From the IMG/VR virus record IMGVR_UViG_3300042478_002320, positions 1 to 64,000 of that record: a stretch of DNA of 64,000 bases. One strand, 5' to 3'. Shown here piece after piece: positions 1 through 64,000 of this stretch. Each line of letters begins with the position of its first letter. Position 1 is the first letter of the stretch. The position numbers and the translations under genes were made by a program. The DNA comes from a virus. The notes beneath the pieces were generated by a model that made no database searches, was not told where the DNA came from, and saw nothing but the letters and a program-made list of their open reading frames with translations.

Positions 1-2789
1 ACAGCTATTAAATTTCTATTTTCATCATATAATCCAATAGTAGTTATGTATGTAGTAGGTCTACTTATAAAATTAGTATTTATAACAGCAGTATTATCTA
101 AAATTTGGGAAGATGCTATCTGATTACTACCAACTCCATACTTTAATATATCAATACCATCTGTATTGTATATACTTGGATTATTTGAATAGTTAAATTC
201 TTTGTTCTTTACATGTATATAGTAGTAAAAAGATAACTCCTCTTTAGTAGATCTTGCCTTCATACCTAATTTATCCCCACTTATATCTGTGTATAAAGCA
301 GCACCTGAAATAGCTGTAAATAGTTTTAATTGATTCTTACCATCTATTTCACGAGTAGTTACAGTACCTAATGATGCAGATACATCAAGTTTATTAGCAT
401 CGAGTAATACTAATCCTAAACTTGGATACAGTTTGCCAAAATAATGAGGATTATTGCTATTGTAGACTCCATCTTCTATAGAACCTGATACTATATTATA
501 TTCTAATGGAGCTGATGGTGTTGCTCTACTCGGATTATTGTTTATTTTATAATCTGATATTAAACGTAAAACTTTGCCTCTACCCCCCAATCTAACATTA
601 GATCCCGTATGATATCTCATATTAGAACTACTTATAAATTCAGATCCTGATAAATGTGCTATGTTTAATTCTAAAGCATTATAATCAGCTCTTGTATCTC
701 TTCTGTCTTTCTGATAAGAAATAGCATAGAAATGCTTTGTAGGAGTACCTGATAGATTTATGGTATTGGAAGTATTTCCTACGATTATACTTCGGTACTG
801 TCCAAATATGGCTCTTGTAGGGGTATCGTTGTACTGACCTCCCTCATCATTTGATCCTGAACCTTCAGAGTGACCATAAGCTAAACTAAATTGTATAGAA
901 GATGTAGGATGGGCTATTCGTTCATGGTATACATGCGTATAGAAATTATCTAAAGAGTCTGATATACTTGATTTATAATATGATACCATATTAGCTATAC
1001 CATTTGAAAACATTCCTCTTGTTATAACAGAGTTATATTTCATTTGATCTATAGAATCTATTTTTTTTAACCAATAATTTGTTGGTAATGCTACTCCTGT
1101 GTAAGTCTCACTTATTTTTAGAGTGTCGCAAAGTCCTATGGTTATAGTTCTTTGTTTAGGAGTGATAAATATCATCCCCGCAACTTTTATAGGTTCGAAG
1201 TATAGGGTGTACTCTCCCGACTCTAATTGATAATCATTCACCGAACCTTCCCCAATCTGACCTATATTACTTATATAAATCTTTGGATTGAAGTTAACAC
1301 CTGCTATATTAGGTGATATATTTGTAACTACCGATAAACCACCTGTTATCTTTGCAAAAGAAGGCGTAAATAAACTCTCTATCCTCGTAGTTGCAGATGA
1401 TGCTACAAATGTAAAATTATTAGGACTACCATCACTAAATGTGAAATATGGATGAGATGGTTTTCTAAACTCTACAGTATATCTACTACCTATTTGTAAA
1501 GAAACACTTGCTGTACCTCTACCTATGGATTGTCCGTTCAAGAGGATTTCCCCCGGCACGAACAATCCCGGTTTATAATCATTACTTGAACAACGGGATC
1601 TGTAAGCAGACTGTAAATCAGGAGATATTAATCCACTAAATGTTGTGTATACATTCTCAGAAACAGGAGGAGGATCTATAATAATCTCACCATCACAATC
1701 CTTTGTATACGATACAGTTAAATCCTGAGTATCAGCAACAGAATTTAATGTAAATGTTAACGGACTCGGAGTATTATAATCAGCAATACTTGGAAAATTA
1801 ATAGTATATACTCCTGCTTTTGTAAATATTTCATCAATATTCTTATTATAAGAATTTGGAAATAGTACAGTATTATTTTTACCTAAATTTACAAATCCTA
1901 AAGGTATTGTTTTTATTTGAGATGAATTAGGCGTAATTACACTCAAACTGTTAGGTAGTAGATTAGAACTTAATGATTCCTCAATATTACAATTAACAAA
2001 TTTTAGATTTACACTTATGAGACCTGCTACAGGTCTTCTATCATCTTGACAATTAGTTCTTCCCGCAACTGTTTGTAAATTATTTACAAAATTTCTACCT
2101 TCTGTAGAGGTTAATCTAACAGTATTTCCATTATATGTGTAGAATATTCCTGTATCAACTTCTGAAAAATCAACATATAATTGATTTGTTTGCGGAACTT
2201 GTGTTGTTATTATATCTCCACTACCATTACAAGATGAAAGTACATAGTATGTACTCGTTGGTAGCGGTGTTGGTGTAGGTGTTACACTTGGTATACGAGT
2301 ACTTGTTGGTGTAATTCGTATAGTAGACGTAGGTGATATAGTAACAATAGTAGGTACAGGTGTAGGTGTAGGAAGTGTGAATGTAGGAATAAAACAAGTT
2401 AACGGAGGTGCTTCTTGATTTACTGCATATCTAAAAGGTATATTATTATTTACGTAAAAACTTACTGCATTTGAAACTTCCCTTTCTAAACTATTAGGTT
2501 CTGTGCTATTATATGTAATAGGAACACTTACTGTTCTTAAATTAATTAAATTTTCACAATAGTTAATATTAACAACTGCGGTTGATAGGGGGATTGTGCC
2601 CGTACCACCCACACTACCATCTGTAGATTGACTATCTTCATCGTTATTAGAAGAACCTCCTAATAAATATGCATTCAAATCTGCCCTAAATTGAATCCTA
2701 TCGCCTTCATTAGGAAATAATTGTTGCAAATATCTTTCTCGAAGTGATTCGGGAAGTGCTAAATAATTTTCAAATAATATAGGATTCAT
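1..2789 (-). CDS. Large virion structural protein (3' end runs off window): N-terminal PT-rich/Cys module, C-terminal region paralogous to 2800..3882
   Basis: Not in ORF track. ATG at 2789 (MNPILFENYL...), frame read open to base 1. C-terminal part ...AYGHSEGSGSNDEGGQYNDTPTRAIFGQYR...YITTIGLYDENRNLIA aligns with 2800..3882. Confidence 0.85.
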   Translation of the reverse strand, partial: MNPILFENYLALPESLRERYLQQLFPNEGDRIQFRADLNAYLLGGSSNNDEDSQSTDGSVGGTGTIPLSTAVVNINYCENLINLRTVSVPITYNSTEPNSLEREVSNAVSFYVNNNIPFRYAVNQEAPPLTCFIPTFTLPTPTPVPTIVTISPTSTIRITPTSTRIPSVTPTPTPLPTSTYYVLSSCNGSGDIITTQVPQTNQLYVDFSEVDTGIFYTYNGNTVRLTSTEGRNFVNNLQTVAGRTNCQDDRRPVAGLISVNLKFVNCNIEESLSSNLLPNSLSVITPNSSQIKTIPLGFVNLGKNNTVLFPNSYNKNIDEIFTKAGVYTINFPSIADYNTPSPLTFTLNSVADTQDLTVSYTKDCDGEIIIDPPPVSENVYTTFSGLISPDLQSAYRSRCSSNDYKPGLFVPGEILLNGQSIGRGTASVSLQIGSRYTVEFRKPSHPYFTFSDGSPNNFTFVASSATTRIESLFTPSFAKITGGLSVVTNISPNIAGVNFNPKIYISNIGQIGEGSVNDYQLESGEYTLYFEPIKVAGMIFITPKQRTITIGLCDTLKISETYTGVALPTNYWLKKIDSIDQMKYNSVITRGMFSNGIANMVSYYKSSISDSLDNFYTHVYHERIAHPTSSIQFSLAYGHSEGSGSNDEGGQYNDTPTRAIFGQYRSIIVGNTSNTINLSGTPTKHFYAISYQKDRRDTRADYNALELNIAHLSGSEFISSSNMRYHTGSNVRLGGRGKVLRLISDYKINNNPSRATPSAPLEYNIVSGSIEDGVYNSNNPHYFGKLYPSLGLVLLDANKLDVSASLGTVTTREIDGKNQLKLFTAISGAALYTDISGDKLGMKARSTKEELSFYYYIHVKNKEFNYSNNPSIYNTDGIDILKYGVGSNQIASSQILDNTAVINTNFISRPTTYITTIGLYDENRNLIA

Positions 2790-2799
2790 TTAGTATTTT

Positions 2800-3882
2800 T
2801 TAATAATCTAACTTAACTTCAATTAGTGTTTCTTTTCTAAAAGATTTCTGTATAGGCTTACTTGATTTTGCTACAGCCAATAGATTTTTATTGTCATCAT
2901 ATAAACCTATAGTAGTAATATATACTTTAGGATCATTAATGAAATCTGATACGGCTAAATCTCCATCTGAACCTGTTACGAATGTAGGATTATTTGAGAA
3001 ATTAAATTGAGATGCTCTTGCTCTAACAAAGTAATGAGTAGATTTAACATATTCTTTGCTTCTTGCCGACAATCCTAAAACATCACCACTTAAATCAGTA
3101 AGTCTTGCTGCCGATCCTGACAATGATTTATACAATTTGTAAGCATTATCTCCTGCAATATCAGAACCTGTAACAGTACCGAATGATGCAGATAAGTCTA
3201 ACTTTACTCCATCTAAAACAACTACACCTAATCTTGGAAATAATTTACCATAATATTTAGGTGATGCTGAATTGAAAACTCCATTTTCAATAGAACCTGA
3301 TACAATATTATATACCTCTCCTGCTGATGTCATTGTTGCAGATGATATTTTACTATCATCTATCAATCTTAAAGCTCTTGGAGCTCCTAAAGTTACGTTA
3401 GAACCTGTGTGAGTTCTATTATGCCCCGGGCCGTTTATGAACTGAGATCCTGATAAATGATGTAGATTTATTTCAATATTACCTTCATCAATGCCATCTT
3501 TAAGTCTTGACCTATTAAAATTCAAAACATATATAAAGTTAGAATTAACTCCACTATTTGTAAATGATTTAATTCCCGCATCTAAACATAATTGTCTATA
3601 CTGAGAATATATAGCTCTTGATGGAGTATCATCCACTTGACCACCCTCACTTTCAGATCCTGAACCAAATCGATGTCCAAATGCAATAGAGAATTGAGCT
3701 TCCGCAGTTGGTGCGTTTGATGCACTATTAAACAATTCGTAGTAATACGTTTTTTGAGCTGCTGTTTGAGCAGAGGATGTGAAGAATGTAGTTAAATTAC
3801 CTACATTATTCGAGAACATTGCTCTTGTAACAGTTTCCTGTTGATTTGGAACAACATCATCAGCTTGAAATCTAACGAACAT
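2800..3882 (-). CDS. Virion structural (baseplate/tail-collar-like) protein
   Basis: 360 aa. C-terminal YITTIGLYDDNKNLLAVAK resembles tail-collar/baseplate motif; lies in structural operon. Confidence 0.65.
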   Translation of the reverse strand: MFVRFQADDVVPNQQETVTRAMFSNNVGNLTTFFTSSAQTAAQKTYYYELFNSASNAPTAEAQFSIAFGHRFGSGSESEGGQVDDTPSRAIYSQYRQLCLDAGIKSFTNSGVNSNFIYVLNFNRSRLKDGIDEGNIEINLHHLSGSQFINGPGHNRTHTGSNVTLGAPRALRLIDDSKISSATMTSAGEVYNIVSGSIENGVFNSASPKYYGKLFPRLGVVVLDGVKLDLSASFGTVTGSDIAGDNAYKLYKSLSGSAARLTDLSGDVLGLSARSKEYVKSTHYFVRARASQFNFSNNPTFVTGSDGDLAVSDFINDPKVYITTIGLYDDNKNLLAVAKSSKPIQKSFRKETLIEVKLDY

Positions 3883-3893
3883 ATTTTATATTT

Positions 3894-4580
3894 TTAAATT
3901 GTGATGTTTGCAGCAGAAGAATTAGTTTGAGTTAATCTATTAATTGTTAATTCAATAGTTACTCTGCCTCCTGTCTCATTTCCAATTATGGTTAAAGTTG
4001 CTTTTTTAGATCTAATTGTAGAGAACTTACCTGAAAGAGTAAATGACGTTCCACTTACCGATACTGTTTGTGATGATTCTAAATCACTAATAGCAAGTGG
4101 TGTACTACTCGCAGTATCTTGACCCGCTGACTGTGCAGGTGATGGTGTCACACTAACAAAAGTTGCTGCATCACTATCACTAAGTACAGCAGTGTACCCT
4201 AATGCAATGTTTCCACTTGGAAAATTCACAGTATTTGGAGTAATCGTTATTCTATCTGTTGGTGATTTAAATGTATATGAATTTTGTGCAACTGATACTA
4301 CAGGTATTCTTATAGTATTCTTAGGAAGTGTTACTAATGGGTATTTCATAACCTGAGTTTCATCAGTTACAGCTTCAGTAATTGGTAGATTTTCGATGGT
4401 TCTACCATAGTAAGCACTGCCTAAAGGGTGGTCACTATTCCATAAACTATAATCTATCTCATCATCAGCTAATGCAAAATAAGCTACTCTAAATTCATTT
4501 TGTCCTCTTGCCAACAATTCTCTACCCTTCTTAGTAAGAACTGCATCGATAACAATTGAGGAATTGTTTAAATATCCCAT
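3894..4580 (-). CDS. Conserved virion structural protein
   Basis: 228 aa. N-terminal VLTKKGRELLA..FALADDEIDY typical of baseplate/tail-collar proteins; TATTTATA upstream. Confidence 0.6.
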   Translation of the reverse strand: MGYLNNSSIVIDAVLTKKGRELLARGQNEFRVAYFALADDEIDYSLWNSDHPLGSAYYGRTIENLPITEAVTDETQVMKYPLVTLPKNTIRIPVVSVAQNSYTFKSPTDRITITPNTVNFPSGNIALGYTAVLSDSDAATFVSVTPSPAQSAGQDTASSTPLAISDLESSQTVSVSGTSFTLSGKFSTIRSKKATLTIIGNETGGRVTIELTINRLTQTNSSAANITI

Positions 4581-4596
4581 ATTTAAGTTTTTTTAT

Positions 4597-4604
4597 TATA
4601 AATA
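4597..4604 (-). promoter_or_regulatory. Putative late promoter TATTTATA (also 15292, 17506, 21538, 27914, 29315, 30993, 51303 on minus; 22474 on plus)
   Basis: Same octamer 9-21 nt upstream of ATG on the coding strand of nine late-type genes. Confidence 0.7.
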
Positions 4605-4651
4605 TACATTATACTTTAAATTATTGAACAATATGTACATTTTTTAAAATT

Positions 4652-7600
4652 TTATTGAACTATAATTTCGTTTTCATTTACAATTTTAACAGATACCACA
4701 GGGCCTCCATATACTGTTTCTGTCGAATCAATATTAATACCTGCCCCTGAAATCTTTGATCCTCTAAATCTAACTCTCATAATACTACTATCCTCTACAT
4801 ATTGATAATTAGAATATTCAATAGATGATGAGTAGTATGCTTTATATTCTTTATTTATTTTATAATTTAACTCTCTGCTGTAGTCACTTAATTTTCCTGA
4901 TATGCCTGACAGATATACAGGAGACTTCAACATATTTGGAGAAGTTTGACCTAATATAAAATTGCCCGAACTTGAGAAATGATATTTAACTTTCTTATAA
5001 AAGTTATTAATAGATGAACCACTTATGTGCTGATTTATAATTCCTCCACCATCAGGATTTCTATATATAGTATTATCCTTATTATATATTGAATATTTAT
5101 ATTTATTCAAAAATTCTCTGAATAATAATCCTGTTAGATTTCTTTCTGAACTAATGTTAGGTTGCACTGTTTTGAAATAAAATTTAAAATTAGAACTACT
5201 CAGCTGTGATTCGTTGAATTCTACAATATTTAGTGAATTATCTCTAACATAGAATGAACCTACAGCATATTCATTTTTATTTAATACATTATTTTTATAT
5301 AAATTTCTTTCAGTTACATCTGCCTCAATAGTAAATGGCTTATATACATAATCACTCGATGATTTTTGTTTCAAAACTCCATTGCTATCTTTATATGTAT
5401 AATTTATATATTGTAATATAACATCTGCATTTGATAAAGGTTGTATATTTTTAAAATAAGAATTAGTTACCTTTATGGAAGAGTTTGGAGTATTAGCACT
5501 ATTATATCTATCTAAAACTATATTAGTTTCATTATTTGACTTTATAAAATTATTATAATAATCTTTTAAACTAACTTCAGTATTCATTGATGAAACTCTA
5601 CCTACTGAATCAGTTATCAAATTACTATTTGATACATTATTATCTATAGATACTAAATTCATACTTTGAATAACTTTATATTTATTCATTTCTACTTCAA
5701 CATCTACAACTACATTACATTCTGATTTTAGCTTATCTCTTTCAAGTTCTATTTTAGGTGAATACTTTATATTAGTTTTCTCTTTGGATCTTTCAATTTC
5801 TATCTCTAAAGAATAATCAAGAACTCCTATATTATTAGGTACTAAATTAGATTCTATATCCATTACAGCACCCTTTAATAAAGTTTCTTGCTTTGGGTAA
5901 CTGACTATTGGAAACTTTCTCTCTATTTTAGATCTCTCTAATAATGATGGTTCTATTAATACACCCGTTATTAGATTTGCTCTTGCAGGTACTAATTGTT
6001 TTACTTGCTCAAATACTGAATAGTCGTATAAACTAAATATTTCTATGAATTTTCCTATGTCGTTGCTTCTCGCAAACTTTTTAAAGTACTCGTTTCGAGC
6101 ATAATCTAATGATTTATAACTGTTAGACGTAGAATCTTTAGGATCTCCTACAAAATTTTCAAAGTTATAGGCTCCAAATTGATTGGATATATCCTTATTT
6201 AATTGGTCTGTAGGTGAAAATACTATAGATAATCTATTACTATCTCTCTGTTCCTTATCATATCTACTAACAGTAGCCCTTCTATCAGGAGCTAAATTAT
6301 TATCTAATTTCGTAGATTCGAATCTAATCTTATTTGATTTAGGATTATTCGCACCTAATGAAGGAAACTGCCTGTAATGTGTTTCTACTTTTGATGTATA
6401 CTGACTTTCTTGAGTTCCTGTAAAGTTTTTGAATGTTGCAGGATTGTCACCATAAAACTTCTGATTTGGATGACTTGAACTAACATAGTAGTATACCGAA
6501 TGATTATCTCTAATATTATCTATTCCTATAGGATAGTATCTAAATAATTCATCATATGATGACGTATACGAATTAGCATTATAACTTGATGGATTTAGAA
6601 CGTGAGCATCAAAAACTCTTTTGCTATACCATCCCATATATTCTCTATAGGATTGTAAAGATCCACTAAATCTAACAGAATTACTGCCTGTAGTTCCTCC
6701 TAAAACAGCTTTATGACCACTTGGAAGTATATTAGAGGTTGCTCCTAAAGAATATAATAAAGAGTTTGGATTTGCTGATATGCTGAAACTTGAGGATATA
6801 GATATCCTATTGTCTACAAAATCACTTGATTTAGCACAATCTATATTTATAGTTCCGTTGAATGGAGAACCATTGTATACAGGATGGTTACTATACATTC
6901 TGACAGTCCAAATATCATTATCGAATAATGGCATTAAACTACTTGTAGATCTTATAGCTTTTAAATTGCCTAAAGATCCTGTCTTTACAGTGTACTTTAA
7001 ATATCCATAAGTTCTTTTACCGTATAGTGACGAAGTATAATGTACTAATTCTAAATTTTGTAGAACATTATTTCTATTTGAACTTTCTTCAACAGCCCAT
7101 AAACTCATGCTTACACTTCCTGTGTAATCTGTTCTAAATCTAAACTCTGTTGTTTGTGGAACTTTTGATATGTTATCTAATGAAGACGTATATAATCTTC
7201 TTGGAATTTCAATATACTGATTTCGTTTAAAATTCAATAAATATTGAAACTTATCTTCGGATAGTAATGGAGGATTGTCTTCATCTATTTGAGGGCCGCC
7301 ATATTCCTTTACACTAATTAAAGTAAAAGGTATTCCATATATAGAAAACAGAGCTCTTACGGATTTTGTAGATCCTTTAGTTTTAAGTAAATATGGTAGA
7401 TTATTTACAATTCTTCTCCATATTTGGTGGGTTAAATTCTCATATGATTTACTCAGCAACTCACCTGATGCTTCAGAATAACTTCCTGTTGAATCAGTTC
7501 CTAATTTATATAACCATAGATCACTTAAATTTCTCGTATTCTGAATTTTCCATCCTAAAGATTTTGCATAATATGGTAAAAGTTCATTAGGTATACCTCT

Positions 7601-9049
7601 CTCAGGATGTTCATCTCTTTGATGTATACTTGTTAACTTTTTTATAAATCCATAAGTATTATCAAAATGTTGCCCAACCATGTGTAGAAATAGAACATAT
7701 TGACTATTTCTCTCATCTCTTAGTATGTGGTCAGGTGTGTTATAATATAGGCTTGTATAATTAGTCCTATCGTATTCAGTAGCAACATTTAAATGACTAC
7801 TATACCAATTTAAATACTGAGAACTTGTTGTTGGGTAGTTTACATATCTATTATTTGCAATATATTTTGGACTCGGAACAACACTTCCCGAAATATCATA
7901 ACTAAATAAACTTCCTGTTTTTGTATAAAGAAATGACTCAAATCTATCAAAACTATCTACTATTTTCTTTATTCTCTCAGTATAATTACTTGCTGATTTT
8001 ACTGAATATAGTGAACCTGATACAGTATTATCAGCTTGTATGTACTGACTATTTAAATACTCTATTAGTTTTAACTTATAATCATAATTTTTTATGCGTT
8101 CTGCTGCTGATCCGTAGTATATAAAATTATTAAAATCAGTATAATCTATATTTAATTCTACATCTTGAGAGCCTGAGAATATCCTCCTTATTATAGAATT
8201 AGAAGTATCAGCATCTGTATCTAATAATGAATTCCAATTCTTTATATCAGTCTCATTACTTACATCAGTTTCAGAACATGTAGTATAACTTGCATTACTA
8301 AGTATTTTTACTGAATTTGGATACTTTGATAGTGCTGAATCTGTATCTAAATTGGATGATCTTACATTAAATATATCTACATAATCTTCTAATACTTTAT
8401 AAGCTATGTGACATATGTCATTCTCAACTATACTACTTAAAAGTGGAGAATATAATTTTATATATAATACTATTCTATCCCTACAATCAACTTTTATATT
8501 TACAATTGGAACTATTTTATTTTCATTAAAATTTAAAACTAAGTTAGTTAGTAAGTTTTTTACTTTTAAGCTTCCCGCAAAATTTTTAAATAACTCTACT
8601 TCAGATACTATATTAAAGTTTTTTGATATATAAGAATCTTTTACTGTTAACTTTAATTCTGTTCTGTCAGGACTTATTTCTTCTAAATAAAATGGATTAT
8701 CATCATAATTTCCCAATAAATTTACAAGAAATGACATACTAAGTTTAAAATTTCCATATAGTAGATTACTACTATCAAACACCTTGGCTATGTCAAATGT
8801 AAAATCAGAATATTTTATAGAATGTTTATATTCTGTATTATAATTAGATGATATATAATCTCCATTTGAATTATATATGTGAGCTTCTACGCTTATTGTA
8901 TACTTAGAATTTGCTTTAGGAGTAAATTCAGATAATACAGCAATATCTTGATTTAAAGTATTTATATCATTTTTAGAAAGAACAAACCCTTCCAATCTAT
9001 TCTTCGTATTTAATATTTCAGTATTGTTAGTATATCTTTCTAATGACAT
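4652..9049 (-). CDS. Large baseplate wedge protein (gp7/P2 gpI-like segment plus LamG-like region)
   Basis: 1465 aa. LLPYYAKSLGW...LPYLLKTKGSTKSVRALFSIYG segment typical of gp7/tail-I wedge proteins; baseplate context. Confidence 0.6.
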   Translation of the reverse strand: MSLERYTNNTEILNTKNRLEGFVLSKNDINTLNQDIAVLSEFTPKANSKYTISVEAHIYNSNGDYISSNYNTEYKHSIKYSDFTFDIAKVFDSSNLLYGNFKLSMSFLVNLLGNYDDNPFYLEEISPDRTELKLTVKDSYISKNFNIVSEVELFKNFAGSLKVKNLLTNLVLNFNENKIVPIVNIKVDCRDRIVLYIKLYSPLLSSIVENDICHIAYKVLEDYVDIFNVRSSNLDTDSALSKYPNSVKILSNASYTTCSETDVSNETDIKNWNSLLDTDADTSNSIIRRIFSGSQDVELNIDYTDFNNFIYYGSAAERIKNYDYKLKLIEYLNSQYIQADNTVSGSLYSVKSASNYTERIKKIVDSFDRFESFLYTKTGSLFSYDISGSVVPSPKYIANNRYVNYPTTSSQYLNWYSSHLNVATEYDRTNYTSLYYNTPDHILRDERNSQYVLFLHMVGQHFDNTYGFIKKLTSIHQRDEHPERGIPNELLPYYAKSLGWKIQNTRNLSDLWLYKLGTDSTGSYSEASGELLSKSYENLTHQIWRRIVNNLPYLLKTKGSTKSVRALFSIYGIPFTLISVKEYGGPQIDEDNPPLLSEDKFQYLLNFKRNQYIEIPRRLYTSSLDNISKVPQTTEFRFRTDYTGSVSMSLWAVEESSNRNNVLQNLELVHYTSSLYGKRTYGYLKYTVKTGSLGNLKAIRSTSSLMPLFDNDIWTVRMYSNHPVYNGSPFNGTINIDCAKSSDFVDNRISISSSFSISANPNSLLYSLGATSNILPSGHKAVLGGTTGSNSVRFSGSLQSYREYMGWYSKRVFDAHVLNPSSYNANSYTSSYDELFRYYPIGIDNIRDNHSVYYYVSSSHPNQKFYGDNPATFKNFTGTQESQYTSKVETHYRQFPSLGANNPKSNKIRFESTKLDNNLAPDRRATVSRYDKEQRDSNRLSIVFSPTDQLNKDISNQFGAYNFENFVGDPKDSTSNSYKSLDYARNEYFKKFARSNDIGKFIEIFSLYDYSVFEQVKQLVPARANLITGVLIEPSLLERSKIERKFPIVSYPKQETLLKGAVMDIESNLVPNNIGVLDYSLEIEIERSKEKTNIKYSPKIELERDKLKSECNVVVDVEVEMNKYKVIQSMNLVSIDNNVSNSNLITDSVGRVSSMNTEVSLKDYYNNFIKSNNETNIVLDRYNSANTPNSSIKVTNSYFKNIQPLSNADVILQYINYTYKDSNGVLKQKSSSDYVYKPFTIEADVTERNLYKNNVLNKNEYAVGSFYVRDNSLNIVEFNESQLSSSNFKFYFKTVQPNISSERNLTGLLFREFLNKYKYSIYNKDNTIYRNPDGGGIINQHISGSSINNFYKKVKYHFSSSGNFILGQTSPNMLKSPVYLSGISGKLSDYSRELNYKINKEYKAYYSSSIEYSNYQYVEDSSIMRVRFRGSKISGAGINIDSTETVYGGPVVSVKIVNENEIIVQ

Positions 9050-9063
9050 GTTAGTATTGTATA

Positions 9064-11352
9064 TTATCTAAAATTATCTATCCTTAACTCATTTGGCGGT
9101 AGTACATCCGAAGTATTTCCATTATCACCTGACGTTGTTCCTATGCCTACTCCTATTGTAGGAAATATTTCAGGATTTTGAGGTGTGTTGGGATCATATA
9201 AACCTCCACAAGAACAATTTTCTGATAATTGTACCGATGTTATATTTGAAGAATATGGTTTTTGAATATTAAAACATATTGAATTATTTACTTCTCTTCC
9301 TATAGAATTTGTTATTTTATTGCCATAACAATCTTCATAGAAAAATCCTGAATCATCTGTAATATATCCATCATAACACTCACAATTTACAATACCTACG
9401 GGAGATGTCGGTATTGGTGTAGGTGTAGGAGTTGGAGTAGGTCTTGGTGTAATAGGAGGTCTTGAAGTTGTTACCATAGGATTACATTCCATACATGTGC
9501 TATAACTCGCTATTACTCTTAAAGTAGGTGGTTGTGATGAAGTACCCGATGATACTGTGTAGCATTTACCATTTGACGTTTTTATAACTTCTCCACCATT
9601 GTAAGTACCTGTATATACGATTCTCTCATTTGATGTAATATTGGTTCCACATAAAAATAAATTATATGATAACTTAGATTCTGTTATAGTAGTAGGAGTA
9701 GGTTGCGGAGGTGGAGTTGTAGGATTTGCTATATCTGAATTAGAGCAGTATTGCTTTCCACTAACAATTTGGATACTTCCATTATAGGATGTAGGTTGTT
9801 GAAGTAGAGGTGGAGCACCTGTGTATGTATATATAATTCCCGTTAACGGATTTATGTATCTTTGACCAACTCCCATTGTAGGATCGATAGTTGTATATGC
9901 ATATTCAGTATTACTACATCCTGACAGCTCATAATATTTTATTAAGTTTACAGGTAAAGTTGGAGTCGGGGTAATAGGAGTCGGAGTAGTTGAAGTACCT
10001 GTACTACTACAAGAACAATTATTAGATATTTGGAATGCAACTATATTTGACGAATATGGTTTTTTAACATTGAAACATATAGGATCATTTCCTCCCACAT
10101 TTCCCAAAGTATTTGTTACTACATTTCCTAAACAATCTTCGTAGAAGAAACCTGATGCATTTACAATATATCCATCATAACATTCACAATTTACTACATC
10201 GGGTGTTAATGTTGGTCTTGCCGTAATTACAAATGTTGGTGTTGGTGTTGGTGTTAGACGAGGTATTCGAGTTGTTGTTGGTGTAATTTGTATTGTAGAT
10301 GTAGGTGATATAGTTAAAATAGTAGGCGTAGGTGTAGGTGCAGGTGTTGGACAATTTGGACATACCCCATCGTTACCATCATTACCATCATTACCATCTT
10401 TACCATCTTTACCATCTTTACCATCCTTACCTGAAGATCCTGCTGCTCCCGCTGCTCCTGCTGATCCTGCTGATCCTGCTGCTCCTGCTGCTCCTTGAAT
10501 AACATCGGGTAATTTTGGTATTTGAATTCTATCTAAAGCACTTAAATCAATTTCTAAATCAGGAGTCTTACATCCTGAATCTATTTCAAATCTCGGAATC
10601 CATTCAGATGTTCTATCTAAACATGATTCTAATACTTCAAAATAAGTAAATTCTGATTGTTCTATAACAAATACACTTTGTATGACTTTTCCCCTTTCTA
10701 TAAGCATAACTTGTAAAGTCTGCTTATTAGGTATAGGACATATACAATTTCCATTTGTAACAAAATAAATCTGTTGATCACAAGGAGAACTGACTGAAAC
10801 TCCGTTAGCTACTCTGAAGAATGTTCCTATAGGATATACTATTTCAGGATTTCCAAAATCAGTATCTACGAAATATGAAAAATCACAATCAATATTAGAA
10901 CATAATTCATTATCTAATATAATTCTCTTTTCAGGCAATATTCTATAAAAGTTTGGAATTAATTCTAATGAACTATCTTGCAACTTTTTGTAATTTAAAT
11001 TTATTACATTAGTTCCTAAATTATTTTTATCTATGAATACTTTATCCATGTAATACAAATCCTCATCAGAGTAGGTATCCCCAATATTATCATACTCTAA
11101 TATAATATTAGACGCATTCTTTTGATTTGTATTGTTTAATTTATTCCTATATTGTAAATCATTACTATAAAATGTTTCTTTTTTATATGCTATATTTTTA
11201 ATATATATGTACTTTAAATCAAAATCTAAAGAAGGCATAAGAGGCATTGGTCTATAAGATGTATCTATAGGTAGCATTGATGAATCATTGTTAGAAGCAT
11301 TTACTCCACAATTAATACAATTATCCAATATTTCCAAATTATCCTTATCCAT
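9064..11352 (-). CDS. Fibre/adhesin-like protein with collagen GXY run, Pro/Thr linkers and duplicated Cys-rich domain
   Basis: GAAGAAGSAG...GKDGKDGNDG, PTPTPT tracts, two copies of VNCECYDGYI..SGFFYEDC..ICFN..KPYSSNI..NCSC. Confidence 0.7.
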   Translation of the reverse strand: MDKDNLEILDNCINCGVNASNNDSSMLPIDTSYRPMPLMPSLDFDLKYIYIKNIAYKKETFYSNDLQYRNKLNNTNQKNASNIILEYDNIGDTYSDEDLYYMDKVFIDKNNLGTNVINLNYKKLQDSSLELIPNFYRILPEKRIILDNELCSNIDCDFSYFVDTDFGNPEIVYPIGTFFRVANGVSVSSPCDQQIYFVTNGNCICPIPNKQTLQVMLIERGKVIQSVFVIEQSEFTYFEVLESCLDRTSEWIPRFEIDSGCKTPDLEIDLSALDRIQIPKLPDVIQGAAGAAGSAGSAGAAGAAGSSGKDGKDGKDGKDGNDGNDGNDGVCPNCPTPAPTPTPTILTISPTSTIQITPTTTRIPRLTPTPTPTFVITARPTLTPDVVNCECYDGYIVNASGFFYEDCLGNVVTNTLGNVGGNDPICFNVKKPYSSNIVAFQISNNCSCSSTGTSTTPTPITPTPTLPVNLIKYYELSGCSNTEYAYTTIDPTMGVGQRYINPLTGIIYTYTGAPPLLQQPTSYNGSIQIVSGKQYCSNSDIANPTTPPPQPTPTTITESKLSYNLFLCGTNITSNERIVYTGTYNGGEVIKTSNGKCYTVSSGTSSQPPTLRVIASYSTCMECNPMVTTSRPPITPRPTPTPTPTPIPTSPVGIVNCECYDGYITDDSGFFYEDCYGNKITNSIGREVNNSICFNIQKPYSSNITSVQLSENCSCGGLYDPNTPQNPEIFPTIGVGIGTTSGDNGNTSDVLPPNELRIDNFR

Positions 11353-11353
11353 G

Positions 11354-12481
11354 TTATCTAATCACTTTGAAATAAAATCCATCATCTATTATATGTTCGG
11401 TGAATCCACCATCTTTCTGCACTTTAAAAACTATTTTATAAAATCTTTCAGGTAAAAAACTGTTCATATTTATATTAAAATAATTACCTTCAGAATCTAT
11501 ACTTAATCGAGTTGATCCCGTATCAAATGGTACAATATAATCTTCTGTAACAGAATCTTGAATTGCATAATATGAAGATGTTGGTAGCCTCTTAAAATTT
11601 AAATAATTATTAGTCGTAGTATAATCTAAAGTTGGATATCTATCTCTACTTTTTACTCTGAATTTATACTTTGAATTTGTTTTATAGTTTTTATTAATAT
11701 TGCTTACAAATAATTGAAAATCGTCAGATACTTCAGGTAAACTTCCACTCATTGATATATTACTGTCATCCCAAACTATTTCTAATTTTGGAATATATAT
11801 CGTATGTGTATCTGTACTAAAAAATCTTATAGTTCCTTTAAAATCTGTAGAAAACTCATCTTGAGATGTTCTCTTTACAATAAAACCATTATTGGGTATA
11901 CTGCCACTTAACCATCTATGAATTATATTAGAAACATTTATTCTTATATCAGGATTTTTAACATAGTTAAAATTTTGTGTAGCATAATATTGAGAACTTG
12001 TATACCAAGTACCACCACCTGAATTAGTTGAAAATGATCCTGTCGTTCTTGTAGAGAACATATTATTTATCCATTGTAAACCATTTCCATCGTAGTAACC
12101 ATTTCTGTAAGTCCAACTTGCTCCTGTAGTAATTTCAGGATAATCATTATAATGACCTACACCATTGTCCCAAGATTGTGATACGGCAAAAACATCAATA
12201 TTATAATCTAACGGCAAATCTGAAGCATCTGTTGCTCTTAAAGATAGAAAGTATTTTGATGTTCTTGATACTGTCTTAGATGATATTAAATTGCTTAAAT
12301 GATCTATATCAAACTTTATTAGTATTCTTGAATTATAAGTGCCATCGTAGTAAAAACCATTTTCATCAGGAACACTTTCTACATACTTTAGTAGTTCTAA
12401 TACTTGGTCAATACCCGCATTTCTACGAGGATTTTTCTCATATAAAGTAGTGTCTCTTGTTGCGTATATAGCGTGATACAT
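11354..12481 (-). CDS. Virion protein with DNRLRE-like domain
   Basis: DTTLYE..P..NAG..LEL, SRILIKFD, NNGFIVK, F.S.DT..PKLEI.WDD pattern. Confidence 0.55.
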   Translation of the reverse strand: MYHAIYATRDTTLYEKNPRRNAGIDQVLELLKYVESVPDENGFYYDGTYNSRILIKFDIDHLSNLISSKTVSRTSKYFLSLRATDASDLPLDYNIDVFAVSQSWDNGVGHYNDYPEITTGASWTYRNGYYDGNGLQWINNMFSTRTTGSFSTNSGGGTWYTSSQYYATQNFNYVKNPDIRINVSNIIHRWLSGSIPNNGFIVKRTSQDEFSTDFKGTIRFFSTDTHTIYIPKLEIVWDDSNISMSGSLPEVSDDFQLFVSNINKNYKTNSKYKFRVKSRDRYPTLDYTTTNNYLNFKRLPTSSYYAIQDSVTEDYIVPFDTGSTRLSIDSEGNYFNINMNSFLPERFYKIVFKVQKDGGFTEHIIDDGFYFKVIR

Positions 12482-12483
12482 AG

Positions 12484-14373
12484 TTAATAGTTTATTACTC
12501 TTCCTCTAATATCTTTATTTGGGTATTTAATCTCAAAAATTGATTGATCTATAGAAGTATATATAATACTCCTTTTAGTTGCCGATTCTATATCATATAC
12601 ATTACCTGAATATCCTAAACTTGTATCATATAAATTAAATATACTCATATTTGTAGCAGATATTACTCCCTCAACTTGCAAAATTTCTTTCAATACTGTA
12701 TTTTTGAAAATAGGTTTTCCGATACCCATCTTTTCTATATCAAAATAATTTTTTAAAGCTTGTATGCATCGTAATAAAACTTCATTACTATTATAAACTT
12801 CGTCAACAACTATTTCAAAATCTATTCCTATATTAATTATAAAAGCATCTCGTATACTAACAGAGTCAGTCATCATTCTATACTCTTTCATATAGTTTAG
12901 TAGGTTGAATTTAACTGCATCATTTAATGGTGTTAAATTCTTATTCTCATCATAACCTAAGCAATATAAATTAATTCCAAAATAATTTACATTTTGAAAA
13001 TCAGTTGAACTATCTAAATATTGATCATCTAATTCTACGCATACTTTTGCTATAGCTCCATATTTAACAGGCATACTATAAGCTCTTACAATATAATCAT
13101 CTTTAGTTACAGCTCTATTTTGAGCTGCAAAGTTAGCTAAAGCCTCTCTTCTAACATCTTCCACATTTCTTCTCGATAATCCTCCTCTTGCAGGTTTGGG
13201 ATTATTAACGGCTACGCTATTCACTATAGTGTTAAATAATGCTGAATTTAAATTTGATTGTGGAGTAGTTATGTTTGAAGTTACTATATTTGATATACTA
13301 TTTGCCCCAACATTATCTTCAACTCCTCCCCCAATAGTATATCGTACTGTTAATGTTGTATTTGATGGTGCTTTTCCATAAGTTTTAGTATATAAAAAAT
13401 TCTTTGGATCAATACTTAAATCAACAACTCTTTCAAAGTAGTCTAAACCAAATCCAACATTAAAAGGATTAGGTACGATTTCTTCATCATACTCTGAACT
13501 TACTCCTGAGCCAAACTGTATTTCATATCTATTATCCTCTCTCAGCCTTGTTACAAATCTAAGTTCTGATTGTTTAAACTGCATTAAATTTGGTGCTGTA
13601 GATCTAAATTTAGATAGATGTGGATCATTGTATGGCAAATTTGGAACAGATATAGGTATTAAATCTTGAGCTAAGTAAGGTGTTTCATACCATCTATTAT
13701 TATCAGAATCGTATATATCTACTACTTCTAAAACATCATCCTGTGGTAGTACTATTTTATCATATGGTTTAGGAGAATCGAATACATAGCTTTGTGATAC
13801 AATTTCTCCTGAAACGGCTCTAACATTTTTTCTTAATAAGAAATAATCTACTTCTCCTGTATTATCTAAAGAATATACAGTAATTTCTGTCGGATCAAAT
13901 GAAGAACTATATGAAAAATCTACGCTATCTACAGTTCTAAAATTTTTGTTAGAATCCGAACTAACAATCATGTTTGAATCAATTTGCAAACAATATCTAA
14001 AGTCAGGAACTACAGATGAACCATTATTTATAGATGGCACTAATTGAAATATATCTAAATCTACAGATGCAGGAGTTCTAAATTTTGGTGTGTATCCTAA
14101 AGAATGGGCAATATTATATAAATTTATATTTTCTTCAACTGTCAGTAATAAAGATTCTCGTAATTGTATGTCAGTGTAGAAGGATAGAATGTCTCCTGTG
14201 GCAGCAACTAATTCCATGAACATCATGCCGGGAGATGATTCATTGAAATCATTATAAGTATCAGGAAAATAGTTCTTTGTATAATCTATTAACTGCTGTC
14301 GTATCTCCCCAAAATCTTTATTTAGATACTTTATATCCTTTCTAATATTATTATTTAATAATTTTGAACTCAT
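12484..14373 (-). CDS. Baseplate wedge subunit (T4 gp6 / baseplate J-like)
   Basis: DF..I...L..Y..DFNESSPGMMFMEL...DILSFY; QNRAVTKDDY. Confidence 0.85.
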   Translation of the reverse strand: MSSKLLNNNIRKDIKYLNKDFGEIRQQLIDYTKNYFPDTYNDFNESSPGMMFMELVAATGDILSFYTDIQLRESLLLTVEENINLYNIAHSLGYTPKFRTPASVDLDIFQLVPSINNGSSVVPDFRYCLQIDSNMIVSSDSNKNFRTVDSVDFSYSSSFDPTEITVYSLDNTGEVDYFLLRKNVRAVSGEIVSQSYVFDSPKPYDKIVLPQDDVLEVVDIYDSDNNRWYETPYLAQDLIPISVPNLPYNDPHLSKFRSTAPNLMQFKQSELRFVTRLREDNRYEIQFGSGVSSEYDEEIVPNPFNVGFGLDYFERVVDLSIDPKNFLYTKTYGKAPSNTTLTVRYTIGGGVEDNVGANSISNIVTSNITTPQSNLNSALFNTIVNSVAVNNPKPARGGLSRRNVEDVRREALANFAAQNRAVTKDDYIVRAYSMPVKYGAIAKVCVELDDQYLDSSTDFQNVNYFGINLYCLGYDENKNLTPLNDAVKFNLLNYMKEYRMMTDSVSIRDAFIINIGIDFEIVVDEVYNSNEVLLRCIQALKNYFDIEKMGIGKPIFKNTVLKEILQVEGVISATNMSIFNLYDTSLGYSGNVYDIESATKRSIIYTSIDQSIFEIKYPNKDIRGRVINY

Positions 14374-14374
14374 A

Positions 14375-14890
14375 TTACTCTATTTCAAAGTTAACAACAC
14401 CTGAATCTAAAAATAGTATTATATTTCTATTAGCACCTACATTAGTTACCCTAAATGATATTTTAATTTGAACATTATGTTCTGAATAACTATTTGAGAA
14501 AGCAATATCAGTCTCTGCTGTAACTTGAACTGAATCTAATAAAATATAGGGTAACCAAAATTCAATATCATCTATAACAGATAATCTAAGAGAATTTCTG
14601 TTTTCTTCACTATTTAATTCGAATAAATAATCAGGTATCTTTGAACCGAAATTAGGTTGCATTAATCTCTCACCCTTCCTTGTTAGTAGTAAATTAACTA
14701 AATTAGTTATGGCTTGTTCCTCCGTAGAATATGAAAGTCTAAATGTCTTTACATCTCCTCTCCTATTTATTTCTTTTGGATACTTTATGTCAACTAATAC
14801 AGCATCTCCATTCATAGGTAATAGAACACCAACTGCTCTATCATTATATAAATTTGTCTCATAAGATCTAAATACTGTACGTGTTGCCAT
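14375..14890 (-). CDS. Baseplate wedge gp25-like protein
   Basis: NLLLTRKGERLMQPNFGS..LFE motif, adjacent to gp6-like gene. Confidence 0.85.
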   Translation of the reverse strand: MATRTVFRSYETNLYNDRAVGVLLPMNGDAVLVDIKYPKEINRRGDVKTFRLSYSTEEQAITNLVNLLLTRKGERLMQPNFGSKIPDYLFELNSEENRNSLRLSVIDDIEFWLPYILLDSVQVTAETDIAFSNSYSEHNVQIKISFRVTNVGANRNIILFLDSGVVNFEIE

Positions 14891-14895
14891 TTATA

Positions 14896-15282
14896 TTATT
14901 TCTTATCCATTTTTTTTAACAAAGCAGAATAATCTTTAGTCAATGCTTTATAAACTGCTTGAGTTTTTGGATTGTGTTCTAAGCTATCCAAAGCTCTTGA
15001 ATCTAAAATTGATCTTTCAGTCTCTTCTTCAGGATACTCCATATCTTCAGTAATTATTTCCATTAAACCACTAAATTTTTTTCTGAAATCTTTTCTTTCA
15101 GATTCTACTTTAGTACTAATAGGCTTCTCCGCAAATTTTTTTGGGGAAGGGCTACTATGATTCTCAGAAATACTTTTAGACTTAGATTCAGTTAATCTTG
15201 ATTCTAATCTATCAAAATAATAATCTAATTCTTCTCTTATTATTTTTCTAAGTTTTGACTCAATTGAAATTTTATCCATCAT
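14896..15282 (-). CDS. Hypothetical late protein
   Basis: 128 aa. KLRKIIREEL N-terminus; TATTTATA upstream. Confidence 0.6.
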   Translation of the reverse strand: MMDKISIESKLRKIIREELDYYFDRLESRLTESKSKSISENHSSPSPKKFAEKPISTKVESERKDFRKKFSGLMEIITEDMEYPEEETERSILDSRALDSLEHNPKTQAVYKALTKDYSALLKKMDKK

Positions 15283-15305
15283 AACGTTTTATATAAATAG
15301 ATTAT

Positions 15306-17138
15306 TTAATTAAATTTTACTTCATTAGTTAATTTTTTTATACTATAATCCAATAATATATCTCCCTTAGAACATTTACTGCTCAATATTAATTGAGATA
15401 TACATGAATTATCAGCTAATATATCAGGAGTCAGAAGCGAATTATCAGTTATATTATAGTTATTATCAACACTATCATTCAATAAATACCATCCTCTACA
15501 GAATGTGTCATTTCCTATCAATAAAAGTAAATTATAATTTACTTTCTCTGTTATTCCTGTTGCCGAGTTGAATTTATTCGCAGTCATTTTATAAATATAT
15601 CCTTTACATTCTGCATCTGAATTTACTAACTTAATATTAAAATCTTTCTTATCTAATTTATTAGCATTTGAATCATCTTTACTCGAATCTTCTTTATTAG
15701 TAAGTCCATCTCCATCAGATTTTAATACATTTCCGTTAGAATCAACTAATACTCCGCATCCTGACAATGGTAATCCACAATCTATGTTTATAAATTCAGG
15801 CAAGTCTTTATTAGGATCATAATCTAATTCAATATCTTTTGAATTAAGAGTATTTAATAAATTTATGGAGTCTTTTCGAGTTTGGATACCTGAAGAGTCT
15901 TGTCCTCCTACAGATTCGTTGCCACTTCCTCCTCCGTTCGAACCTAATAATCTTCTTGATATAGCATATGGAACTATATTGTTAATACCAAAATCATGAT
16001 TATCTAATCTTGGCTCAGGAGGTGGTATAAATGCATTAGGTGGTAGTAACTCAAATCTCATTGATAATATAAAAGTTCTCAAAACTTCTAATAAGTTTGT
16101 AGCAGGGCCTGTAGGGCCAAATGGCGTAGCAAAAACAGCCATAGCCGATGTTAAGTCTTTTAATTGTTTTGCTAACTCCTGAACTCTGTTAACTAATTCA
16201 TCAAAATCAACATCATGTTCATCTGTAGTTATGTAAAACTTTCTTGCTTCTAATACTACTTTATCTTTCGCTATTACAAATATATTATCTTTTTTAGCAT
16301 TCAAAACTATTCTTGACGTATCTATTAATATTTGAGGGTTATCAAAATTAGGCACTCCTTTGGTCTCAAATCTTCTTGCCCTACCTAATCTAACTTTAGA
16401 ATATTTTTGACTTACTCCTCCAAATATACCTGTTATATTATTAGATACATTCTCTACTCTATATTTTTGACTTTTAGTATTTTTAGATTGATTTTTATTT
16501 CCCGACATATCGGAAACATCTTCATTTATTGGTCTTTTTTTAGGAGATGCTGATGGTTCTAATGTCATAGCAAACGTAGGATCTCCTAATTTAGTATCTT
16601 TATGATGTTGTGGTTTCTTATAATATTGAGAATCATCTGAAGTTCCTATACCAAGTCTTATAGCGGATCCTCCTCTGTTTTGGATGATTAAATCACCTTC
16701 ATATGGTTGAAGAGGTGCTAAAGGTCTACAGGGGAATGGAAATGTTTTGCCGGGCTCAAAGGGATTGTCCATAACCAAACCATTACTTTCCTTAGAAGTA
16801 GTTCTCTGAGTTATAGTATGCATTTGATTAATTACCGAATCATCCGTTGAATTCAAAGGATATGGTAAATAATAATACGTTATATTTTTGTGTTTTGGCT
16901 GTAACTCATCCTTAGATGGAGCTCTTATTAGCATAACTAATTCTCCATTTAAAGGAGTAAACATATAATTTAATGTGATTGGTCTTGCATATATATCTTT
17001 TAAATTTTCTACATCTGAATTTGCAATTAACCTAACTTTTATACTCCCTATAGGTAGTATATTTCCTTCATTATTTTTTGGATTATCATTATATGTTAGT
17101 TTACCTGTTTGTACTACCTCTCCTAATATTATTGACAT
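15306..17138 (-). CDS. Baseplate hub/spike protein (gp5/gpV-like)
   Basis: OB-fold-like N-terminus (P..GE.V), PYEGDLIIQNRGGSAIRLG, beta-repeat region, TPFGPTGP; baseplate context. Confidence 0.6.
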   Translation of the reverse strand: MSIILGEVVQTGKLTYNDNPKNNEGNILPIGSIKVRLIANSDVENLKDIYARPITLNYMFTPLNGELVMLIRAPSKDELQPKHKNITYYYLPYPLNSTDDSVINQMHTITQRTTSKESNGLVMDNPFEPGKTFPFPCRPLAPLQPYEGDLIIQNRGGSAIRLGIGTSDDSQYYKKPQHHKDTKLGDPTFAMTLEPSASPKKRPINEDVSDMSGNKNQSKNTKSQKYRVENVSNNITGIFGGVSQKYSKVRLGRARRFETKGVPNFDNPQILIDTSRIVLNAKKDNIFVIAKDKVVLEARKFYITTDEHDVDFDELVNRVQELAKQLKDLTSAMAVFATPFGPTGPATNLLEVLRTFILSMRFELLPPNAFIPPPEPRLDNHDFGINNIVPYAISRRLLGSNGGGSGNESVGGQDSSGIQTRKDSINLLNTLNSKDIELDYDPNKDLPEFINIDCGLPLSGCGVLVDSNGNVLKSDGDGLTNKEDSSKDDSNANKLDKKDFNIKLVNSDAECKGYIYKMTANKFNSATGITEKVNYNLLLLIGNDTFCRGWYLLNDSVDNNYNITDNSLLTPDILADNSCISQLILSSKCSKGDILLDYSIKKLTNEVKFN

Positions 17139-17144
17139 TAGTAT

Positions 17145-17492
17145 TTATTTTAAAAAATTATTCGGATGATAATCTACAAGTAATTGTTTCTTTTCTTCAT
17201 CAGAAAGTATATACATTTCTGTAGTCTTTGAAGATTTTTGTGAATTTGCCATGGATCTCTGAACAATACCTGCCATCTTAATCAAATGATCATCATTCTT
17301 TATAGATAAATCAATGTAATCTCTTAGAACAGGCCCTAAAGAAGCAGCATCTTCAGGACTATTAATCATTCCCTCTATGTTATCAACCAATTTGGAAATC
17401 ATTTGATCCTTTGCTTTAGTAGTTATGTAGATATCTTTCATTAAATCTGAAAAAGACATCTTATCAAAAACTAAAGAATCATCATTAGACAT
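17145..17492 (-). CDS. Conserved hypothetical phage protein
   Basis: 115 aa helical ORF; TATTTATA upstream. Confidence 0.6.
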   Translation of the reverse strand: MSNDDSLVFDKMSFSDLMKDIYITTKAKDQMISKLVDNIEGMINSPEDAASLGPVLRDYIDLSIKNDDHLIKMAGIVQRSMANSQKSSKTTEMYILSDEEKKQLLVDYHPNNFLK

Positions 17493-17523
17493 ACTCTACT
17501 TTTTATATAAATACAATATAATA

Positions 17524-18207
17524 TTACTTTTTAAAATATTCATTCATAGAATTATTAAAATATCTCTTTAATACATTTATAACTTTAGTTATTTTTTGTG
17601 TTTTTATACCTGTTCTCTCTCTGACTATAAAATAAATAGCTTTCTTATTGAAAGCATCTATCATATTACGTATCTTAAACAATTCTAAAACTGAATCAGC
17701 AATTGCTATCTCATCTTCATTTTTAAAAATATTATAGATTTTTAAGTACATATCATCTACCCACCTATCTACGAAAATGTTTAAGTCCTCTCTATAGTCA
17801 TCTCTATAGACTTCCGAGATGACATCCCTCTCTTCATCTACGTCATCTAAATCTACTATCTGTTTTATCTGCTTTCTATTTCTATAGTTTTTAGTATTTA
17901 AAGCAATTAGATAATTCCTACCTGCAACTGTGTAATAGGAATATGCTTTACCCGCTGATTGAGAAAAATTTGGTAGCTTCTCTGTAATAAAAGATACCAA
18001 ATCATTCTTCAAATCATCAAATTCTAAATCTATGTAAGGACATTTATATGTATTGATTAAGTTTTCAGCTAACTTATCTAAAGATGGATATATTTCTTTA
18101 CTATATATAAAGTTTCTTTCTTTTATATTTTCTGATAAATTATATCTTATTATAGCATTATCTACATCTAAAGTAAAATAATCTTTATTCGAGTTCTTCT
18201 TCGGCAT
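17524..18207 (-). CDS. Late-transcription sigma factor, T4 gp55-like
   Basis: KLAENLINTYK, sigma region-2-like KLPNF..GKAYSYYTVAGRNYLI, C-terminal HTH-like segment. Confidence 0.7.
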   Translation of the reverse strand: MPKKNSNKDYFTLDVDNAIIRYNLSENIKERNFIYSKEIYPSLDKLAENLINTYKCPYIDLEFDDLKNDLVSFITEKLPNFSQSAGKAYSYYTVAGRNYLIALNTKNYRNRKQIKQIVDLDDVDEERDVISEVYRDDYREDLNIFVDRWVDDMYLKIYNIFKNEDEIAIADSVLELFKIRNMIDAFNKKAIYFIVRERTGIKTQKITKVINVLKRYFNNSMNEYFKK

Positions 18208-18517
18208 TATCTTCTATTGTGTTCAAAAATTCATTTACAATTTTGTAAGAATCTTCAATAATACCTTTAATTGTATTGAACACAAAACCAACTTCATCAT
18301 CAGACTCGAAAGAACCTCTTCGATCTATTTCTTTTAAGTGACTGAAATCTGTATGAAGTCTAACATTTAAACTACTAATAAAATTTATTAACTTTTCATT
18401 ATCCTCATCTAACTTAGCTAAAGCTTCTTCTAAATTACTTAATTTTTTTGAATTTAGAATAATTAGATAAATGCATATTAAAATTATACAAATACATATT
18501 AACAACAAAATAAACAT
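18185..18517 (-). CDS. Membrane-anchored coiled-coil protein
   Basis: N-terminal hydrophobic helix then coiled coil; GSFESDDEVG motif. Confidence 0.6.
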   Translation of the reverse strand: MFILLLICICIILICIYLIILNSKKLSNLEEALAKLDEDNEKLINFISSLNVRLHTDFSHLKEIDRRGSFESDDEVGFVFNTIKGIIEDSYKIVNEFLNTIEDNAEEELE

Positions 18518-18522
18518 AACTG

Positions 18523-19254
18523 TTATTTTTTAGGATTATCAAACATTTGTTTAAAATCATTTAAAGCACTATCAGATTCTTTTTTAATTTCATTTATAGT
18601 ATTAATTTTATTTTTTGAATTTTTCCAAATTTTATACTCCTGTTTAGAAGCCATTAAATCTGCCATATGGATTATGTAAGCTAAATTTGTTCTTAGAGAA
18701 GCTGATTCAGATCTTGCTATATAATATGGTTTATTACCATCCTCATATAATCCATCATGTATTTTAATTGCTATAAACTCTTCCCAAGAAATTTTAACAC
18801 TAAATTTCTGTAGAGTATATATGCTCAAATCAGGAACTAATGCGAAAGGTATATTATCATTAGTCTTGTATACTTTTCCCATATTCTTTCTGTGCCATTC
18901 GCTATCATTAGGAATATACTTATCATTACCTTCCCCAATAAATCCTAACTTACCTAAATCATGGTGCATAGCAACAAATACTAAATTAGATTTAGTAAAT
19001 CCTGAAAGATCCATGTTCATCTGTTCGTAAAATTCATACAATTTAATGGATGTATCAATAACTCTAAGCACATGATCAATATAACCGCCTACAAAAGCAT
19101 TATGATAATAATCAATAGAACTTGCAGGTGCTAAAACCAATCTATTTCCAAATGAATCGTACATGTTTTTCAACTCTACTTTTCTATCAGAAAGATAAAC
19201 TTCAATATAGTTTAAAAATTCACCATACTGTTTTTCAAGAACGCTAACTTCCAT
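18523..19254 (-). CDS. HD-domain phosphohydrolase (YhaM-like)
   Basis: PAS...HNA..GG..DH.L, HHDLGK, HDG, H.AD motifs. Confidence 0.8.
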   Translation of the reverse strand: MEVSVLEKQYGEFLNYIEVYLSDRKVELKNMYDSFGNRLVLAPASSIDYYHNAFVGGYIDHVLRVIDTSIKLYEFYEQMNMDLSGFTKSNLVFVAMHHDLGKLGFIGEGNDKYIPNDSEWHRKNMGKVYKTNDNIPFALVPDLSIYTLQKFSVKISWEEFIAIKIHDGLYEDGNKPYYIARSESASLRTNLAYIIHMADLMASKQEYKIWKNSKNKINTINEIKKESDSALNDFKQMFDNPKK

Positions 19255-19257
19255 AAC

Positions 19258-19560
19258 TTATAATTTTGTTTTTGTTTTATTATACCAATCCTTTATCTCC
19301 TCATCAGTCATACTACTGAACTCATCAGGAGTTAATAACGCATAACCTTGCTTATTGTTTCCTGTATCTATAGAATTATAATAAATAGGTTCCACAACTA
19401 ACTCTTCAACATTCTCTTTTGTTAATACTTTATTTCCATTATCAACTATTTTAAAAATAGGTTTAGGCTTTGTTACAACAGATATTTTATAATTTTTTAT
19501 ATTAGGATCTTGATCAATAAAGTCATTTTGCACAATAAAGTTATTAGGTTTATTGTGCAA
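19258..19560 (-). CDS. Probable C-terminal continuation of 19569..20561 across an A10 run
   Basis: Only a TTG start; its frame stays open upstream through the homopolymer at 19577-19586. Confidence 0.5.
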   Translation of the reverse strand: MHNKPNNFIVQNDFIDQDPNIKNYKISVVTKPKPIFKIVDNGNKVLTKENVEELVVEPIYYNSIDTGNNKQGYALLTPDEFSSMTDEEIKDWYNKTKTKL

Positions 19561-19568
19561 TTTACGGT

Positions 19569-20561
19569 TTACTGTGTTTTTTTTTTGGGTTCGGAATCTT
19601 TAGAAGCTTTTGGCTTTCTTCCCATAATTTTACTGCCTTTTTTCGTTTTATTATCTAAAACAACTTGATCGTAGGTATCGCTTATATCCGTAGGTTCATC
19701 TTTTAATAAGTCTAATACATCTGAATTTTTCTTAATAAAATCTTCCTTTTTAGTTGATTTGGATATGTTATTAACTAAATAACTTACGGTAATAACTAAA
19801 GTTATGGCAAGAGGATCAAATACGAATATTATCATAAGAATAAAATAATTCATTAGATTATCCATAGGTACTTCAGTAACTTTACTTAGATAAATTATCG
19901 GCCCTAACTCTGCTGCTGCATCATTGTTAGATTCCATTGATAATACTTCTATTTTATAGTTATCTATACTTGAAGATATGTTTTCTATATCATTTGATAC
20001 TTTATCTCTTCTTTCTACAGCATCTTTTAATTGATATTCTAATGATTTTCGAGTTTCTGAAGATGATGATACTATCTTCTCCCCCGATTTTTTATCAATA
20101 GTAGATGTCATTGTTCCATTAGATAACCCATTTCTAAGTTCAGCTATATCTTTAACTATAGATTGTTTCTCCTCTTGCAAGGATTTTAACCTATCTGATA
20201 GATTATCAGATTTGGCTCTAACAATATTTATTTTATTTTCTGCTATATTGTTTCTATTAGATGTTATCTGATAAGCATTAGATAAAAATCCATAAATACC
20301 TGCTGAAGTTATCAACATCAGAACTACTATAGCTACCGATAAGTAAATCTTTAATGAATTTGGCAATACATCTTTATTCTGATGCAATGAATATGCTGCT
20401 ACTAACTTAGATCCTTCTAATACAGAAGCCATTATTATAACAGATATACCTGCTCCCGCAAATACTTTACTCAATCCGTAAACTGAGAAAAAAGCTGCGG
20501 AAGCAGATAATAATAGAGCTGATAAAGCTACTAAGAATAATACGAATTTTTCCTTTACCAT
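19569..20561 (-). CDS. Multi-pass membrane protein with long coiled coil
   Basis: Three N-terminal TM helices (SAAFFSVYGL, LEGSKLV, ITSAGIYGFLS), coiled coil, IFVFDPLAI TM. Confidence 0.7.
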   Translation of the reverse strand: MVKEKFVLFLVALSALLLSASAAFFSVYGLSKVFAGAGISVIIMASVLEGSKLVAAYSLHQNKDVLPNSLKIYLSVAIVVLMLITSAGIYGFLSNAYQITSNRNNIAENKINIVRAKSDNLSDRLKSLQEEKQSIVKDIAELRNGLSNGTMTSTIDKKSGEKIVSSSSETRKSLEYQLKDAVERRDKVSNDIENISSSIDNYKIEVLSMESNNDAAAELGPIIYLSKVTEVPMDNLMNYFILMIIFVFDPLAITLVITVSYLVNNISKSTKKEDFIKKNSDVLDLLKDEPTDISDTYDQVVLDNKTKKGSKIMGRKPKASKDSEPKKKTQ

Positions 20562-20734
20562 AATGACATAAAAAATAATGATTGTTTTAAGTCCTTTTCC
20601 ATAGTTTCTAATAACTCTAATAACTTGGACTCATTCATTTGCTTGTTATGAATACTTCTTTTGATGTTAGAAATCATATCTGAAACTTCAAGTATTTTAG
20701 CTTCAGCATTTCCTTTATAAGTTTCCTTAATCAT
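20555..20734 (-). CDS. Small hypothetical protein (59 aa)
   Basis: MIKETYKGNAEAK...FMSLW*; overlaps start of next gene. Confidence 0.5.
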   Translation of the reverse strand: MIKETYKGNAEAKILEVSDMISNIKRSIHNKQMNESKLLELLETMEKDLKQSLFFMSLW

Positions 20735-20835
20735 ATTAAAAAATATTTAAACTCATATATAATACATTTTATTTTTGTAATTGTTTCTAATACTCTATAA
20801 ATATATTTCAGTAATATTATATAAAATTATACTAT

Positions 20836-21516
20836 CTATGCTTTTTTAGATTCTTCAGCATCATTAGGAGTCATTTTCGTGATATTCTTACTATTCATAT
20901 AACCAAGTACTCTACGTATTTTTTTACCATACTCACTATTCCTATGCCACACTTTAACTGCATCTTCAATAGTCATCATAGTAACCTTAGTTACAAATGA
21001 ACCTATCTCAGGGTCATCAAAATCTTTCATATTTTCAATCGTAATTGGCTGTTCTTGATTTAATTCATTGTCATTCGCAGGTATCCATTTACCTTTTACT
21101 ATGTCCCAAACTGAAAATTCAGTTCTTTTTATTGTAGGGATATCTCTATTATAATTTACGACAATTTTTGATTTAATAATAGAACCTCCAACTACTTCTT
21201 TATATTCTTTTGAAAATGGTATCTTAGTTCTAATATCTCCTCCTGAATATAGAAATGCTTGTAAATCAAGATTAGGTTCATAATCCATACTTGCAGTTAT
21301 GCCATAAATCTCAAATGGGTTTTTAGTTATACCCAATTTAGCAAGTAGATTTTTAAGTAATTTTCCTTGCTGACTTGAACCTTTCATACGAGATACTATA
21401 TCATCTAAAAATCCTTCATTTATATTCTCAGAAGATTTTACATATTTACCTTCTTTGATAATTCCTGCCAATTTTTGAATTCTTAGAATTTCCTCATTTA
21501 CTAATTTCTTTTTCAT
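20836..21516 (-). CDS. Putative internal head protein
   Basis: N-terminal LVNEEILRIQKLAGIIKE motif; TATTTATA upstream. Confidence 0.55.
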   Translation of the reverse strand: MKKKLVNEEILRIQKLAGIIKEGKYVKSSENINEGFLDDIVSRMKGSSQQGKLLKNLLAKLGITKNPFEIYGITASMDYEPNLDLQAFLYSGGDIRTKIPFSKEYKEVVGGSIIKSKIVVNYNRDIPTIKRTEFSVWDIVKGKWIPANDNELNQEQPITIENMKDFDDPEIGSFVTKVTMMTIEDAVKVWHRNSEYGKKIRRVLGYMNSKNITKMTPNDAEESKKA

Positions 21517-21540
21517 AATTTTTATTTATTATTTATATAT

Positions 21541-21640
21541 AAATATAGTATAGTATTATATTATTATATATTATATATTATATATTATATATTATTTTTT
21601 ATATTATATAGTATTATATATTTATATATATATATATTTT
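21541..21640. repeat. About 100 bp near-pure A/T low-complexity tract (TATAT-type repeats)
   Basis: Only three G and no C in the interval; lies between divergent genes. Confidence 0.8.
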
Positions 21641-21704
21641 CAAAGTTACAGATTTTTTTTCTAAAAACAATACTTTTTATAAAACATTAACAAAACATTA
21701 ACAT

Positions 21705-21980
21705 ATGAGAGTGATATTCAATAATCCTATAACAAAAATATATGAAGTTGGTATAATTGTAAAAAAATATACCATAAACAAAAGACAAAAGTTTGATGTT
21801 ATTTCAGAAAAAGGATCCATGTATTTAGCATTATCTACAAATGTACAAAAAAGTGGTCATATAAATGAAACTTTATCAAAAAAGTTTGCAGACAGCATCA
21901 ATACAAACTTAACCAAACTAAATCAGTCTAATTATAGAAATCCTGAATATATACCTAATATTTTAAAAGTAAATATATAA
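21705..21980 (+). CDS. Hypothetical protein
   Basis: 91 aa ORF. Confidence 0.6.
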   Translation: MRVIFNNPITKIYEVGIIVKKYTINKRQKFDVISEKGSMYLALSTNVQKSGHINETLSKKFADSINTNLTKLNQSNYRNPEYIPNILKVNI

Positions 21981-21981
21981 T

Positions 21982-22470
21982 ATGGAAAAATCTGAGGATT
22001 ACAATAGAATCTTAGAATATTATAAGCAACTAACAAAAGAATCAAAGTTAGATTTTACTAATACTCTTTTCAACATAGGATTAGATAAAGTAAATGTAAT
22101 ATTAGAAGATTCTTTAATGTCTGATGATGATTATGATTTGTTTTCAGAAAATATTAGTCACATATCGGATGAATTAGATGAGGATGATTTCATTGAATAT
22201 TCACCTGATGATGCTGATAGTATCTTAGACTTGAAGAGAGTAGATGATGATGTAAACAATGATATGTATGTCGTAATAGACATAGATAATAATATAATTC
22301 ATATATACTCTAATGATTTAAAAGATATTGAAAACTACAAATATGAAAATATATTTTTAAGAGGTATGTTTTTTGTAATAGATAAGGAATACATAAATAA
22401 TAAAGAATACAAATATTATGAGTGTGCTAAAATAATTGGTCAATTGGAACAAGATATTTGTTACAATTAG
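21982..22470 (+). CDS. Acidic hypothetical protein
   Basis: 162 aa, D/E-rich centre. Confidence 0.6.
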   Translation: MEKSEDYNRILEYYKQLTKESKLDFTNTLFNIGLDKVNVILEDSLMSDDDYDLFSENISHISDELDEDDFIEYSPDDADSILDLKRVDDDVNNDMYVVIDIDNNIIHIYSNDLKDIENYKYENIFLRGMFFVIDKEYINNKEYKYYECAKIIGQLEQDICYN

Positions 22471-22495
22471 ATATATTTATATATAAAAACAAATT

Positions 22496-22849
22496 ATGAG
22501 TAAAGAACTTCGAGAAATGATTGACAGAGTACGAAACTATAAAAAGTCTGTTAATGAATCCTATGATTTGGTTTCTCAATTTAAAGGAAATCATCATGGA
22601 AATCCAATGCCAAAAAATAAATATTTAAATTCATTAGGTTTAGATGAAGAAGGTATAGAAACTATTCAAATATGGATTAATCTTATGCAAGATGATAAAT
22701 CTTGGTTTAGTAAAACATATCCGAAAGGTTCGGCAGATTATGTGGACTTAATTTCATATATTTCAGAAAAAGTAAAAGATTTAAAATCATTTGTTAAAAA
22801 ATACAAATCAGTAAATCCTATAAAAGTCGTTAATTTTTTGAAGGACTAA
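22496..22849 (+). CDS. Putative internal head/late protein
   Basis: MSKELREMIDRV...VNES; TATTTATA at 22474-22481. Confidence 0.55.
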   Translation: MSKELREMIDRVRNYKKSVNESYDLVSQFKGNHHGNPMPKNKYLNSLGLDEEGIETIQIWINLMQDDKSWFSKTYPKGSADYVDLISYISEKVKDLKSFVKKYKSVNPIKVVNFLKD

Positions 22850-22957
22850 ATTATTATAAATAGTATTTAGTAATTATAGATTAGTATACTTATAGTATAT
22901 AATGATAGCCGAGCATTTTTATAACCGCCATCTTAGGAGGCACAAAACTAAAACAAA

Positions 22958-23380
22958 ATGATTAGAAAAGTTAATGAAATTCCATACAGCTCTATGGATG
23001 TCTTTTTAAAAAACTATTTTGATTCTAAAGATGATTTCTTTTCTGTAAAAGACAGTAAGATAAACTATCCTTTAGATTTAATCCAATCAGATGATGGATT
23101 ATTATTGCAAATAGCTTGTGTTGGTGCTGATCTTCAGGATATAAGCATAACAACAACTCTTGATACTCTCAGGATTAAATATGATAGACCTAAATTAGAT
23201 GATAACTACAATTATTTGATAAAATCAATAACACAAAAATCATTTGATTTGGGATATAAGGTTTCAGCTAAATATGATTTAGAGAAAATAGAAGCAAAAC
23301 TATCAAAAGGATTGCTAACTATTATGATACATTATAAAGAAAGTCAACAACCCAAATCAATAAATATTATTTCAGAATAA
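22958..23380 (+). CDS. hsp20: Small heat-shock protein (Hsp20/alpha-crystallin)
   Basis: YPLDL, IACVG...DISI, SF...., A.LSKGLLTI alpha-crystallin motif. Confidence 0.85.
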   Translation: MIRKVNEIPYSSMDVFLKNYFDSKDDFFSVKDSKINYPLDLIQSDDGLLLQIACVGADLQDISITTTLDTLRIKYDRPKLDDNYNYLIKSITQKSFDLGYKVSAKYDLEKIEAKLSKGLLTIMIHYKESQQPKSINIISE

Positions 23381-23402
23381 ACTAAAAGCTCGGCTATCTA
23401 TT

Positions 23403-25436
23403 ATGAAAACAAATACATTTATATTAAAATGCATTCAAAATGCTATACTTTCAGAAAAGTTAAACAAAACATCTAAAATTATAAAATTAATAGAAATATC
23501 TGAAAATCCTGAAAATAATATTAGTCCTAAAAAGAAATTTTGGATTAATACTCTATTAAGAATAGTGGCAGATGAATCTTATTATAAAGACATAAAAATA
23601 ACTAATATTAAGTGGGATGATGTTTTTAAATTGTATGATGATGATTATTCTCCACAAGAAGCATCAGCTATGTTAATACAAATGGATGAATCTATAAAAT
23701 CAAAATCTAAAAATATGTTAAATGAAAAAGATACGAATGAATACGAACCTATTGATATATCTTTTGACCTTAGCAAATTAAATACTAAAAGATATACTGA
23801 CTTTGAATTTTCTGATTTAATAGATTCTATAAACAGTACACGTGGTCTTAGTAAGAATATAGAAAAAAGATCAGATGGTACTTATGGATTTGTAGATATG
23901 ATTCATAAAAATAGTAAAGATGAGGAACTAAGAATACCTCGTATGCTATTGACACCTGATGCTACAAAGAGAAAAGATAGGGAAGGTGTTAATTTTGAAC
24001 CATCAAAATGGGATATAGTTATAGGTAGTAATATATTCAATACTAAAGCAGCTGCCGAAGATGCTCGTTCTAAAGCAATACTAAAAAGAAAAGACATTGC
24101 TCCTTATATTCATAATGATACAATTAAAAGTATTTCTGTATATGATGAGAAAGGTAATTTAATGAATGGAGAAATACTTGATGCAAGTGGTACTCCTTAT
24201 AATTTAGATAAATTAAGGTCTTTAATTATGAAAAGACCTGAAACATTGTTAAGTTTTAATGAGAAGTCAGAACATTCTACAGGAGGTACTGAGAAAGTAT
24301 TTAACTTAGGTTTACCTGCTTTGACAGGTTTGATTGTTGATGAGAGTGATCCTGAAAAGTCTTTCCATATCGTAAATACATGCCCAATGGCAGGAAGTTG
24401 TAAAGCTCACTGTTTTGCGATGAAAGGAGGTTATGTTCAGTTTGAATCACCTGCATTAAAGATGGTTCAGAAACTTAATTTTCTTATGAATGATCCTAAA
24501 GGTTTTCAAGCTAAATTAGTTAGTGAAATAAAATCTGAATACACCAAAATGAAATCAGATTTTAAAGATTCCACATGGCATTTATTGGTTAGATTTCATG
24601 ATTCAGGAGATTTTTTCAGTGATGATTATTCTAATTTAGCTTTAAATGTTTGTAGAATTTTTAGGGAAGGTACCTATAAAGAAAATCCTGTGTTATTCTA
24701 TGCTTATACAAAACAATTAGATGCTAAAGGTAAATTAGAAAAAGAGCCTAACTTTGTTATAAATTTCTCATTAGGTTCAAAACAAGGTTCTAAGATTGAC
24801 CCTAAAATCACAAAATTAGCAGCTGTAGTAGATGATTTACGATTGAATAAGATTACTCCTGATTTAAAAAATAAAATTGTATCATTTCTAAAAGATAATC
24901 CAAAAACAAGTAAGTATGTTATAGATTATATGAAAAATACTGCTAAATTACCTGATAAAGATAGAGTATCTAAGATTACAACATTATTAAATTCTATTAA
25001 GAGTAAAGATGCTAAAAGTTTAAAGAAATTATATGAAAGAGAAGTTGTTAATGTAAAAGATACTGCTTGGTTAAAATATGTTAAAAGGGTAAAGACAGGT
25101 AATTTAATTAAACAGTATGAAAAGAAAGATGGTAAGAAAGTGAAAGATAGTCAAGGAAATTATATTTCCAATATGGTAGATGAATACAAATGGGAATTTA
25201 TTTCAGATAGAGCTTGGAAACTCTTCCAAGACAGACTATATAATAGTTATAAAGATACATATGGTATAACTAAAGATAGTATCATAAAGTATTCAGATTG
25301 GGTTGAATTACCGAGAAGTGAATGGGCAGGGAAAGAGAATGTTGGTGTTTGGAACGTTGTCATCTTGCCCGGAATTGATGGTGACTTAGCTGCATCAAGA
25401 AGTGATGTACATATATCATTTTTATTAGTACATTAA
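23403..25436 (+). CDS. Gp88-like Fe-S/radical-SAM-like protein with long N-terminal extension
   Basis: TCPMAGSCKAHCFA (CX4CX3C), VRFHDSGDF, FYAYTK, NF.INFS. Confidence 0.65.
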   Translation: MKTNTFILKCIQNAILSEKLNKTSKIIKLIEISENPENNISPKKKFWINTLLRIVADESYYKDIKITNIKWDDVFKLYDDDYSPQEASAMLIQMDESIKSKSKNMLNEKDTNEYEPIDISFDLSKLNTKRYTDFEFSDLIDSINSTRGLSKNIEKRSDGTYGFVDMIHKNSKDEELRIPRMLLTPDATKRKDREGVNFEPSKWDIVIGSNIFNTKAAAEDARSKAILKRKDIAPYIHNDTIKSISVYDEKGNLMNGEILDASGTPYNLDKLRSLIMKRPETLLSFNEKSEHSTGGTEKVFNLGLPALTGLIVDESDPEKSFHIVNTCPMAGSCKAHCFAMKGGYVQFESPALKMVQKLNFLMNDPKGFQAKLVSEIKSEYTKMKSDFKDSTWHLLVRFHDSGDFFSDDYSNLALNVCRIFREGTYKENPVLFYAYTKQLDAKGKLEKEPNFVINFSLGSKQGSKIDPKITKLAAVVDDLRLNKITPDLKNKIVSFLKDNPKTSKYVIDYMKNTAKLPDKDRVSKITTLLNSIKSKDAKSLKKLYEREVVNVKDTAWLKYVKRVKTGNLIKQYEKKDGKKVKDSQGNYISNMVDEYKWEFISDRAWKLFQDRLYNSYKDTYGITKDSIIKYSDWVELPRSEWAGKENVGVWNVVILPGIDGDLAASRSDVHISFLLVH

Positions 25437-25525
25437 TATTGCTATATTAAACATAAATTCTATATCTTTAATAAATACACATAAAATAATTAATTAATTT
25501 TTAGTATCTTTACTAAAAAATTAAT

Positions 25526-26398
25526 ATGGCAATCGTATACGAACATTTAAGAAATGATACCAATGAGGTGTTTTATGTAGGTATTGGAAAAAATGACAAG
25601 AGAGCATATTCTAAATGTAATAGAAATCTGTATTGGCATAACACTGTAAATAAACATGGTTATACTATTAATATAATTCACAGAGATATCTCTTGGGAAG
25701 ATGCTTGTGAAATAGAAAAAGAATTAATAGCAAAATATGGAAGAAAAAACTTAGGATTAGGCAATCTTGTTAATCGTACTGATGGGGGGGATGGTATTTT
25801 GGGTCTTGTACATTCAGAAGAAACAAAACAGAAAATGAGTGAAGCAAAAAAGGGTGAAAAAAATTATTTGTTTGGTAAAACTCATTCAGAAGAAACAAGA
25901 CAGAAAATAAGTGAAGCACAAAAAGGTGATAAACATCATATGTTTGGTAAAACTCATTCAGAAGAAACAAGAAAGAAGTTAAGTGAAGCAAAAAAGGGTG
26001 AAAAACATTATATGTTTGGTAAAACTCGTTCAGAAGAAACAAGACAGAAAATAAGTGAATCACTAAAGGGTAAAACTCATTCAGAAGAAACAAAACAGAA
26101 AATGAGTGAAGCAAAAAAGGGTGAAAAAAATTATTTGTTTGGTAAAAATCTTTCAGAAGAAACAAGACAGAAAATAAGTGAATCACTAAAGGGTAAAATT
26201 CATTCAGAAGAATCAATACAGAGAATGAGTGAAGCAAGAAAGGGTGAAAAAAATCATATGTTTGGTAAAACTCATTCAGAAGGAACAAGACAGAGAATGA
26301 GTGAAGCAAGAATAAAATTTTTAGGACAAAAAAGATATACCTCGGCTCTTGCAAAACCGAAGAAGAAGCAGCTAAAGCATACCAAGATGCAAAATTGA
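25526..26398 (+). CDS. Free-standing GIY-YIG-type homing endonuclease with NUMOD3 repeats
   Basis: IVY.H...FYVGIG..R, E.ELI, N.TDGGDG, then about ten HSEETKQKMSEAKKG-type repeats. Confidence 0.85.
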   Translation: MAIVYEHLRNDTNEVFYVGIGKNDKRAYSKCNRNLYWHNTVNKHGYTINIIHRDISWEDACEIEKELIAKYGRKNLGLGNLVNRTDGGDGILGLVHSEETKQKMSEAKKGEKNYLFGKTHSEETRQKISEAQKGDKHHMFGKTHSEETRKKLSEAKKGEKHYMFGKTRSEETRQKISESLKGKTHSEETKQKMSEAKKGEKNYLFGKNLSEETRQKISESLKGKIHSEESIQRMSEARKGEKNHMFGKTHSEGTRQRMSEARIKFLGQKRYTSALAKPKKKQLKHTKMQN

Positions 26399-26432
26399 TA
26401 TATCATAAATAAATTGTATTATTTTTTGAAAG

Positions 26433-26981
26433 CTATAAATTCTTTACTTTACGTAAAGCACGATACAATTCTTTAGGATTATTTATATCCATTAAAACAT
26501 TGTCATCATATTCATCACCAATTAATTCTCTTTTAAGAACATTTAATTCATCATCTCCCAAGTATATAAAAGTTCCAACAAATTTATCATTTGTTTTTAC
26601 ATTCCAAACATAAGCACCTCCCCAATCAGCATTATTAGAAAATGGTTCTTTTTTTAAATGTTTAGATATAACTCTCATTAATTTATCTCTATTATATAAT
26701 AAGTCTTCATCATCTTCAAACTCATCATATAATAATTTATTACCATTATTATCAAAAGTAGAATCATCGTTACTTAACAACCAATTTTCTAAATCTTTGT
26801 CAATAGTATTAGTGCTTTTTTGTTTTAGATATATGTTCTCATCAGGAGTTAGACTTTGTTTACCACTCTTGGTAATTTTATCTAATAAGGTATCAACTAA
26901 TTCATTATTTTCTTTTAAAATATTATGTTTTATAAAAAATTCATTTATAACTTTTTTATGTATTTGATTATAATATTTCAT
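26433..26981 (-). CDS. Hypothetical late protein
   Basis: 182 aa; VDTLLDKITKSGKQSLTPDE motif. Confidence 0.6.
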   Translation of the reverse strand: MKYYNQIHKKVINEFFIKHNILKENNELVDTLLDKITKSGKQSLTPDENIYLKQKSTNTIDKDLENWLLSNDDSTFDNNGNKLLYDEFEDDEDLLYNRDKLMRVISKHLKKEPFSNNADWGGAYVWNVKTNDKFVGTFIYLGDDELNVLKRELIGDEYDDNVLMDINNPKELYRALRKVKNL

Positions 26982-27006
26982 ATTAGTATATGTTTTTCAT
27001 AATTAC

Positions 27007-27897
27007 CTAAACATTCCTTAGCATCTCCACCATCTTTGGATGCGGATAAATATCTGATTTATCTTTTCTCACATTAGTATGAGTTAGCATACCTCTAATT
27101 TTACCTTCCACAGCATCATTAAAGAAATCAAAAGCTATAGCGGGATCAAACTTTTTTAAAGTTTCTTTAATACCTTTAGTAATATCTATATTATCTCTTT
27201 CTTGAATATATTTTATTAATCTTCTACAAGATTCTATCTGTGCATCTGAATAACTGTGGTAGTATCTTGTTCCTCTAAAATTATATCCTAAATCTGTTAC
27301 ATACTTAGGATCTACTTTACCACCATATACTGTAAAGAAGTCATTTCCTTTTTTTGTAAGAAATCCATAATTACATATTTCAATACCTACAGAATGACTT
27401 TGCATAAATCTGTTTACATTTCCTAAATGAAATGCCCAATTACCTTCAGGATATGCTTGAACTATCTCTCCATTATATTTAGTATCTCCTGTCAGAGATA
27501 CTCCTCCTATGACAAATTCTGTGGCTATTCTACCTCTATCATCCCTACTCCATATATCTATAGTGTTGTATGGATTATGGGAACCCGCTGTATGATGTAG
27601 GAAAAGATATTTCTTTTCAGTTATTTGATTTACGTATTGTTTTTTAGGAATCCAAAACTTTATGATATTTAAATCATCATTTCTATTTTCTCTTAAATCT
27701 GTGCTATAGTCATCATCCAACAATTTATTAAATAAATCAGGAGTTACTACTCCATCAGGATGCATACCTACTTTAATTTGATAGTTTTTTACAGCAGCTT
27801 CTGTCATTCTACCATAGATCCCATCTACAGGGGTTAGGTCTAATGCAATTTGTATTTTTCTTACCTCATCTCCTTTTGATCCAAAACGATAGTACAT
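27007..27897 (-). CDS. N-acetylmuramoyl-L-alanine amidase with N-terminal PG-binding domain (endolysin)
   Basis: DGIYGRMTEAAVKNYQ PG-binding motif; LHHTAG, AFH, SVGIEICN, THTNVR.DKSD amidase_2 motifs. Confidence 0.85.
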   Translation of the reverse strand: MYYRFGSKGDEVRKIQIALDLTPVDGIYGRMTEAAVKNYQIKVGMHPDGVVTPDLFNKLLDDDYSTDLRENRNDDLNIIKFWIPKKQYVNQITEKKYLFLHHTAGSHNPYNTIDIWSRDDRGRIATEFVIGGVSLTGDTKYNGEIVQAYPEGNWAFHLGNVNRFMQSHSVGIEICNYGFLTKKGNDFFTVYGGKVDPKYVTDLGYNFRGTRYYHSYSDAQIESCRRLIKYIQERDNIDITKGIKETLKKFDPAIAFDFFNDAVEGKIRGMLTHTNVRKDKSDIYPHPKMVEMLRNV

Positions 27898-27921
27898 AGT
27901 TATTGTTTTTTATTATAAATA

Positions 27922-28731
27922 TTAGAACTTACCTAAAAATTCATTACTTAGATTATTTACAGCTCCCAAAACTTTTTGATCTGCATCACTTGAAGGATTT
28001 CTTAAATCTATATTTCTAAAATCAACTCCATAAATATTGGGTATGCTATTAGCCATATCAAATAAATCAGGAGTCAGTATGGATGAGTAGGTATCGGAAT
28101 ATGCATCTATCATAAAGTTTAGCATAGACGAATCTCCTTGATATACTATTGCACTCATTAAACTTATTTGTGATTTTATGACACTGTTTAGAGAGTTCAT
28201 AAAAGATGCAGCATTTATTCCTGAGTCCAAACTTTTGAATAAAAATCCTGACCATGGGGTTACTAAATAAGGTGGAGTTTTACTTATTCGTATTCCTATT
28301 ACGGTTGTTTTTTGTAGATACATGGATAGTGAAACGGCATCTACCCAAACTCTTGCTCCGTATCCAAAATTTGGGAAGAAGAATATATTCGTCCATATAC
28401 CGGGAAAGACAGTCACAATCGTAGCCAAAGGACTATCAATCACTCTCCCTGTCCAAAACAAAGTATGATCAATCGCCAATTGACTTGACAACAAATTACT
28501 CTCCGCATTAAAATTAAATCTATTCTGTGATGAGAATACAACAGATACAGCTTCGAAGATTTTTGGAATATCAGGTCTACCAATCAATCTACCTCCCGAA
28601 GATATATCAAAATGTAACTTGTATAAATTCTCAGCATATCTACCATGCCTACCTACTTTAACTAAATCAGCAAAATTATAAGTAGTTGGAGTATACTCAG
28701 CAATTAATTGTGCTTTGAATAAATTCCACAT
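27922..28731 (-). CDS. Hypothetical protein
   Basis: 269 aa ORF. Confidence 0.6.
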   Translation of the reverse strand: MWNLFKAQLIAEYTPTTYNFADLVKVGRHGRYAENLYKLHFDISSGGRLIGRPDIPKIFEAVSVVFSSQNRFNFNAESNLLSSQLAIDHTLFWTGRVIDSPLATIVTVFPGIWTNIFFFPNFGYGARVWVDAVSLSMYLQKTTVIGIRISKTPPYLVTPWSGFLFKSLDSGINAASFMNSLNSVIKSQISLMSAIVYQGDSSMLNFMIDAYSDTYSSILTPDLFDMANSIPNIYGVDFRNIDLRNPSSDADQKVLGAVNNLSNEFLGKF

Positions 28732-28733
28732 TA

Positions 28734-29303
28734 TTAAATTTTACGAGTAACAAATTCTAACAGTTTATTTACAATTTTAATTCTATCAGATTTATCAGCT
28801 TCAAATATAACCTTTTCAAAAGCTTCTTTCATTTTAGCTTTCTTAGCTTTACTTATTTCAATAGCAGCTAATTGTTTAAGTGCTTTATCTTTAGTATCAT
28901 GTGTACCCAAAACTTCATCACCTGATGAACTTAGCACTACCCAATTATTACCTTTCTTTTGTATTTTTTCAGAGATAGTCATAATTTTATTAGTAGTCGT
29001 AAAATTAGGTTTTTTTATAATTGTCTTTGCCGTAACTCCTTTTATCTTAGTACGTGTATCTGCCATAAATGGAACATGAATATTAGATTTTTTATCTCTT
29101 ACAACTATCTCAAAGTATTTCTTTAGAAAATCTAAGAATACATTCTTTTTTTCTCCTAATTTATCAAAAAAGGTAATAATTTCATCTTCATCTATACCTC
29201 TTTCTTTAGCTTGATCAAAGAAATGTTTTTCCATAGAAACATTAATAGGATCTAAATCTTCAGATGCTTTGTTCTTAATATTATTTTTATTTAATTCAGC
29301 CAT
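28734..29303 (-). CDS. Hypothetical late protein
   Basis: 189 aa; IQKKG..WVV....LGTH.TK.KALKQLAAIE motif; TATTTATA upstream. Confidence 0.6.
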   Translation of the reverse strand: MAELNKNNIKNKASEDLDPINVSMEKHFFDQAKERGIDEDEIITFFDKLGEKKNVFLDFLKKYFEIVVRDKKSNIHVPFMADTRTKIKGVTAKTIIKKPNFTTTNKIMTISEKIQKKGNNWVVLSSSGDEVLGTHDTKDKALKQLAAIEISKAKKAKMKEAFEKVIFEADKSDRIKIVNKLLEFVTRKI

Positions 29304-29340
29304 GGTATTTTATATATAAATAGTTTTAAATATTATTATT

Positions 29341-29997
29341 TTAAGAATGATAGGAGAAGTAGTTAGCATCTCCAAATCTTTTTGAATCTTCGTGAGTAGT
29401 CCTTGATGGATTATCTAAATCATTATATACTCTTAACCAATTTGCAGGTTCCAATTCAGATGGACTCAAGCTACTATCAATCCACTTTATCTTATTGTTA
29501 GGAGCACAACATAAAACTCCTGTAACTTCATCAAAGAAGTAATTCTTAGTCTTATGCTCATTCCATACTTCAGATTGTGAGTAGTTTATATTCTGATTAA
29601 AATTTTGAGGATCACAAGTCCATAGATAAGTTCCTGATAGTAATTTTCCACTTCTATTAGTCATTTCTACTTTTATGTTTTTAATAACATTGAAAGTAAT
29701 TAATTGCCAATCATTACCAATACAATCCCACCAAGCTACATCAGATTGTTTTATCTCTTCAAAATCGCTATATTTGAAATCTAAGGAAGGTTTATTAAAA
29801 ATGGCACATTGGTCTATCTTATCGTAAACAGCTCCCACAGAGGGGATATATGCTATGTACAGAGGGCTTCTATGAGATATAAATCTAATTCCTATTAATA
29901 CTCCAAAAATCAAATCATCTTTAGAATTATATACAGGATCTCCTGATAAATGTGATTTCCTAATATATACTTCCGTATATGGTGTATTTACTATCAT
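29341..29997 (-). CDS. Conserved hypothetical phage protein
   Basis: 218 aa; WWDC, EHK, APNNKI.W motifs. Confidence 0.6.
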   Translation of the reverse strand: MIVNTPYTEVYIRKSHLSGDPVYNSKDDLIFGVLIGIRFISHRSPLYIAYIPSVGAVYDKIDQCAIFNKPSLDFKYSDFEEIKQSDVAWWDCIGNDWQLITFNVIKNIKVEMTNRSGKLLSGTYLWTCDPQNFNQNINYSQSEVWNEHKTKNYFFDEVTGVLCCAPNNKIKWIDSSLSPSELEPANWLRVYNDLDNPSRTTHEDSKRFGDANYFSYHS

Positions 29998-30006
29998 TTA
30001 TTCTGT

Positions 30007-30723
30007 TTAGTTTAATTCAGTGTATCTAAAATTTCGAATAGTCATAGTACCTTCGTATATCTTATGGAGGATATGTTTATTGTATAAACTATTATTAATT
30101 ATGACATTCATCTTATGATTTTCAAATTTAGATAGAGTTAATTCATCATCCATAACTCGTATTAATGTATCATTTATATAGAATTTTATGCTATCATATA
30201 GCCAAACTACTGAATATTTGTTGAAATCTGTTATTGGGTTATTAGTAATAACATTAGGTATTCTTAGGGCATTGTCTAACTTTACTCCATTATTTCTAAT
30301 ATGTACATTAGTTTCTAATCTGTGTCTCTGTCCTTTTATAATTCTATTCCATAATGAAGTATTATACTTACCGTTAGCATCTGAATATCCTTCGAATACG
30401 TCTATTTCGGGAGGCCAATCAGACCAAGACCACATCCAAAATGCAGGCCAACTATATGGTAAGTCAGGTAGTTTTACTTCTAAATCAAATTTACCATAAC
30501 CAAATTGATGGGTACAGGATATTAGTCCTATACCCATCTGAGATTCTTCATCTAACTCTTCAAAATACTTAGGAGAATACTTACTTAGTAATACTACTTC
30601 GTTATCATTGTTTTGAACTACGCAAGTTTTATCATACCAAACATAAAATTTTTCAGGATGAACAGCTCCCCACCTTTCTTCAGTAATCCATTCATATCCG
30701 CAAAATTTTATATTTTCCATCAA
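30007..30723 (-). CDS. Glycoside hydrolase family 16 (beta-glucanase-like)
   Basis: WPAFW...WPPEIDVFE catalytic ExDxxE; F..Y...W...I.FYIND. Confidence 0.85.
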   Translation of the reverse strand: MMENIKFCGYEWITEERWGAVHPEKFYVWYDKTCVVQNNDNEVVLLSKYSPKYFEELDEESQMGIGLISCTHQFGYGKFDLEVKLPDLPYSWPAFWMWSWSDWPPEIDVFEGYSDANGKYNTSLWNRIIKGQRHRLETNVHIRNNGVKLDNALRIPNVITNNPITDFNKYSVVWLYDSIKFYINDTLIRVMDDELTLSKFENHKMNVIINNSLYNKHILHKIYEGTMTIRNFRYTELN

Positions 30724-30977
30724 TCTACAAATTCTTTAGCAAAATATTGTTTTAACTCCTCTAAATCTTTTAATTTATTACGCCATTGAGCGTCTTGTGT
30801 CGAGTATGTACCATCAGAATTCTTAACTACATTATCACTTTTTCTCCATTTATCAAAATCTTTTTGAATTTTAGGTGTCCATTTTTTTATATCCTTAACC
30901 TCAGTCAGAATACCTGCTAATTGCTGCATTCGTCTAACCTCGTTTAAGGTTACTTGTAATTTTTGTATTTTTTTCAT
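30720..30977 (-). CDS. Putative internal head protein
   Basis: LNEVRRMQQLAGILTE; TATTTATA upstream. Confidence 0.55.
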   Translation of the reverse strand: MKKIQKLQVTLNEVRRMQQLAGILTEVKDIKKWTPKIQKDFDKWRKSDNVVKNSDGTYSTQDAQWRNKLKDLEELKQYFAKEFVD

Positions 30978-31005
30978 AATATTTTTGTTTTATATAAATA
31001 GTTTA

Positions 31006-31482
31006 TTAATTATAAATAATGTTATCAAATTCAGAATTTGTTGGTTTTTCATAGCTATCTATAAAGCTATCTACAACATGTAGTGGAATACTTTTACCTG
31101 TTTCCACTTCTCTCTTTTTCAATCTACGTAATAATTCAGGTTTTGGAACATTGAATACTACGGCATTCTTTGTATATACATTAGGTATTTTACTTAATAT
31201 CATAGATCTTGAACGTCTATTCATATTAGTCATATCAACTACTATATCTTTATAGGATTGTATTGATTTAGCTATATGATTATTAAGTGCTACATTTACT
31301 TTTTTTTGTAACTCTGAGTTTGCAAATGATTCTGAATAGGATAGATTATACTCTTTACGCATATCGTCTAATATGTTATCTCTTGAGATTACTATTTCAT
31401 CTCCCACATTTTTTGAAACCCATGTACTCTTACCCGATGCAGGTGGGCCAACAAGGAATGTTATGGTTGGTCTTAAATTCAT
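31006..31482 (-). CDS. P-loop kinase (AAA_33 / polynucleotide-kinase-like)
   Basis: GPPASGKST, ISRD, VVDMTN...R, R..KR lid. Confidence 0.8.
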   Translation of the reverse strand: MNLRPTITFLVGPPASGKSTWVSKNVGDEIVISRDNILDDMRKEYNLSYSESFANSELQKKVNVALNNHIAKSIQSYKDIVVDMTNMNRRSRSMILSKIPNVYTKNAVVFNVPKPELLRRLKKREVETGKSIPLHVVDSFIDSYEKPTNSEFDNIIYN

Positions 31483-31488
31483 AATTAA

Positions 31489-32127
31489 TTAACTGTAATA
31501 ATTTTTAAATACATCCGTTGTCAAACCATAGTCTATAATAGCTAATTGTTCTTTACCATTTACTTTGATTAATCCGTATGAGTTTATGCGTCTCATATCA
31601 CTTGATGGTATATCAAAGTTTGCTATATAATCATAAACTCCACTTGTAAATTCGTTGTTCATAACTTCTTCTACTAAGTCTTGGTCAACTTTAAATTGAG
31701 GGCCTTTATTTCGATATGTTGAATCAGCTGATGTTAATACTTCTCCAAAGTCATCGAAGTCAATTCCTGTAATACGTTTAAAATCAGATTTTTTAACTTT
31801 TTTAGCTAAAGCCATTTCTAACCAAAGGAAATTCTCATGATAATCATATACAGGAGCTACAATATCAGTTAACATATAATCATCGCTATAATCAATTTCT
31901 ACTTCATTTTGAGCTAATCCTTTCTTATTTTTTGCAAGTTTTAATACTTTTTCATTGTCTATGAAATATACAATCCTCGATGAGCCTTGTGCTATTTTTT
32001 TAAGATGTTCATCGCAGTACTTTTTCCTACTTGCAAATGATTGTAATGTTTTAAAAAATTTCATATCAAAAGATTGTGGATAATCCTCAGATACTACACT
32101 TTCATAAATATTGGTTAATTTAATCAT
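31489..32127 (-). CDS. Protein-kinase-like fold protein
   Basis: GSSRIVY, VLKLA, QNEVE, D...NSYG, IIDYG. Confidence 0.65.
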   Translation of the reverse strand: MIKLTNIYESVVSEDYPQSFDMKFFKTLQSFASRKKYCDEHLKKIAQGSSRIVYFIDNEKVLKLAKNKKGLAQNEVEIDYSDDYMLTDIVAPVYDYHENFLWLEMALAKKVKKSDFKRITGIDFDDFGEVLTSADSTYRNKGPQFKVDQDLVEEVMNNEFTSGVYDYIANFDIPSSDMRRINSYGLIKVNGKEQLAIIDYGLTTDVFKNYYS

Positions 32128-32130
32128 ATG

Positions 32131-32496
32131 CTATACATTCAATCTATCTGATTCCTTTGATATTATAGAATTGCTTATAATGGAGTATAATTCTTTAAAT
32201 ACTTTAACTTTGTTATTATTAGGAATTTCATTTAGATACTCAGGATATTTATTAGATACTAATACTCTTCTTATCCATTTTTTTAATGGTTTTTCGTATT
32301 CTCCTGTATAAGCATCATTGTCTAATACTATTTCAGAATAAGCTTCATCTGATAGGCTATCTAAGTTTGTTTGTTTTTCTCTGAAGTCATCTCCTACTAA
32401 ATATAGTTCTAAATATTTAGTTACGTCAAACCAATCTTTTCTTATATCTATTTTTTCTAAAATAAGTTTCTTAGCTAATGTATTTAACTTAATCAT
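32131..32496 (-). CDS. Hypothetical late protein
   Basis: 121 aa; MIKL...LILE. Confidence 0.55.
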   Translation of the reverse strand: MIKLNTLAKKLILEKIDIRKDWFDVTKYLELYLVGDDFREKQTNLDSLSDEAYSEIVLDNDAYTGEYEKPLKKWIRRVLVSNKYPEYLNEIPNNNKVKVFKELYSIISNSIISKESDRLNV

Positions 32497-32749
32497 GTTC
32501 TACTCCTTTAAAATAATCATTTACTGTTGTAATATAATCAGCTGCCAAAGTTATTTTGGATTGAACCCAAGATGGTAGTTCGTCAGTGCTTTGTAGTTTT
32601 TTATAGATCTCATATGAGTTTTGTACTACACTCTTGATTTGAGATTTTGCCATTTCGGATTCGTAGTCATCTTCCAAAAAATTTGAAACATCTTCGGTAT
32701 CTGTATAGAAGTTTTTTAAGTTTGAAAGTATATACTCTTCTAATTTCAT
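32489..32749 (-). CDS. Conserved hypothetical phage protein
   Basis: DYESEMAKSQ...LPSWVQSKITLAADY. Confidence 0.6.
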   Translation of the reverse strand: MKLEEYILSNLKNFYTDTEDVSNFLEDDYESEMAKSQIKSVVQNSYEIYKKLQSTDELPSWVQSKITLAADYITTVNDYFKGVEHD

Positions 32750-33303
32750 ATTGTTTGTTTTTTTAATAGTTTTCTATTCTTTAAAAGTTTTAATAAATTC
32801 AATAATATAGAAATTATAGTAACAGCAGTAACTACATATTGAGCTATACCTCCTGTAAATTGCTCATCAGCTGCATTTGATGCTAAATCTTGTAAATATT
32901 GTTTTATTACATATTTTACAATTGTCATAACTTTAGTATTTCTAATACCTAATAGAAATACTACTTTATATATAACTTTATCAAGAATGTTATTAGCTTC
33001 TAAAAGCTCTATCTCATTTATATCAATATCAATGTCTTTTAATAAGTCACTTGATATTTTCTCTATCTTGCTAAAATCAATCTTGTTACTTGATAGTTCT
33101 TCATCTAACGATATTACTTTACCGAATTTACTATTTAACTTGGAAACAATATTAGGTTCATTTTGTAACAAATCATATGCAAGACCTATAAATTTCTTAT
33201 CATTTAATAGATTGTCCGTTAATTTTTCCAAACCACTCTGAACATCTGAATCTATCTTAATATTTTCAGATAATATTATTTTTGCAATATTAGATAGTTT
33301 CAT
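32746..33303 (-). CDS. Hypothetical late protein with C-terminal TM
   Basis: MKLSNIAKIILSE; hydrophobic C-terminal helix. Confidence 0.55.
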   Translation of the reverse strand: MKLSNIAKIILSENIKIDSDVQSGLEKLTDNLLNDKKFIGLAYDLLQNEPNIVSKLNSKFGKVISLDEELSSNKIDFSKIEKISSDLLKDIDIDINEIELLEANNILDKVIYKVVFLLGIRNTKVMTIVKYVIKQYLQDLASNAADEQFTGGIAQYVVTAVTIISILLNLLKLLKNRKLLKKQTI

Positions 33304-33314
33304 ATATTCAGTAT

Positions 33315-33800
33315 TTATAAAACTTTAAAAGATTTACCATTCAACATAGTATTTATGCTAATTTTAGAATTTGGATTAATTTCTTTAACTATTGAAAGCA
33401 GCAGCATTACACCACTTTTATCAGTACCTACAAATTCATAATCAGTATCTTTCCAATTATATGGATCCAAAGTATAATAATCATTTTTGAAACTATAGAC
33501 AAAAGCTCTAACCTCAGATATGTATATTGGTTTTGTTCTTAGAGATACTACTAAATCACCTTTAGGATCTAAATATAATGCTCCTACTTTATGAATTACT
33601 TTTTCATTTTCTAAAGTTTGTTTAGATCTATTTGGTCTTAATCTATTTGTTTTTATGTTGAAGTATAGATTTATTTCATCTCCCAAAAATTTATATAATT
33701 TCTTCTTAACTTCATCCTTGGTTACATTTTCTACAATACGATTGTATCCTAAGTTATTCTTAATATTTTGTAATACTGTTGTTATAATTTTGTTGTTCAT
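33315..33800 (-). CDS. Hypothetical protein
   Basis: 161 aa ORF. Confidence 0.55.
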   Translation of the reverse strand: MNNKIITTVLQNIKNNLGYNRIVENVTKDEVKKKLYKFLGDEINLYFNIKTNRLRPNRSKQTLENEKVIHKVGALYLDPKGDLVVSLRTKPIYISEVRAFVYSFKNDYYTLDPYNWKDTDYEFVGTDKSGVMLLLSIVKEINPNSKISINTMLNGKSFKVL

Positions 33801-33809
33801 ATATTTGTT

Positions 33810-34577
33810 TTAATTTTTTAATCTACCTCGTAAAGATCTACCAATACTTTTCAATCTACTTCTAAAAGATGATATTGCTTTAGCAACTCCTGATTTAGGT
33901 TTTGACGTTTGTGTAGGTTCTATTATTTTTTTAGCACTCGAAGATAATCTAAATTTAGATTCTTTTTCTTTCTTAATACTTTCTGATGTAAATGTTTTTT
34001 TCTTTTTAAGTTCTTTTATAGCTTTTTCTTTTCGTTCGTCTGAAATCTTTTTTAAGTCTATTCTTTGCTGTTCTTTCAATCTCTCTTCACGTTTCAATTC
34101 AAAAATAGTTTTAGAGTTTTCCGCAACTGACTTCGGAGTTATGAATAGAAGAGTTCTTACAAAGGTATCATCAGGGCCACCTCCATTATACTTAGGAATT
34201 GACAATGAGAAATTCTTATCTTTTAATACTTTTATGTCTCTCATCCTACTCAACATAAAAGTTCTCCAACCATGCTTCGAGAATCCTTTTCTTGATACAG
34301 ATGGTGGTTCAACATGTATTCTTATGAGTAAGTTACCTCTTTTGGATATACCTATGGCAACAGGCTTCCCTTTTACTCTTTTACCTGCTTTAACAGGTTC
34401 TCTAACATAAGGTCTATCTGTTGGATTCCTACCTGTTCTTGGAGGAATAGTGCTGTACTTTTTAGGCCCTGAGTATAGAAATTCTATAATATTCAGATTC
34501 TGAATTGCGTCTATTATCGGAATAGCTTGTTTTGTTTTAAGTAACAACGGATCTAAACCTTTTCTATTGATAGCCAT
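33810..34577 (-). CDS. WYL-domain protein with basic C-terminal tail
   Basis: IEFLYSG, R..PVAIG...GN.L, GWRTFMLSRM. Confidence 0.7.
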   Translation of the reverse strand: MAINRKGLDPLLLKTKQAIPIIDAIQNLNIIEFLYSGPKKYSTIPPRTGRNPTDRPYVREPVKAGKRVKGKPVAIGISKRGNLLIRIHVEPPSVSRKGFSKHGWRTFMLSRMRDIKVLKDKNFSLSIPKYNGGGPDDTFVRTLLFITPKSVAENSKTIFELKREERLKEQQRIDLKKISDERKEKAIKELKKKKTFTSESIKKEKESKFRLSSSAKKIIEPTQTSKPKSGVAKAISSFRSRLKSIGRSLRGRLKN

Positions 34578-34898
34578 ATTATATAGTATGCATTTTATAA
34601 TAAATAGATATAATTTACTTAAATAAACTACATTTTATAGTAAGTAAGTAAATAATTTTAAAGGTTTTATAATAACTATCAAAAAAAATACAAGAATAAT
34701 TTGGATTTGTAAAAGTGTTGTATTAGTTTTGTATAAAATTACAGTTATATGATACAGGATAGATTGGATAGTTATAATCAAGATCATTGTTGGCAGTATG
34801 ATATTAGATTAAATAACTTTGATGATGACTTAAAAACATGTGGATTAACTAAAGACTATATCCAAAAAAAAGAGGTTCTTAATTAAAATAAATAAACT

Positions 34899-35156
34899 AT
34901 GTTTGATTACAATGATTTAACACCAAAGCCTATATCAATTGATAGTCTAAATGATTCTTATATAGGTAAGAAAGTATTTTATAAAACCGATTGGAAAACT
35001 ATAGGTGTTCCTTATGAGAAAGGCATTATAACATCTTTTAACTCAAAGTATGTATTTGTTGATTTCACAGGTAATGGACATGGAGTGGCTTGTAGAGCTC
35101 AAGATCTATTGCTAACTCCAAAAGCTCAAGATTTTGATTTACCCCAAAAACATTAA
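34899..35156 (+). CDS. Hypothetical protein
   Basis: 85 aa SH3-like pattern. Confidence 0.55.
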   Translation: MFDYNDLTPKPISIDSLNDSYIGKKVFYKTDWKTIGVPYEKGIITSFNSKYVFVDFTGNGHGVACRAQDLLLTPKAQDFDLPQKH

Positions 35157-35230
35157 CAAATTATTAACATTAGTATGTTTGTAATGTTTGTATTATTTAT
35201 TAATTTTGTTTTATTAAATTTCAAAAAGTT

Positions 35231-36010
35231 ATGGAAAGTTTATTTAGTTCGTATAAACAAGCATTAAAACTTAAAGAATTAGGTTTTGATGAACCTTGTC
35301 TATATCAATATGTTAGAGATGCTGATAATAATGGGGAATTGATACCTATTATATCAGAAACAAATTACCCTATTGTTAGAGATAATAATCAAGTTTTTAT
35401 TTGTAGCGGAGGAGATTGTTTTGCAGCACCACTAAACTCACAAGCTTTTAGTTGGATTAGAGAGAACTATGGATTGTGTCATTTTATTAATTTTAGTGGA
35501 AAGAATTACTGTAGTGGGTGGGAAGATAGAGATTTCAATGAGTTTGGATATAAAATCTATAATACATATCAAGAAGCAGAATCTCAATGTTTAACTAAGT
35601 TACTAAAATTTGTGAAGAAGATTCAAAAAGAATCTTCAAAAAATATTGACATTGCAGATTCTGAAGATTTAGATTTTAATAAACTAAATAGTACAGATAA
35701 GAATATTATTATTGATTCTAAACTTACCAAAAAGATAGATTTGACTAAAGATGAATTTCAATATCTATCAAATGATAAGAAAGCTGAGTATATTAATGAC
35801 TTTTCTAAATCAGGATTTCATATGCAAAAGTGGTTGTGGAACCAAGCATCAGATAGTCAAAAATCTATGTATATACAATGTAGAATTGATAAGCAATACA
35901 AACTACAAGATTACGAATTCTATTACGCCTCAGAATCTCAGAAAGATACTTATATAGGTAATAGAATTAAGAATGGGTATAATTGGAAGGAATCTTCTCA
36001 AACAATTTAG
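35231..36010 (+). CDS. Hypothetical protein, paralog of 37843..38184 with C-terminal extension
   Basis: Y.QAL.LKELGFDEPC...APL..Q.F.W.RE.YG...TY.EAE..C..KL. Confidence 0.65.
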   Translation: MESLFSSYKQALKLKELGFDEPCLYQYVRDADNNGELIPIISETNYPIVRDNNQVFICSGGDCFAAPLNSQAFSWIRENYGLCHFINFSGKNYCSGWEDRDFNEFGYKIYNTYQEAESQCLTKLLKFVKKIQKESSKNIDIADSEDLDFNKLNSTDKNIIIDSKLTKKIDLTKDEFQYLSNDKKAEYINDFSKSGFHMQKWLWNQASDSQKSMYIQCRIDKQYKLQDYEFYYASESQKDTYIGNRIKNGYNWKESSQTI

Positions 36011-36018
36011 TACGGAAC

Positions 36019-36142
36019 AGTCAGGTGGTGGAATGGAAGACACTGAAAAACTGTAATGAGGTTTGCCAATCCTCACGTTAAACAAAAAAGGTATCAGCGC
36101 AGAAGTGCGGAAGCATTGCAGGTTCAAATCCTGTCCTGACTA
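36019..36142 (+). ncRNA. tRNA-like RNA 1 (expanded anticodon domain)
   Basis: AGTCAGG/CCTGACT acceptor, GGTGGAATGGAAGACAC D arm, GCAGG-TTCAAAT-CCTGT T arm; about 74 nt insert with hairpins. Confidence 0.75.
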
Positions 36143-36217
36143 CTAAAAACATATTTGGAATTCTAAAAACTTTGTTCTATATTTGTAATATAGTTAACAG
36201 CAAAAAAAAACAAAAGT

Positions 36218-36604
36218 ATGGAAAATATTTTTAAAATTGCAAAATATGAAGCTACGGAAATCGGCTTCAACCATATTGGTTATGACGATTACAAAATCAC
36301 ATATCATAAAGGTAAAAAATCACATCAAATCAGAATAGTTGTTGATGGTTTTATAACAAATCGAGTTATAAATTTAATTGATGGTAATTCGGGTTATAGA
36401 AATCAAATACTATCAGCAATTAGTGATGTCAAAAATGCTAAAATCGATTTAACGCAAAAACAATCCGAAAAAAATAAAGTAACATTACGTTACATTGAAA
36501 CATTTTATAATAAACTAATTGTTAACAATGTTAAGAGCTATTTAATAGGAATTAGCAAAGAGGAAAGCAGAGACATACTAACGATACATAAATTAATATC
36601 TTAA
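36218..36604 (+). CDS. Hypothetical protein
   Basis: 128 aa; own TATATTTG promoter at 36178. Confidence 0.6.
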   Translation: MENIFKIAKYEATEIGFNHIGYDDYKITYHKGKKSHQIRIVVDGFITNRVINLIDGNSGYRNQILSAISDVKNAKIDLTQKQSEKNKVTLRYIETFYNKLIVNNVKSYLIGISKEESRDILTIHKLIS

Positions 36605-36633
36605 AAAAAGCTACTAACAAAATTATATAAAAA

Positions 36634-36957
36634 ATGGTATTTCAAAAACTAAAAAGAGTGTGGTCTCATAATGATATGAACTACATACCTAAATTCAGTG
36701 AAACTTTTCCTGAGTTAAACAAATTATCATACGAAGAAATGTGTGAGAGGTGGAAATCACTTGGAATTAAGTTTTACTCAGAAGAGAAAACAGAAATTAG
36801 TGTATGGATAAGATTTACATTACCTTTTGCATTTATCCTTTTTTTACTAATGTTTTTCTCTTTACCTTTAGTATTTATGATCAGAGGAAAATGGAGCTAT
36901 CCTCATGGCAAAAATAATTTAATACTAAATTGGTTTCGTTCTTTAGGATTAGAGTGA
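36634..36957 (+). CDS. Hypothetical membrane protein
   Basis: 107 aa with one TM segment. Confidence 0.6.
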   Translation: MVFQKLKRVWSHNDMNYIPKFSETFPELNKLSYEEMCERWKSLGIKFYSEEKTEISVWIRFTLPFAFILFLLMFFSLPLVFMIRGKWSYPHGKNNLILNWFRSLGLE

Positions 36958-36973
36958 GTTGAAAATAATATAT

Positions 36974-37050
36974 GGTCAGGTGGGCGTAATGAGGAACGGT
37001 TCCGAGTCCATTTAATGGTTGCTTATCAGGTTCGAATCCTGCCCTGACTA
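36974..37050 (+). tRNA. tRNA-like RNA 2 (non-canonical, anticodon undetermined)
   Basis: GGTCAGG/CCTGACT acceptor, CAGG-TTCGAAT-CCTG T arm; weak D arm and anticodon stem. Confidence 0.6.
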
Positions 37051-37143
37051 CAAATGTGTTGTTCCCTTGAGAAAGGAATCTCGTAAGTTCAAAAAAAAAG
37101 TCCGTAATGTAACTCAACACAGAGGGGTTCTCTCCCTCAAAAT

Positions 37144-37258
37144 AGTCAGGTGGCGGAATGGTAACGCAGGGGAAACCCGAGGGGATGTCACAGATGAGTG
37201 TTAAGATGAGTTTGAATCTCAGCTTCTCCTATTACAGGTTCGAATCCTGTCCTGACTA
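37144..37258 (+). ncRNA. tRNA-like RNA 3 (expanded anticodon domain)
   Basis: AGTCAGG/CCTGACT, GGCGGAATGGTAACGC D arm, ACAGG-TTCGAAT-CCTGT; insert with GGGAAACCC and TGAG/CTCA hairpins. Confidence 0.75.
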
Positions 37259-37321
37259 CGCAAAAAACATAAGATGGAGTTTCCTTGCCTTGTAAAAGGT
37301 GGGTTTTAAAAATCTAAAGAC

Positions 37322-37394
37322 AGTCAGGTAGCTCAATGGTAGAGCGGGTGCGTAATAGTAGTTGCCGTAGCAGGTTCGATTCCTGTCCTGACCA
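37322..37394 (+). tRNA. tRNA-like RNA 4 (canonical size, degenerate anticodon arm)
   Basis: AGTCAGG/CCTGACC, GCTC-AATGGTA-GAGC D arm, GCAGG-TTCGATT-CCTGT; anticodon stem does not pair canonically. Confidence 0.7.
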
Positions 37395-37415
37395 CTAAAC
37401 TAAAAACCAAAAATA

Positions 37416-37652
37416 ATGTTAGGAAAATTAATCATTGTTACACTTTATGTCTATGTATGTATTCCTCTTTCAAATGGAGGTAAGGAAGAGTATATAGAAA
37501 GGGCAGGAAGAGCCTCTTTTGAAGTACGAGGTACATTCACTAATACTGACTCTCTAATAATGGAGACTGTCAAAAAGTATGGAGTTGATCTCCAATATAA
37601 CTCAGTTAAGACTGAGATAGAGACATTAAGGATTAAATGTGAATGTAATTAA
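37416..37652 (+). CDS. Small hypothetical protein with hydrophobic N-terminus
   Basis: 78 aa between tRNA-like RNAs. Confidence 0.5.
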   Translation: MLGKLIIVTLYVYVCIPLSNGGKEEYIERAGRASFEVRGTFTNTDSLIMETVKKYGVDLQYNSVKTEIETLRIKCECN

Positions 37653-37669
37653 AAGTAATTATATTGTAT

Positions 37670-37797
37670 GGCAAGGTGGCGTGGCGGGAGGACGCAGGAG
37701 CACTATACGTTGGGTCGAGACTAACCTACTGAAAAGTAGTAATTTAAGAGATAAAAATGGGTTCTGTCTGTGGGTTCGAATCCCACCCTTGCTGCCA
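37670..37797 (+). ncRNA. tRNA-like RNA 5 with encoded CCA
   Basis: GGCAAGG/CCTTGCT acceptor, G discriminator + CCA, GTGGG-TTCGAAT-CCCAC T arm, long insert with CTACT-GAAA-AGTAG hairpin. Confidence 0.75.
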
Positions 37798-37842
37798 TAT
37801 AGTAATCAAAATCAAAATAAATGAACAAAAAAACATTAAATC

Positions 37843-38184
37843 ATGAAAAATGAATTCATTCCATACGAACAAGCGTTGGAACTAAAAGAACTTGGATTTG
37901 ATGAACCCTGTTTTGGTAAATTTTACTATAGTCATTTAGAAATTGGAGGAAATTGGCGTAATGATGATTTTAAAGAAGACCCTGATATTTTTATTTCGGC
38001 ACCACTATACCAACAAGTTTTTCGTTGGTTTAGAGAGAAGTATGGTGTTTATTTTCACCCACAAAAATTCGATGAAAGTAGATGGTGGATTCAATGGGGT
38101 TATTGGAATAGTTCTGTTTTCGAAACCTATGAAGAGGCTGAACTTGAATGTGTTAACAAATTAATAGAAATAGCGAAACTATGA
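37843..38184 (+). CDS. Hypothetical protein, paralog of 35231..36010 N-terminus
   Basis: YEQALELKELGFDEPC. Confidence 0.7.
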   Translation: MKNEFIPYEQALELKELGFDEPCFGKFYYSHLEIGGNWRNDDFKEDPDIFISAPLYQQVFRWFREKYGVYFHPQKFDESRWWIQWGYWNSSVFETYEEAELECVNKLIEIAKL

Positions 38185-38327
38185 ACATAGAAATAAGTTG
38201 GAATCATTTAGGAGGCAGTTGGTGGTTTGAATTAGGCATAGGTTGTCAGACAACAGAATATCATCCCAATAAGAAAATGGTATTTACGATATCTTTAGGT
38301 ATTGCTACTATTTATGTTAGATGGTAA
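38181..38327 (+). CDS. Small hypothetical protein (48 aa)
   Basis: ATGA overlap; MNIEISWNHLGGSWWFELGIG... Confidence 0.5.
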   Translation: MNIEISWNHLGGSWWFELGIGCQTTEYHPNKKMVFTISLGIATIYVRW

Positions 38328-38484
38328 AATCACAACATATTTGAATAACGGTGATAATCACTGTAGAATACTAAAATTTCAGACAAAAAACATTAACATA
38401 ACATTAACAAAATTAAAATTGACTATTTATAAAAAATAGATCATCTTTGCAGAGTCAAATTTTTTGAGTTACAAATCAACAAAC

Positions 38485-39438
38485 ATGAGTAAAATTGAAA
38501 AACTAACTCCTGAACAGGAGTCCAAATTAGAGTCTCACAGAGATAAGTGGTTGAGCAAGGTATTTAATTACGAATACTATAATAACCATGATGCTGCTAA
38601 AACAGAAGTTTCTATTAAGAAACTTTACAAATTCTGCGGGTTGTCAGAACCTGAAGTAATGCTTTTAGACAGCCCGATGGCTTGTCAAGTAAAAGTCAAT
38701 GAGTTATTAGGAAATGAAACTATGGTTTACGAACCGTTCTCATCCTACATCAACGTTGATGACATTTCTTGGCTATCCTTTTACAGCTTTTTTATGGACA
38801 ATTTTGATATCTTAGATGAGTTCAAAAAAGATTTCAACTTAATATCAGAATGTGTTGAGAACAGTTACCTTCAAATCCAAATGGATACTGTATGTTTAGT
38901 GTCTAAATATCCAAAGATAATAAACAGAAATGCCAACAAAGATTTACATTGTACAACAGGATACGCAATTGAGTTTGCAGATGGATATGGACAACACTAT
39001 GTAAACGGAAGATTTATTGAAGAGTCTGTATTCAATGAATGTATGACCTTAGAGAATGCTACGATTTTATTTCATACTCAGACTAATGAAGACATCAAAG
39101 CAGGAATTATTACAATAATCAAAGAGAATTTCGGTAACGAAGGTTTACTCAAGATGTTAGATGCTACTTTAGTTGATGAGAAGACTATTAAGCATGAAAA
39201 TGACTACGAGGAGATTGTTAGAATTTATAAGAGTAATAAATCTTATTCATTCTTACAGAATAGTAAAGGAGAGATGGATCAGCCATATGCATGGATTGAA
39301 TTCACTTGTCCGAGTACTAAATCTACTTATCTTATTGACACCTGCCCAACTTTTTCGGATGCAGTAGAATGTGCCAAATGGCATAGACCAAACAATGTAC
39401 CAAGTAGCCTTAGTTATATTTGGAGTTCAGCAAATTAA
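38485..39438 (+). CDS. DUF6745-like protein (no internal QV-repeat insert)
   Basis: KLTPEQ...W, P.V...DSP, WLSFYSFF, LHCTTGYAIEFADG...YVNG, FTCPST...Y; ATG at 38485 preferred over TTG 38464. Confidence 0.7.
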   Translation: MSKIEKLTPEQESKLESHRDKWLSKVFNYEYYNNHDAAKTEVSIKKLYKFCGLSEPEVMLLDSPMACQVKVNELLGNETMVYEPFSSYINVDDISWLSFYSFFMDNFDILDEFKKDFNLISECVENSYLQIQMDTVCLVSKYPKIINRNANKDLHCTTGYAIEFADGYGQHYVNGRFIEESVFNECMTLENATILFHTQTNEDIKAGIITIIKENFGNEGLLKMLDATLVDEKTIKHENDYEEIVRIYKSNKSYSFLQNSKGEMDQPYAWIEFTCPSTKSTYLIDTCPTFSDAVECAKWHRPNNVPSSLSYIWSSAN

Positions 39439-39452
39439 AATTAAAAAAAATT

Positions 39453-39842
39453 ATGAAAAGTAAGTTAAATTTCGACAAGAAGTCCTTTCACCAAGGAGAT
39501 GTTCAATTTTTCCAATTGAATAAACTACCGAAAGGCATTAAGAAGATTGAGAAGCAATTTATTGCTGCATCGGAAAGATCAGGAAGCTTTCATGCCCTAT
39601 TCGGAAATTATGACATCTACGAATTTGAGGATGGAGGATTCGTAATCGATGCTCACGAAGAATGCATCTTGAATCATTCATTACAATCAGAGCTAAGGGG
39701 TTTAGGCGTTAGTTTAGACAAAGCTATGATTACAGCTAAAAAAGACCATAGGCACACTGTTGTCCCTCCGGGTAAATACTTCGTTGGTATTCAAACAAGG
39801 TTTGATCCTTTAGAGAATGCAAAGAAGAATGTAACTGACTAA
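39453..39842 (+). CDS. QGDV-motif His-rich partner protein of DUF6745-like gene
   Basis: HQGDV, A.SE.SG..H, LNH, H..V..PG.Y.V..Q..FDP; ATG at 39453. Confidence 0.7.
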   Translation: MKSKLNFDKKSFHQGDVQFFQLNKLPKGIKKIEKQFIAASERSGSFHALFGNYDIYEFEDGGFVIDAHEECILNHSLQSELRGLGVSLDKAMITAKKDHRHTVVPPGKYFVGIQTRFDPLENAKKNVTD

Positions 39843-39863
39843 ATTTTAATTTGTTTGTTGTAA

Positions 39864-39905
39864 GTGTAAGGGGCATATATTGTATTAACATATATGCTCC
39901 TTCAC
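39864..39905 (+). other. Long stem-loop between QGDV gene and miniprotein array (no U-tract)
   Basis: GTG(T)AAGGGGCATATA pairs with TATATGCTCCTTCAC. Confidence 0.6.
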
Positions 39906-39921
39906 ATAAAAGCACATAGTT

Positions 39922-40140
39922 ATGGAAAATATAAATGATATTCTATTATCGCATATTCATAAAGTTAGAGATAAGCTATATGTTATAATAGGCACTCCTC
40001 AATCAGATGGAAATTATTTTAATGATACCATTGAAACAGATTTAGATATAAATTCTGATAATTTTGATACTATGAGTAATCAATTATGGGGAGATGTTGG
40101 TGATAATCTTAGGAGGTCTTTTCTCAAAAATACTAAATAG
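39922..40140 (+). CDS. QV-array miniprotein (divergent)
   Basis: MENI..NQLWGDV. Confidence 0.65.
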   Translation: MENINDILLSHIHKVRDKLYVIIGTPQSDGNYFNDTIETDLDINSDNFDTMSNQLWGDVGDNLRRSFLKNTK

Positions 40141-40142
40141 TT

Positions 40143-40343
40143 ATGAAAAATTTGCGAGAGGACATTCACGAAATCTTAGTCTACACCATTTTAAAAGAAA
40201 TGTGGGAAGAATCTAATACTAAAATAGTATTCTTTAAGATAGTAGAAGTTGAATATCATATCAAAGATAAAGTATCAGATCAATTATATCATAATATAGC
40301 TCTAAACCTAAGTGATGAAATCGATAAAAGATATAATCTTTAA
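40143..40343 (+). CDS. QV-array miniprotein (divergent)
   Basis: MKNL..KVSDQLY. Confidence 0.65.
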   Translation: MKNLREDIHEILVYTILKEMWEESNTKIVFFKIVEVEYHIKDKVSDQLYHNIALNLSDEIDKRYNL

Positions 40344-40563
40344 AAAATTAAGGAGTGGTATTATAGAGAATATTGATAATTCATTGAATACAGATATTCT
40401 ATCAGGAAGTGTAAAAGTTATCGTAATCATTACACTAATGCATAAAATTAAGGATGAGATGTGGATACACTATAGTATAGAAATCCAAATTAATTCAGCA
40501 TTAAATCGTGTTTTATATCCTCAAGGAAATCTTTTTAATCAATATCTACGAAAACCTGTATGA
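40315..40563 (+). CDS. QV-array miniprotein (divergent)
   Basis: MKSI..; ATG at 40315. Confidence 0.6.
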   Translation: MKSIKDIIFKKLRSGIIENIDNSLNTDILSGSVKVIVIITLMHKIKDEMWIHYSIEIQINSALNRVLYPQGNLFNQYLRKPV

Positions 40564-40745
40564 ATAAAATAGAAGACTACAGTGATATTATATGTAAAAA
40601 ATTTACTAATCCTATGAATGAGGCTTTAGTTAGTAGAGTATCAATTAAAGCTCAATCTTTAATTAGTTTCTATACATCTAAACCTACTATGAATCAGATT
40701 TGGAGTCAACTGTTTTTTACGGTTAAGCAGAATGTAAAACTATGA
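40560..40745 (+). CDS. QV-array miniprotein
   Basis: NQIWSQL..VKQNVKL. Confidence 0.7.
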   Translation: MNKIEDYSDIICKKFTNPMNEALVSRVSIKAQSLISFYTSKPTMNQIWSQLFFTVKQNVKL

Positions 40746-40749
40746 AAAT

Positions 40750-40977
40750 ATGAAAAACATAAGTAGTAGAATTAGAATTAGATGTTATGAATCACTTCAT
40801 AGTCTTATAAAAAAAATTGATAATAATGTAAAATCAAAAGCAAAAGACAAAGTGACTGATGATGTAGAGGTAGAAATTAACTCTCAGATATGGGAAAAAT
40901 TGCTTGATGGATCTTTTCATGGAATAGCTAATGATTCCTATACTTTAAATCACAAAGTAAAAATTGACAATGACTAA
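40750..40977 (+). CDS. QV-array miniprotein
   Basis: MKNI..SQIWEKL. Confidence 0.65.
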   Translation: MKNISSRIRIRCYESLHSLIKKIDNNVKSKAKDKVTDDVEVEINSQIWEKLLDGSFHGIANDSYTLNHKVKIDND

Positions 40978-41164
40978 AATTATAAACGTTTCAAGTAAAC
41001 TAAGTGAATTTACAAATAAAGTAATTCGAGACAAAGGAACAATACCTATCCGAAACAATGTTGCTTTACGTACATATGATAGAACCTTAGTATATATGTG
41101 GGGTTATGTAAATTTCAATATGTCTGTAAGAAATAATATTAGGTGGTTTATAAACAAAGAATGA
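40970..41164 (+). CDS. QV-array miniprotein (divergent)
   Basis: ATG at 40970; YMWGYV..VRNNI. Confidence 0.6.
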   Translation: MTKIINVSSKLSEFTNKVIRDKGTIPIRNNVALRTYDRTLVYMWGYVNFNMSVRNNIRWFINKE

Positions 41165-41168
41165 AGTT

Positions 41169-41372
41169 ATGAAAAATATAGGCGCACAATTAGCAAGTCA
41201 CATAGATAGCAAAACTTATTCTTCACTTATTCATAATAAATTGAAGAATCATTCGAGTTCTATAATATGGGTACATATTTGGAATGCTATAAGGAGTCCT
41301 ATAGATAATGAAATATCATTAAGGATATGTGCAGAAATATTTCATAGAATACGAAAAGATATAGATTTATGA
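41169..41372 (+). CDS. QV-array miniprotein
   Basis: MKNI..IIWVHIWNAI. Confidence 0.65.
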   Translation: MKNIGAQLASHIDSKTYSSLIHNKLKNHSSSIIWVHIWNAIRSPIDNEISLRICAEIFHRIRKDIDL

Positions 41373-41533
41373 TAAATATAGAGCATATCCTATGGGATAA
41401 AATACTTGAACATTTCTCAGATAACATACTTAATCAAGTACATTCTGAAGTTCAGACTTATATACAGAATGAGATAGGAAATCCATTGTGGACTCAAATA
41501 GATGATAGAATAGGAATAATTATGAAGTCATGA
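41369..41533 (+). CDS. QV-array miniprotein (54 aa, not in track)
   Basis: MINIEHILWDKI..NQVHSEV..PLWTQI; ATGA overlaps both ends. Confidence 0.65.
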   Translation: MINIEHILWDKILEHFSDNILNQVHSEVQTYIQNEIGNPLWTQIDDRIGIIMKS

Positions 41534-41730
41534 AAAGCGTAAGTAACAAGATATTAGATAGATTGTCTGAGATTGAACTAACTACATTTTGGAATAAATC
41601 AGTTGAAATGACAAATTCTAAGGTATGGCATCAAGTGAGGATGAACCTAAAATCTCCTGTACAAAATGAACTAAATATTCAGCTATGGACTCAAATAGAA
41701 CGTGCAGTAAAGAGAAAAGTTAGTTTATGA
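41530..41730 (+). CDS. QV-array miniprotein
   Basis: MKSV..KVWHQV..QLWTQI. Confidence 0.7.
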   Translation: MKSVSNKILDRLSEIELTTFWNKSVEMTNSKVWHQVRMNLKSPVQNELNIQLWTQIERAVKRKVSL

Positions 41731-41912
41731 AAAATATTAGAGGTTATTTACGGATTCGTATATGGTATAAGAGGAACAACTTTAGTTCCATAGCACAAAT
41801 TAAAGTCTTGAATACAGAAGAGAATGTAATAGGTCGTATTCTATGGGATCCTATAGTAGATCAAGTAGAGAGCCGGGTAAGTAGTCCATTAGAAATAAAT
41901 ATGAAATTATGA
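41727..41912 (+). CDS. QV-array miniprotein
   Basis: MKNI..LWDPIVDQV..NMKL. Confidence 0.7.
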   Translation: MKNIRGYLRIRIWYKRNNFSSIAQIKVLNTEENVIGRILWDPIVDQVESRVSSPLEINMKL

Positions 41913-41915
41913 GTT

Positions 41916-42140
41916 ATGAATAGTGTAGATACTACAGTAATGCGTATAGTAAAAAATCAACTATTGTATAAGATACTTGATGCAGTAAAATATCGAGTAG
42001 ATTATCAAGTAAAGAATGATGTAAAAGATGAGACAGTTAATAAAATATGGGATCAGATAGATAGTACATTATATTTTGAAGTAAAGGAACAATTAGGAAA
42101 ACAAGTATACTTACATAATTCTGTAAAACAAAATATATAG
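41916..42140 (+). CDS. QV-array miniprotein
   Basis: KIWDQI..VKQNI. Confidence 0.7.
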   Translation: MNSVDTTVMRIVKNQLLYKILDAVKYRVDYQVKNDVKDETVNKIWDQIDSTLYFEVKEQLGKQVYLHNSVKQNI

Positions 42141-42142
42141 TT

Positions 42143-42328
42143 ATGAAAAATATTGAAAATGAGTTAGTAAAATTTGATCGTGATACAATGTGGTTTATAT
42201 TATATGGTAATTTACATTTTCGTATAATTAATCAAGTAACTAATCAAATTTTACATCCTATAGGAAATACTCAAAGACATATGTCTCCTGTCACAGATGT
42301 TATTAAAATGAAAATATCGTTTAAATAG
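42143..42328 (+). CDS. QV-array miniprotein
   Basis: MKNI..NQVTNQI. Confidence 0.65.
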   Translation: MKNIENELVKFDRDTMWFILYGNLHFRIINQVTNQILHPIGNTQRHMSPVTDVIKMKISFK

Positions 42329-42363
42329 CCGATACGTAACAGAACTCAAACAATCATTAAATT

Positions 42364-42573
42364 ATGAAAACTACTAACTTAATAAATATCGATACATTGA
42401 TGAGTAACCATATAATAGATAACTATAGTATGCTATTATATAAAAAATTAAAGGTATCTATGGATATGAGTTTCAAAAATCTCGATAAACTATGGAGACT
42501 CGAAGAGGAAATTGGCGCACAGCTCATAGTTCAGATACGGGATAGAGTTGTTGTAAATTTAAAAATAAAATAA
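42364..42573 (+). CDS. QV-array miniprotein (divergent)
   Basis: KLW..AQLIVQIRDRV. Confidence 0.6.
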   Translation: MKTTNLINIDTLMSNHIIDNYSMLLYKKLKVSMDMSFKNLDKLWRLEEEIGAQLIVQIRDRVVVNLKIK

Positions 42574-42575
42574 AG

Positions 42576-42806
42576 ATGAATAATGTAAGAGCTATAATAC
42601 GAGATAAGATACCTCAAAAATTTAATTTAGAAACTATAACATCTAAATTTAGCACATCGGTAACTTCTACTGTAGAAGATTTTACAATTATTCCAATATT
42701 TGGAAAATTAACTTTTAGAGTAAGTGTTACAGTAAAGACTGTATTACTCGATACTGTGGGTGGGAAAATAGTTGGGGAGCTGCTCCCAAAATTTTTTAAA
42801 GCATAA
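42576..42806 (+). CDS. QV-array miniprotein (divergent)
   Basis: MNNV.., 4-residue hydrophobic spacing. Confidence 0.55.
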   Translation: MNNVRAIIRDKIPQKFNLETITSKFSTSVTSTVEDFTIIPIFGKLTFRVSVTVKTVLLDTVGGKIVGELLPKFFKA

Positions 42807-42818
42807 AAAACTAAAACT

Positions 42819-43016
42819 ATGCATAACGTAAAAGAAACTTTTAAGTCTAAAACAAAATTCTTCTACGAAAGGTTAAGTAAAACTCTAAGACATAAAGCAT
42901 CTGTTATTACGAGATTAACTGTAAAAATAAAATTTATTGATCTCATTTCTTCACCTGTATCTAAATTAAGTTCTGATACTGCTTTAAACTTAGAAAAAAC
43001 TAATATAAAAGAATAG
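42819..43016 (+). CDS. QV-array miniprotein (divergent)
   Basis: MHNV..TNIK. Confidence 0.55.
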   Translation: MHNVKETFKSKTKFFYERLSKTLRHKASVITRLTVKIKFIDLISSPVSKLSSDTALNLEKTNIKE

Positions 43017-43020
43017 TAAT

Positions 43021-43737
43021 ATGAATTCAGATATTATTAAAATACTTCTATCTGAAGAAGAGATTAAGTATATACTATCAAAATCTATGTGTAGTATAAA
43101 TATATCTCAATATAATCCTCTGAGATATAGAAAACCTATAACTCAATTAGATAGTTTATTTAGAGGATACTTAGGAGAATATGCTTTTTTTAAATATATG
43201 CTTGAAAAGGATATTACATTCTCTAAGATTAACTATAAAAAAGATGGAGAAAAGATAGATATGGACTTGTGTTACAAAGGTCTTAATGTCGAAATAAAAA
43301 CATCTATGATTCCTGATATAGATGACTGTATGTATAAAACTATTAATACAAGAGACATAAAACTTATTAGAAGAGAGAATAGCAGTATCGAAGATTTGCA
43401 AGGAGATATTCATATACAGATATTATTTAATACAAAAAGACATGAACATGATGAATGGATTTTGAGTAAAGATTTCAATATATCAAATCATGATGTAAAC
43501 TCTTTGTATAAATTTCTAAACGCTGAAATGTATAGAGATTGCATAAATTTTGTGGGTTGGGTAGATAAGAAAACTTTAGTTCAGCATATAAACAAACTAC
43601 CTGAAGAGGATAGATGTTGGTCATTCAGGAATTCAAAACATTCTATTTTTGAAAACTCAAAAAGATATTTTTGGAATTTTAAAATAAAGGATTCCCATAA
43701 ACCCTCTCTAATCATACCCTATTTAAAAAGTTTGTAA
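43021..43737 (+). CDS. PD-(D/E)xK endonuclease-like protein inserted in array
   Basis: GYLGEYAF, D.DL...NVEIKT, FVGW. Confidence 0.6.
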   Translation: MNSDIIKILLSEEEIKYILSKSMCSINISQYNPLRYRKPITQLDSLFRGYLGEYAFFKYMLEKDITFSKINYKKDGEKIDMDLCYKGLNVEIKTSMIPDIDDCMYKTINTRDIKLIRRENSSIEDLQGDIHIQILFNTKRHEHDEWILSKDFNISNHDVNSLYKFLNAEMYRDCINFVGWVDKKTLVQHINKLPEEDRCWSFRNSKHSIFENSKRYFWNFKIKDSHKPSLIIPYLKSL

Positions 43738-43833
43738 ACATTAACATAATTTTAACAAACACCTATTGATTTGCAAGAGAAGTATTATTATCTTTGCGAT
43801 GTTAATTATTCTAAACCACATAATCACATTGCC

Positions 43834-44301
43834 ATGATTAATATCCTATCTTCAGTTTACAATCTTACTAAGACCAATAATGGTATGTTCAAATCTGAGA
43901 AACAAGCTAATTTCTTGATTTCTCAATTTAAAGCATATGATGACTTTGTAGGCTTCTCTCCAAACGGAAAACCTATATTCGTAGAATACGATGATAAGGG
44001 TATTATAAAGATGTACAAAGATTTAGCATCAAACAAAACTGATATTGTATTTGAAAGAGTCGTTGAAGGATCTCTCAACTCTGTTGAGTTGAAGACTCTT
44101 AAATGGTATAAAAGTAAGGTTAAGAAAATTCAAAAGAATTTAGATGAATCTATTGCATTCGCAGAAAAAAAAGGATTATCTAACTATTCTGAATTTGAAT
44201 TGGAGGTATATCACAGAAGTAGAGAAAGTGATAGAACTCGTATAGCCGAGCTTATGGAGTTAATCGATGGTTTAGAAAGTAAAACAAACAAATTATTATG
44301 A
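43834..44301 (+). CDS. Hypothetical protein with own host-type promoter
   Basis: ATG 43834 downstream of TATCTTTG (43789-43796). Confidence 0.6.
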   Translation: MINILSSVYNLTKTNNGMFKSEKQANFLISQFKAYDDFVGFSPNGKPIFVEYDDKGIIKMYKDLASNKTDIVFERVVEGSLNSVELKTLKWYKSKVKKIQKNLDESIAFAEKKGLSNYSEFELEVYHRSRESDRTRIAELMELIDGLESKTNKLL

Positions 44302-44459
44302 TAAAGTATAAGATTGTAGATTGGATGAGTAATCATCTGTTCATTGATAAAGTATTTGACTCCTTTGAGGAGGGGTGGGATTTCCTGTATGAGCAGTTTC
44401 CTGATGAGGATAATTTTGATGACTATTATGTGGTACCTATTGAAAATGACGTATTATGA
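44298..44459 (+). CDS. Small acidic hypothetical protein (53 aa)
   Basis: MIKYKIVDW..FDSFEEGWDFLYE; ATGA overlaps. Confidence 0.6.
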   Translation: MIKYKIVDWMSNHLFIDKVFDSFEEGWDFLYEQFPDEDNFDDYYVVPIENDVL

Positions 44460-44701
44460 AGGAAGTAGTAAATAATATAGTAAGTAGTCAAGTGGGTGAA
44501 GAAGTGTGGGATCAATTATATTACCAAGTAATCTTTCAGGTAGATGTTAAAGTATGGAATACAGTGAAGAGTCAAGTAGATAATCAAATACTTAATTTAG
44601 TAAATCCTCAAATAGGGAGGCAAGTACGCATTCGGTTACAGGATAAACTAATGGAGCAATTAGCGAATCAAGTAGAAAATAATTTAGAACAAAATATGTA
44701 G
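44456..44701 (+). CDS. QV-array miniprotein
   Basis: EVWDQLYYQV..KVWNTV. Confidence 0.75.
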   Translation: MKEVVNNIVSSQVGEEVWDQLYYQVIFQVDVKVWNTVKSQVDNQILNLVNPQIGRQVRIRLQDKLMEQLANQVENNLEQNM

Positions 44702-44704
44702 TCT

Positions 44705-44911
44705 ATGAATAACATAGGAAGTGACACAGGAAAGATAGTATGCGAACAAGTAGATACCGCAGTAAGATTTAAAATTCGTAATGGCATAGTTAATAGCCCT
44801 GTTTTCTATAAACTATGTGGTCTACTAAGTAGTAAACTGAGTATCGAATTATGGAATCAAACAACAAGTAGAGTAGTGAGTCAATTAAGGATTTCAGTAA
44901 GAAACTTATAA
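44705..44911 (+). CDS. QV-array miniprotein
   Basis: MNNI..ELWNQT. Confidence 0.7.
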   Translation: MNNIGSDTGKIVCEQVDTAVRFKIRNGIVNSPVFYKLCGLLSSKLSIELWNQTTSRVVSQLRISVRNL

Positions 44912-44915
44912 ATTT

Positions 44916-45104
44916 ATGAAGAATATAGATAAGATGGTAGGAGATGTATTATACGATCAAGTTAGAGATGAGCTGAGAGTAAACCAAAATAGTAAAGTAG
45001 ATGTTAGGTTAAGTTTTCATCTGAGTGATAAACTATGGAATGCTACAAGAGGTCAGGTAATTTTGCAATTAAACAATATGCTTAAACGGAACTTAAAATT
45101 ATGA
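44916..45104 (+). CDS. QV-array miniprotein
   Basis: LYDQV..KLWN..RNLKL. Confidence 0.7.
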   Translation: MKNIDKMVGDVLYDQVRDELRVNQNSKVDVRLSFHLSDKLWNATRGQVILQLNNMLKRNLKL

Positions 45105-45295
45105 GTAATGTAAATATGCATCAAGTAAAAGATAAAATATGGATTGAAATACATTATACATTACGTAATCAACTACGGAGAGATGTAATGAATGTAGTTA
45201 AAAGTCATACTATATGGATTTATATATTGCATCAAGTACAGGATATAGTATGGGATCAAGTAAGAGATCGTATAGGACAAAACTTTAAATTATAA
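45101..45295 (+). CDS. QV-array miniprotein
   Basis: VWDQVRDRIGQNFKL. Confidence 0.75.
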   Translation: MSNVNMHQVKDKIWIEIHYTLRNQLRRDVMNVVKSHTIWIYILHQVQDIVWDQVRDRIGQNFKL

Positions 45296-45303
45296 AGAAT
45301 ATT

Positions 45304-45501
45304 ATGGTTGACCTGAGTAAGAAAATAAATGATGCAGTAAATCATATACCTAATAAATCTTATGATATATTATTTTTTAAAATGAAAGAAGAAGTATTAG
45401 TAAATACATGGAATATACTAAGAGTTCAAACAAGAGATCAATTACGAATTAAAATGAGACTTCGGATAACTTTTGAAGTATTTAAAAACATAAAAGTATG
45501 A
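45304..45501 (+). CDS. QV-array miniprotein
   Basis: TWNI..RDQL..KNIKV. Confidence 0.65.
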   Translation: MVDLSKKINDAVNHIPNKSYDILFFKMKEEVLVNTWNILRVQTRDQLRIKMRLRITFEVFKNIKV

Positions 45502-45668
45502 GAAATATAACTGAAAGAATAAATTACAGACTAAAATATTTGGGAGATGGATTTCTTATGGATTTATGGGAATTAATATCCAATAGATCATCAGATGACG
45601 TAAGGTTTAAGGTAAGAACTAAAGTATGTAATGTATACATAGATCAAGTAAAAAAGAATATGAAATGA
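45498..45668 (+). CDS. QV-array miniprotein (56 aa, not in track)
   Basis: MRNI..DQVKKNMK. Confidence 0.65.
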   Translation: MRNITERINYRLKYLGDGFLMDLWELISNRSSDDVRFKVRTKVCNVYIDQVKKNMK

Positions 45669-45802
45669 AAGGAGTTACTATTCATATATGGAGTAGAGTA
45701 TTAGATTTACGTAATAATTTACGAAAACCTATAGAAGATGAATTAAATGATCAGCTAAGTGCTCAGGTAGGAGTTCAACTTAGAAATTCCATAGTAGAAT
45801 GA
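45665..45802 (+). CDS. QV-array miniprotein (45 aa, not in track)
   Basis: MKGV..HIWSRV..DQLSAQVGVQL. Confidence 0.65.
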   Translation: MKGVTIHIWSRVLDLRNNLRKPIEDELNDQLSAQVGVQLRNSIVE

Positions 45803-45987
45803 AGAATTTGAATATAAAAATTGATGTTAAAGTTTGGGATCGAGTATATAGTGAAATAGAAAATGAAACAAACTATAAAGTATCAGGTCAAGTATGCAAA
45901 CAAGTAGGTGACCAAATAACTTTTCCAATACTAAATCAAGTACGGTTTCAAGTACGGAATCAAGTATCACAAAACGTAGAATTATGA
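45799..45987 (+). CDS. QV-array miniprotein
   Basis: NQVRFQVRNQVSQNVEL. Confidence 0.75.
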   Translation: MKNLNIKIDVKVWDRVYSEIENETNYKVSGQVCKQVGDQITFPILNQVRFQVRNQVSQNVEL

Positions 45988-46172
45988 AAAGAGTACAAAG
46001 TATTATGAATACTGAAACTATAAGTAAATTTTGGATTATTATAGAGCTTTCAGTATGTGAACAAGCAAGTAACGAAGTAAAGGTCAGAACGAGTGGTGAA
46101 TTAATTGATCCTATAAATAATGAATTAGGCACTCAATTGTGGAGTCAAATAAAACAAAACGTAAAGTTATGA
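45984..46172 (+). CDS. QV-array miniprotein
   Basis: QLWSQIKQNVKL. Confidence 0.75.
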   Translation: MKRVQSIMNTETISKFWIIIELSVCEQASNEVKVRTSGELIDPINNELGTQLWSQIKQNVKL

Positions 46173-46360
46173 AGAGTGTAAGAAATGTAGTAAGTAGTAG
46201 AATAAGAATCAAAGTAAAAGGTAAGATATGGAGTACTATAGGCATTCAAGCAAGGGACTTAGTAGAAGCTAAAATAGGAAGTAGTGTAAGAGGACAAATA
46301 TTTGATTCATTGTATATTGATGTGCAAGAAAACATAGACTATGAATATACTAAAAAATAG
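46169..46360 (+). CDS. QV-array miniprotein
   Basis: Likely start ATG 46169 (MKSV) at ATGA junction. Confidence 0.7.
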   Translation: MKSVRNVVSSRIRIKVKGKIWSTIGIQARDLVEAKIGSSVRGQIFDSLYIDVQENIDYEYTKK

Positions 46361-46529
46361 AGTAAATACTCAAGTATGTATTCAGGTAGGGGATAACTGT
46401 AAGACACAGGCATCTCAAAAATTATGGGATCAAGTAAGTAGTCGAGTATGGGGTTGTGTAAAAAGAGAAGTGTGGGGTTGTGTAAGTAGAGAAGTACGAA
46501 TGCAGGTAAAACAAAACATAAAGTTATGA
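46341..46529 (+). CDS. QV-array miniprotein
   Basis: LWDQVSSRVW..QVKQNIKL. Confidence 0.75.
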   Translation: MNILKNRVNTQVCIQVGDNCKTQASQKLWDQVSSRVWGCVKREVWGCVSREVRMQVKQNIKL

Positions 46530-46750
46530 AGAGCGTAAGTGAAGAAGTAAGCACTAAAGTGAATGATCAGATAACTGATGTAGTAAGCATTAAAGTAAGA
46601 AATAATCTATGGGGTCAAGAGGTGATTCATGTAGGTTTTGAAATACGCAATGAAGTATGGCATCAAGTTGGAAATAAAATACACAGTCAAGTACGCATTC
46701 AGGTATGTAATAGAGTAATGGTTCAATTACAACAAAACATAAAGTTATGA
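46526..46750 (+). CDS. QV-array miniprotein
   Basis: MKSV..EVWHQV..QQNIKL. Confidence 0.75.
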   Translation: MKSVSEEVSTKVNDQITDVVSIKVRNNLWGQEVIHVGFEIRNEVWHQVGNKIHSQVRIQVCNRVMVQLQQNIKL

Positions 46751-46971
46751 ATAATATAGAAAAAAAAGTATGGGATCAAGTAAGTAATCAAGTAAGGAAT
46801 CAGGTAAGTAATCAAGTAAGTGAGCAAACAACTATTTCAATATGGAATGAAATAAATAATCAAGTAAGTGGTCAAATATGGAATCAAGTAAATAATCAAG
46901 TAAGTGAAAAAGTGATAGATCAACTATGGAATGAATTTTTAAATAGATTTAAACAAAACATAAAGTTATGA
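46747..46971 (+). CDS. QV-array miniprotein
   Basis: VWDQVSNQVRNQVSNQV..KQNIKL. Confidence 0.8.
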   Translation: MNNIEKKVWDQVSNQVRNQVSNQVSEQTTISIWNEINNQVSGQIWNQVNNQVSEKVIDQLWNEFLNRFKQNIKL

Positions 46972-47162
46972 ATAATGTTAGTTATAAGGTTGGACAGAAA
47001 CAAGGACATGAAGTACTCAGTGGAGTAGGTGGAAAAATTTGGGAAGCTGATAAAGTATCAAAATCAGTAGTAGTTAAACTATATGTTCAAATAAATCAAC
47101 AATTAGTAACTGAGATGGGAGAGAAATTTGTGAGGCAACTATTACGAAACCTAAAGTTATGA
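46968..47162 (+). CDS. QV-array miniprotein
   Basis: MNNV..RNLKL. Confidence 0.7.
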   Translation: MNNVSYKVGQKQGHEVLSGVGGKIWEADKVSKSVVVKLYVQINQQLVTEMGEKFVRQLLRNLKL

Positions 47163-47326
47163 AGAGTGTAAAAGGTGGGGTAGAAGATAAAATACAAAAA
47201 CAATTACTATACCTAATGCAAGACAGAATAGGAAATCAAGCATGGAGTCAAACGAGGCAGCATCTAAGTATTCAGGTGACGATGCAATTGAGATGGAATC
47301 GAGTAGAACAAAACATAAAGTTATGA
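47159..47326 (+). CDS. QV-array miniprotein (55 aa, not in track)
   Basis: MKSV..NQAWSQT..EQNIKL. Confidence 0.7.
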   Translation: MKSVKGGVEDKIQKQLLYLMQDRIGNQAWSQTRQHLSIQVTMQLRWNRVEQNIKL

Positions 47327-47604
47327 AGAATATACAGAAACAAGTATCATTTCCATGTGATCAAGTATGGGTTAATTTAAGAGTTCGCATTCGAAGTACG
47401 TCAGGGAATGGAATAGAAAGAAAAGTGAGTGATGTAGTAAGTCATCAAGTGGTTAATTTAGTGACTAATAGAATGGTAGATCATGTACGGTATCATGTAC
47501 GGGATCATGTACGGTATCATGTACGGTATCATGTACGGGATTATGTACGGGATCATGTACGGGATTATGTACGGGATCATGTAGCACAAAATACTAATTT
47601 ATGA
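47323..47604 (+). CDS. QV-array miniprotein with expanded 12-bp (H/Y)VR(D/Y) repeat
   Basis: Start at ATGA junction 47323; about 8 copies of (C/T)ATGTACGG(G/T)AT. Confidence 0.75.
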   Translation: MKNIQKQVSFPCDQVWVNLRVRIRSTSGNGIERKVSDVVSHQVVNLVTNRMVDHVRYHVRDHVRYHVRYHVRDYVRDHVRDYVRDHVAQNTNL

Positions 47605-47792
47605 AGAGTGTGAGGAGTCATATATGTAATCAAGTGGCTGATAAACTATGTAGTCAAACAAGTACTCAAGTAAGGTTTCATGTATCTAAAAAATTATGGG
47701 ATCAAACAAGACAGTATTTAAGTACTCAAGTGAGAATGCAAGTACGGGTTTACATACGTATGGAAATACCTATGCAGATAAAAAAAATATAA
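47601..47792 (+). CDS. QV-array miniprotein
   Basis: KLWDQT..QVRMQV; an A8 run puts the NIKL end out of frame. Confidence 0.7.
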   Translation: MKSVRSHICNQVADKLCSQTSTQVRFHVSKKLWDQTRQYLSTQVRMQVRVYIRMEIPMQIKKI

Positions 47793-47796
47793 AGTT

Positions 47797-47973
47797 ATGA
47801 AGAATGTTAGGTACGAAGTATGGAGTAGATTATGGGGTAAAGTGGTAAGTCGCTTATGGAGTGAAAAAAATGGTATGGTGTATAATCAAGTATGGAATCA
47901 AGTTGGAGAGAGTATACATGAACAATTATCAAATCAAATTTCGGAACGAGTATCACAAAACATAAAGTTATGA
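47797..47973 (+). CDS. QV-array miniprotein (58 aa, not in track)
   Basis: MKNV..NQVWNQV..SQNIKL. Confidence 0.75.
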   Translation: MKNVRYEVWSRLWGKVVSRLWSEKNGMVYNQVWNQVGESIHEQLSNQISERVSQNIKL

Positions 47974-48188
47974 AGGATATGAGAAGTAAAGTAAGGGAGC
48001 AGATAGGAATTAGAATAGTGGATATAGTAGAAGTTAAAGTGTGGAATCAAGTATGGAGTACTATAGGCAATCAAGTATGGAACCAAGTAGTGAGGCAAGT
48101 ACTGACTCAAGCAAGAAATCAATTGAAACCTCAAGTAATTAACGATGTAAAACAAAATGTAAAATTATCAAAATTAAATTCACTTTAA
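47970..48188 (+). CDS. QV-array miniprotein
   Basis: KVWNQVWSTIGNQVWNQV. Confidence 0.75.
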   Translation: MKDMRSKVREQIGIRIVDIVEVKVWNQVWSTIGNQVWNQVVRQVLTQARNQLKPQVINDVKQNVKLSKLNSL

Positions 48189-48402
48189 TGTATTTTGTAA
48201 AACCATAGTTATGAAAGACCTGTACCCTTGAGAAACTCGTATTAGATATCATAAGTTAGGTATTGAGATAAGCAGGTCATCTCCGATATAAAAGGGTATT
48301 AGAATAAGGAGATATTTTATAATAAAGTAATTAAAAAAATTTTGGGAGCAGAACTTGACATTTCCAACATAACTCAGTATATTTGCAAAAACAAAAAAAC
48401 AT

Positions 48403-48900
48403 ATGTCAAACATACCCACCTCCCCACAATCCTTAATCAGGTCATTACCTGATTCTCTAAAAGAATTACTGTTTAAGCAATGGAATGCTAAACAGAATCC
48501 AACATGGCATCCTGAAGGAAATACCTTAAAGCATATCATTGTAGTTTTGAAGAGAGCATACCACAAGTATACAGATGATCCTAATATGATTATGGCAGCA
48601 TTGTTCCATGACTTAGGTAAGATGGATACTTATGCTATAAATCCTAAAACAGGACAACCTACTGCATATGGACATGAGCATAAGTCAGCTGATTATGTTA
48701 TTCAGTATCAAGATTGGATTTTAGCTTATGATGGAACTGACATAGAAACTATACACTTTATAGTTAAGAATCATATGTTGGTGAAATATCCTAATGCAAT
48801 AATTGAATCTATGAGACTATCTAAGCGTATACCTATAGAGAATCATAAATCATTTGATAAACTAATATTCTTTTCTACGATTGATAAGGGTGGTATATAA
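48403..48900 (+). CDS. HD-domain phosphatase resembling the HD domain of multifunctional CCA enzymes
   Basis: Q.P.WHPEG.TLKH, AALFHDLGK, GHE..SA, NHM; own TATATTTG promoter 48378. Confidence 0.75.
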   Translation: MSNIPTSPQSLIRSLPDSLKELLFKQWNAKQNPTWHPEGNTLKHIIVVLKRAYHKYTDDPNMIMAALFHDLGKMDTYAINPKTGQPTAYGHEHKSADYVIQYQDWILAYDGTDIETIHFIVKNHMLVKYPNAIIESMRLSKRIPIENHKSFDKLIFFSTIDKGGI

Positions 48901-48925
48901 GTGTTAAAAACTAAAACATAAAGTT

Positions 48926-49078
48926 ATGAAGAATGTAGGCAAACAAGTATGGAAGCAATTAAGTAATCAAGTAAGGAATCAGGTAAGTAATCAAGTATGG
49001 AGTCAAGTGAGGAATCAAGTATGGGATCGAGTATGGGAGCAAGTAGAGAATCAAGTAAAACAAAATATAAAGTTATGA
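48926..49078 (+). CDS. QV-array miniprotein (50 aa, not in track)
   Basis: MKNVGKQVWKQLSNQVRNQVSNQVWSQV..QNIKL. Confidence 0.8.
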   Translation: MKNVGKQVWKQLSNQVRNQVSNQVWSQVRNQVWDRVWEQVENQVKQNIKL

Positions 49079-49275
49079 AGGATGTAAGTGAAAAAATAAG
49101 TGATAAAATAGGTGGTAAAATAAGTAGTAAAGTATGGAAAGATGTATGGAACCAAGTATCGAAGGAAGTACAGAGTCAAGTAAAAGATAAAGTACGTATT
49201 CTATTAGGGGAGCAAGTAGAGAATCAAGTATGGGATCAAATAAGTACTATAGTAAGTAATAATGTAATGTTATGA
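49075..49275 (+). CDS. QV-array miniprotein
   Basis: Likely start 49075 (MKDV); KVWKDVWNQV. Confidence 0.75.
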   Translation: MKDVSEKISDKIGGKISSKVWKDVWNQVSKEVQSQVKDKVRILLGEQVENQVWDQISTIVSNNVML

Positions 49276-49514
49276 AAAATGTAAAAGGACAAGTATGGAA
49301 TCAATTAACTGATCAAGTATATAATCAAGTACAGAATCAAGTATGGAACCAAGTAGTGAGGCAAGTATGGTATCAAGTAGAAATTCAAGTATGGGATCAA
49401 GTAAGTAATCAAGTAGATGATCAAGTAAGTGATCAAGTAGAGATTCAAGTAGATGATCAAGTATGGGCACAAATAAGTGATGAAGTACGTAACCAACTAA
49501 AACAAACATATTAA
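49272..49514 (+). CDS. QV-array miniprotein (nearly pure QVxx repeat)
   Basis: QVWNQLTDQVYNQVQNQVWNQV... Confidence 0.8.
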   Translation: MKNVKGQVWNQLTDQVYNQVQNQVWNQVVRQVWYQVEIQVWDQVSNQVDDQVSDQVEIQVDDQVWAQISDEVRNQLKQTY

Positions 49515-49515
49515 T

Positions 49516-49788
49516 ATGAAATCACTAAATAACCAAGTACGTGACCAACTATTAAATCAAATACGTGGTCAATTAAATAAACATGTATTTGATAACGTAA
49601 TTGTTCATCTACATCTTCAAATAAGTAATAAATTATGGGCACAAATAAGTGATGAGGTAAATGTTCAATTAAAACGTAATATTACTGACCAATTACGTGT
49701 TAATTTACATGAACAAATATGGAATCGAGTAAGTGGTCAAGTGATTAATCAAGTATATAATCAAGTAAAACAAAACATAAAGTTATGA
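49516..49788 (+). CDS. QV-array miniprotein
   Basis: NQVYNQVKQNIKL. Confidence 0.75.
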   Translation: MKSLNNQVRDQLLNQIRGQLNKHVFDNVIVHLHLQISNKLWAQISDEVNVQLKRNITDQLRVNLHEQIWNRVSGQVINQVYNQVKQNIKL

Positions 49789-50006
49789 AAAACGAAAACA
49801 CCGATATAAGGTCTATTGTACGCAATGACATCATAGATTGTTTATGGGAAACTTTAGGAGAACGAATGGATGCAGATGATTCAGACAAAGCTTCCTTAAC
49901 TATAGTTAACAATGAACGTATGCGTATGAGGTTTGATCAATTGAAAAATTCTATTAGTTTTCAAATTAACCTTAAAATATCTGAAAGCAAATCAAAAATT
50001 CAGTAA
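49785..50006 (+). CDS. QV-array miniprotein (divergent)
   Basis: ATGA-coupled; LWE..DQLKN..QINLKI. Confidence 0.55.
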   Translation: MKNENTDIRSIVRNDIIDCLWETLGERMDADDSDKASLTIVNNERMRMRFDQLKNSISFQINLKISESKSKIQ

Positions 50007-50024
50007 ACAACAAAACATAAAGTT

Positions 50025-50288
50025 ATGAAAAATCAAAATCAGGTAGGATCCATTTACCTAAACGGTACAGTAGACGTAGCTGTAGACATTGACAACAGTT
50101 ATATCAAAATTCATATTGTAAACAATAAAACTAAAGAACTTATTGAAGGCTGCCACTTTCACTATAGTTCAGATAAGCTGAATAGGGATCTAAAAAACGA
50201 TATAAGGAAATACCTTATCGACACAACTTCGAGTAATAGCTATGCTGATACTATTATACATAATATAGTAAATCAGCTTAAAAAATAA
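50025..50288 (+). CDS. Hypothetical protein
   Basis: 87 aa; preceded by the array junction motif. Confidence 0.6.
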   Translation: MKNQNQVGSIYLNGTVDVAVDIDNSYIKIHIVNNKTKELIEGCHFHYSSDKLNRDLKNDIRKYLIDTTSSNSYADTIIHNIVNQLKK

Positions 50289-50310
50289 TTATATCATCGG
50301 TTTTCTTAGG

Positions 50311-50339
50311 GTGGGGGAGTCAGCTTCCCCACTTTTTTT
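50311..50339 (+). terminator. Rho-independent terminator closing the array operon
   Basis: GTGGGGGAG-TC-AGCTTCCCCAC hairpin + T7. Confidence 0.8.
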
Positions 50340-50405
50340 ATTTATTATTTGAGTATTCCGTATAAATCAACAAGTTTTATTTTTATCCCTATACACAAAT
50401 ATAAA

Positions 50406-50948
50406 TTAATATGGGTCATATTTAATTTCTTCAATAGTTATAGAATCATCATTAAATAATATATAATCATTTACACTACTTTTTAACCCATCTATACCAT
50501 TATTAAATAAAAATGAAGATGCTTTTTTATCACTACCTAAAATTCTTGATAAAGTTTTATAAAATATAAAACCCGTATAAGAAAATTCAACAACTTCATC
50601 AGATTTTTTATTATAGTCATTAAGTGCTTCTACAATTTTATTAACTATATATTCTTCAACAGGTTCCTTTAGATCTAATAAAAAGTATTCTTTTTTATTA
50701 TTAAAAAGTTTTACTTTATATATGTAATCACCATACTGTTTATTTGGTATATTTTCTGAAAAATAAAGTCCATATCCATATCTTTGCCTATTACCATCAG
50801 CACTAATATTTGATATATTAAACTTATTAAACATTTTTGGACTTCTATGATAAGCTATTATTTCTTCCGTAAATTGATTGGTTTTCTCATTCAAATATTC
50901 TCGGATTGTTTCATTTGTAATTGTTTCAAGAATGGTTTTGAGTTTCAT
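50406..50948 (-). CDS. ADP-ribosyltransferase-like protein (polyvalent-protein ART type)
   Basis: YH.S...F..F, YGYGLYFSE, YG.YIY.V.L, GIDG, YILF. Confidence 0.65.
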   Translation of the reverse strand: MKLKTILETITNETIREYLNEKTNQFTEEIIAYHRSPKMFNKFNISNISADGNRQRYGYGLYFSENIPNKQYGDYIYKVKLFNNKKEYFLLDLKEPVEEYIVNKIVEALNDYNKKSDEVVEFSYTGFIFYKTLSRILGSDKKASSFLFNNGIDGLKSSVNDYILFNDDSITIEEIKYDPY

Positions 50949-50979
50949 ATAGAGGTATATATACTTTAATAATCTAAAA

Positions 50980-51288
50980 CTACTTCATTGTAGTTGTTTT
51001 CTTACTAAAATCTGTCTTGTATATAGTATTTAAAATATCATCAATATCTAATTTATTTTCTCCCGATAAATATTTTACACTTATGTCCCTCTTATTATAC
51101 TTGTATTTGAATGGAGCATCTTTCGTAGATTTAATAGAAACGTCAGATGTGAGCCCTCCTGATCCCATATCATAGTCCATAGAAGGTTTAGATATATTGA
51201 TATCTATAAATTTCTTAAAAGTTTCAAAATCATATTCTGATAACTTTCTCTCTGTTAACACACTTGCTAATCCTGCTAATCTTATCAT
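50980..51288 (-). CDS. Putative internal head protein
   Basis: MIRLAGLASVLTE; TATTTATA upstream. Confidence 0.55.
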   Translation of the reverse strand: MIRLAGLASVLTERKLSEYDFETFKKFIDINISKPSMDYDMGSGGLTSDVSIKSTKDAPFKYKYNKRDISVKYLSGENKLDIDDILNTIYKTDFSKKTTTMK

Positions 51289-51630
51289 TTTTTTTGTTTT
51301 ACTATAAATATCAAATTATATAATAAAAAGTTAAGTATGCTGAACATTTATGCATAATTAAAATATAAAGAATATAATTGCAAATCAGGAGAAGGTAGAG
51401 ATGGGATGGAGGAAATGAGGAGGGGGGAGGGTAGGCTTAACATACTTTTGAAAGTGTCTGTCTAACACCCTAATCCCCCAATAAAAAAAATTGACCTCGA
51501 TATGAAAACGTATCTGCCCAAGATCCGGCCCTGCCCCCCTCCCTATAACCACGAAACCCCCCTACCTCCCCCTATTTTTAAACGTCGGATCCCTTGCTGC
51601 CATTGAGTCCTATCGTTTAAAAATTAAATC

Positions 51631-51740
51631 TGTATTTTTAAATATTGGTATATTTAAATATTGATTTCTTAAATATTGAATTCTTAAATATTCATTTTTT
51701 AAATATAGCATTCTTAAATATTGTATTTTTAAATATTGGT
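51631..51740. repeat. Seven tandem 15-16 bp repeats with TTAAATAT core (iteron-like)
   Basis: tgtatttttaaatat / tggtatatttaaatat / tgatttcttaaatat / tgaattcttaaatat / tcattttttaaatat / agcattcttaaatat / tgtatttttaaatat. Confidence 0.8.
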
Positions 51741-51783
51741 AATTTCATAGTTAGGACAGACAGATATACTCAAGGTGTAATTT

Positions 51784-51874
51784 GTCCCATATTTTGATTC
51801 TAACGAATGATTAAGTCCTGACTAATGTTGTACCCTACTTTATAATAAAAGTCTCTCAGATTCAAAATATGGAC
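51784..51874. repeat. Intergenic element A copy 1 (imperfect palindrome)
   Basis: ATATTTTGATTCTAACGAATGATT...AAAAGTCTCTCAGATTCAAAATAT; also at 52580 and 53483. Confidence 0.85.
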
Positions 51875-51897
51875 TTTGTATGGTATTGTATGGACAT

Positions 51898-51926
51898 AAA
51901 AAAAGGTAACCTTTTGGGTTACCTTT
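51898..51926 (-). terminator. Repeated intrinsic terminator (also 52694, 53593, 54125)
   Basis: AAGGTAACC-CAAAA-GGTTACC + T-run on minus strand, four identical copies. Confidence 0.85.
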
Positions 51927-51949
51927 ATTCTCCGGGTAGTGGTGGTAGA

Positions 51950-52477
51950 TTAATAAAATAGTTCTTCTTCAAGTCTACGTTTCTCACTATAAACAGAACA
52001 ATACTTGTCAATCATATGTACTTTAAGAACATCAGCACCTAATTCTAATACCTGTGCTACTGATTCTAAAGGATACGCATCATTTCTGTAATGTTCTCTC
52101 CAATGTTTCATAATATTTACCTTACCTTTGAAATCATAGGATAGTTTTCTACTACCCTCTTCTAAAGAAAGTTTAAACCAAATAGTTATACTCGCCCTCC
52201 CGTGGCCGAAATAATAACTACAATCTATTCCCTTTGTGTTTCTAAAATATGTAAGTTGAGTTTTAATAGATGGCTGATTTTGTATAAGACCTAATTCTTT
52301 TATGTAAGAATTCAACTTAGTTTCGTAATCTAATACTAAATCTCTGAATTTGAAGTAAACTTTATAGTTATACTCCTCGATGTCTGCGGATTCATTATTT
52401 GATTCGCTAATTATCTTCTTTAGATAATCGAATTTAGATAAATCTACGTTTCCGTCGTTTGCTCTGATAGTGTACAT
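51950..52477 (-). CDS. Early-cassette hypothetical protein
   Basis: 175 aa between promoter 52515 and terminator 51898. Confidence 0.7.
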   Translation of the reverse strand: MYTIRANDGNVDLSKFDYLKKIISESNNESADIEEYNYKVYFKFRDLVLDYETKLNSYIKELGLIQNQPSIKTQLTYFRNTKGIDCSYYFGHGRASITIWFKLSLEEGSRKLSYDFKGKVNIMKHWREHYRNDAYPLESVAQVLELGADVLKVHMIDKYCSVYSEKRRLEEELFY

Positions 52478-52514
52478 AATATTTAGTAGTTTAGTGGTTA
52501 AAAAAAGTTCGCTG

Positions 52515-52548
52515 CAAAGATAATAACATTGTTTTCAAAAAGTCAAGT
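52515..52548 (-). promoter_or_regulatory. Bacteroidota sigma70-type promoter (TTG -33 / TATCTTTG -7), repeated at 53423, 53930, 54937, 56922, 58428
   Basis: Minus strand ACTTGACTTTTTGAAAACAATGTTATTATCTTTGCAGCGAA. Confidence 0.8.
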
Positions 52549-52579
52549 CCTTTCCCAAAATTTTTTTAAAATATTTTTT

Positions 52580-52672
52580 AGCCATATATTTTGATTCTAA
52601 CGAATGATTAAGTCCTGACCAATGTCCAATACCAAAAATATATAAAAGTCTCTCAGATTCAAAATATAGGCT
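52580..52672. repeat. Intergenic element A copy 2
   Basis: Same core; outer stem AGCC/GGCT. Confidence 0.85.
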
Positions 52673-52739
52673 TTATACGGTTAGTATAGGCACAAAAAAA
52701 AGGTAACCTTTTGGGTTACCTTTATTCTCCGGGTAGTGG

Positions 52740-53057
52740 TTAGTTAGTTCCTATTTCTCTCAAAAGATAATCTATATCAACTATATCCGAGAATTCATAA
52801 CTATATTCATCGTAATCAATTGGATTATGGATTTCAAAATGTATGTCCATACCCTCAGGGGAAAACACAATGCATCCATATATATCATCGTCTTTATCAA
52901 AAATATCATTTCTCATAGACAAATCATACATATCTAAAGTTTCCTTTATGAGATATGCCGTTCTGTCTTGATTGACTGAAATTGTGTTTCCATTCAGAAC
53001 AAAGTTTATATTACAGTAAACATTGTCTTTAACTTGAAAATTTAATAGTGCTAACAT
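52740..53057 (-). CDS. Early-cassette acidic hypothetical protein
   Basis: 105 aa. Confidence 0.65.
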   Translation of the reverse strand: MLALLNFQVKDNVYCNINFVLNGNTISVNQDRTAYLIKETLDMYDLSMRNDIFDKDDDIYGCIVFSPEGMDIHFEIHNPIDYDEYSYEFSDIVDIDYLLREIGTN

Positions 53058-53078
53058 ATTTTTTTGATTTAGTGGTTT

Positions 53079-53396
53079 TTAATTACCGCTTAATAAATAT
53101 TCTAATACACTATCAGCAAAGTGTATTTCCTCTCCTTCTATAATATCTAAAATAACTCTCAAAAGTAAATCTATTGGAATATAATTCCAATTTAGATGAA
53201 TATCTTTTAGGGTTATCACCTTTCCGCTATAGGTTACAGTTACGTTTTTTTTGTTTATCAACTTGAAAAAGTTTTCTTCATCAACTTGTTCACCGTTTGA
53301 TGACTCAAGGTAGTTAATAACATCCCTTGAATAGGATAGTAAATTAGATACTACTTGATTTTTTTCTTTTCTGTTCATTGAGATATCTATTCTCAT
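53079..53396 (-). CDS. Early-cassette hypothetical protein
   Basis: 105 aa after promoter 53423. Confidence 0.65.
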   Translation of the reverse strand: MRIDISMNRKEKNQVVSNLLSYSRDVINYLESSNGEQVDEENFFKLINKKNVTVTYSGKVITLKDIHLNWNYIPIDLLLRVILDIIEGEEIHFADSVLEYLLSGN

Positions 53397-53482
53397 AATT
53401 GTTTAGTGGTTTTGATTCGCTGCAAAGATAACAACATTATTTTGATATATGCAAGTCATTTCCCAAACTTTTTTTTTATCCG

Positions 53483-53566
53483 TATATTTCGATTCTAACG
53501 AATGATTATATTCTGACTAATGTCTGATACTATAAGTATATAAAAGTCTCTCAGATTCAAAATATG
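53483..53566. repeat. Intergenic element A copy 3
   Basis: Same core with a few substitutions. Confidence 0.8.
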
Positions 53567-53643
53567 AGCTTTTTATGGTATTGTATGGACATAAAAAAAG
53601 GTAACCTTTTGGGTTACCTTTATTTGTGGTGATGGGGGGGGGA

Positions 53644-53904
53644 CTATTTGTTAAATATTATATCAGACATACGCTTTCGATTATTGATTTCGTCTGATGC
53701 AATAGCATCTATCAATTGTCCAAGTAGTTCAACAGTTCTAAAACTATATATATTTTTATCGGATTCCCTATGGTTTGCAACACAATGGTTTGCAACACAT
53801 CTTAATGAATCCAAAATACAAGGATTTCCCCCGTGTAACTTTACTGATGCAATTGCAAAATCTAAAAAATTAGATGTTTCGTTTTCTAAAGAATCTACTG
53901 TCAT
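53644..53904 (-). CDS. Early-cassette hypothetical protein
   Basis: 86 aa after promoter 53930; internal VANH duplication. Confidence 0.65.
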   Translation of the reverse strand: MTVDSLENETSNFLDFAIASVKLHGGNPCILDSLRCVANHCVANHRESDKNIYSFRTVELLGQLIDAIASDEINNRKRMSDIIFNK

Positions 53905-54082
53905 TTTTTTGTGGTTTTAATAATTTTAGCAAAGATAACAACATTGTTCTGAGAAAATCAATATTCTCTTTAGTTAAAATTTTGTTAAGGTATTGTGGAA
54001 TTTCCTATACCTAACTTTAGGTATGAGGGTAGTACCTAAGATCAGGTAGGGATCCATAGGCCGGATCCGCAGCAGCAACCAC

Positions 54083-54123
54083 AACACGCAATTATCTCAT
54101 TTGTGGAAATACCTTATAGGTAA
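54083..54123. repeat. Intergenic element B (copies at 54083, 55072, 55891, 57050)
   Basis: AACACGCAATTAT(C/A)TCATTT-N7-TACCTTATAGGTAA. Confidence 0.85.
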
Positions 54124-54178
54124 TAAAAAAAGGTAACCTTTTGGGTTACCTTTATTCTCCGGGTATGTGGGCAGACTT

Positions 54179-54586
54179 TTAACCGTATACCACCTTACCA
54201 AAAAATACAGTTTGCAAAATAACATCTCCTGTAACTGCATCATCTTCTTCATTTATCATTTGCAGAAGATATTCAGAAGGTGAGTGCTGAACCTTTTTAT
54301 GGATATCTTCTAAGGTTATAACTAATATTACAGAATCTTCTACCTCACTACAATCTTCTTCAATCGTTATGATATTACCATCTTTGAGAATCTGCAATAG
54401 TACATCTTCATAGCATACACTTGTATCTTTTAATTTTGATTTAGCACTCTCATAATCGTCTGTATGGTATCCTATTGATAATCCATAACTCGTACATATG
54501 TATGTTAGAGAGTTGCATAAAGCATTGAAGAATATCTCCTCACTTAGTTCAGGAGTTAATGAGATTTGTAAACCTTGCTTGTTCAT
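54179..54586 (-). CDS. Early-cassette hypothetical protein
   Basis: 135 aa; C-terminal DDA.TGDVILQ.V.FG.VVYG conserved-looking motif. Confidence 0.7.
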   Translation of the reverse strand: MNKQGLQISLTPELSEEIFFNALCNSLTYICTSYGLSIGYHTDDYESAKSKLKDTSVCYEDVLLQILKDGNIITIEEDCSEVEDSVILVITLEDIHKKVQHSPSEYLLQMINEEDDAVTGDVILQTVFFGKVVYG

Positions 54587-54617
54587 AATATTATTAGTTT
54601 ATGTGGTTTAATGGTGA

Positions 54618-54908
54618 TTACTTTTTTACAAAAACACTATATGTATATCTATTCCTATGATTATTGGCAACATAGGGAGTTTCATAAACACATTGGGTTT
54701 CCTCATCCCATTCCTGAAATCCGAAATCATAGTTCAGATTGAACTCTTCGAATAGGTTTAGGACAGACATAAGCCTATCTTCTTCCCACATATAAAAGTA
54801 CATATCTGTTTCTACTTGAGGTGGTTTTGCGCTATCATCACATTTGATGTAATAACCGAATTTTAAATCTAATTTGGACTCTAAGGTCTCTACGAATTCT
54901 TTTGTCAT
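54618..54908 (-). CDS. Early-cassette hypothetical protein
   Basis: Start re-placed at ATG 54908 (MTKEF), downstream of promoter 54937. Confidence 0.65.
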   Translation of the reverse strand: MTKEFVETLESKLDLKFGYYIKCDDSAKPPQVETDMYFYMWEEDRLMSVLNLFEEFNLNYDFGFQEWDEETQCVYETPYVANNHRNRYTYSVFVKK

Positions 54909-55174
54909 AATAATATGGTTTAGTTTAAGTTCGCTGCAAAGATAACAACATTGTTCTGAGAAAATCAATACCCTGTTTAGTTAAAATTTTGTTAAGGATC
55001 CGTTAAGGGTTTGTTAACGGTCTTGGGGGGGGGTGCCCCCCTCTTAGGGATCTAAATGCAGCAGTTACTGTAACACGCAATTATCTCATTTGTCCAAGTA
55101 CCTTATAGGTAAATTACAAAAGGCAGCCTTTTAGACTGCCTTCCTTAGTTATGCGATTGGGTTCACCCGATTTT

Positions 55175-55738
55175 TTAGTTTTTGTGGTGAATATCAAATT
55201 TGTCTAATCTTATTTCAGTTATTGACTGTATCTTTGGGCAGATGACTTTTACATCGTGTTCAATACCCGCCAATTTTTGCTTGAGAGATTCACCCTTTGG
55301 TGGTAGTATTGAAACTATGTCCTTGTAGGCTATCTCTACATCGTTTACATAGTACTTAGTTTCTATAGTACTATTTTTTGAGAATGTGAATTGTGCGTAA
55401 TGTAAACCTGTAGGTGGGTAGTATTTAACAATGTCGCTGATCCGTACAGCACCTTTCCACAATGGTGATGACTGCCAAGTAGAGAAATCTAATCCCTCTT
55501 TACGCATAGTGGTCTCAATCGCTTTAAGGTAACTCCTATTTGCACAGAAGATATAATTTGCTACTTTTACAAGTTTACCCCCTAAAAGAGCTTGTGCTTT
55601 TTTGGATAGTTTCACCTCAGTCTTTAAGGTAACACCTGTAAATGGCATTCCTTGGATACTTTTTAGATAATTTACTAATTGGTCTTCATTCATTACGATG
55701 ACCTTTCTCTCAATGATGGTAGTAGTGGTAGTATTCAT
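55175..55738 (-). CDS. Early-cassette hypothetical protein
   Basis: 187 aa with own promoter and terminator. Confidence 0.7.
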   Translation of the reverse strand: MNTTTTTIIERKVIVMNEDQLVNYLKSIQGMPFTGVTLKTEVKLSKKAQALLGGKLVKVANYIFCANRSYLKAIETTMRKEGLDFSTWQSSPLWKGAVRISDIVKYYPPTGLHYAQFTFSKNSTIETKYYVNDVEIAYKDIVSILPPKGESLKQKLAGIEHDVKVICPKIQSITEIRLDKFDIHHKN

Positions 55739-56041
55739 ATGGTTGTTTTGATTTTAATTCTCTGCAAATATCTATACTATTCTATTCAAATGCAAATGTA
55801 CTTATGTTAAGATTATGTTAATGTTTAGATCCACCCCACCGGGGGGGGGGCAGGGCCGGATCTTAGGGATCTAAATGCAGCAGTTACTGTAACACGCAAT
55901 TATCTCATTTCATCAAGTACCTTATAGGTAAATCAAAAATGGGAGACTAAGAGCCTCCCATCAAACTAAACCACTAAGTAATCAATCATATCTTTGGGGG
56001 ATGATGAGTTCACCAATCCCCCCTACGTAACTATATATAGA

Positions 56042-56890
56042 CTATAACAGTATCTCTGCTTCCTCAAACAACCTTCTGTTGATTGTCTGTAACTTGGTCA
56101 TATCCTGTAGTTTCTTAGCCTTACGGAATCTGATTCCATCTTCAGTACTTCTGTGGCTAAGGAATCCTCCCTCTACTACCTTCTCCTGAACTACATTTAA
56201 TACAGTCCATAAGTTGATACCTTCGTCCTCTCTTCTCTTAGTCCATAGCATGGAATCTAAAGTGAGGGATTCTACACTACCTATGTAATCTGCAACACCC
56301 TCTTCAGGTATGTTATTTCTGATGGCTAATGCCTTTGCTGCGAATGTCCTTGCCTCGGTGATGGTTAGAACCTTGTTCTGCATCTTGTGAATAGGCTCCA
56401 AGGAATCAACAATCTTAGACACCAACTTGAACATGGTCTCTCTCAAAGACTCCATGGTATAGTCAGTATGCTTAATCCTGAAGCCATCTGAGAATGACTC
56501 ATTATTAATTTTTACAGGTACAGACAGTCCGTTCTCACATACTAAGCGGAATAGACCCGCATAGAACCTGAAGGATGACTTTCCATCGTGTGAGTTGATG
56601 AATGTTACCTGTGGGTATATTACGTCATCTCTCATTCCCTCCTCTGTAGCTTTCTTAATAACGATAGGTTTGTTAATCCTGAACTCTACCTTATGCTGCC
56701 CGTATGGGTTAGTGGTCTTAGACCTCTTCTGCTTTGCAGCTACAGGTGTCCAACCCAACTGAATCATATCCTCTATTACTTGCATAGAAGATATGAATGT
56801 GTATCTTTTAGATACTGTAGATACGGCTCCCGCACTTTTGATGGCAGGTGCTAATGAGATTAAATTCTGTAAGTTTAGTTCGTTAATCAT
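56042..56890 (-). CDS. DUF932/DUF945-family protein
   Basis: S.RY.F, NSHDGKSSFRFYAGLFRLVCENGL, RREDEG.NLW.V.NVVQE. Confidence 0.8.
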   Translation of the reverse strand: MINELNLQNLISLAPAIKSAGAVSTVSKRYTFISSMQVIEDMIQLGWTPVAAKQKRSKTTNPYGQHKVEFRINKPIVIKKATEEGMRDDVIYPQVTFINSHDGKSSFRFYAGLFRLVCENGLSVPVKINNESFSDGFRIKHTDYTMESLRETMFKLVSKIVDSLEPIHKMQNKVLTITEARTFAAKALAIRNNIPEEGVADYIGSVESLTLDSMLWTKRREDEGINLWTVLNVVQEKVVEGGFLSHRSTEDGIRFRKAKKLQDMTKLQTINRRLFEEAEILL

Positions 56891-56998
56891 AACAATGTTT
56901 TTTTTTGGTTGATTGTTGATGCAAATCTACAACATTAGTTTGCACAATTGCAAGTACCCATATGTTAAGATTATGTTAATGTTTAGATCCACCCCACC

Positions 56999-57019
56999 GG
57001 GGAGGGGGGAGGGGAGGGG
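56999..57019 (+). other. Potential G-quadruplex
   Basis: GGGG-A-GGGGGG-A-GGGG-A-GGGG. Confidence 0.7.
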
Positions 57020-57156
57020 AGGATCCACTCCGAAAGTGTGCAAAGATTAAACACGCAATTATATCATTTCATCAAGTACCTTATAGGTAAATCAAAAATG
57101 GAGGATCATAAAGACCCTCCATCAACACAATGACAACGAAAAAGCAAAGCACACAC

Positions 57157-57480
57157 TTAAACCACAAAAACATGTATATCGTAAAAGTCTAAACAATCTT
57201 TATCATTTATACTCCTCTTATTCTTTTGATATAGATCCCTCCCTATGATGTTAAGGAAGTATGCCTGATCATTTAAATACTCTAAATATTTTATACCATC
57301 AACCTTGGAAGATAATTTAAAAATAGAATCAGATTCATGATCATCCATATATTTTAAATTATCATTTTTAATTATACTTTTTAAAATATTAAAATCATTT
57401 TCATTTTTAATTTTATATTTTATTTCAAAGTAATTGTATTTTAAATTAACAGACTTGTTGTCAGTAAAGGGTTTCATCAT
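57157..57480 (-). CDS. Hypothetical protein
   Basis: 107 aa. Confidence 0.55.
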   Translation of the reverse strand: MMKPFTDNKSVNLKYNYFEIKYKIKNENDFNILKSIIKNDNLKYMDDHESDSIFKLSSKVDGIKYLEYLNDQAYFLNIIGRDLYQKNKRSINDKDCLDFYDIHVFVV

Positions 57481-57624
57481 TTAAAATTTAAAATTTAAAA
57501 ATAGATTTCCTGTGAAAAAAAAGGGAGGGCGGGATGAAAACAGGGCAGATACACTCATTTTTTTCCATTGACATCCCCCTCCCTTAACACACACTTACAA
57601 GCATCAACCAAATAAACCTAAAAG

Positions 57625-57657
57625 TTATCCACATAGTTATCCACATAGTTATCCACA
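57625..57657 (+). promoter_or_regulatory. Three tandem perfect DnaA boxes
   Basis: TTATCCACA at 57625, 57637, 57649 (12-bp period). Confidence 0.8.
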
Positions 57658-57876
57658 TAATGTTAATAACATAACAAATACGTTAGTTATCAATTGTTTT
57701 GAGTTAATCCCCTCCCTCCTCACTACCCTCAGTATCTTAGACTCATATAATTTATTTGACACCACGATTAGTTTAATACACACTTTACTCTTTATACTCT
57801 TCATATTACTATATGGTTAAGTTTCCAATAAGCCCCCTCCCTTTGGTGGGGAGGGTGCTATACGATCTTAGTTTGT

Positions 57877-58152
57877 TTATTTCTTTATGTAGCAGATAGG
57901 GAATCCGTTCTGTGTTCTATGTGGATACTCTATTACGTTATTCTCTATAAGTACCTGTAGTATCCCTTCATTCTCTGAGTAGTCTTTTATAGCTACCTCT
58001 CCCTCCTGAAGATTCTCTATATACACTGTTGCCTTTGCTATAGGTGTATTGTCTTCTACATCTCTTAGTAGTATAGATTGTTTAGTACTGTCTGCTACAT
58101 AGGTACTCATCTCTACCTTACAGCTGAATGATTTGAATTGGATTGGGTTCAT
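57877..58152 (-). CDS. DUF4313-like hypothetical protein
   Basis: Y.....L.D....PIA.ATV...IKDYSENEG....LIE. Confidence 0.55.
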   Translation of the reverse strand: MNPIQFKSFSCKVEMSTYVADSTKQSILLRDVEDNTPIAKATVYIENLQEGEVAIKDYSENEGILQVLIENNVIEYPHRTQNGFPICYIKK

Positions 58153-58174
58153 CTCCGCAACTTTTTTTTGGTTT

Positions 58175-58390
58175 TTAATATAACTTGTTTCGTATCTTCT
58201 TTACCATATCGGAAAGTACTACATACAACATAGCAATTAATCCTAATACTATGAATATTCCGAATCTTATTAAGAGTGGTGATAGTACCCACCACCATGA
58301 CCAATCAATGGTATCAGTTAGTTTAAGTACTACAAATACTATGGTTAATACTATGATATAGTCTAACCCTTTTCCTGCATCTTTGTCCAT
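58175..58390 (-). CDS. Small membrane protein
   Basis: FVVLKLT..IDWSWWWVLSP. Confidence 0.7.
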   Translation of the reverse strand: MDKDAGKGLDYIIVLTIVFVVLKLTDTIDWSWWWVLSPLLIRFGIFIVLGLIAMLYVVLSDMVKKIRNKLY

Positions 58391-58481
58391 ATTTTGTTTT
58401 GTGATCAGTGATTATTTATAACAACAGCAAATATAATACAGTTTATTTAAAAAAACAAGTTTTTTAAAAAAAAATATAAAA

Positions 58482-58859
58482 TTATTTACTACGCCTTACC
58501 ATAGACTCTTTACTCCTGAAGTCTCTATCCCTCCCCTTGTTTGGTTTGAATCCAAAGGATCTATAGAACTTGTTTAGTTTATTCACATTACCTCCATAGG
58601 CTGCATCAGGTGTTACGAATAAGTCTTTATTATTCGTTTCACTATACTTTACTAACTCACTCATTACTACACTTCCTATACCTCTATTCCTATGTTCTTT
58701 AGGTACCACTATCTTCTTCAGTTCTATGTAGTCTTCATACTCATCTACTTCTACATCTATATTATATTTCTGAGAGAGGCTGCTCCCCAAGTTTTCTGTG
58801 ATGAAGTTCTTTAGAATGTTTACTAAAGAAGTATTCTCAGATATACTGTTTTGTTTCAT
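58482..58859 (-). CDS. GNAT-family acetyltransferase
   Basis: IVVPKEHRNRGIGS acetyl-CoA motif, L..FY..FGF. Confidence 0.8.
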   Translation of the reverse strand: MKQNSISENTSLVNILKNFITENLGSSLSQKYNIDVEVDEYEDYIELKKIVVPKEHRNRGIGSVVMSELVKYSETNNKDLFVTPDAAYGGNVNKLNKFYRSFGFKPNKGRDRDFRSKESMVRRSK

Positions 58860-58860
58860 A

Positions 58861-59862
58861 CTAATACTTTTTTAAATATTTTTTTATATACTCTTCATCA
58901 GAATACTTATTTAAGTTTTTCATTTTGAAAAGTTCTAATTTTAATGTAGAATCATCTTCTAACTCATCTATATAATTTACAGCCTTATCATAATCGGAAG
59001 CTAAAACATTCACTAAGTTTTTAGGATATTTAGATGCATATGTAAAGTTATAATGTAATTTCATAAGATACATTAACCATTCATCTAAACTGTTCCTACC
59101 CTCCGTTAAATCATATTCTTTACATAATTCAAAGAACTTATCTTCTATATTAAGTTCAAATGATTTTATCAAGGCAACTAAAATTATAAATGTATCTAAA
59201 CTTTCAATGTTTATTATAAATTTAGGATTAATTTTATAATTATACCTCGCTGCGAAAAGTAAAAGTCTTGAAGTAGTTCTTGGATCGATTTCTAAAGCAT
59301 TACTAATATTGTAACTACCATCAGAATACACATCTTTATATGATGATAACTTTGGATTTATCACTTTCTTAGATATATCTCTCAGAGCTCTCCGAGAGAA
59401 TATGAGTGCATCAGGTCTAAGCAAAACTTCATTAGCTGTAAAGTCTCTACTTGTAAGATACGATTCTATAGAACTAACTATTTCCATTCTATCCTCATAG
59501 GAATTATAAATCCAAAAATCTCTAACTTCTTTATAATCATCTCCATAATCTTTAGATATATACACATAATCCTTATCTCTTACAACCTCATACTTATACT
59601 CTATTTTATTATCATATAGTTGTAATGCTAATCTCGCAGCACCTCCTTTAGCATATATACCTTTAAACTTATATATGGGATCTTTAAGTTCAGAATCTAA
59701 ATTTTTATTCTGTTTTCTTAAACTATCTACGACATCCTTTCCAAGACTAACAATCTTACTGTATTGATTATCTTCAGATACTACAAAAGTATCTGAAAGT
59801 TTACTAATACTATTTGCCATCTCAGATAGTGATACTTTTTTAGAGGTACTGTTTTGTTTCAT
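58861..59862 (-). CDS. CCA/poly(A)-polymerase-head nucleotidyltransferase-like protein
   Basis: KGGAAR...RDKDY, SRDFTANE, R..LFAARY; start re-placed at MKQNS (59862). Confidence 0.65.
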   Translation of the reverse strand: MKQNSTSKKVSLSEMANSISKLSDTFVVSEDNQYSKIVSLGKDVVDSLRKQNKNLDSELKDPIYKFKGIYAKGGAARLALQLYDNKIEYKYEVVRDKDYVYISKDYGDDYKEVRDFWIYNSYEDRMEIVSSIESYLTSRDFTANEVLLRPDALIFSRRALRDISKKVINPKLSSYKDVYSDGSYNISNALEIDPRTTSRLLLFAARYNYKINPKFIINIESLDTFIILVALIKSFELNIEDKFFELCKEYDLTEGRNSLDEWLMYLMKLHYNFTYASKYPKNLVNVLASDYDKAVNYIDELEDDSTLKLELFKMKNLNKYSDEEYIKKYLKKY

Positions 59863-59867
59863 ATTAT

Positions 59868-60170
59868 TTAATTTACTATTCTTACTACTTTCATACGTTG
59901 TGCAAGAACCCAAGTACCTCCCTGACTTTCAGGTCTATTATACAATTCATAATCCTCTACATCTACTTCTATCCAAACTCTATTCTTCTTGGATAGGTGA
60001 GGTGCTTCCATAACTAATGTACAGTGCCATCCCTTCCTCTCTTTGAATCCTTTTGTTTTATGATTCTCTGCTTCTAACCATATACCTTTAGGTAGTCTTA
60101 GTTTCTTGTTTATAAATAGTGGAGATATGCTATTATCTTTTAGCCTTCTTACTAACTTATATGCTTTCAT
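59868..60170 (-). CDS. Conserved hypothetical phage protein
   Basis: AYKL..PLFIN..W..AE..R.GWHC..APHL..RVW. Confidence 0.65.
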   Translation of the reverse strand: MKAYKLVRRLKDNSISPLFINKKLRLPKGIWLEAENHKTKGFKERKGWHCTLVMEAPHLSKKNRVWIEVDVEDYELYNRPESQGGTWVLAQRMKVVRIVN

Positions 60171-60424
60171 TTGCTCCGCTTCCCAAAATTTTTATCTAAA
60201 ATTTCAGTTTTTAGATCCTCGTAATAAGTTATGATTCCATAATTACCATAGATTTCTAATAATGATAGAATCTCATCAATAGCTATAACAGCACATTCTT
60301 TAGCAGCTAAAAAATCTATCGTGTTCCCAAATATACAGGGATTGCCATCATCTAAACAACCTATGGTACTTACTTGCACATCTGTAAATTTATTAACAAA
60401 TTGTTCAGCACGTTCTTTTATCAT
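60167..60424 (-). CDS. Hypothetical protein
   Basis: AKECA.IAIDEIL motif. Confidence 0.6.
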   Translation of the reverse strand: MIKERAEQFVNKFTDVQVSTIGCLDDGNPCIFGNTIDFLAAKECAVIAIDEILSLLEIYGNYGIITYYEDLKTEILDKNFGKRSK

Positions 60425-60435
60425 AATTTTAGTTT

Positions 60436-60612
60436 TTAATTGATTAATTCTAATTGACTTTCGTTAAAGATATGTAACAATCCGTAGTTGTCCATCTCAG
60501 CCACAACTCTAATATCACCTTTAGTAGTTTTAAATACTGAAATGATAGTGCATGGAAATGCATAACCTTTAGGTTTAAATGCCTTATCTCCAACTTTAAA
60601 ATTACTCTCCAT
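60436..60612 (-). CDS. DfrB/R67-DHFR-like SH3-fold miniprotein (58 aa, not in track)
   Basis: FKVGDKAFKPKGYAFPCTIISVFKTTKGDIRVVAEMDNYGLLHIFNESQLELIN. Confidence 0.5.
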   Translation of the reverse strand: MESNFKVGDKAFKPKGYAFPCTIISVFKTTKGDIRVVAEMDNYGLLHIFNESQLELIN

Positions 60613-60617
60613 AGTTA

Positions 60618-60857
60618 TTATTTTTGTTTGTTTATAAAAGTATCATAAGATTCCCAACTAACTTTACCATCATCGTCTCTCAATCCTACTAAGCATCTGC
60701 CATCTACATCTTTGGCTAATGCAACAAATCCAAATCCCTCACATATCATAGACTTATAGTATCCAATAGATAAGGTGTCGAACTCTTCTAAAATATCGAA
60801 GTCTCCCTCGAAACCCATATTATTCATTTCACAATATTGTTTGCTAAATTCTGCCAT
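60618..60857 (-). CDS. Hypothetical protein
   Basis: MAEFSKQYC...ICEGFG. Confidence 0.6.
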   Translation of the reverse strand: MAEFSKQYCEMNNMGFEGDFDILEEFDTLSIGYYKSMICEGFGFVALAKDVDGRCLVGLRDDDGKVSWESYDTFINKQK

Positions 60858-60866
60858 TGTTGTAAC

Positions 60867-61490
60867 TTATTTTAATGTTGAACGTAATACCTCATAACAC
60901 AACTCTTCAGGGATCATACTTCTATCATAAGAATCCTTTCTCCCTTGAGTACCTGTCTTAGAACCTCTTGGGGCAGGTGTATGATGACAATCCTTATTCC
61001 CATTATGACATATAGGCCTTGGAATCCAATTATTTGAATTTGTCCATATATCTGTAGGTTTAGCTCTATCATCTCCATATCTGCAATACCATACAGTATG
61101 TCTTTTAAACTCCTGCATCCAAGGCATTTTGCGTAACATACCTCTTGGATTTTCAATAAAGAATATCATATTTGGATTTATATCTAACCAACTTTTTATT
61201 AAAGATATAAAATGCTGATTAGTTATATCACATTGATTGGCATATTCACTTTTAGGATAAACACCATTTCTATGTTTCGATATCGCTGCTATTGTATATG
61301 TTGTACAATCAGGAGATGCCCAAACTACGTCAGGAATAAAAGGAATATCTTCAATTGCTAAATTAGAAACATCCTTACATAAGTCAATGTTCTCATATTT
61401 TTCCCAATCTACAGAAAACACATTCATTCCTAACTTGTTTCCAACTTTTCCTATTGATCTGCTTCCCGCAAATAATTCAAGCAAGTTCAT
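60867..61490 (-). CDS. Short C5 DNA methyltransferase-like protein
   Basis: LELFAGS, WASPDC, IENP, YC.YG..KPT. Confidence 0.75.
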   Translation of the reverse strand: MNLLELFAGSRSIGKVGNKLGMNVFSVDWEKYENIDLCKDVSNLAIEDIPFIPDVVWASPDCTTYTIAAISKHRNGVYPKSEYANQCDITNQHFISLIKSWLDINPNMIFFIENPRGMLRKMPWMQEFKRHTVWYCRYGDDRAKPTDIWTNSNNWIPRPICHNGNKDCHHTPAPRGSKTGTQGRKDSYDRSMIPEELCYEVLRSTLK

Positions 61491-62404
61491 ATATTATTTT
61501 TAAGTTCTTTAAAAATATGTGCAATAACATCTACTGTCCAACCGTTACCAATCAATTTTTTTGCTCTTGATTCTGAAACATTGTTAGTAAACCCTTCAGG
61601 AATTGTTTGAAGTCTTTCGTACTCTACTAATGAATAATACCTAAATGATAATTTATCTTTAAAGACATTTGCATATCTCCCAATGGGGAGGGAAGTTAAA
61701 ACATTATCTTTATCAACTGTTGTTAGACAATTACTCTTATCTATATTACTTGCTCTAACTTCTAAACATTGCGTATATGGGATTTTAGTGTTATAATCTT
61801 GCCTAACCCCAAACTCATTTAGCCTTCTACCAAGAATAGTTGCTTTATTTAATTGTCTTCCTCTAAATGCTGCGGGGTTACCGTTAAGATTAATTTCTAA
61901 TATGCTATCAAGAGTTATTCCCCTATCATCAGGAAGATTAACACCCGGAATATTAGTCCAATATAACCTAACCCTATTCTGTGCTGATACCAATGCACTA
62001 TTTATTTTTATAGGCTCAACTCCCAAACTTTTTGAGATTATATCTTGATATTCTTTCTTCATAACGACATTCTCCAATAAAAAATATTTAGGTTTACATT
62101 CATTTAGTATCCTAACAAATTCAAAAAAAAGTTTACTCCTTGGATCATTGAAATTAAGTTGTTTTCCTGCAAAGGAAAACCCTTGACAAGGACTCCCACC
62201 AATCAATAAGTCAATCTTTGGTAAAGCACTAACATCAATTTTTGTCACATCACCCAATTGAATTGTGTTGGGGTAATTATGCATAGTAACTTGTATAGCA
62301 TACTTGTCAATTTCAGATGCATAATAATTATCATATTGTATACCAACCCTATTCAATGCAATCTGACCGCAACTAATACCATCAAATAAACTTAATATGT
62401 TCAT
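61487..62404 (-). CDS. DNA (cytosine-5)-methyltransferase
   Basis: LSLFDG, GGSPCQ, LENV, QNRVR, ERLQT, GNGW. Confidence 0.9.
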   Translation of the reverse strand: MNILSLFDGISCGQIALNRVGIQYDNYYASEIDKYAIQVTMHNYPNTIQLGDVTKIDVSALPKIDLLIGGSPCQGFSFAGKQLNFNDPRSKLFFEFVRILNECKPKYFLLENVVMKKEYQDIISKSLGVEPIKINSALVSAQNRVRLYWTNIPGVNLPDDRGITLDSILEINLNGNPAAFRGRQLNKATILGRRLNEFGVRQDYNTKIPYTQCLEVRASNIDKSNCLTTVDKDNVLTSLPIGRYANVFKDKLSFRYYSLVEYERLQTIPEGFTNNVSESRAKKLIGNGWTVDVIAHIFKELKNNI

Positions 62405-63657
62405 AATTCAATATTTTTTAGTATATGAGCAATAACATCAACTGTCCAGCCATTCCCAAGCATTTTATACCTTTGAGTATTTGAAACCCCTTCTGTGTAA
62501 TTGTCAGGAACTGTTTGTAATCTTTCACACTCAATGGGAGTTAATCTGCGTATAAAATTTTTATTTATAATTTTAAAACCATTAGTTAAACTACTCCTAC
62601 TCATATGTTGAGTTATAGTACCAATCTTTTTATTATCTATAACTCTACAACTATAACCATCAATTATTTTAAAATCATCATTTTCAGAATTTAAATAAGT
62701 GTTGATATTATCTCTTACTTTTATTTCTCTAATACTATTATGATATACTAAATTGTCTTTATTTGGAGATGTTGTTAATGTATTCATTTTTTCAAAATCC
62801 AATCCTACAATTTCTTTTTTCTGAAATGGTGTATAATCCTTACCGTTCTTCATATTCTCTCTTCTGATTTGTTTAGCCTCTTCAGTTCTACCGTATCTGA
62901 TTGATGCATATTTATAATCAATACTAAAATTATCTGTAAATACATTATCATTTTCTTTATGAATCTGATTATTCTTGTTTAAGTAGTTTAATATTTTATT
63001 ACTTACATAGTATTTTTCATCTACATTATCATCCAAAATATCTTTTAATAAAATACCTTTATCTTGAGGCTGCTGAATAACACTTTCAAAATTTCCAAAT
63101 AATCCAATAGGTTTAATTCCTATATTTGTCCAATATAGTCTTCTTCTATTTTGAGCACTTACTAATGAACTATTAATCATTATAGGCTTAACACCTATTG
63201 CTTTATTTAATACCTCTTCCCAACTTTTTTTCATTTTAACATTCTCAAGTAAGAATTTAACGTTTCGATTAATAGTTCTAAGCTCATCTAAAATTCTCAT
63301 ATATTCCCAAAATAAATATGATTGTCCATCAAATTGGTATTCTTCTTCTTTAAGTTTTAAATATTGATCTAAATTATGTATTTCTATATTACTTTTAGTA
63401 GACATACCTTTCATTTTTCCTGCAAAGGAAAACCCTTGACAAGGACTCCCACCAATCAACAAATCAATCTTTGGTAAAGTAGTAGCATCTAATTTTGTCA
63501 CATCACCCAGTTGTTGGGTATTTGGATAATTTTTTTGTGCTGTCTGTATAGCATATTTATCAATTTCACAAGCAAAATAATTATTATACTTAATTCCCAA
63601 TTTATTCAAGGCAATTTGACCACAAGACATCCCATCAAATAAACTTAATACATTCAT
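62401..63657 (-). CDS. DNA (cytosine-5)-methyltransferase
   Basis: LSLFDG, GGSPCQ, LENV, QNRRR, ERLQT, GNGW. Confidence 0.9.
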   Translation of the reverse strand: MNVLSLFDGMSCGQIALNKLGIKYNNYFACEIDKYAIQTAQKNYPNTQQLGDVTKLDATTLPKIDLLIGGSPCQGFSFAGKMKGMSTKSNIEIHNLDQYLKLKEEEYQFDGQSYLFWEYMRILDELRTINRNVKFLLENVKMKKSWEEVLNKAIGVKPIMINSSLVSAQNRRRLYWTNIGIKPIGLFGNFESVIQQPQDKGILLKDILDDNVDEKYYVSNKILNYLNKNNQIHKENDNVFTDNFSIDYKYASIRYGRTEEAKQIRRENMKNGKDYTPFQKKEIVGLDFEKMNTLTTSPNKDNLVYHNSIREIKVRDNINTYLNSENDDFKIIDGYSCRVIDNKKIGTITQHMSRSSLTNGFKIINKNFIRRLTPIECERLQTVPDNYTEGVSNTQRYKMLGNGWTVDVIAHILKNIEL

Positions 63658-64000
63658 ATTTCAATATTTTTAAATATATGTGCAATAACATCTACTGTCC
63701 ACCCATTCCCAAGCATTTTATACCTTTGAGTATTTGATACACTATCAGTATATCCAATAGGCACAGTTTGCAATCTCTCACAATGTTCTGATGTTAAAAA
63801 AAACATTTCATTTCCATCTGTAATTGTTTTTTTCTGCCCATAACCTGTACTTGTTGTAAGTGTTGGATGCTTTCCATCAATATGATAAATTCGTTTTGCC
63901 ATATCAAATGTATTGTTTTTTATTTCAAATTCTGTAACTGCCTTATCATATTTGCAATCTTCAATACCCAAACATTCTTTTAGTTTCTCCCAATATTCAA
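63654..64000 (-). CDS. DNA (cytosine-5)-methyltransferase, C-terminal part (5' end beyond window)
   Basis: Frame open to base 64000; CERLQTVP..YT..VSNTQRYKMLGNGWTVDVIAHI. Confidence 0.85.
   Translation of the reverse strand, partial: EYWEKLKECLGIEDCKYDKAVTEFEIKNNTFDMAKRIYHIDGKHPTLTTSTGYGQKKTITDGNEMFFLTSEHCERLQTVPIGYTDSVSNTQRYKMLGNGWTVDVIAHIFKNIEI

Follow-up and report, generated by a model that had tools for sequence, protein, structure and literature searches.

Phase-variable HsdS cassettes of Type I restriction systems and the shufflons of phage tail fibres consist of silent cassettes and invertases, with one variant expressed. In the burpitide pathways of plants, the core peptides of BURP-domain cyclases are repeated and occur either internally or in stand-alone form (PMC11253845). 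One promiscuous enzyme of the ProcM group serves many prochlorosin precursors (PMC10783134), and SyncA substrates number up to 79 (PMC9872173). Among the known systems closest to the locus described here are also the fused DUF6745 proteins of uncultured phages, Microcystis phage Ma-LMM01, and filamentous cyanobacteria, in which a repeat or a non-repeat helical insert lies within the polypeptide and no free repeat genes are found nearby. The pairing of a DUF6745 gene with a QGDV-type partner gene is widespread, occurring at no fewer than 214 cyanobacterial genome loci, in many uncultured phages, and in Ma-LMM01, where the two adjacent products are gp174 and gp175, respectively. No literature on the family or its partner was found, and because neither of these constant proteins has a recognisable fold, a family of known function, or a literature, the function of the pair is unknown.

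The window (the whole stretch of 64,000 nucleotides that was analysed) comes from a freshwater jumbo phage and carries an arrangement of unknown function that has not previously been described: the repeat that is usually internal to DUF6745 proteins is here encoded by about 39 separate, fast-evolving mini-genes (minis) beside a repeat-less DUF6745 copy. A two-gene unit (38485-39438 and 39453-39842) followed by a mini array on the same strand had been proposed, and is present at those positions. All of the elements reported are on the + strand at the following coordinates.

38485..39438, + strand: repeat-less scaffold of the DUF6745 family, 317 aa (homology, alignment, fold match)
39453..39842, + strand: small all-beta partner with an HQGDV motif, 129 aa including 7 His (conserved adjacency, alignment)
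39922..43016, + strand: mini block 1, 15 ORFs (54-82 aa), more degenerate than those of the other blocks (ORFs, phmmer, periodicity)
43021..44459, + strand: three genes (238, 176, and 53 aa) that lie outside the mini family and interrupt the array
44456..48188, + strand: mini block 2, 19 ORFs of 45-93 aa (ORFs, phmmer, mini profile, periodicity)
48403..48900, + strand: HD-domain protein inside the array, 165 aa (Pfam HD, 19.8 bits, slightly below the cut-off)
48926..50006, + strand: mini block 3, 5 ORFs (50-90 aa), among them m35 and m37, whose QVxx repeats are the purest (ORFs, periodicity)
50308..50335, + strand: terminator-like hairpin ending the + strand block (12-bp stem with 6 G-C pairs, then a T run)

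The scaffold begins at the ATG at 38485, in agreement with the N-terminus of its homologs (MSKIEKLTPEQ), and is a true DUF6745 homolog. Its assignment to the family did not stand on the direct Pfam score, since PF20530 matches residues 139-239 with only 19 bits (E 9.5e-4) and the gathering threshold of 27 bits is not reached; it stands instead on homologs up to 79% identical and on the fold. Many of the 142 homologs are annotated with PF20530, including proteins 65-79% identical to the scaffold, and the chain of homologs extends to cyanobacterial entries named ‘DUF6745 domain-containing protein’. The AF2 model (pLDDT 89) has as its top Foldseek match in BFVD, and its best viral fold match, the DUF6745 protein of Ma-LMM01 (E 4e-14). 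As in the fused proteins, homologous N-terminal helical and C-terminal domains are present with the same invariant residues and motifs, which in the alignment of homologs are H155, C275-P-S-T (CPST), DGY..NGR, and NED. Against the curated defence-system protein models of PADLOC, the only match of the scaffold is CARF_PDDEXK at 17.7 bits, and PADLOC returned nothing for the partner, the minis, or the cyanobacterial homologs.

What the scaffold lacks is the four-residue repeat, and it lacks it exactly between the DSPxACQ and (G)WLSFY motifs. The gap between the N-terminal domain and the core is 7 residues here versus 57-287 in fused forms, and many relatives carry a repeat of 100-290 residues at the same loop. 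The interval had been read from the letters alone as short and repeat-free, and alignment with the homologs confirms that an insertion is missing. The further supposition that relatives hold a QVxx repeat between the SP and W..FY motifs is borne out by P0019, P0021, P0024, and P0026, each with 100-250 residues of it, the internal repeat being common but not universal among DUF6745 members.

The partner was expected to be a usual neighbour of DUF6745, and so it is: where flanking DNA is available, most phage loci have it next to the scaffold, as do 53 of 80 cyanobacterial loci, and an adjacent QGDV-type partner is likewise a feature of the fused systems. Its invariant residues are G15, D16, P26, E41, H47, H99, V127, and D129. 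A fold search with the AF2 model of the partner (pLDDT 84) gave no convincing match.

The 39 mini ORFs are co-oriented, 45-93 aa long, and fall into the three blocks listed above. Their number, strand, and size are as predicted; a clear, strong Q-V-x-x basis is confined to roughly twelve of them, most of which lie at the 3' end. Block 1 is degenerate, with 10 of its 15 minis tied to the family by phmmer and several showing period-4 hydrophobicity without Q-V. Across the array, phmmer links 32 of 39 minis (E<1e-3; no matches with shuffled copies), period-4 hydrophobic periodicity is present in 29 of 39 (z>2 against shuffles), and 31 of 39 begin M-[KN..]-x-[IVLM], the conserved ends being MKN[IV]... 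and ...QN[IV]KL. The minis m01, m06, m12, m14, m15, m29, and m39 are members by position, size, and termini only, homology not being demonstrable. Translational coupling, which had been supposed for most minis, is supported at 20 of 38 junctions by 4-nt ATGA overlaps; the remaining junctions are mostly gaps of 1-12 nt. Overlaps predominate in block 2, where the junctions have CAAAACATAAAGTTATGAA in common. The three interrupting genes at 43021..44459 have no Pfam, PHROG, or NCBIfam match and no convincing PADLOC match, and are not matched by the mini profile, while the HD-domain protein also matches phrog_6931 and phrog_2244 (tRNA nucleotidyltransferase category). The hairpin is the sole strong terminator-like site within 37800-50500.

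The relationship between the minis and the internal repeat of the fused homologs can be tested directly, as had been suggested, by running a mini HMM against full-length DUF6745 proteins. Of 120 scaffold homologs, 47 have internal repeats that the profile matches (best E 1e-68), as against none of 120 shuffled sequences, and a search of 1.84 billion proteins gave proteins with DUF6745 domains as 141 of the 150 best matches. Minis and fused proteins share the repeat register, which is Q / V,I,L / R,W,S,G / N,D,S in the former and Q / V / R,G,W / D,N,A in the latter, with the minis more basic and more degenerate.

The distribution of the two forms across loci follows the anticorrelation that the original prediction called for. 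Repeat-less scaffolds in the window and at L002-L009 are accompanied by 11-38 minis within 10 kb, and one record (G001) holds 76 minis, all with intact frames, in an array of 15 kb; overall, repeat-less scaffolds with minis have 1-76 of them and belong to at least four separate lineages. No free minis were found near a fused scaffold at any such locus, and in five fused-scaffold records examined whole (completeness 90% or more in two) the mini profile matches are confined to the scaffold gene. Genes for a free repeat turned up beside repeat-less scaffolds only, and never in loci or records with a fused one; a few loci (L116, L117, and L155) have repeat-less or non-repeat scaffolds and no minis within the 3-10 kb available. 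Split lineages resemble their fused sisters in the flavour of the repeat: xNVx minis at L011 are paired with xNIx in the fused sister L014, and SELx arrays at L154, L156, and L158 with NELx in L165; L012 has QV minis (sisters L025 and L026), and L013, on a long branch, has a TEVx ORF. The termini of the minis are specific to each split lineage. All array-rich phages form one clade, leaving only four or five independent contrasts, and the direction of change, fission and not fusion, depends on a quick, midpoint-rooted tree.

These distributions also bear on whether the minis are fast-evolving phage proteins that act alone, for instance in host takeover, being descended from or convergent with the repeat and having no present tie to the scaffold. 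Arrays do lie upstream of the scaffold (L004) as well as downstream or at distances of up to 5 kb (L005, L012), the array in the window is broken by unrelated genes, some repeat-less scaffolds lack nearby minis, and the basic, degenerate character of the minis departs from that of fused repeats. Against this, the split lineages, at least four in number, repeatedly pair a scaffold that has lost its repeat with free genes for a repeat of matching flavour, fused-scaffold records are all without free minis, each split lineage has mini termini of its own, and the complex model described below is positive with controls at zero. Independent action is considered improbable, slightly more so than the enzymatic reading taken up below.

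Evolution of the minis outpaces that of the scaffold about tenfold. Values of dN/dS are 0.39-0.58 for the mini orthologs that are retained versus 0.02-0.15 for the scaffold and partner, and the most conserved repeat position in the minis is the hydrophobic one. The repertoires of related phages differ almost completely, the median best identity between minis being 29% where the scaffolds are 76% identical. Unit-sized indels distinguish strains, and one strain, from another study, carries chimeric units that stay in frame and a repeat deletion of 60 nt (5x12 nt). Such changes, together with the recurrence of the CAAAACATAAAGTTATGAA junction, with its rare AAC and AAG codons at the nucleotide level, at nine or more boundaries, could suggest that the array is a set of silent recombination cassettes, or slippage-prone repeat DNA, whose ORFs are unexpressed by-products. 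This is judged very improbable, because the observed strain deletions restore in-frame hybrid ORFs, dN/dS is below 1 with constraint that varies by repeat position, and, by alignment, the scaffold gene in array-bearing phages has neither a repeat nor an acceptor site. Moreover, the 39 frames here and the 76 in G001 are unbroken without exception, each running from an ATG to a stop of its own, in A+T-rich, stop-rich DNA. The chance of a 65-codon open frame at ~29% G+C is estimated by us, without computation by any tool, at ~0.005, and 39 consecutive intact, phased frames are therefore not attributable to chance. As in HsdS cassettes and shufflons, a constant machine would be diversified by variable modules that recombine at conserved boundaries; unlike in those systems, each mini is an ORF complete with start and stop, and no recombinase was seen.

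Binding between scaffold and mini was predicted for m37 (49272-49514) as the partner chain in three runs, giving an ipSAE of 0.71 (runs 0.68, 0.71, and 0.76) versus 0.00 for the best control; 58 of 80 solved complexes attain the mark applied, as do 2 of 110 mismatched pairs. In the predicted interface, scaffold residues 12-27, 47-53, 64-75, and 79-120 flank the insertion point at 75/76, and residues 129-177 also contribute. This model supports docking of a mini at the insertion site. The pLDDT of m37 is at least 76. Agreement between the runs extends to only 19% or more of their contacts, which leaves it uncertain in what register the repeat lies on the scaffold. The input consisted of our own alignments, and as that of the scaffold includes fused homologs, the pass may partly mirror the model's knowledge of intramolecular packing.

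We favour, with a little better than even confidence, the interpretation of the locus as a split form of the DUF6745 system, for which homology, the missing insertion, profile identity, anticorrelation, fast evolution, and in-frame chimeras have been established computationally. Most members of the family combine three parts in one chain: helices form the N-terminal domain, a four-residue repeat of variable length ([Q/N/E/S]-[V/L/I]-x-[small polar]) follows, and the C-terminal domain is alpha/beta and conserved. In one phage clade, the scaffold gene would have lost the repeat, which came to be encoded as free-standing helical minis with conserved ends of their own. A single mini at a time may then dock on the N-terminal helices beside the old insertion site, its hydrophobic repeat position buried and the other three exposed, and rebuild the holo-protein with the constant QGDV partner; association in trans is inferred from the model only, and exchange one at a time and alternative binding specificities of the variable surface are likewise inferences. 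Tandem duplication, divergence, and recombination at conserved junctions would have yielded the ~39 modules here and 11-76 in relatives. The proposal that the repeat was moved out of the scaffold into separate genes is supported by the mini profile, the missing insertion, and the anticorrelation, and none of the outcomes that would have refuted the original prediction (a scaffold unrelated to DUF6745, minis without similarity to the internal repeats, arrays independent of the pair, or no predicted binding) was met.

A further alternative is that of an enzyme and its substrates as in RiPP pathways, in which DUF6745 with its His-bearing partner would modify or cleave the repeat, in cis when fused and in trans on mini precursors. 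Fused and split architectures both occur, with precedents in burpitide pathways and in ProcM/SyncM enzymes with many precursors; the minis vary in the middle and are conserved at both ends, the invariant scaffold H155 and C275-P-S-T and partner E41/H47/H99/D129 are present, and the modelled mini touches the conserved C-domain at 143-177. The interface nevertheless extends along the entire mini, as for a structural subunit, the conserved position is hydrophobic, as is typical of a folded helix, and the conserved N-terminus of the minis is only ~4 residues, unlike a leader. Neither the scaffold nor the partner, nor any of the neighbouring and interspersed genes, has a domain recognised through Pfam, PHROGs, NCBIfam, or PADLOC as that of a modifying enzyme, protease, or exporter, the folds of the scaffold and partner being unassigned, and cyanobacterial DUF6745 copies stand alone among housekeeping genes. 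We regard this alternative as unlikely. The likeness to burpitides lies in a repeat segment placed either inside the acting protein or in multi-copy genes beside a repeat-less version (PMC11253845), without any relation in sequence or fold: the locus lacks the Cys-His motifs of BURP domains and their copper chemistry, this is a phage and not a plant, no modification is known here, and the minis resemble folded helices instead of core peptides. Like prochlorosin libraries, the locus combines one constant protein with dozens of hypervariable small products with conserved ends, but it has no LanM domain, Nif11-type leader, or Ser/Thr/Cys-rich core, and its minis are tandem, translationally coupled, and phage-encoded.

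With no experiment and no RNA data, expression and binding of the minis remain unproven, and the suggestion that they target or decoy host defence is unsupported and purely speculative. It is possible, though we hold it only tentatively, that the split form serves combinatorial recognition, a DUF6745 and QGDV core being loaded with any of 11-76 diversifying helical specificity modules against variable host factors or defences. By analogy with the logic of variable-receptor systems, freshwater jumbo phages may in this way maintain a protein-level repertoire whose modules recombine at conserved junctions. For the DUF6745 pair, the first testable statement is now available, namely that the four-residue repeat is a separable module working with the scaffold. 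The fast evolution of the minis and the non-overlapping repertoires of related phages are the hallmark of a locus that generates diversity or is engaged in an arms race, and if the minis are alternative subunits, they would represent a new viral way of encoding a protein repertoire and a natural library of small helical binders with a common docking scaffold.

The source record, an IMG/VR virus entry of 78.9 kb estimated to be 42% complete, contributes its first 64 kb to the window (G+C ~29%) and, because related records reach 168-270 kb, is read as part of a freshwater jumbo-type tailed phage. Near-identical DNA is present in 20 lake-water metagenome runs dating from 2020-2024, and none of the sequencing runs listed as containing the phage sequence is RNA. 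A DNA search of the window against GenBank phages gave no match, and GenBank phage proteins yielded a single weak match to the DUF6745-like protein, referred to here as the scaffold. The scaffold, its QGDV partner and the small repeat genes that follow them (minis m01-m39) lie among the following features:

9064-14373, minus strand: baseplate wedge and tail-fibre-like genes, left of the scaffold locus
38485-39438, plus strand: scaffold, a repeat-less DUF6745 homolog of 317 aa
39453-39842, plus strand: QGDV partner, 129 aa, directly after the scaffold
39922-43016, plus strand: minis, block 1
43021-44459, plus strand: three genes unrelated to the minis, interrupting the array
44456-48188, plus strand: minis, block 2
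48403-48900, plus strand: HD-domain gene within the array, akin to the HD portion found in phage tRNA nucleotidyltransferases (phrog_2244)
48926-50006, plus strand: minis, block 3
50308-50335, plus strand: strong terminator-like hairpin at the end of the block
62401-63657, minus strand: DNA methyltransferase (phrog_116, E 4e-74)

Just 5' of the HD-domain gene, at 48355-48383, is the region's best match to a sigma-70-like promoter. Window positions 36019-37797 form a tRNA-like region, in which ARAGORN reports one tRNA of undetermined anticodon (37322-37395). The string RFESCPDY, which recurs there in ORF translations, is what the T-arm sequence GGTTCGAATCC gives when translated, and ORF translations bearing it also adjoin DUF6745 genes in three surveyed loci (L004, L012, and L155). 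The region is flanked on both sides by paralogous proteins of unknown function (35231-36010 and 37843-38184; phrog_25117) that share an N-terminal ALxLKELGFDEPC domain.

The original prediction that 38485-39438 is related to DUF6745 is upheld by 142 homologs in the protein database, many annotated as PF20530, by a chain of matches leading to cyanobacterial DUF6745 proteins, and by the best viral-model match (E 4e-14), which is to the DUF6745 protein of Ma-LMM01, a Microcystis phage; the Pfam score itself, 19 bits, is under threshold. Homologs of 430-565 aa carry a QVxx repeat of 100-250 residues, filling precisely the interval that separates the DSPxACQ helix from the Y.xFS.Y..GWLSFY segment; in the window scaffold and its closest relatives this interval is only 7 residues, short and repeat-free as had been claimed. 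The repeat also occurs in other flavours, SQLx in homologs P0038 and P0046 and xNVx in P0068, and a search for longer proteins representing larger scaffold fusions returned P0038 only. The AF2 model of the scaffold is confident (pLDDT 89) and resembles no solved structure (Foldseek PDB E >=0.08; VIA Z <=5.4, over partial ranges only), and no named relatives were found in the ESM Atlas. Ferritin matches from PDB sequence profiles, the only ones obtained, fell on repeat columns and were rejected as spurious.

The array comprises 39 minis of 45-93 aa in three blocks, all on the same strand as the scaffold and partner. At E<1e-3, phmmer joins 32 of the 39 to one another and matches no shuffled copy; 29 of the 39 have a hydrophobic residue at each fourth position (z>2 against shuffles). 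The original observation of an array of about 39 small genes was confirmed, with the qualification that pure Q-V-x-x runs are mostly 3'-terminal (m35, m37) and block 1 is degenerate. Translational coupling, proposed for most units, is reflected in ATGA overlaps at 20 of the 38 mini junctions. Minus-strand or alternative-frame ORFs over the minis (45827-46132, 47458-47589, and 49270-49509, encoding LDxxLD or YxIPY) were dismissed as reading-frame shadows of the 12-nt repeat and are not genes.

The minis correspond to the internal repeat of fused scaffolds, that is, of DUF6745 proteins with the four-residue repeat inside. Composition by register is alike (Q / V,I,L / R,W,S,G / N,D,S in minis; Q / V / R,G,W / D,N,A in fused insertions), and, as anticipated, an HMM of all 39 minis matches the repeat of full-length proteins, with hits in 47 of the 120 scaffold homologs at E as low as 1e-68, while their 120 shuffled counterparts give no match. 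Among ~2,300 ORFs of related loci this HMM matches nothing but scaffold insertions and repeat genes that stand alone. A second profile (A2), built from 23 of the minis and searched against 1.84 billion representative proteins, finds 2,281 proteins; DUF6745 domains occur in 141 of the best 150, which makes the repeat essentially specific to the DUF6745 family. A possible homology of the mini C-terminus (QNIKL) to QKLNY, with which the fused insertion closes, is suggestive only and was not counted as evidence.

Repeat-less scaffolds had been expected to co-occur with arrays and fused ones to lack them, and the survey of 31 viral and 56 metagenomic loci bore this out. No free-standing minis were found within the flanks of internal-repeat scaffolds among these loci, and in five whole fused-scaffold records (two at least 90% complete) the profile matches the scaffold gene only. 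Repeat-less scaffolds of the window clade are accompanied by 5-38 minis wherever the flank spans several kb; whole-record profile matches number 69 in G001, a 168-kb record from a related phage, 30 in the window record, and 19, 18, and 12 in others. Gene calling in G001 gives 76 stand-alone mini ORFs rather than 69, packed into ~15.6 kb (L169, G001:C1:121500-140500), the largest array seen, with hardly any unit orthologous to one in the window. Three loci depart from the pattern: L116, L117, and L155 lack minis over the 3-10 kb of sequence that could be examined, the remainder of each contig being outside the search.

Split arrangements also occur outside the window clade:

L011: scaffold of 305 aa with two xNVx minis
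L013: TEVx repeat ORF overlapping the stop of the scaffold
L012: two or three QV minis, 2-5 kb distant
L154, L156, L158: scaffold of 360 aa with at least 15 SELx minis on its two sides

The SELx minis have termini of their own (MDSI[KR].. and ..EINQMIDNG). Beside the xNVx minis of L011 (9012-9519 and 11849-13545) lie more small ORFs, all starting MKTG or MRTG and without the repeat, which could belong to the mini family of that lineage in a completely degenerate form. In a quick maximum-likelihood tree of the core domain (IQ-TREE, midpoint root only), the window clade, with 100% support, branches from among the fused L140, L143, and L144, and other split lineages lie beside fused sisters of matching flavour: L014 (xNIx), L165 (NELx), and L025 with L026 (NV, QV). 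At least four supported split/fused contrasts run in the same direction throughout. Because the outgroups are fused, fission rather than fusion would be the parsimonious direction, subject to the midpoint root. The main rival reading, an enzyme-substrate, RiPP-like system, can draw on fused and split precedents (PMC11253845, PMC10783134, PMC9872173) and is considered improbable without being dismissed. The best reading, put at only slightly better than even, is that the holo-protein is split and that its variable helical modules can be exchanged; scaffold, partner, and one of many such modules would be assembled.

Where scaffolds are 95-99% identical, dN/dS is 0.39-0.58 for those mini orthologs that are retained, against 0.02-0.15 for scaffold and partner, and one third of units lack an ortholog at >=60% identity; at 86% scaffold identity no mini orthologs are left. 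Against the 76-gene array of G001, the median best identity of window minis is 29%, equal to that of window paralogs among themselves. By repeat position, 7% of hydrophobic residues are changed, against 10-17% elsewhere. In a ~98% identical strain from a different study, two deletions (44779>44922 and 49236>49470) each fuse two adjacent units in frame, m31 has lost 60 nt (5x12), and additional unit-sized DNA occurs near 41400 and 41900. The junction CAAAACATAAAGTTATGAA, using the rare codons AAC and AAG, is recurrent, a pattern that fits recombination or gene conversion at unit boundaries.

Modelling of the scaffold with a mini (m37), which the original prediction expected to indicate binding, used two author-made alignments (A1 for the scaffold, fused homologs included, and A2 for m37). 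It gave ipSAE values of 0.68, 0.71, and 0.76 (median 0.71; best control 0.00); among solved complexes, 58 of 80 attain that ipSAE mark, and among mismatched pairs, 2 of 110. Runs agreed in at least 19% of contacts, with pLDDT of at least 76 for the m37 chain. The modelled contacts have helix-on-helix spacing and involve scaffold residues 12-27, 47-53, 64-75, and 79-120, around the former insertion point, and 129-177 of the conserved domain. The model supports equivalent packing in cis and in trans; binding is not proven, and A1 contains fused homologs.

That DUF6745 proteins normally neighbour a QGDV protein was likewise confirmed: the partner adjoins the scaffold in most phage loci, lies immediately upstream of the DUF6745 gene in 53 of 80 cyanobacterial loci, and in Ma-LMM01 is gp175, beside gp174. 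Its family conserves G15, D16, P26, E41, H47, H99, V127, and D129. The all-beta model (pLDDT 84) has no convincing relative among solved structures (Foldseek E >=0.34), the best VIA match being a cereblon/Yippee-type fold (Z 4.0, rmsd 4.2 over 70 residues).

No known-function domain could be assigned to the system, no defence-model match exceeded 17.7 bits, and literature searches found no paper on DUF6745 and nothing relevant for the repeat strings or for small-gene arrays in jumbo phages. Genomic contexts are only leads and assign no biochemical function. In Ma-LMM01 (L170; NC_008562.1), the pair at 154027-155558, QGDV-type gp175 and gp174, a DUF6745 protein with a non-repeat insert, lies between DNA polymerase gp178 and uracil-DNA glycosylase gp173, in a region whose genes are classed as middle (PMC5780444). 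In Nostocales the pair is near topA, and cyanobacterial neighbours (topA, aroQ, chlB, znuA, and others) give no hint of function; in the window phage group it is near tRNA-like elements and an HD-domain gene. In L004 (12479-19346), scaffold and partner are followed by genes for an RNase T-like exonuclease, AAA_33 kinase, metallophosphatase, DUF4326, and RNA ligase, an RNA-repair-like cluster.

Every proposed test of the structural and evolutionary inference that was run (homology, missing repeat, profile, anticorrelation, and predicted binding) was passed. The observation holds, and the arrangement recurs and has not been described before; its purpose is left open, and the cultured cyanophage Ma-LMM01 provides a tractable experimental system for the pair.

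Follow-up and report, generated by a model that had tools for sequence, protein, structure and literature searches.

A stop/start junction is the repeat-unit boundary of a tandem miniprotein-gene array in an uncultivated phage

In an uncultivated phage that looks like one infecting Bacteroidota, miniprotein genes form a tandem array whose repeat units are bounded by a 16-base stop/start junction. This boundary probably serves as peptide tail and start codon, as leader and restart site, and as homology for recombination, with its copies kept alike by concerted evolution. Concerted evolution combined with a leader/coupling role was the best fit, and a dedicated 'recombination signal' is unnecessary. 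The window analysed is 64,000 nt in length (positions 1 to 64,000 of IMG/VR record IMGVR_UViG_3300042478_002320).

Results

The array and its junction motif

The array is roughly 10 kb in length and is closed by a terminator-like element.

39922..50288, + strand: 44 small genes in an operon-like array, of which about 38 encode paralogous miniproteins and 6 lie outside the family
50308..50335, + strand: intrinsic-terminator-like hairpin plus T-run, closing the operon

The miniprotein paralogs have an MKNV N-terminus, a KQN(I/V)KL C-terminus and an ATGA overlap between neighbours. The overlap was found at 22/43 array junctions, with most of the remaining gaps ≤4 nt, and the same stop/start arrangement holds in three related phages, G1, G2 and G3. 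Paralogs within the window have a median identity of 53% (maximum 67%). The hairpin at 50308-50335 is the sole strong terminator, and the junctions coincide with no promoter- or terminator-like site. Gene interiors have a 12-nt periodicity with CAAGTA-type 12-nt repeats. The 12-nt repeat word recurs inverted in non-coding DNA of relatives, and open frames are present on both strands of the array region.

The junction string AAAC(A/G)TAAAGTTATGA was identified in 9 exact copies and 3 copies with one mismatch, all on the + strand within 46157-50028, while 100 dinucleotide-preserving shuffles generated a mean of 0.35 copies (maximum 3). Allowing ≤2 mismatches produced 15 matches, again on the + strand only. 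The whole 78,883-bp contig contained 12 matches with ≤1 mismatch, all confined to the array; its reverse strand contained 0, as did a search with the reversed control pattern. All occurrences of AAAGTTATGA (12/12) were within the array on the + strand, and AAGTTATGA was found at 0/86 ordinary gene starts of the phage. An initial annotation, made from the sequence, had described the string as a repeated junction of the array and suggested counting it elsewhere; these counts confirm the repetition and show that the string is restricted to the array.

The TGA of the motif is the stop of the previous gene and its ATG is the start of the next.

46157..46172, + strand: exact junction motif (AAACGTAAAGTTATGA), encoding QNVKL* plus the next start
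46514..46529, + strand: exact junction motif
46735..46750, + strand: exact junction motif
46956..46971, + strand: exact junction motif
47147..47162, + strand: junction motif with 1 mismatch
47311..47326, + strand: exact junction motif
47785..47800, + strand: junction motif with 1 mismatch, stop 4 nt upstream of the ATG
47958..47973, + strand: exact junction motif
48914..48929, + strand: exact junction motif, non-coding, within the 25-nt spacer 3' of the HD gene
49063..49078, + strand: junction motif with 1 mismatch
49773..49788, + strand: exact junction motif, its ATG being the start of orphan gene 49785-50006
50013..50028, + strand: exact junction motif, non-coding, filling the 18-nt spacer between two non-family genes

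The statement that most genes of the array end in QN(I/V)KL* was a bit generous. The stretch 45984-49788 contains 15 family genes, of which 8 have exactly this ending and 3 nearly so (RNLKL, QNTNL and NNVML).

Non-coding copies, foreign genes and decayed junctions

Several genes and relics interrupt the family.

48147..48171, + strand: decayed junction (GTAAAACAAAATGTAAAATTATCA), G at -3 changed to A and ATG to ATC
48197..48217, + strand: another relic resembling a junction (GTAAAACCATAGTTATGAAAG), to the left of the HD insert, read directly from the sequence
48355..48383, + strand: promoter-like TTGACA-17-TATATT, carried with the HD insert, top match in 11 kb
48403..48900, + strand: HD-domain gene, non-family, inserted into the array
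49785..50006, + strand: orphan gene with no family-profile match, filling exactly one module slot between two junctions
50025..50288, + strand: orphan gene with no family-profile match, last of the operon

That the motif also occurs where it is non-coding, as the initial annotation had noted, holds for two copies. One (48914) follows the HD gene, whose stop is at 48898-48900, and the other (50013) lies between two non-family genes in an 18-nt spacer (ACAACAAAACATAAAGTT) that is identical to a family 3' end. Both orphan genes gave an hhalign probability below 1% against the family profile. The motif also lies ahead of genes that open an array, of two orphan genes and of the family gene 3' of the inserted HD gene. 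In relatives the HD gene is either 2–3 kb downstream, outside the array, or deleted. Homology to the relatives' HD cassette stops at about 48911-48912, and the right breakpoint of the insert is therefore placed about 13–14 nt before the next ATG. The non-coding copies would be junctions that were kept after foreign DNA, the HD cassette and orphan 49785, replaced the body of a module.

The motif is decayed or missing where no coupled gene follows. At 48147-48171 the downstream gene is lost and both ATG and TGA are mutated; since ATG became ATC, the upstream gene reads through to 48188, and it has no coupled gene downstream.

Array variants in related phages

Breakpoints were compared in G1, G2 and G3, closely related IMG/VR contigs with flanks that are 97–99% identical. 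Their module maps contain 21, 23 and 22 units, respectively, and differ by gains, losses and swaps of whole modules. Nine module-scale indels of 185–681 nt separate the three arrays, and in 9/9 both ends map between -24 and +12 relative to a junction ATG. If breakpoints were uniform on modules of roughly 200 nt, the chance of this result would be about 0.185^9, or roughly 3e-7. The tracts shared at the breakpoints are 2–29 nt long, for example TCAAGTAATACGAAATATAAAGTTATGA. Module order differs as well: module 6 precedes module 4 in the window and follows it in the relatives. Small indels inside genes, 9 and 15 nt long and in frame, are also present. The proposal that array variants break at the motif is borne out by these comparisons. 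Neither of the outcomes that the initial annotation had named as contrary, a motif equally frequent at ordinary genes and breakpoints elsewhere, was found.

Selection against disrupted genes could by itself enrich breakpoints at gene borders, and for this reason their positions alone are no proof of a mechanistic hotspot. The CAAGTA-type 12-nt repeats within genes also provide short homology. All of the relatives are metagenome contigs, two further ones (L091 and L096) ending inside the array, so assembly errors in repeats are possible. L089, L092 and L094 are mutually 99.96–100% identical and therefore uninformative. L102 was too distant from L087 for mapping breakpoints. A three-gene 'foreign insert' in G2/G3 was considered as a case of start-codon capture and rejected, because the array's non-coding leader is present again at its beginning.

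Nucleotide versus peptide conservation

The motif had been proposed to be conserved as DNA or RNA and not as peptide. Its occurrence in several non-coding and foreign contexts agrees with the first part, but lineages that differ in their codons still share the peptide pattern xQN(I/V)KL. The exact junction nucleotides vary between lineages, being AAC-ATA-AAG in the window, AAT-GTA/ATA-AAG in G1-G3 and AAC-ATA-AAA in L102. At window junctions Asn is encoded by AAC in 12/18 cases (15% in gene bodies) and Lys by AAG in 10/20 (17% in gene bodies). Rare codons are thus fixed in the junction in a lineage-specific manner and homogenised within a genome, synonymous sites included. Orthologous junctions of G1-G3 diverge by 2.9%, as fast as gene interiors, and the ATGA alone is slower. 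Extra purifying selection on the junction was ruled out by this comparison, which leaves no sign of extra selection on the motif as an RNA word. Because the peptide persists with other codons and the junctions evolve like interiors, their identity within a genome looks, from sequence comparison, more like the outcome of concerted evolution than like an RNA word under strong selection.

Ancestry would by itself predict some of this. If the motif were simply the best-conserved end of recent duplicates, with no role, and its non-coding copies inert leftovers, then a tail kept with other codons, orthologous junctions under no extra constraint and a G at -3 restricted by lineage would all be accounted for. 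We consider this improbable. The 16-mer is identical in 9 copies despite the low identity of the paralogs. Leftovers should decay, yet both non-coding copies are exact while the junction that lacks a downstream gene has decayed. Run-ending genes lack the C-terminal tail, and the indel breakpoints are at the junction in 9/9 cases.

A dedicated selected element is highly improbable. Such an element would be the site of a phage protein, either a RegA-type translational repressor acting on all cistrons or a site-specific recombinase that shuffles cassettes. The identical word in 9 copies, a 5+5 palindrome in the window motif (CATAA-AG-TTATG) and a G at -3 that differs from the general start context are compatible with one. 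However, the palindrome is absent in G1-G3 (GTAAAGTTATG) and elsewhere, and the breakpoint tracts vary in length and position, which fits homology-driven rather than site-specific exchange. Neither the contig nor a 90%-complete relative gave a RegA-family match (a search without a positive control), and Rfam gave no match.

Searching isolated phages at the DNA and protein levels gave no close match to the array, which is therefore without a cultured reference. Among viral contigs there were 65 matches to the 16-mer, mostly single, with real arrays only in G1, G2 and G3; by our estimate the single matches are about the chance number. L056 has two motif copies before two paralogous unrelated genes, which was judged to be one chance event that was later duplicated. 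A metagenome scan with a 20-mer returned 19 single matches, also taken as chance. L091 and L096 carry arrays that are cut by the contig ends. The miniproteins matched no family in Pfam or PHROGs, apart from a weak DUF4816/Trigger_C match below the cut-off.

The junction as a leader and restart site

The motif is found within the non-coding leader before the first array gene in G1-G3 and L091/L096, and in L097 it comes after a truncated methyltransferase. Coupled family genes have the C-terminal pattern in 44/93 cases and run-ending genes in 1/27 (Fisher p=1e-5). Predicted structure is weak around junction starts, as in Bacteroidia-type start regions; mean MFE was -2.2 kcal/mol for junction windows and -4.6 kcal/mol for mid-gene windows (p=9e-4). 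Shine-Dalgarno-like words were found at 3/86 ordinary starts of the phage and at none of the junctions.

Start determinants of Flavobacterium johnsoniae lie at -6, -12 and -13, with A favoured at -3, and the Bacteroidia-type start region has adenines at -3, -6, -12 and -13 and an A patch at -14 to -11 (PMC6847099). The ordinary genes of the phage are A-rich at -14 to -10, and -3 is A in 68% and G in 10%. This A patch and the missing Shine-Dalgarno match the F. johnsoniae determinants at -6, -12 and -13 (PMC6847099). In the junction, positions -4 to -6 and -10 to -13 are A, but -3 is G, where both the phage genes and F. johnsoniae favour A, and so the motif does not look optimised as a start context. 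The G as a functional signal is weakened by L102, which has A there. The suggestion of a role in translation initiation or coupling survives, in the sense of a predicted restart site for the next gene and not of a general start context (0/86 ordinary starts).

In E. coli, A-AAG is a well-known slippery tetranucleotide. A programmed -1 frameshift, in which Lys tRNA slips on A-AAG before the stop and enters the next frame (..NIK-VMKNV..) to give a ladder of multi-module fusions, is nevertheless scarcely plausible. In its favour, AAG is enriched as the penultimate codon, and G2/G3 contain a natural in-frame fusion of a foreign N-terminus with a module. Every downstream frame is also -1 with respect to the upstream one, but this follows trivially from the ATGA overlap. 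About half of the G1-G3 junctions are G-AAG or T-AGG, which are non-slippery, and no stimulatory structure was found downstream, the region being the least structured part of the mRNA.

Coding status of the array genes

Substitutions between array orthologues are biased by codon position (3>1>2, p=0.002), which supports a coding status of the array genes. The idea that the small ORFs are not genes but repetitive non-coding DNA (iterons or satellite), with the motif a part of the repeat, is the least credible of all, since the interior periodicity, the open frames on both strands, the inverted 12-nt word and the lack of a Pfam or PHROG family are set against strict stop/start phasing, the codon-position bias, 40% synonymous codon changes, N- and C-terminal peptide patterns kept in five lineages and a strong purine skew on one strand.

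Discussion

In the reading that we regard as probable, three roles together give the junction its form. It encodes the end of one paralog (..KQNIKL) and bears the start codon of the next. It would also be the sole leader of the next cistron, A-rich, weakly structured and free of a Shine-Dalgarno, at whose 4-nt ATGA overlap a terminating ribosome may restart. As the one in-register stretch common to all paralogs, it would be where unequal or short-homology recombination resolves. Whole genes would be added, lost, swapped or replaced, with each survivor retaining its start site, and the same recombination would hold the junctions of one genome alike. The sequence data show that the motif is specific to the array, where the breakpoints fall, that non-coding copies exist, that the motif is lost where runs end and that predicted structure is low; we infer that ribosomes restart, by which pathway modules recombine and in which direction each event went.

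It is doubtful that selection keeps the junction as a dual-purpose 'socket', a minimal leader and restart signal that is also a recombination linker, with the miniprotein operon as a plug-and-play rack. If this were true, modules and foreign genes (the HD cassette and orphans 49785 and 50025) would be captured, duplicated and discarded fast while always being translated, in an accordion-like, fast-evolving locus of Bacteroidota jumbo phages that is probably in an arms race with the host. As a hypervariable locus of an uncultivated large-phage group, the array is probably related to host interaction.

An old question is whether phage mosaicism arises via short conserved border linkers or from random illegitimate joints filtered by selection. 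To our knowledge clear linker-mediated cases are few, the PeSLs of T4-type phages being the main one. The three phages compared here are nearly identical yet differ by nine events involving whole genes, all of them bordered by the same junction of about 30 nt, and this junction is translational, not transcriptional. The array is a variant of linker-mediated modular shuffling that is new in form. It offers a compact natural system to measure such shuffling, and to study how restart at ATGA overlaps works in ribosomes that do not recognise a Shine-Dalgarno.

PeSL cassettes of T4-type phages are promoter-early/stem-loop repeats that mediate modular shuffling (PMC2839356, PMC4122927). Like PeSLs, the junctions are short conserved repeats between small, fast-evolving phage genes, they mark the borders of insertions, deletions and replacements between close relatives, and they would provide an expression signal to whichever gene adjoins. 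A PeSL, however, is a transcriptional unit (promoter plus terminator) of about 50–100 nt between independent genes, whereas the array repeat is a translational junction of 16–30 nt within one operon, half coding and with no promoter or terminator, and its cargo is mostly one paralog family.

In model organisms such as E. coli and Haloferax, reinitiation leans on the Shine-Dalgarno. The array junction, where coupling is predicted from sequence features, lacks one. It resembles ATGA coupling and the starts of Bacteroidia in its 4-nt overlap, A at -6 and -10 to -13 and low predicted structure, and departs from the favoured start at -3 (PMC6847099).

The linker model of Susskind and Botstein is said to place crossover points in short conserved sequences at module borders. 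The junction fits this description, but their model is about different phages exchanging DNA where functional modules meet, and the linker here is mainly used within one paralog array. Unlike integron and other site-specific cassettes, it has no palindrome kept in relatives and no fixed breakpoint position.

Tandem paralog arrays evolve by unequal crossing-over and gene conversion, as in the 'gene accordions' of poxviruses. As in such arrays, near-identical genomes vary in copy number and order, their breakpoints are in shared homology and synonymous sites are homogenised per lineage. Unlike gene accordions, the homology used is the boundary of about 30 nt and not the gene body, and therefore units are exchanged as intact genes; unrelated genes are also taken up into array slots.

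The array and its junction word

The array lies on the + strand at 39922-50288 and comprises 44 small, tightly packed genes. By our count, 22/43 junctions are ATGA overlaps, in which ATG opens one gene and TGA closes the previous one, and at most of the rest the gap is ≤4 nt. About 38/44 genes belong to one family (45-93 aa), with an N-terminus M-K/N-N-V/I, a C-terminus ..KQN(I/V)KL and an interior xQVx periodicity of 4 residues (12 nt). Searches with the family against Pfam and PHROG returned no matching family. Substitutions between orthologous modules (single array genes) of related phages favored codon position 3 (79, against 61 at position 1 and 40 at position 2; p=0.002), and synonymous changes made up 40% of the codon differences. 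On this evidence the array ORFs behave as genes. Six array genes are outside the family.

Non-family array genes and array end
43021, + strand, non-family gene
43834, + strand, non-family gene
44298, + strand, non-family gene
48403-48900, + strand, HD-domain gene
49785-50006, + strand, non-family gene
50025-50288, + strand, non-family gene
50308-50335, 3' of the array, single strong terminator-like hairpin

The genes at 49785-50006 and 50025-50288 gave an hhalign probability <1% against a 16-member family profile, and homologues were found in 0 of five related contigs.

The proximal array (39.9-43 kb) is more diverged, and near-identical junctions occur in the distal part. When array genes were aligned on the start codon, conservation was maximal from about -15 to +12; between paralog bodies the median nucleotide identity was only 53%, and the highest value was 67%. 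The window contained 9 exact, 3 one-mismatch and 3 two-mismatch copies of AAACRTAAAGTTATGA, all on the + strand at 42131-50028, where 0.35 ± 0.61 copies were expected from dinucleotide-preserving shuffles. The source contig (78,883 bp, IMG/VR virus, completeness estimate 42%), whose first 64 kb form the window, held the same 12 copies with ≤1 mismatch and no others, confirming the repetition within the array reported in the initial annotation. The reversed control pattern had 0 matches in the whole contig. The shorter core, AAAGTTATGA, occurred 12 times, always on the + strand within the array.

Start context of the junction

The 86 non-array ORFs of this phage were used as a reference set. 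SD-like words preceded only 3/86. Their A patch spans -14 to -10, where A reaches 80%; position -3 is A in 68% and G in 10%, and position -1 is T in 66%. The same kind of start context, without Shine-Dalgarno sites, has been described in Flavobacterium johnsoniae, in which initiation is raised by weak structure and by A at -3, -6, -12 and -13 (PMC6847099).

At the junction, ..AAAACAAAACATAAAGTT-ATG, the A patch is present and position -6 is A, but position -3 is G. The junction folds more weakly than mid-gene sequence (-2.2 vs -4.6 kcal/mol in 50-nt windows, p=9e-4). With these features the junction is a plausible leader, though not an optimized one, because of the G at -3. None of the ordinary starts carried AAGTTATGA (0/86); the motif is not common at ordinary genes, so the proposed cassette boundary was not contradicted on this point. 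The exact junction word is therefore array-specific and not a general start signal. ATGA coupling sites of studied model organisms use a Shine-Dalgarno site; the junction shares their ATGA form but lacks that site.

Breakpoints of array variants

Relatives were identified by an exact-word scan of IMG/VR followed by a DNA search of the records so indicated. Three contigs, G1 (3300034101_003424), G2 (3300021165_002265) and G3 (3300042542_004340), carry homologous arrays, with 66-84% identity to parts of the array in the window, and their flanks are 97-99.6% identical to each other. More distant arrays of the same architecture are present in the viral contigs L087, L102, L089/L092/L094, L091/L096 and L097; one of L089/L092/L094 is a 270-kb contig, 90% complete. 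No cultured relative of these array-bearing large phages was found. All comparisons use metagenome assemblies, in which mis-assembly of repeats is possible. Array genes were clustered at 85% identity to generate module maps.

Module maps of the related arrays
G1: 0-20
G3: 0-6, 9, 8, 21, 10, 11, [22-24], 12-17, 19, 20
G2: 2, 25, 3, 26-28, 4, 5, 29, 9, 8, 21, 10, 30, 31, 11, [32, 23, 33], 14, 19, 34

Indels were defined from high-stringency alignment blocks, and the joints were extracted. Nine module-scale indels (185-681 nt) distinguish G1-G3, and in 9/9 the sequence shared by the two ends falls at a junction, which the initial annotation had suggested as a possible crossover point.

Joints of the nine module-scale indels (position relative to the A of ATG; length of shared tract)
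-24..+3; 28 nt
-17..+11; 29 nt
-14..+2; 17 nt
-12..+4; 17 nt
-5..+11; 17 nt
-15..+8; 24 nt
0..+11; 12 nt
+3..+4; 2 nt
-1..+8; 10 nt

If breakpoints were uniform along ~200-nt modules, the chance of 9/9 in a 37-nt window is about 3e-7. The replacement of module 7 by module 9 between G1 and G3 is likewise bounded at +3 and -24. Indels inside genes were all small and in frame (9 and 15 nt). Order differs as well: the clear orthologues of modules 6 and 4 (81% and 79% identity) run 6...4 in the window, whereas G1-G3 have 4...6.

Module 6 of the relatives (L084/L086; 46169-46360 in the window) has a junction one base short, AGAC-TATGA instead of AAAGTTATGA (window 46341-46360), and its reading frame extends 20 nt into the following gene. 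Since the window and G1-G3 have it in common, this feature is old.

The HD cassette and non-coding copies

The HD gene is mobile: in the window it is part of the array, in G2/G3 it is found 2-3 kb beyond the array's downstream end, and in G1 a deletion has left a 34-nt relic of it. It behaves like a moron.

Sites at the HD gene
48147-48171, left of the gene, junction that has lost its downstream gene
48197-48217, second junction-like relic
48222-48912, HD cassette
48355-48383, promoter-like site TTGACA-17-TATATT, the best match in the 11-kb region, which comes with the HD gene

Homology of the cassette between the window and G2/G3 begins near the start codon and ends at 48911-48912, and the AAAACATAAAGTT-ATGA run starts 3' of it, at 48913. 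This places the right joint about 13-14 nt ahead of the following ATG, within the zone of the relatives' breakpoints. At 48147-48171, AAAGTTATGA has become AAAATTATCA, mutated exactly at the functional bases, so that the upstream gene is extended by six codons.

The 18-nt spacer ACAACAAAACATAAAGTT before gene 50025 is identical to the 3' end of gene 46526-46750. Because this spacer is a family 3' end, the orphan gene at 49785 exactly fills one slot between two junctions. In G1-G3 and L091/L096, ~30 nt reading ..ENQVKQNVKL precede the first array gene in a T-rich non-coding leader; this leader is conserved despite differing first modules (0 in G1/G3, 2 in G2). In L097 (1784-2432) a DNA methyltransferase truncated at about residue 108 ends ..EKQNIKL*, followed by ATGA and a lone family gene. 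The C-terminal pattern was present in 44/93 family genes with a coupled downstream gene vs 1/27 run-ending genes (Fisher p=1e-5), and the sole run-ending exception is actually coupled to a GTG start. The motif persists before genes whatever lies upstream, and decays when nothing follows. Taken together, the non-coding copies, the relatives' leaders and the run-ending genes indicate that the nucleotide word is tied to the gene 3' of it.

The T-rich leader, with a box TTGCTGGGAT..TCCCCGCG, is present in two copies in G3 and G2 (L086 3880-4040 and 6271-6410; same in L085). The second copy heads a sub-array that opens with a 77-aa gene (phrog_21321) and a 37-aa extension joined in frame to one family module. 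The whole block is missing from G1 through a junction-to-junction deletion. L097 also has, before the next gene, a second copy of a 27-nt word, AAACAAAATATGGAGCAAATAAGATTA, which spans the leader and the first six codons (MEQIRL); this is a further joint at a gene start. The exact 16-mer also precedes two paralogous MKNCKMN genes in L056 (3337-3596), an unrelated viral contig; this was judged to be one chance match, copied together with the 5' end of the gene.

Probable concerted evolution and a proposed mechanism

The junction is array-specific, A-rich and weakly structured, and module-scale breaks fall within it. The initial annotation suggested that it could be an expression signal and could also be a crossover point, and the comparisons support both parts. 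Between G1-G3 orthologous modules, divergence of the junction (-20..+12) is 2.9% and equals that of the remaining gene sequence; ATGA alone is slower (1 change in 164 sites). Window junctions use the rare codons AAC-ATA-AAG: AAC occurs at 12/18 junction Asn codons vs 15% in gene bodies (p=7e-6), and AAG at 10/20 junction Lys codons vs 17% (p=2e-3). The junction codons are AAT-GTA/ATA-AAG in G1-G3 and AAC-ATA-AAA in L102; being lineage-specific, they show that G at -3 is not universal. The peptide xQN(I/V)KL is kept across these changes. The orthologue divergence, lineage codons and persisting peptide argue for caution about reading the junction as a selected word of RNA or DNA. Alike within one genome yet different between genomes, the junctions show the signature of concerted evolution, which needs junction-centered recombination of exactly the kind documented by the G1-G3 breakpoints. 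Concerted evolution of a leader and boundary explains the nucleotide identity better than a strongly selected signal does.

We propose that ribosomes terminating at UGA restart at the overlapping AUG, aided by the A-rich unstructured leader; the leader is invoked because the junction has no Shine-Dalgarno site. Recombination by the phage or the host on 10-30-nt homologies, possibly by unequal crossing-over, single-strand annealing or replication slippage, would generate gains, losses and replacements and would also homogenize the junctions. Selection would retain products in which every gene keeps a start site.

In our view neither a dedicated recombinase nor a dedicated binding protein has to be invoked: joints vary in position and length, and the window version's small palindrome, CATAA-AG-TTATG, is not conserved. 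An Rfam search matched no family, and a search for a RegA-type regulator, run without a positive control, found none. A -1 frameshift on A-AAG fusing neighboring modules is unlikely, as half of the G1-G3 junctions are not slippery and no structure lies 3' of the junction.

The PeSL cassettes of T4-type phages are repeated expression signals at which close relatives differ by insertion, deletion or exchange of small genes (PMC2839356, PMC4122927). In function they are the nearest system, and the junction would work similarly at the translational level. However, it has neither promoter nor terminator; with this defining feature absent, it is not a PeSL member. In each respect tested, the array matched tandem arrays that undergo unequal recombination and concerted evolution. 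It is unusual among tandem paralog arrays in that the homology is the gene boundary and not the gene body.

Flanking genes and an internal repeat

A 317-aa gene and a 129-aa gene (38485-39842) are directly 5' of the array in the window and L102, and the same pair is directly 3' in G1-G3. The pair is linked to the array in all lineages, in either order. The 317-aa gene has a weak DUF6745 match (E=1e-3, below the cut-off).

Gene 47323-47604 contains (D/Y)HVR repeats encoded by a 12-nt tandem repeat, (G/T)ATCATGTACGG. Its reverse complement, CATGATACCGTA, occurs in 4-5 copies in the non-coding leader 5' of the G1-G3 arrays. Coding in one phage and inverted and non-coding in others, this word may be a protein-binding repeat.

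Sites of the 12-nt word
Window 47470-47590
L086 3745-3790
L085 (reverse strand), about 2570-2600 of the reoriented array copy
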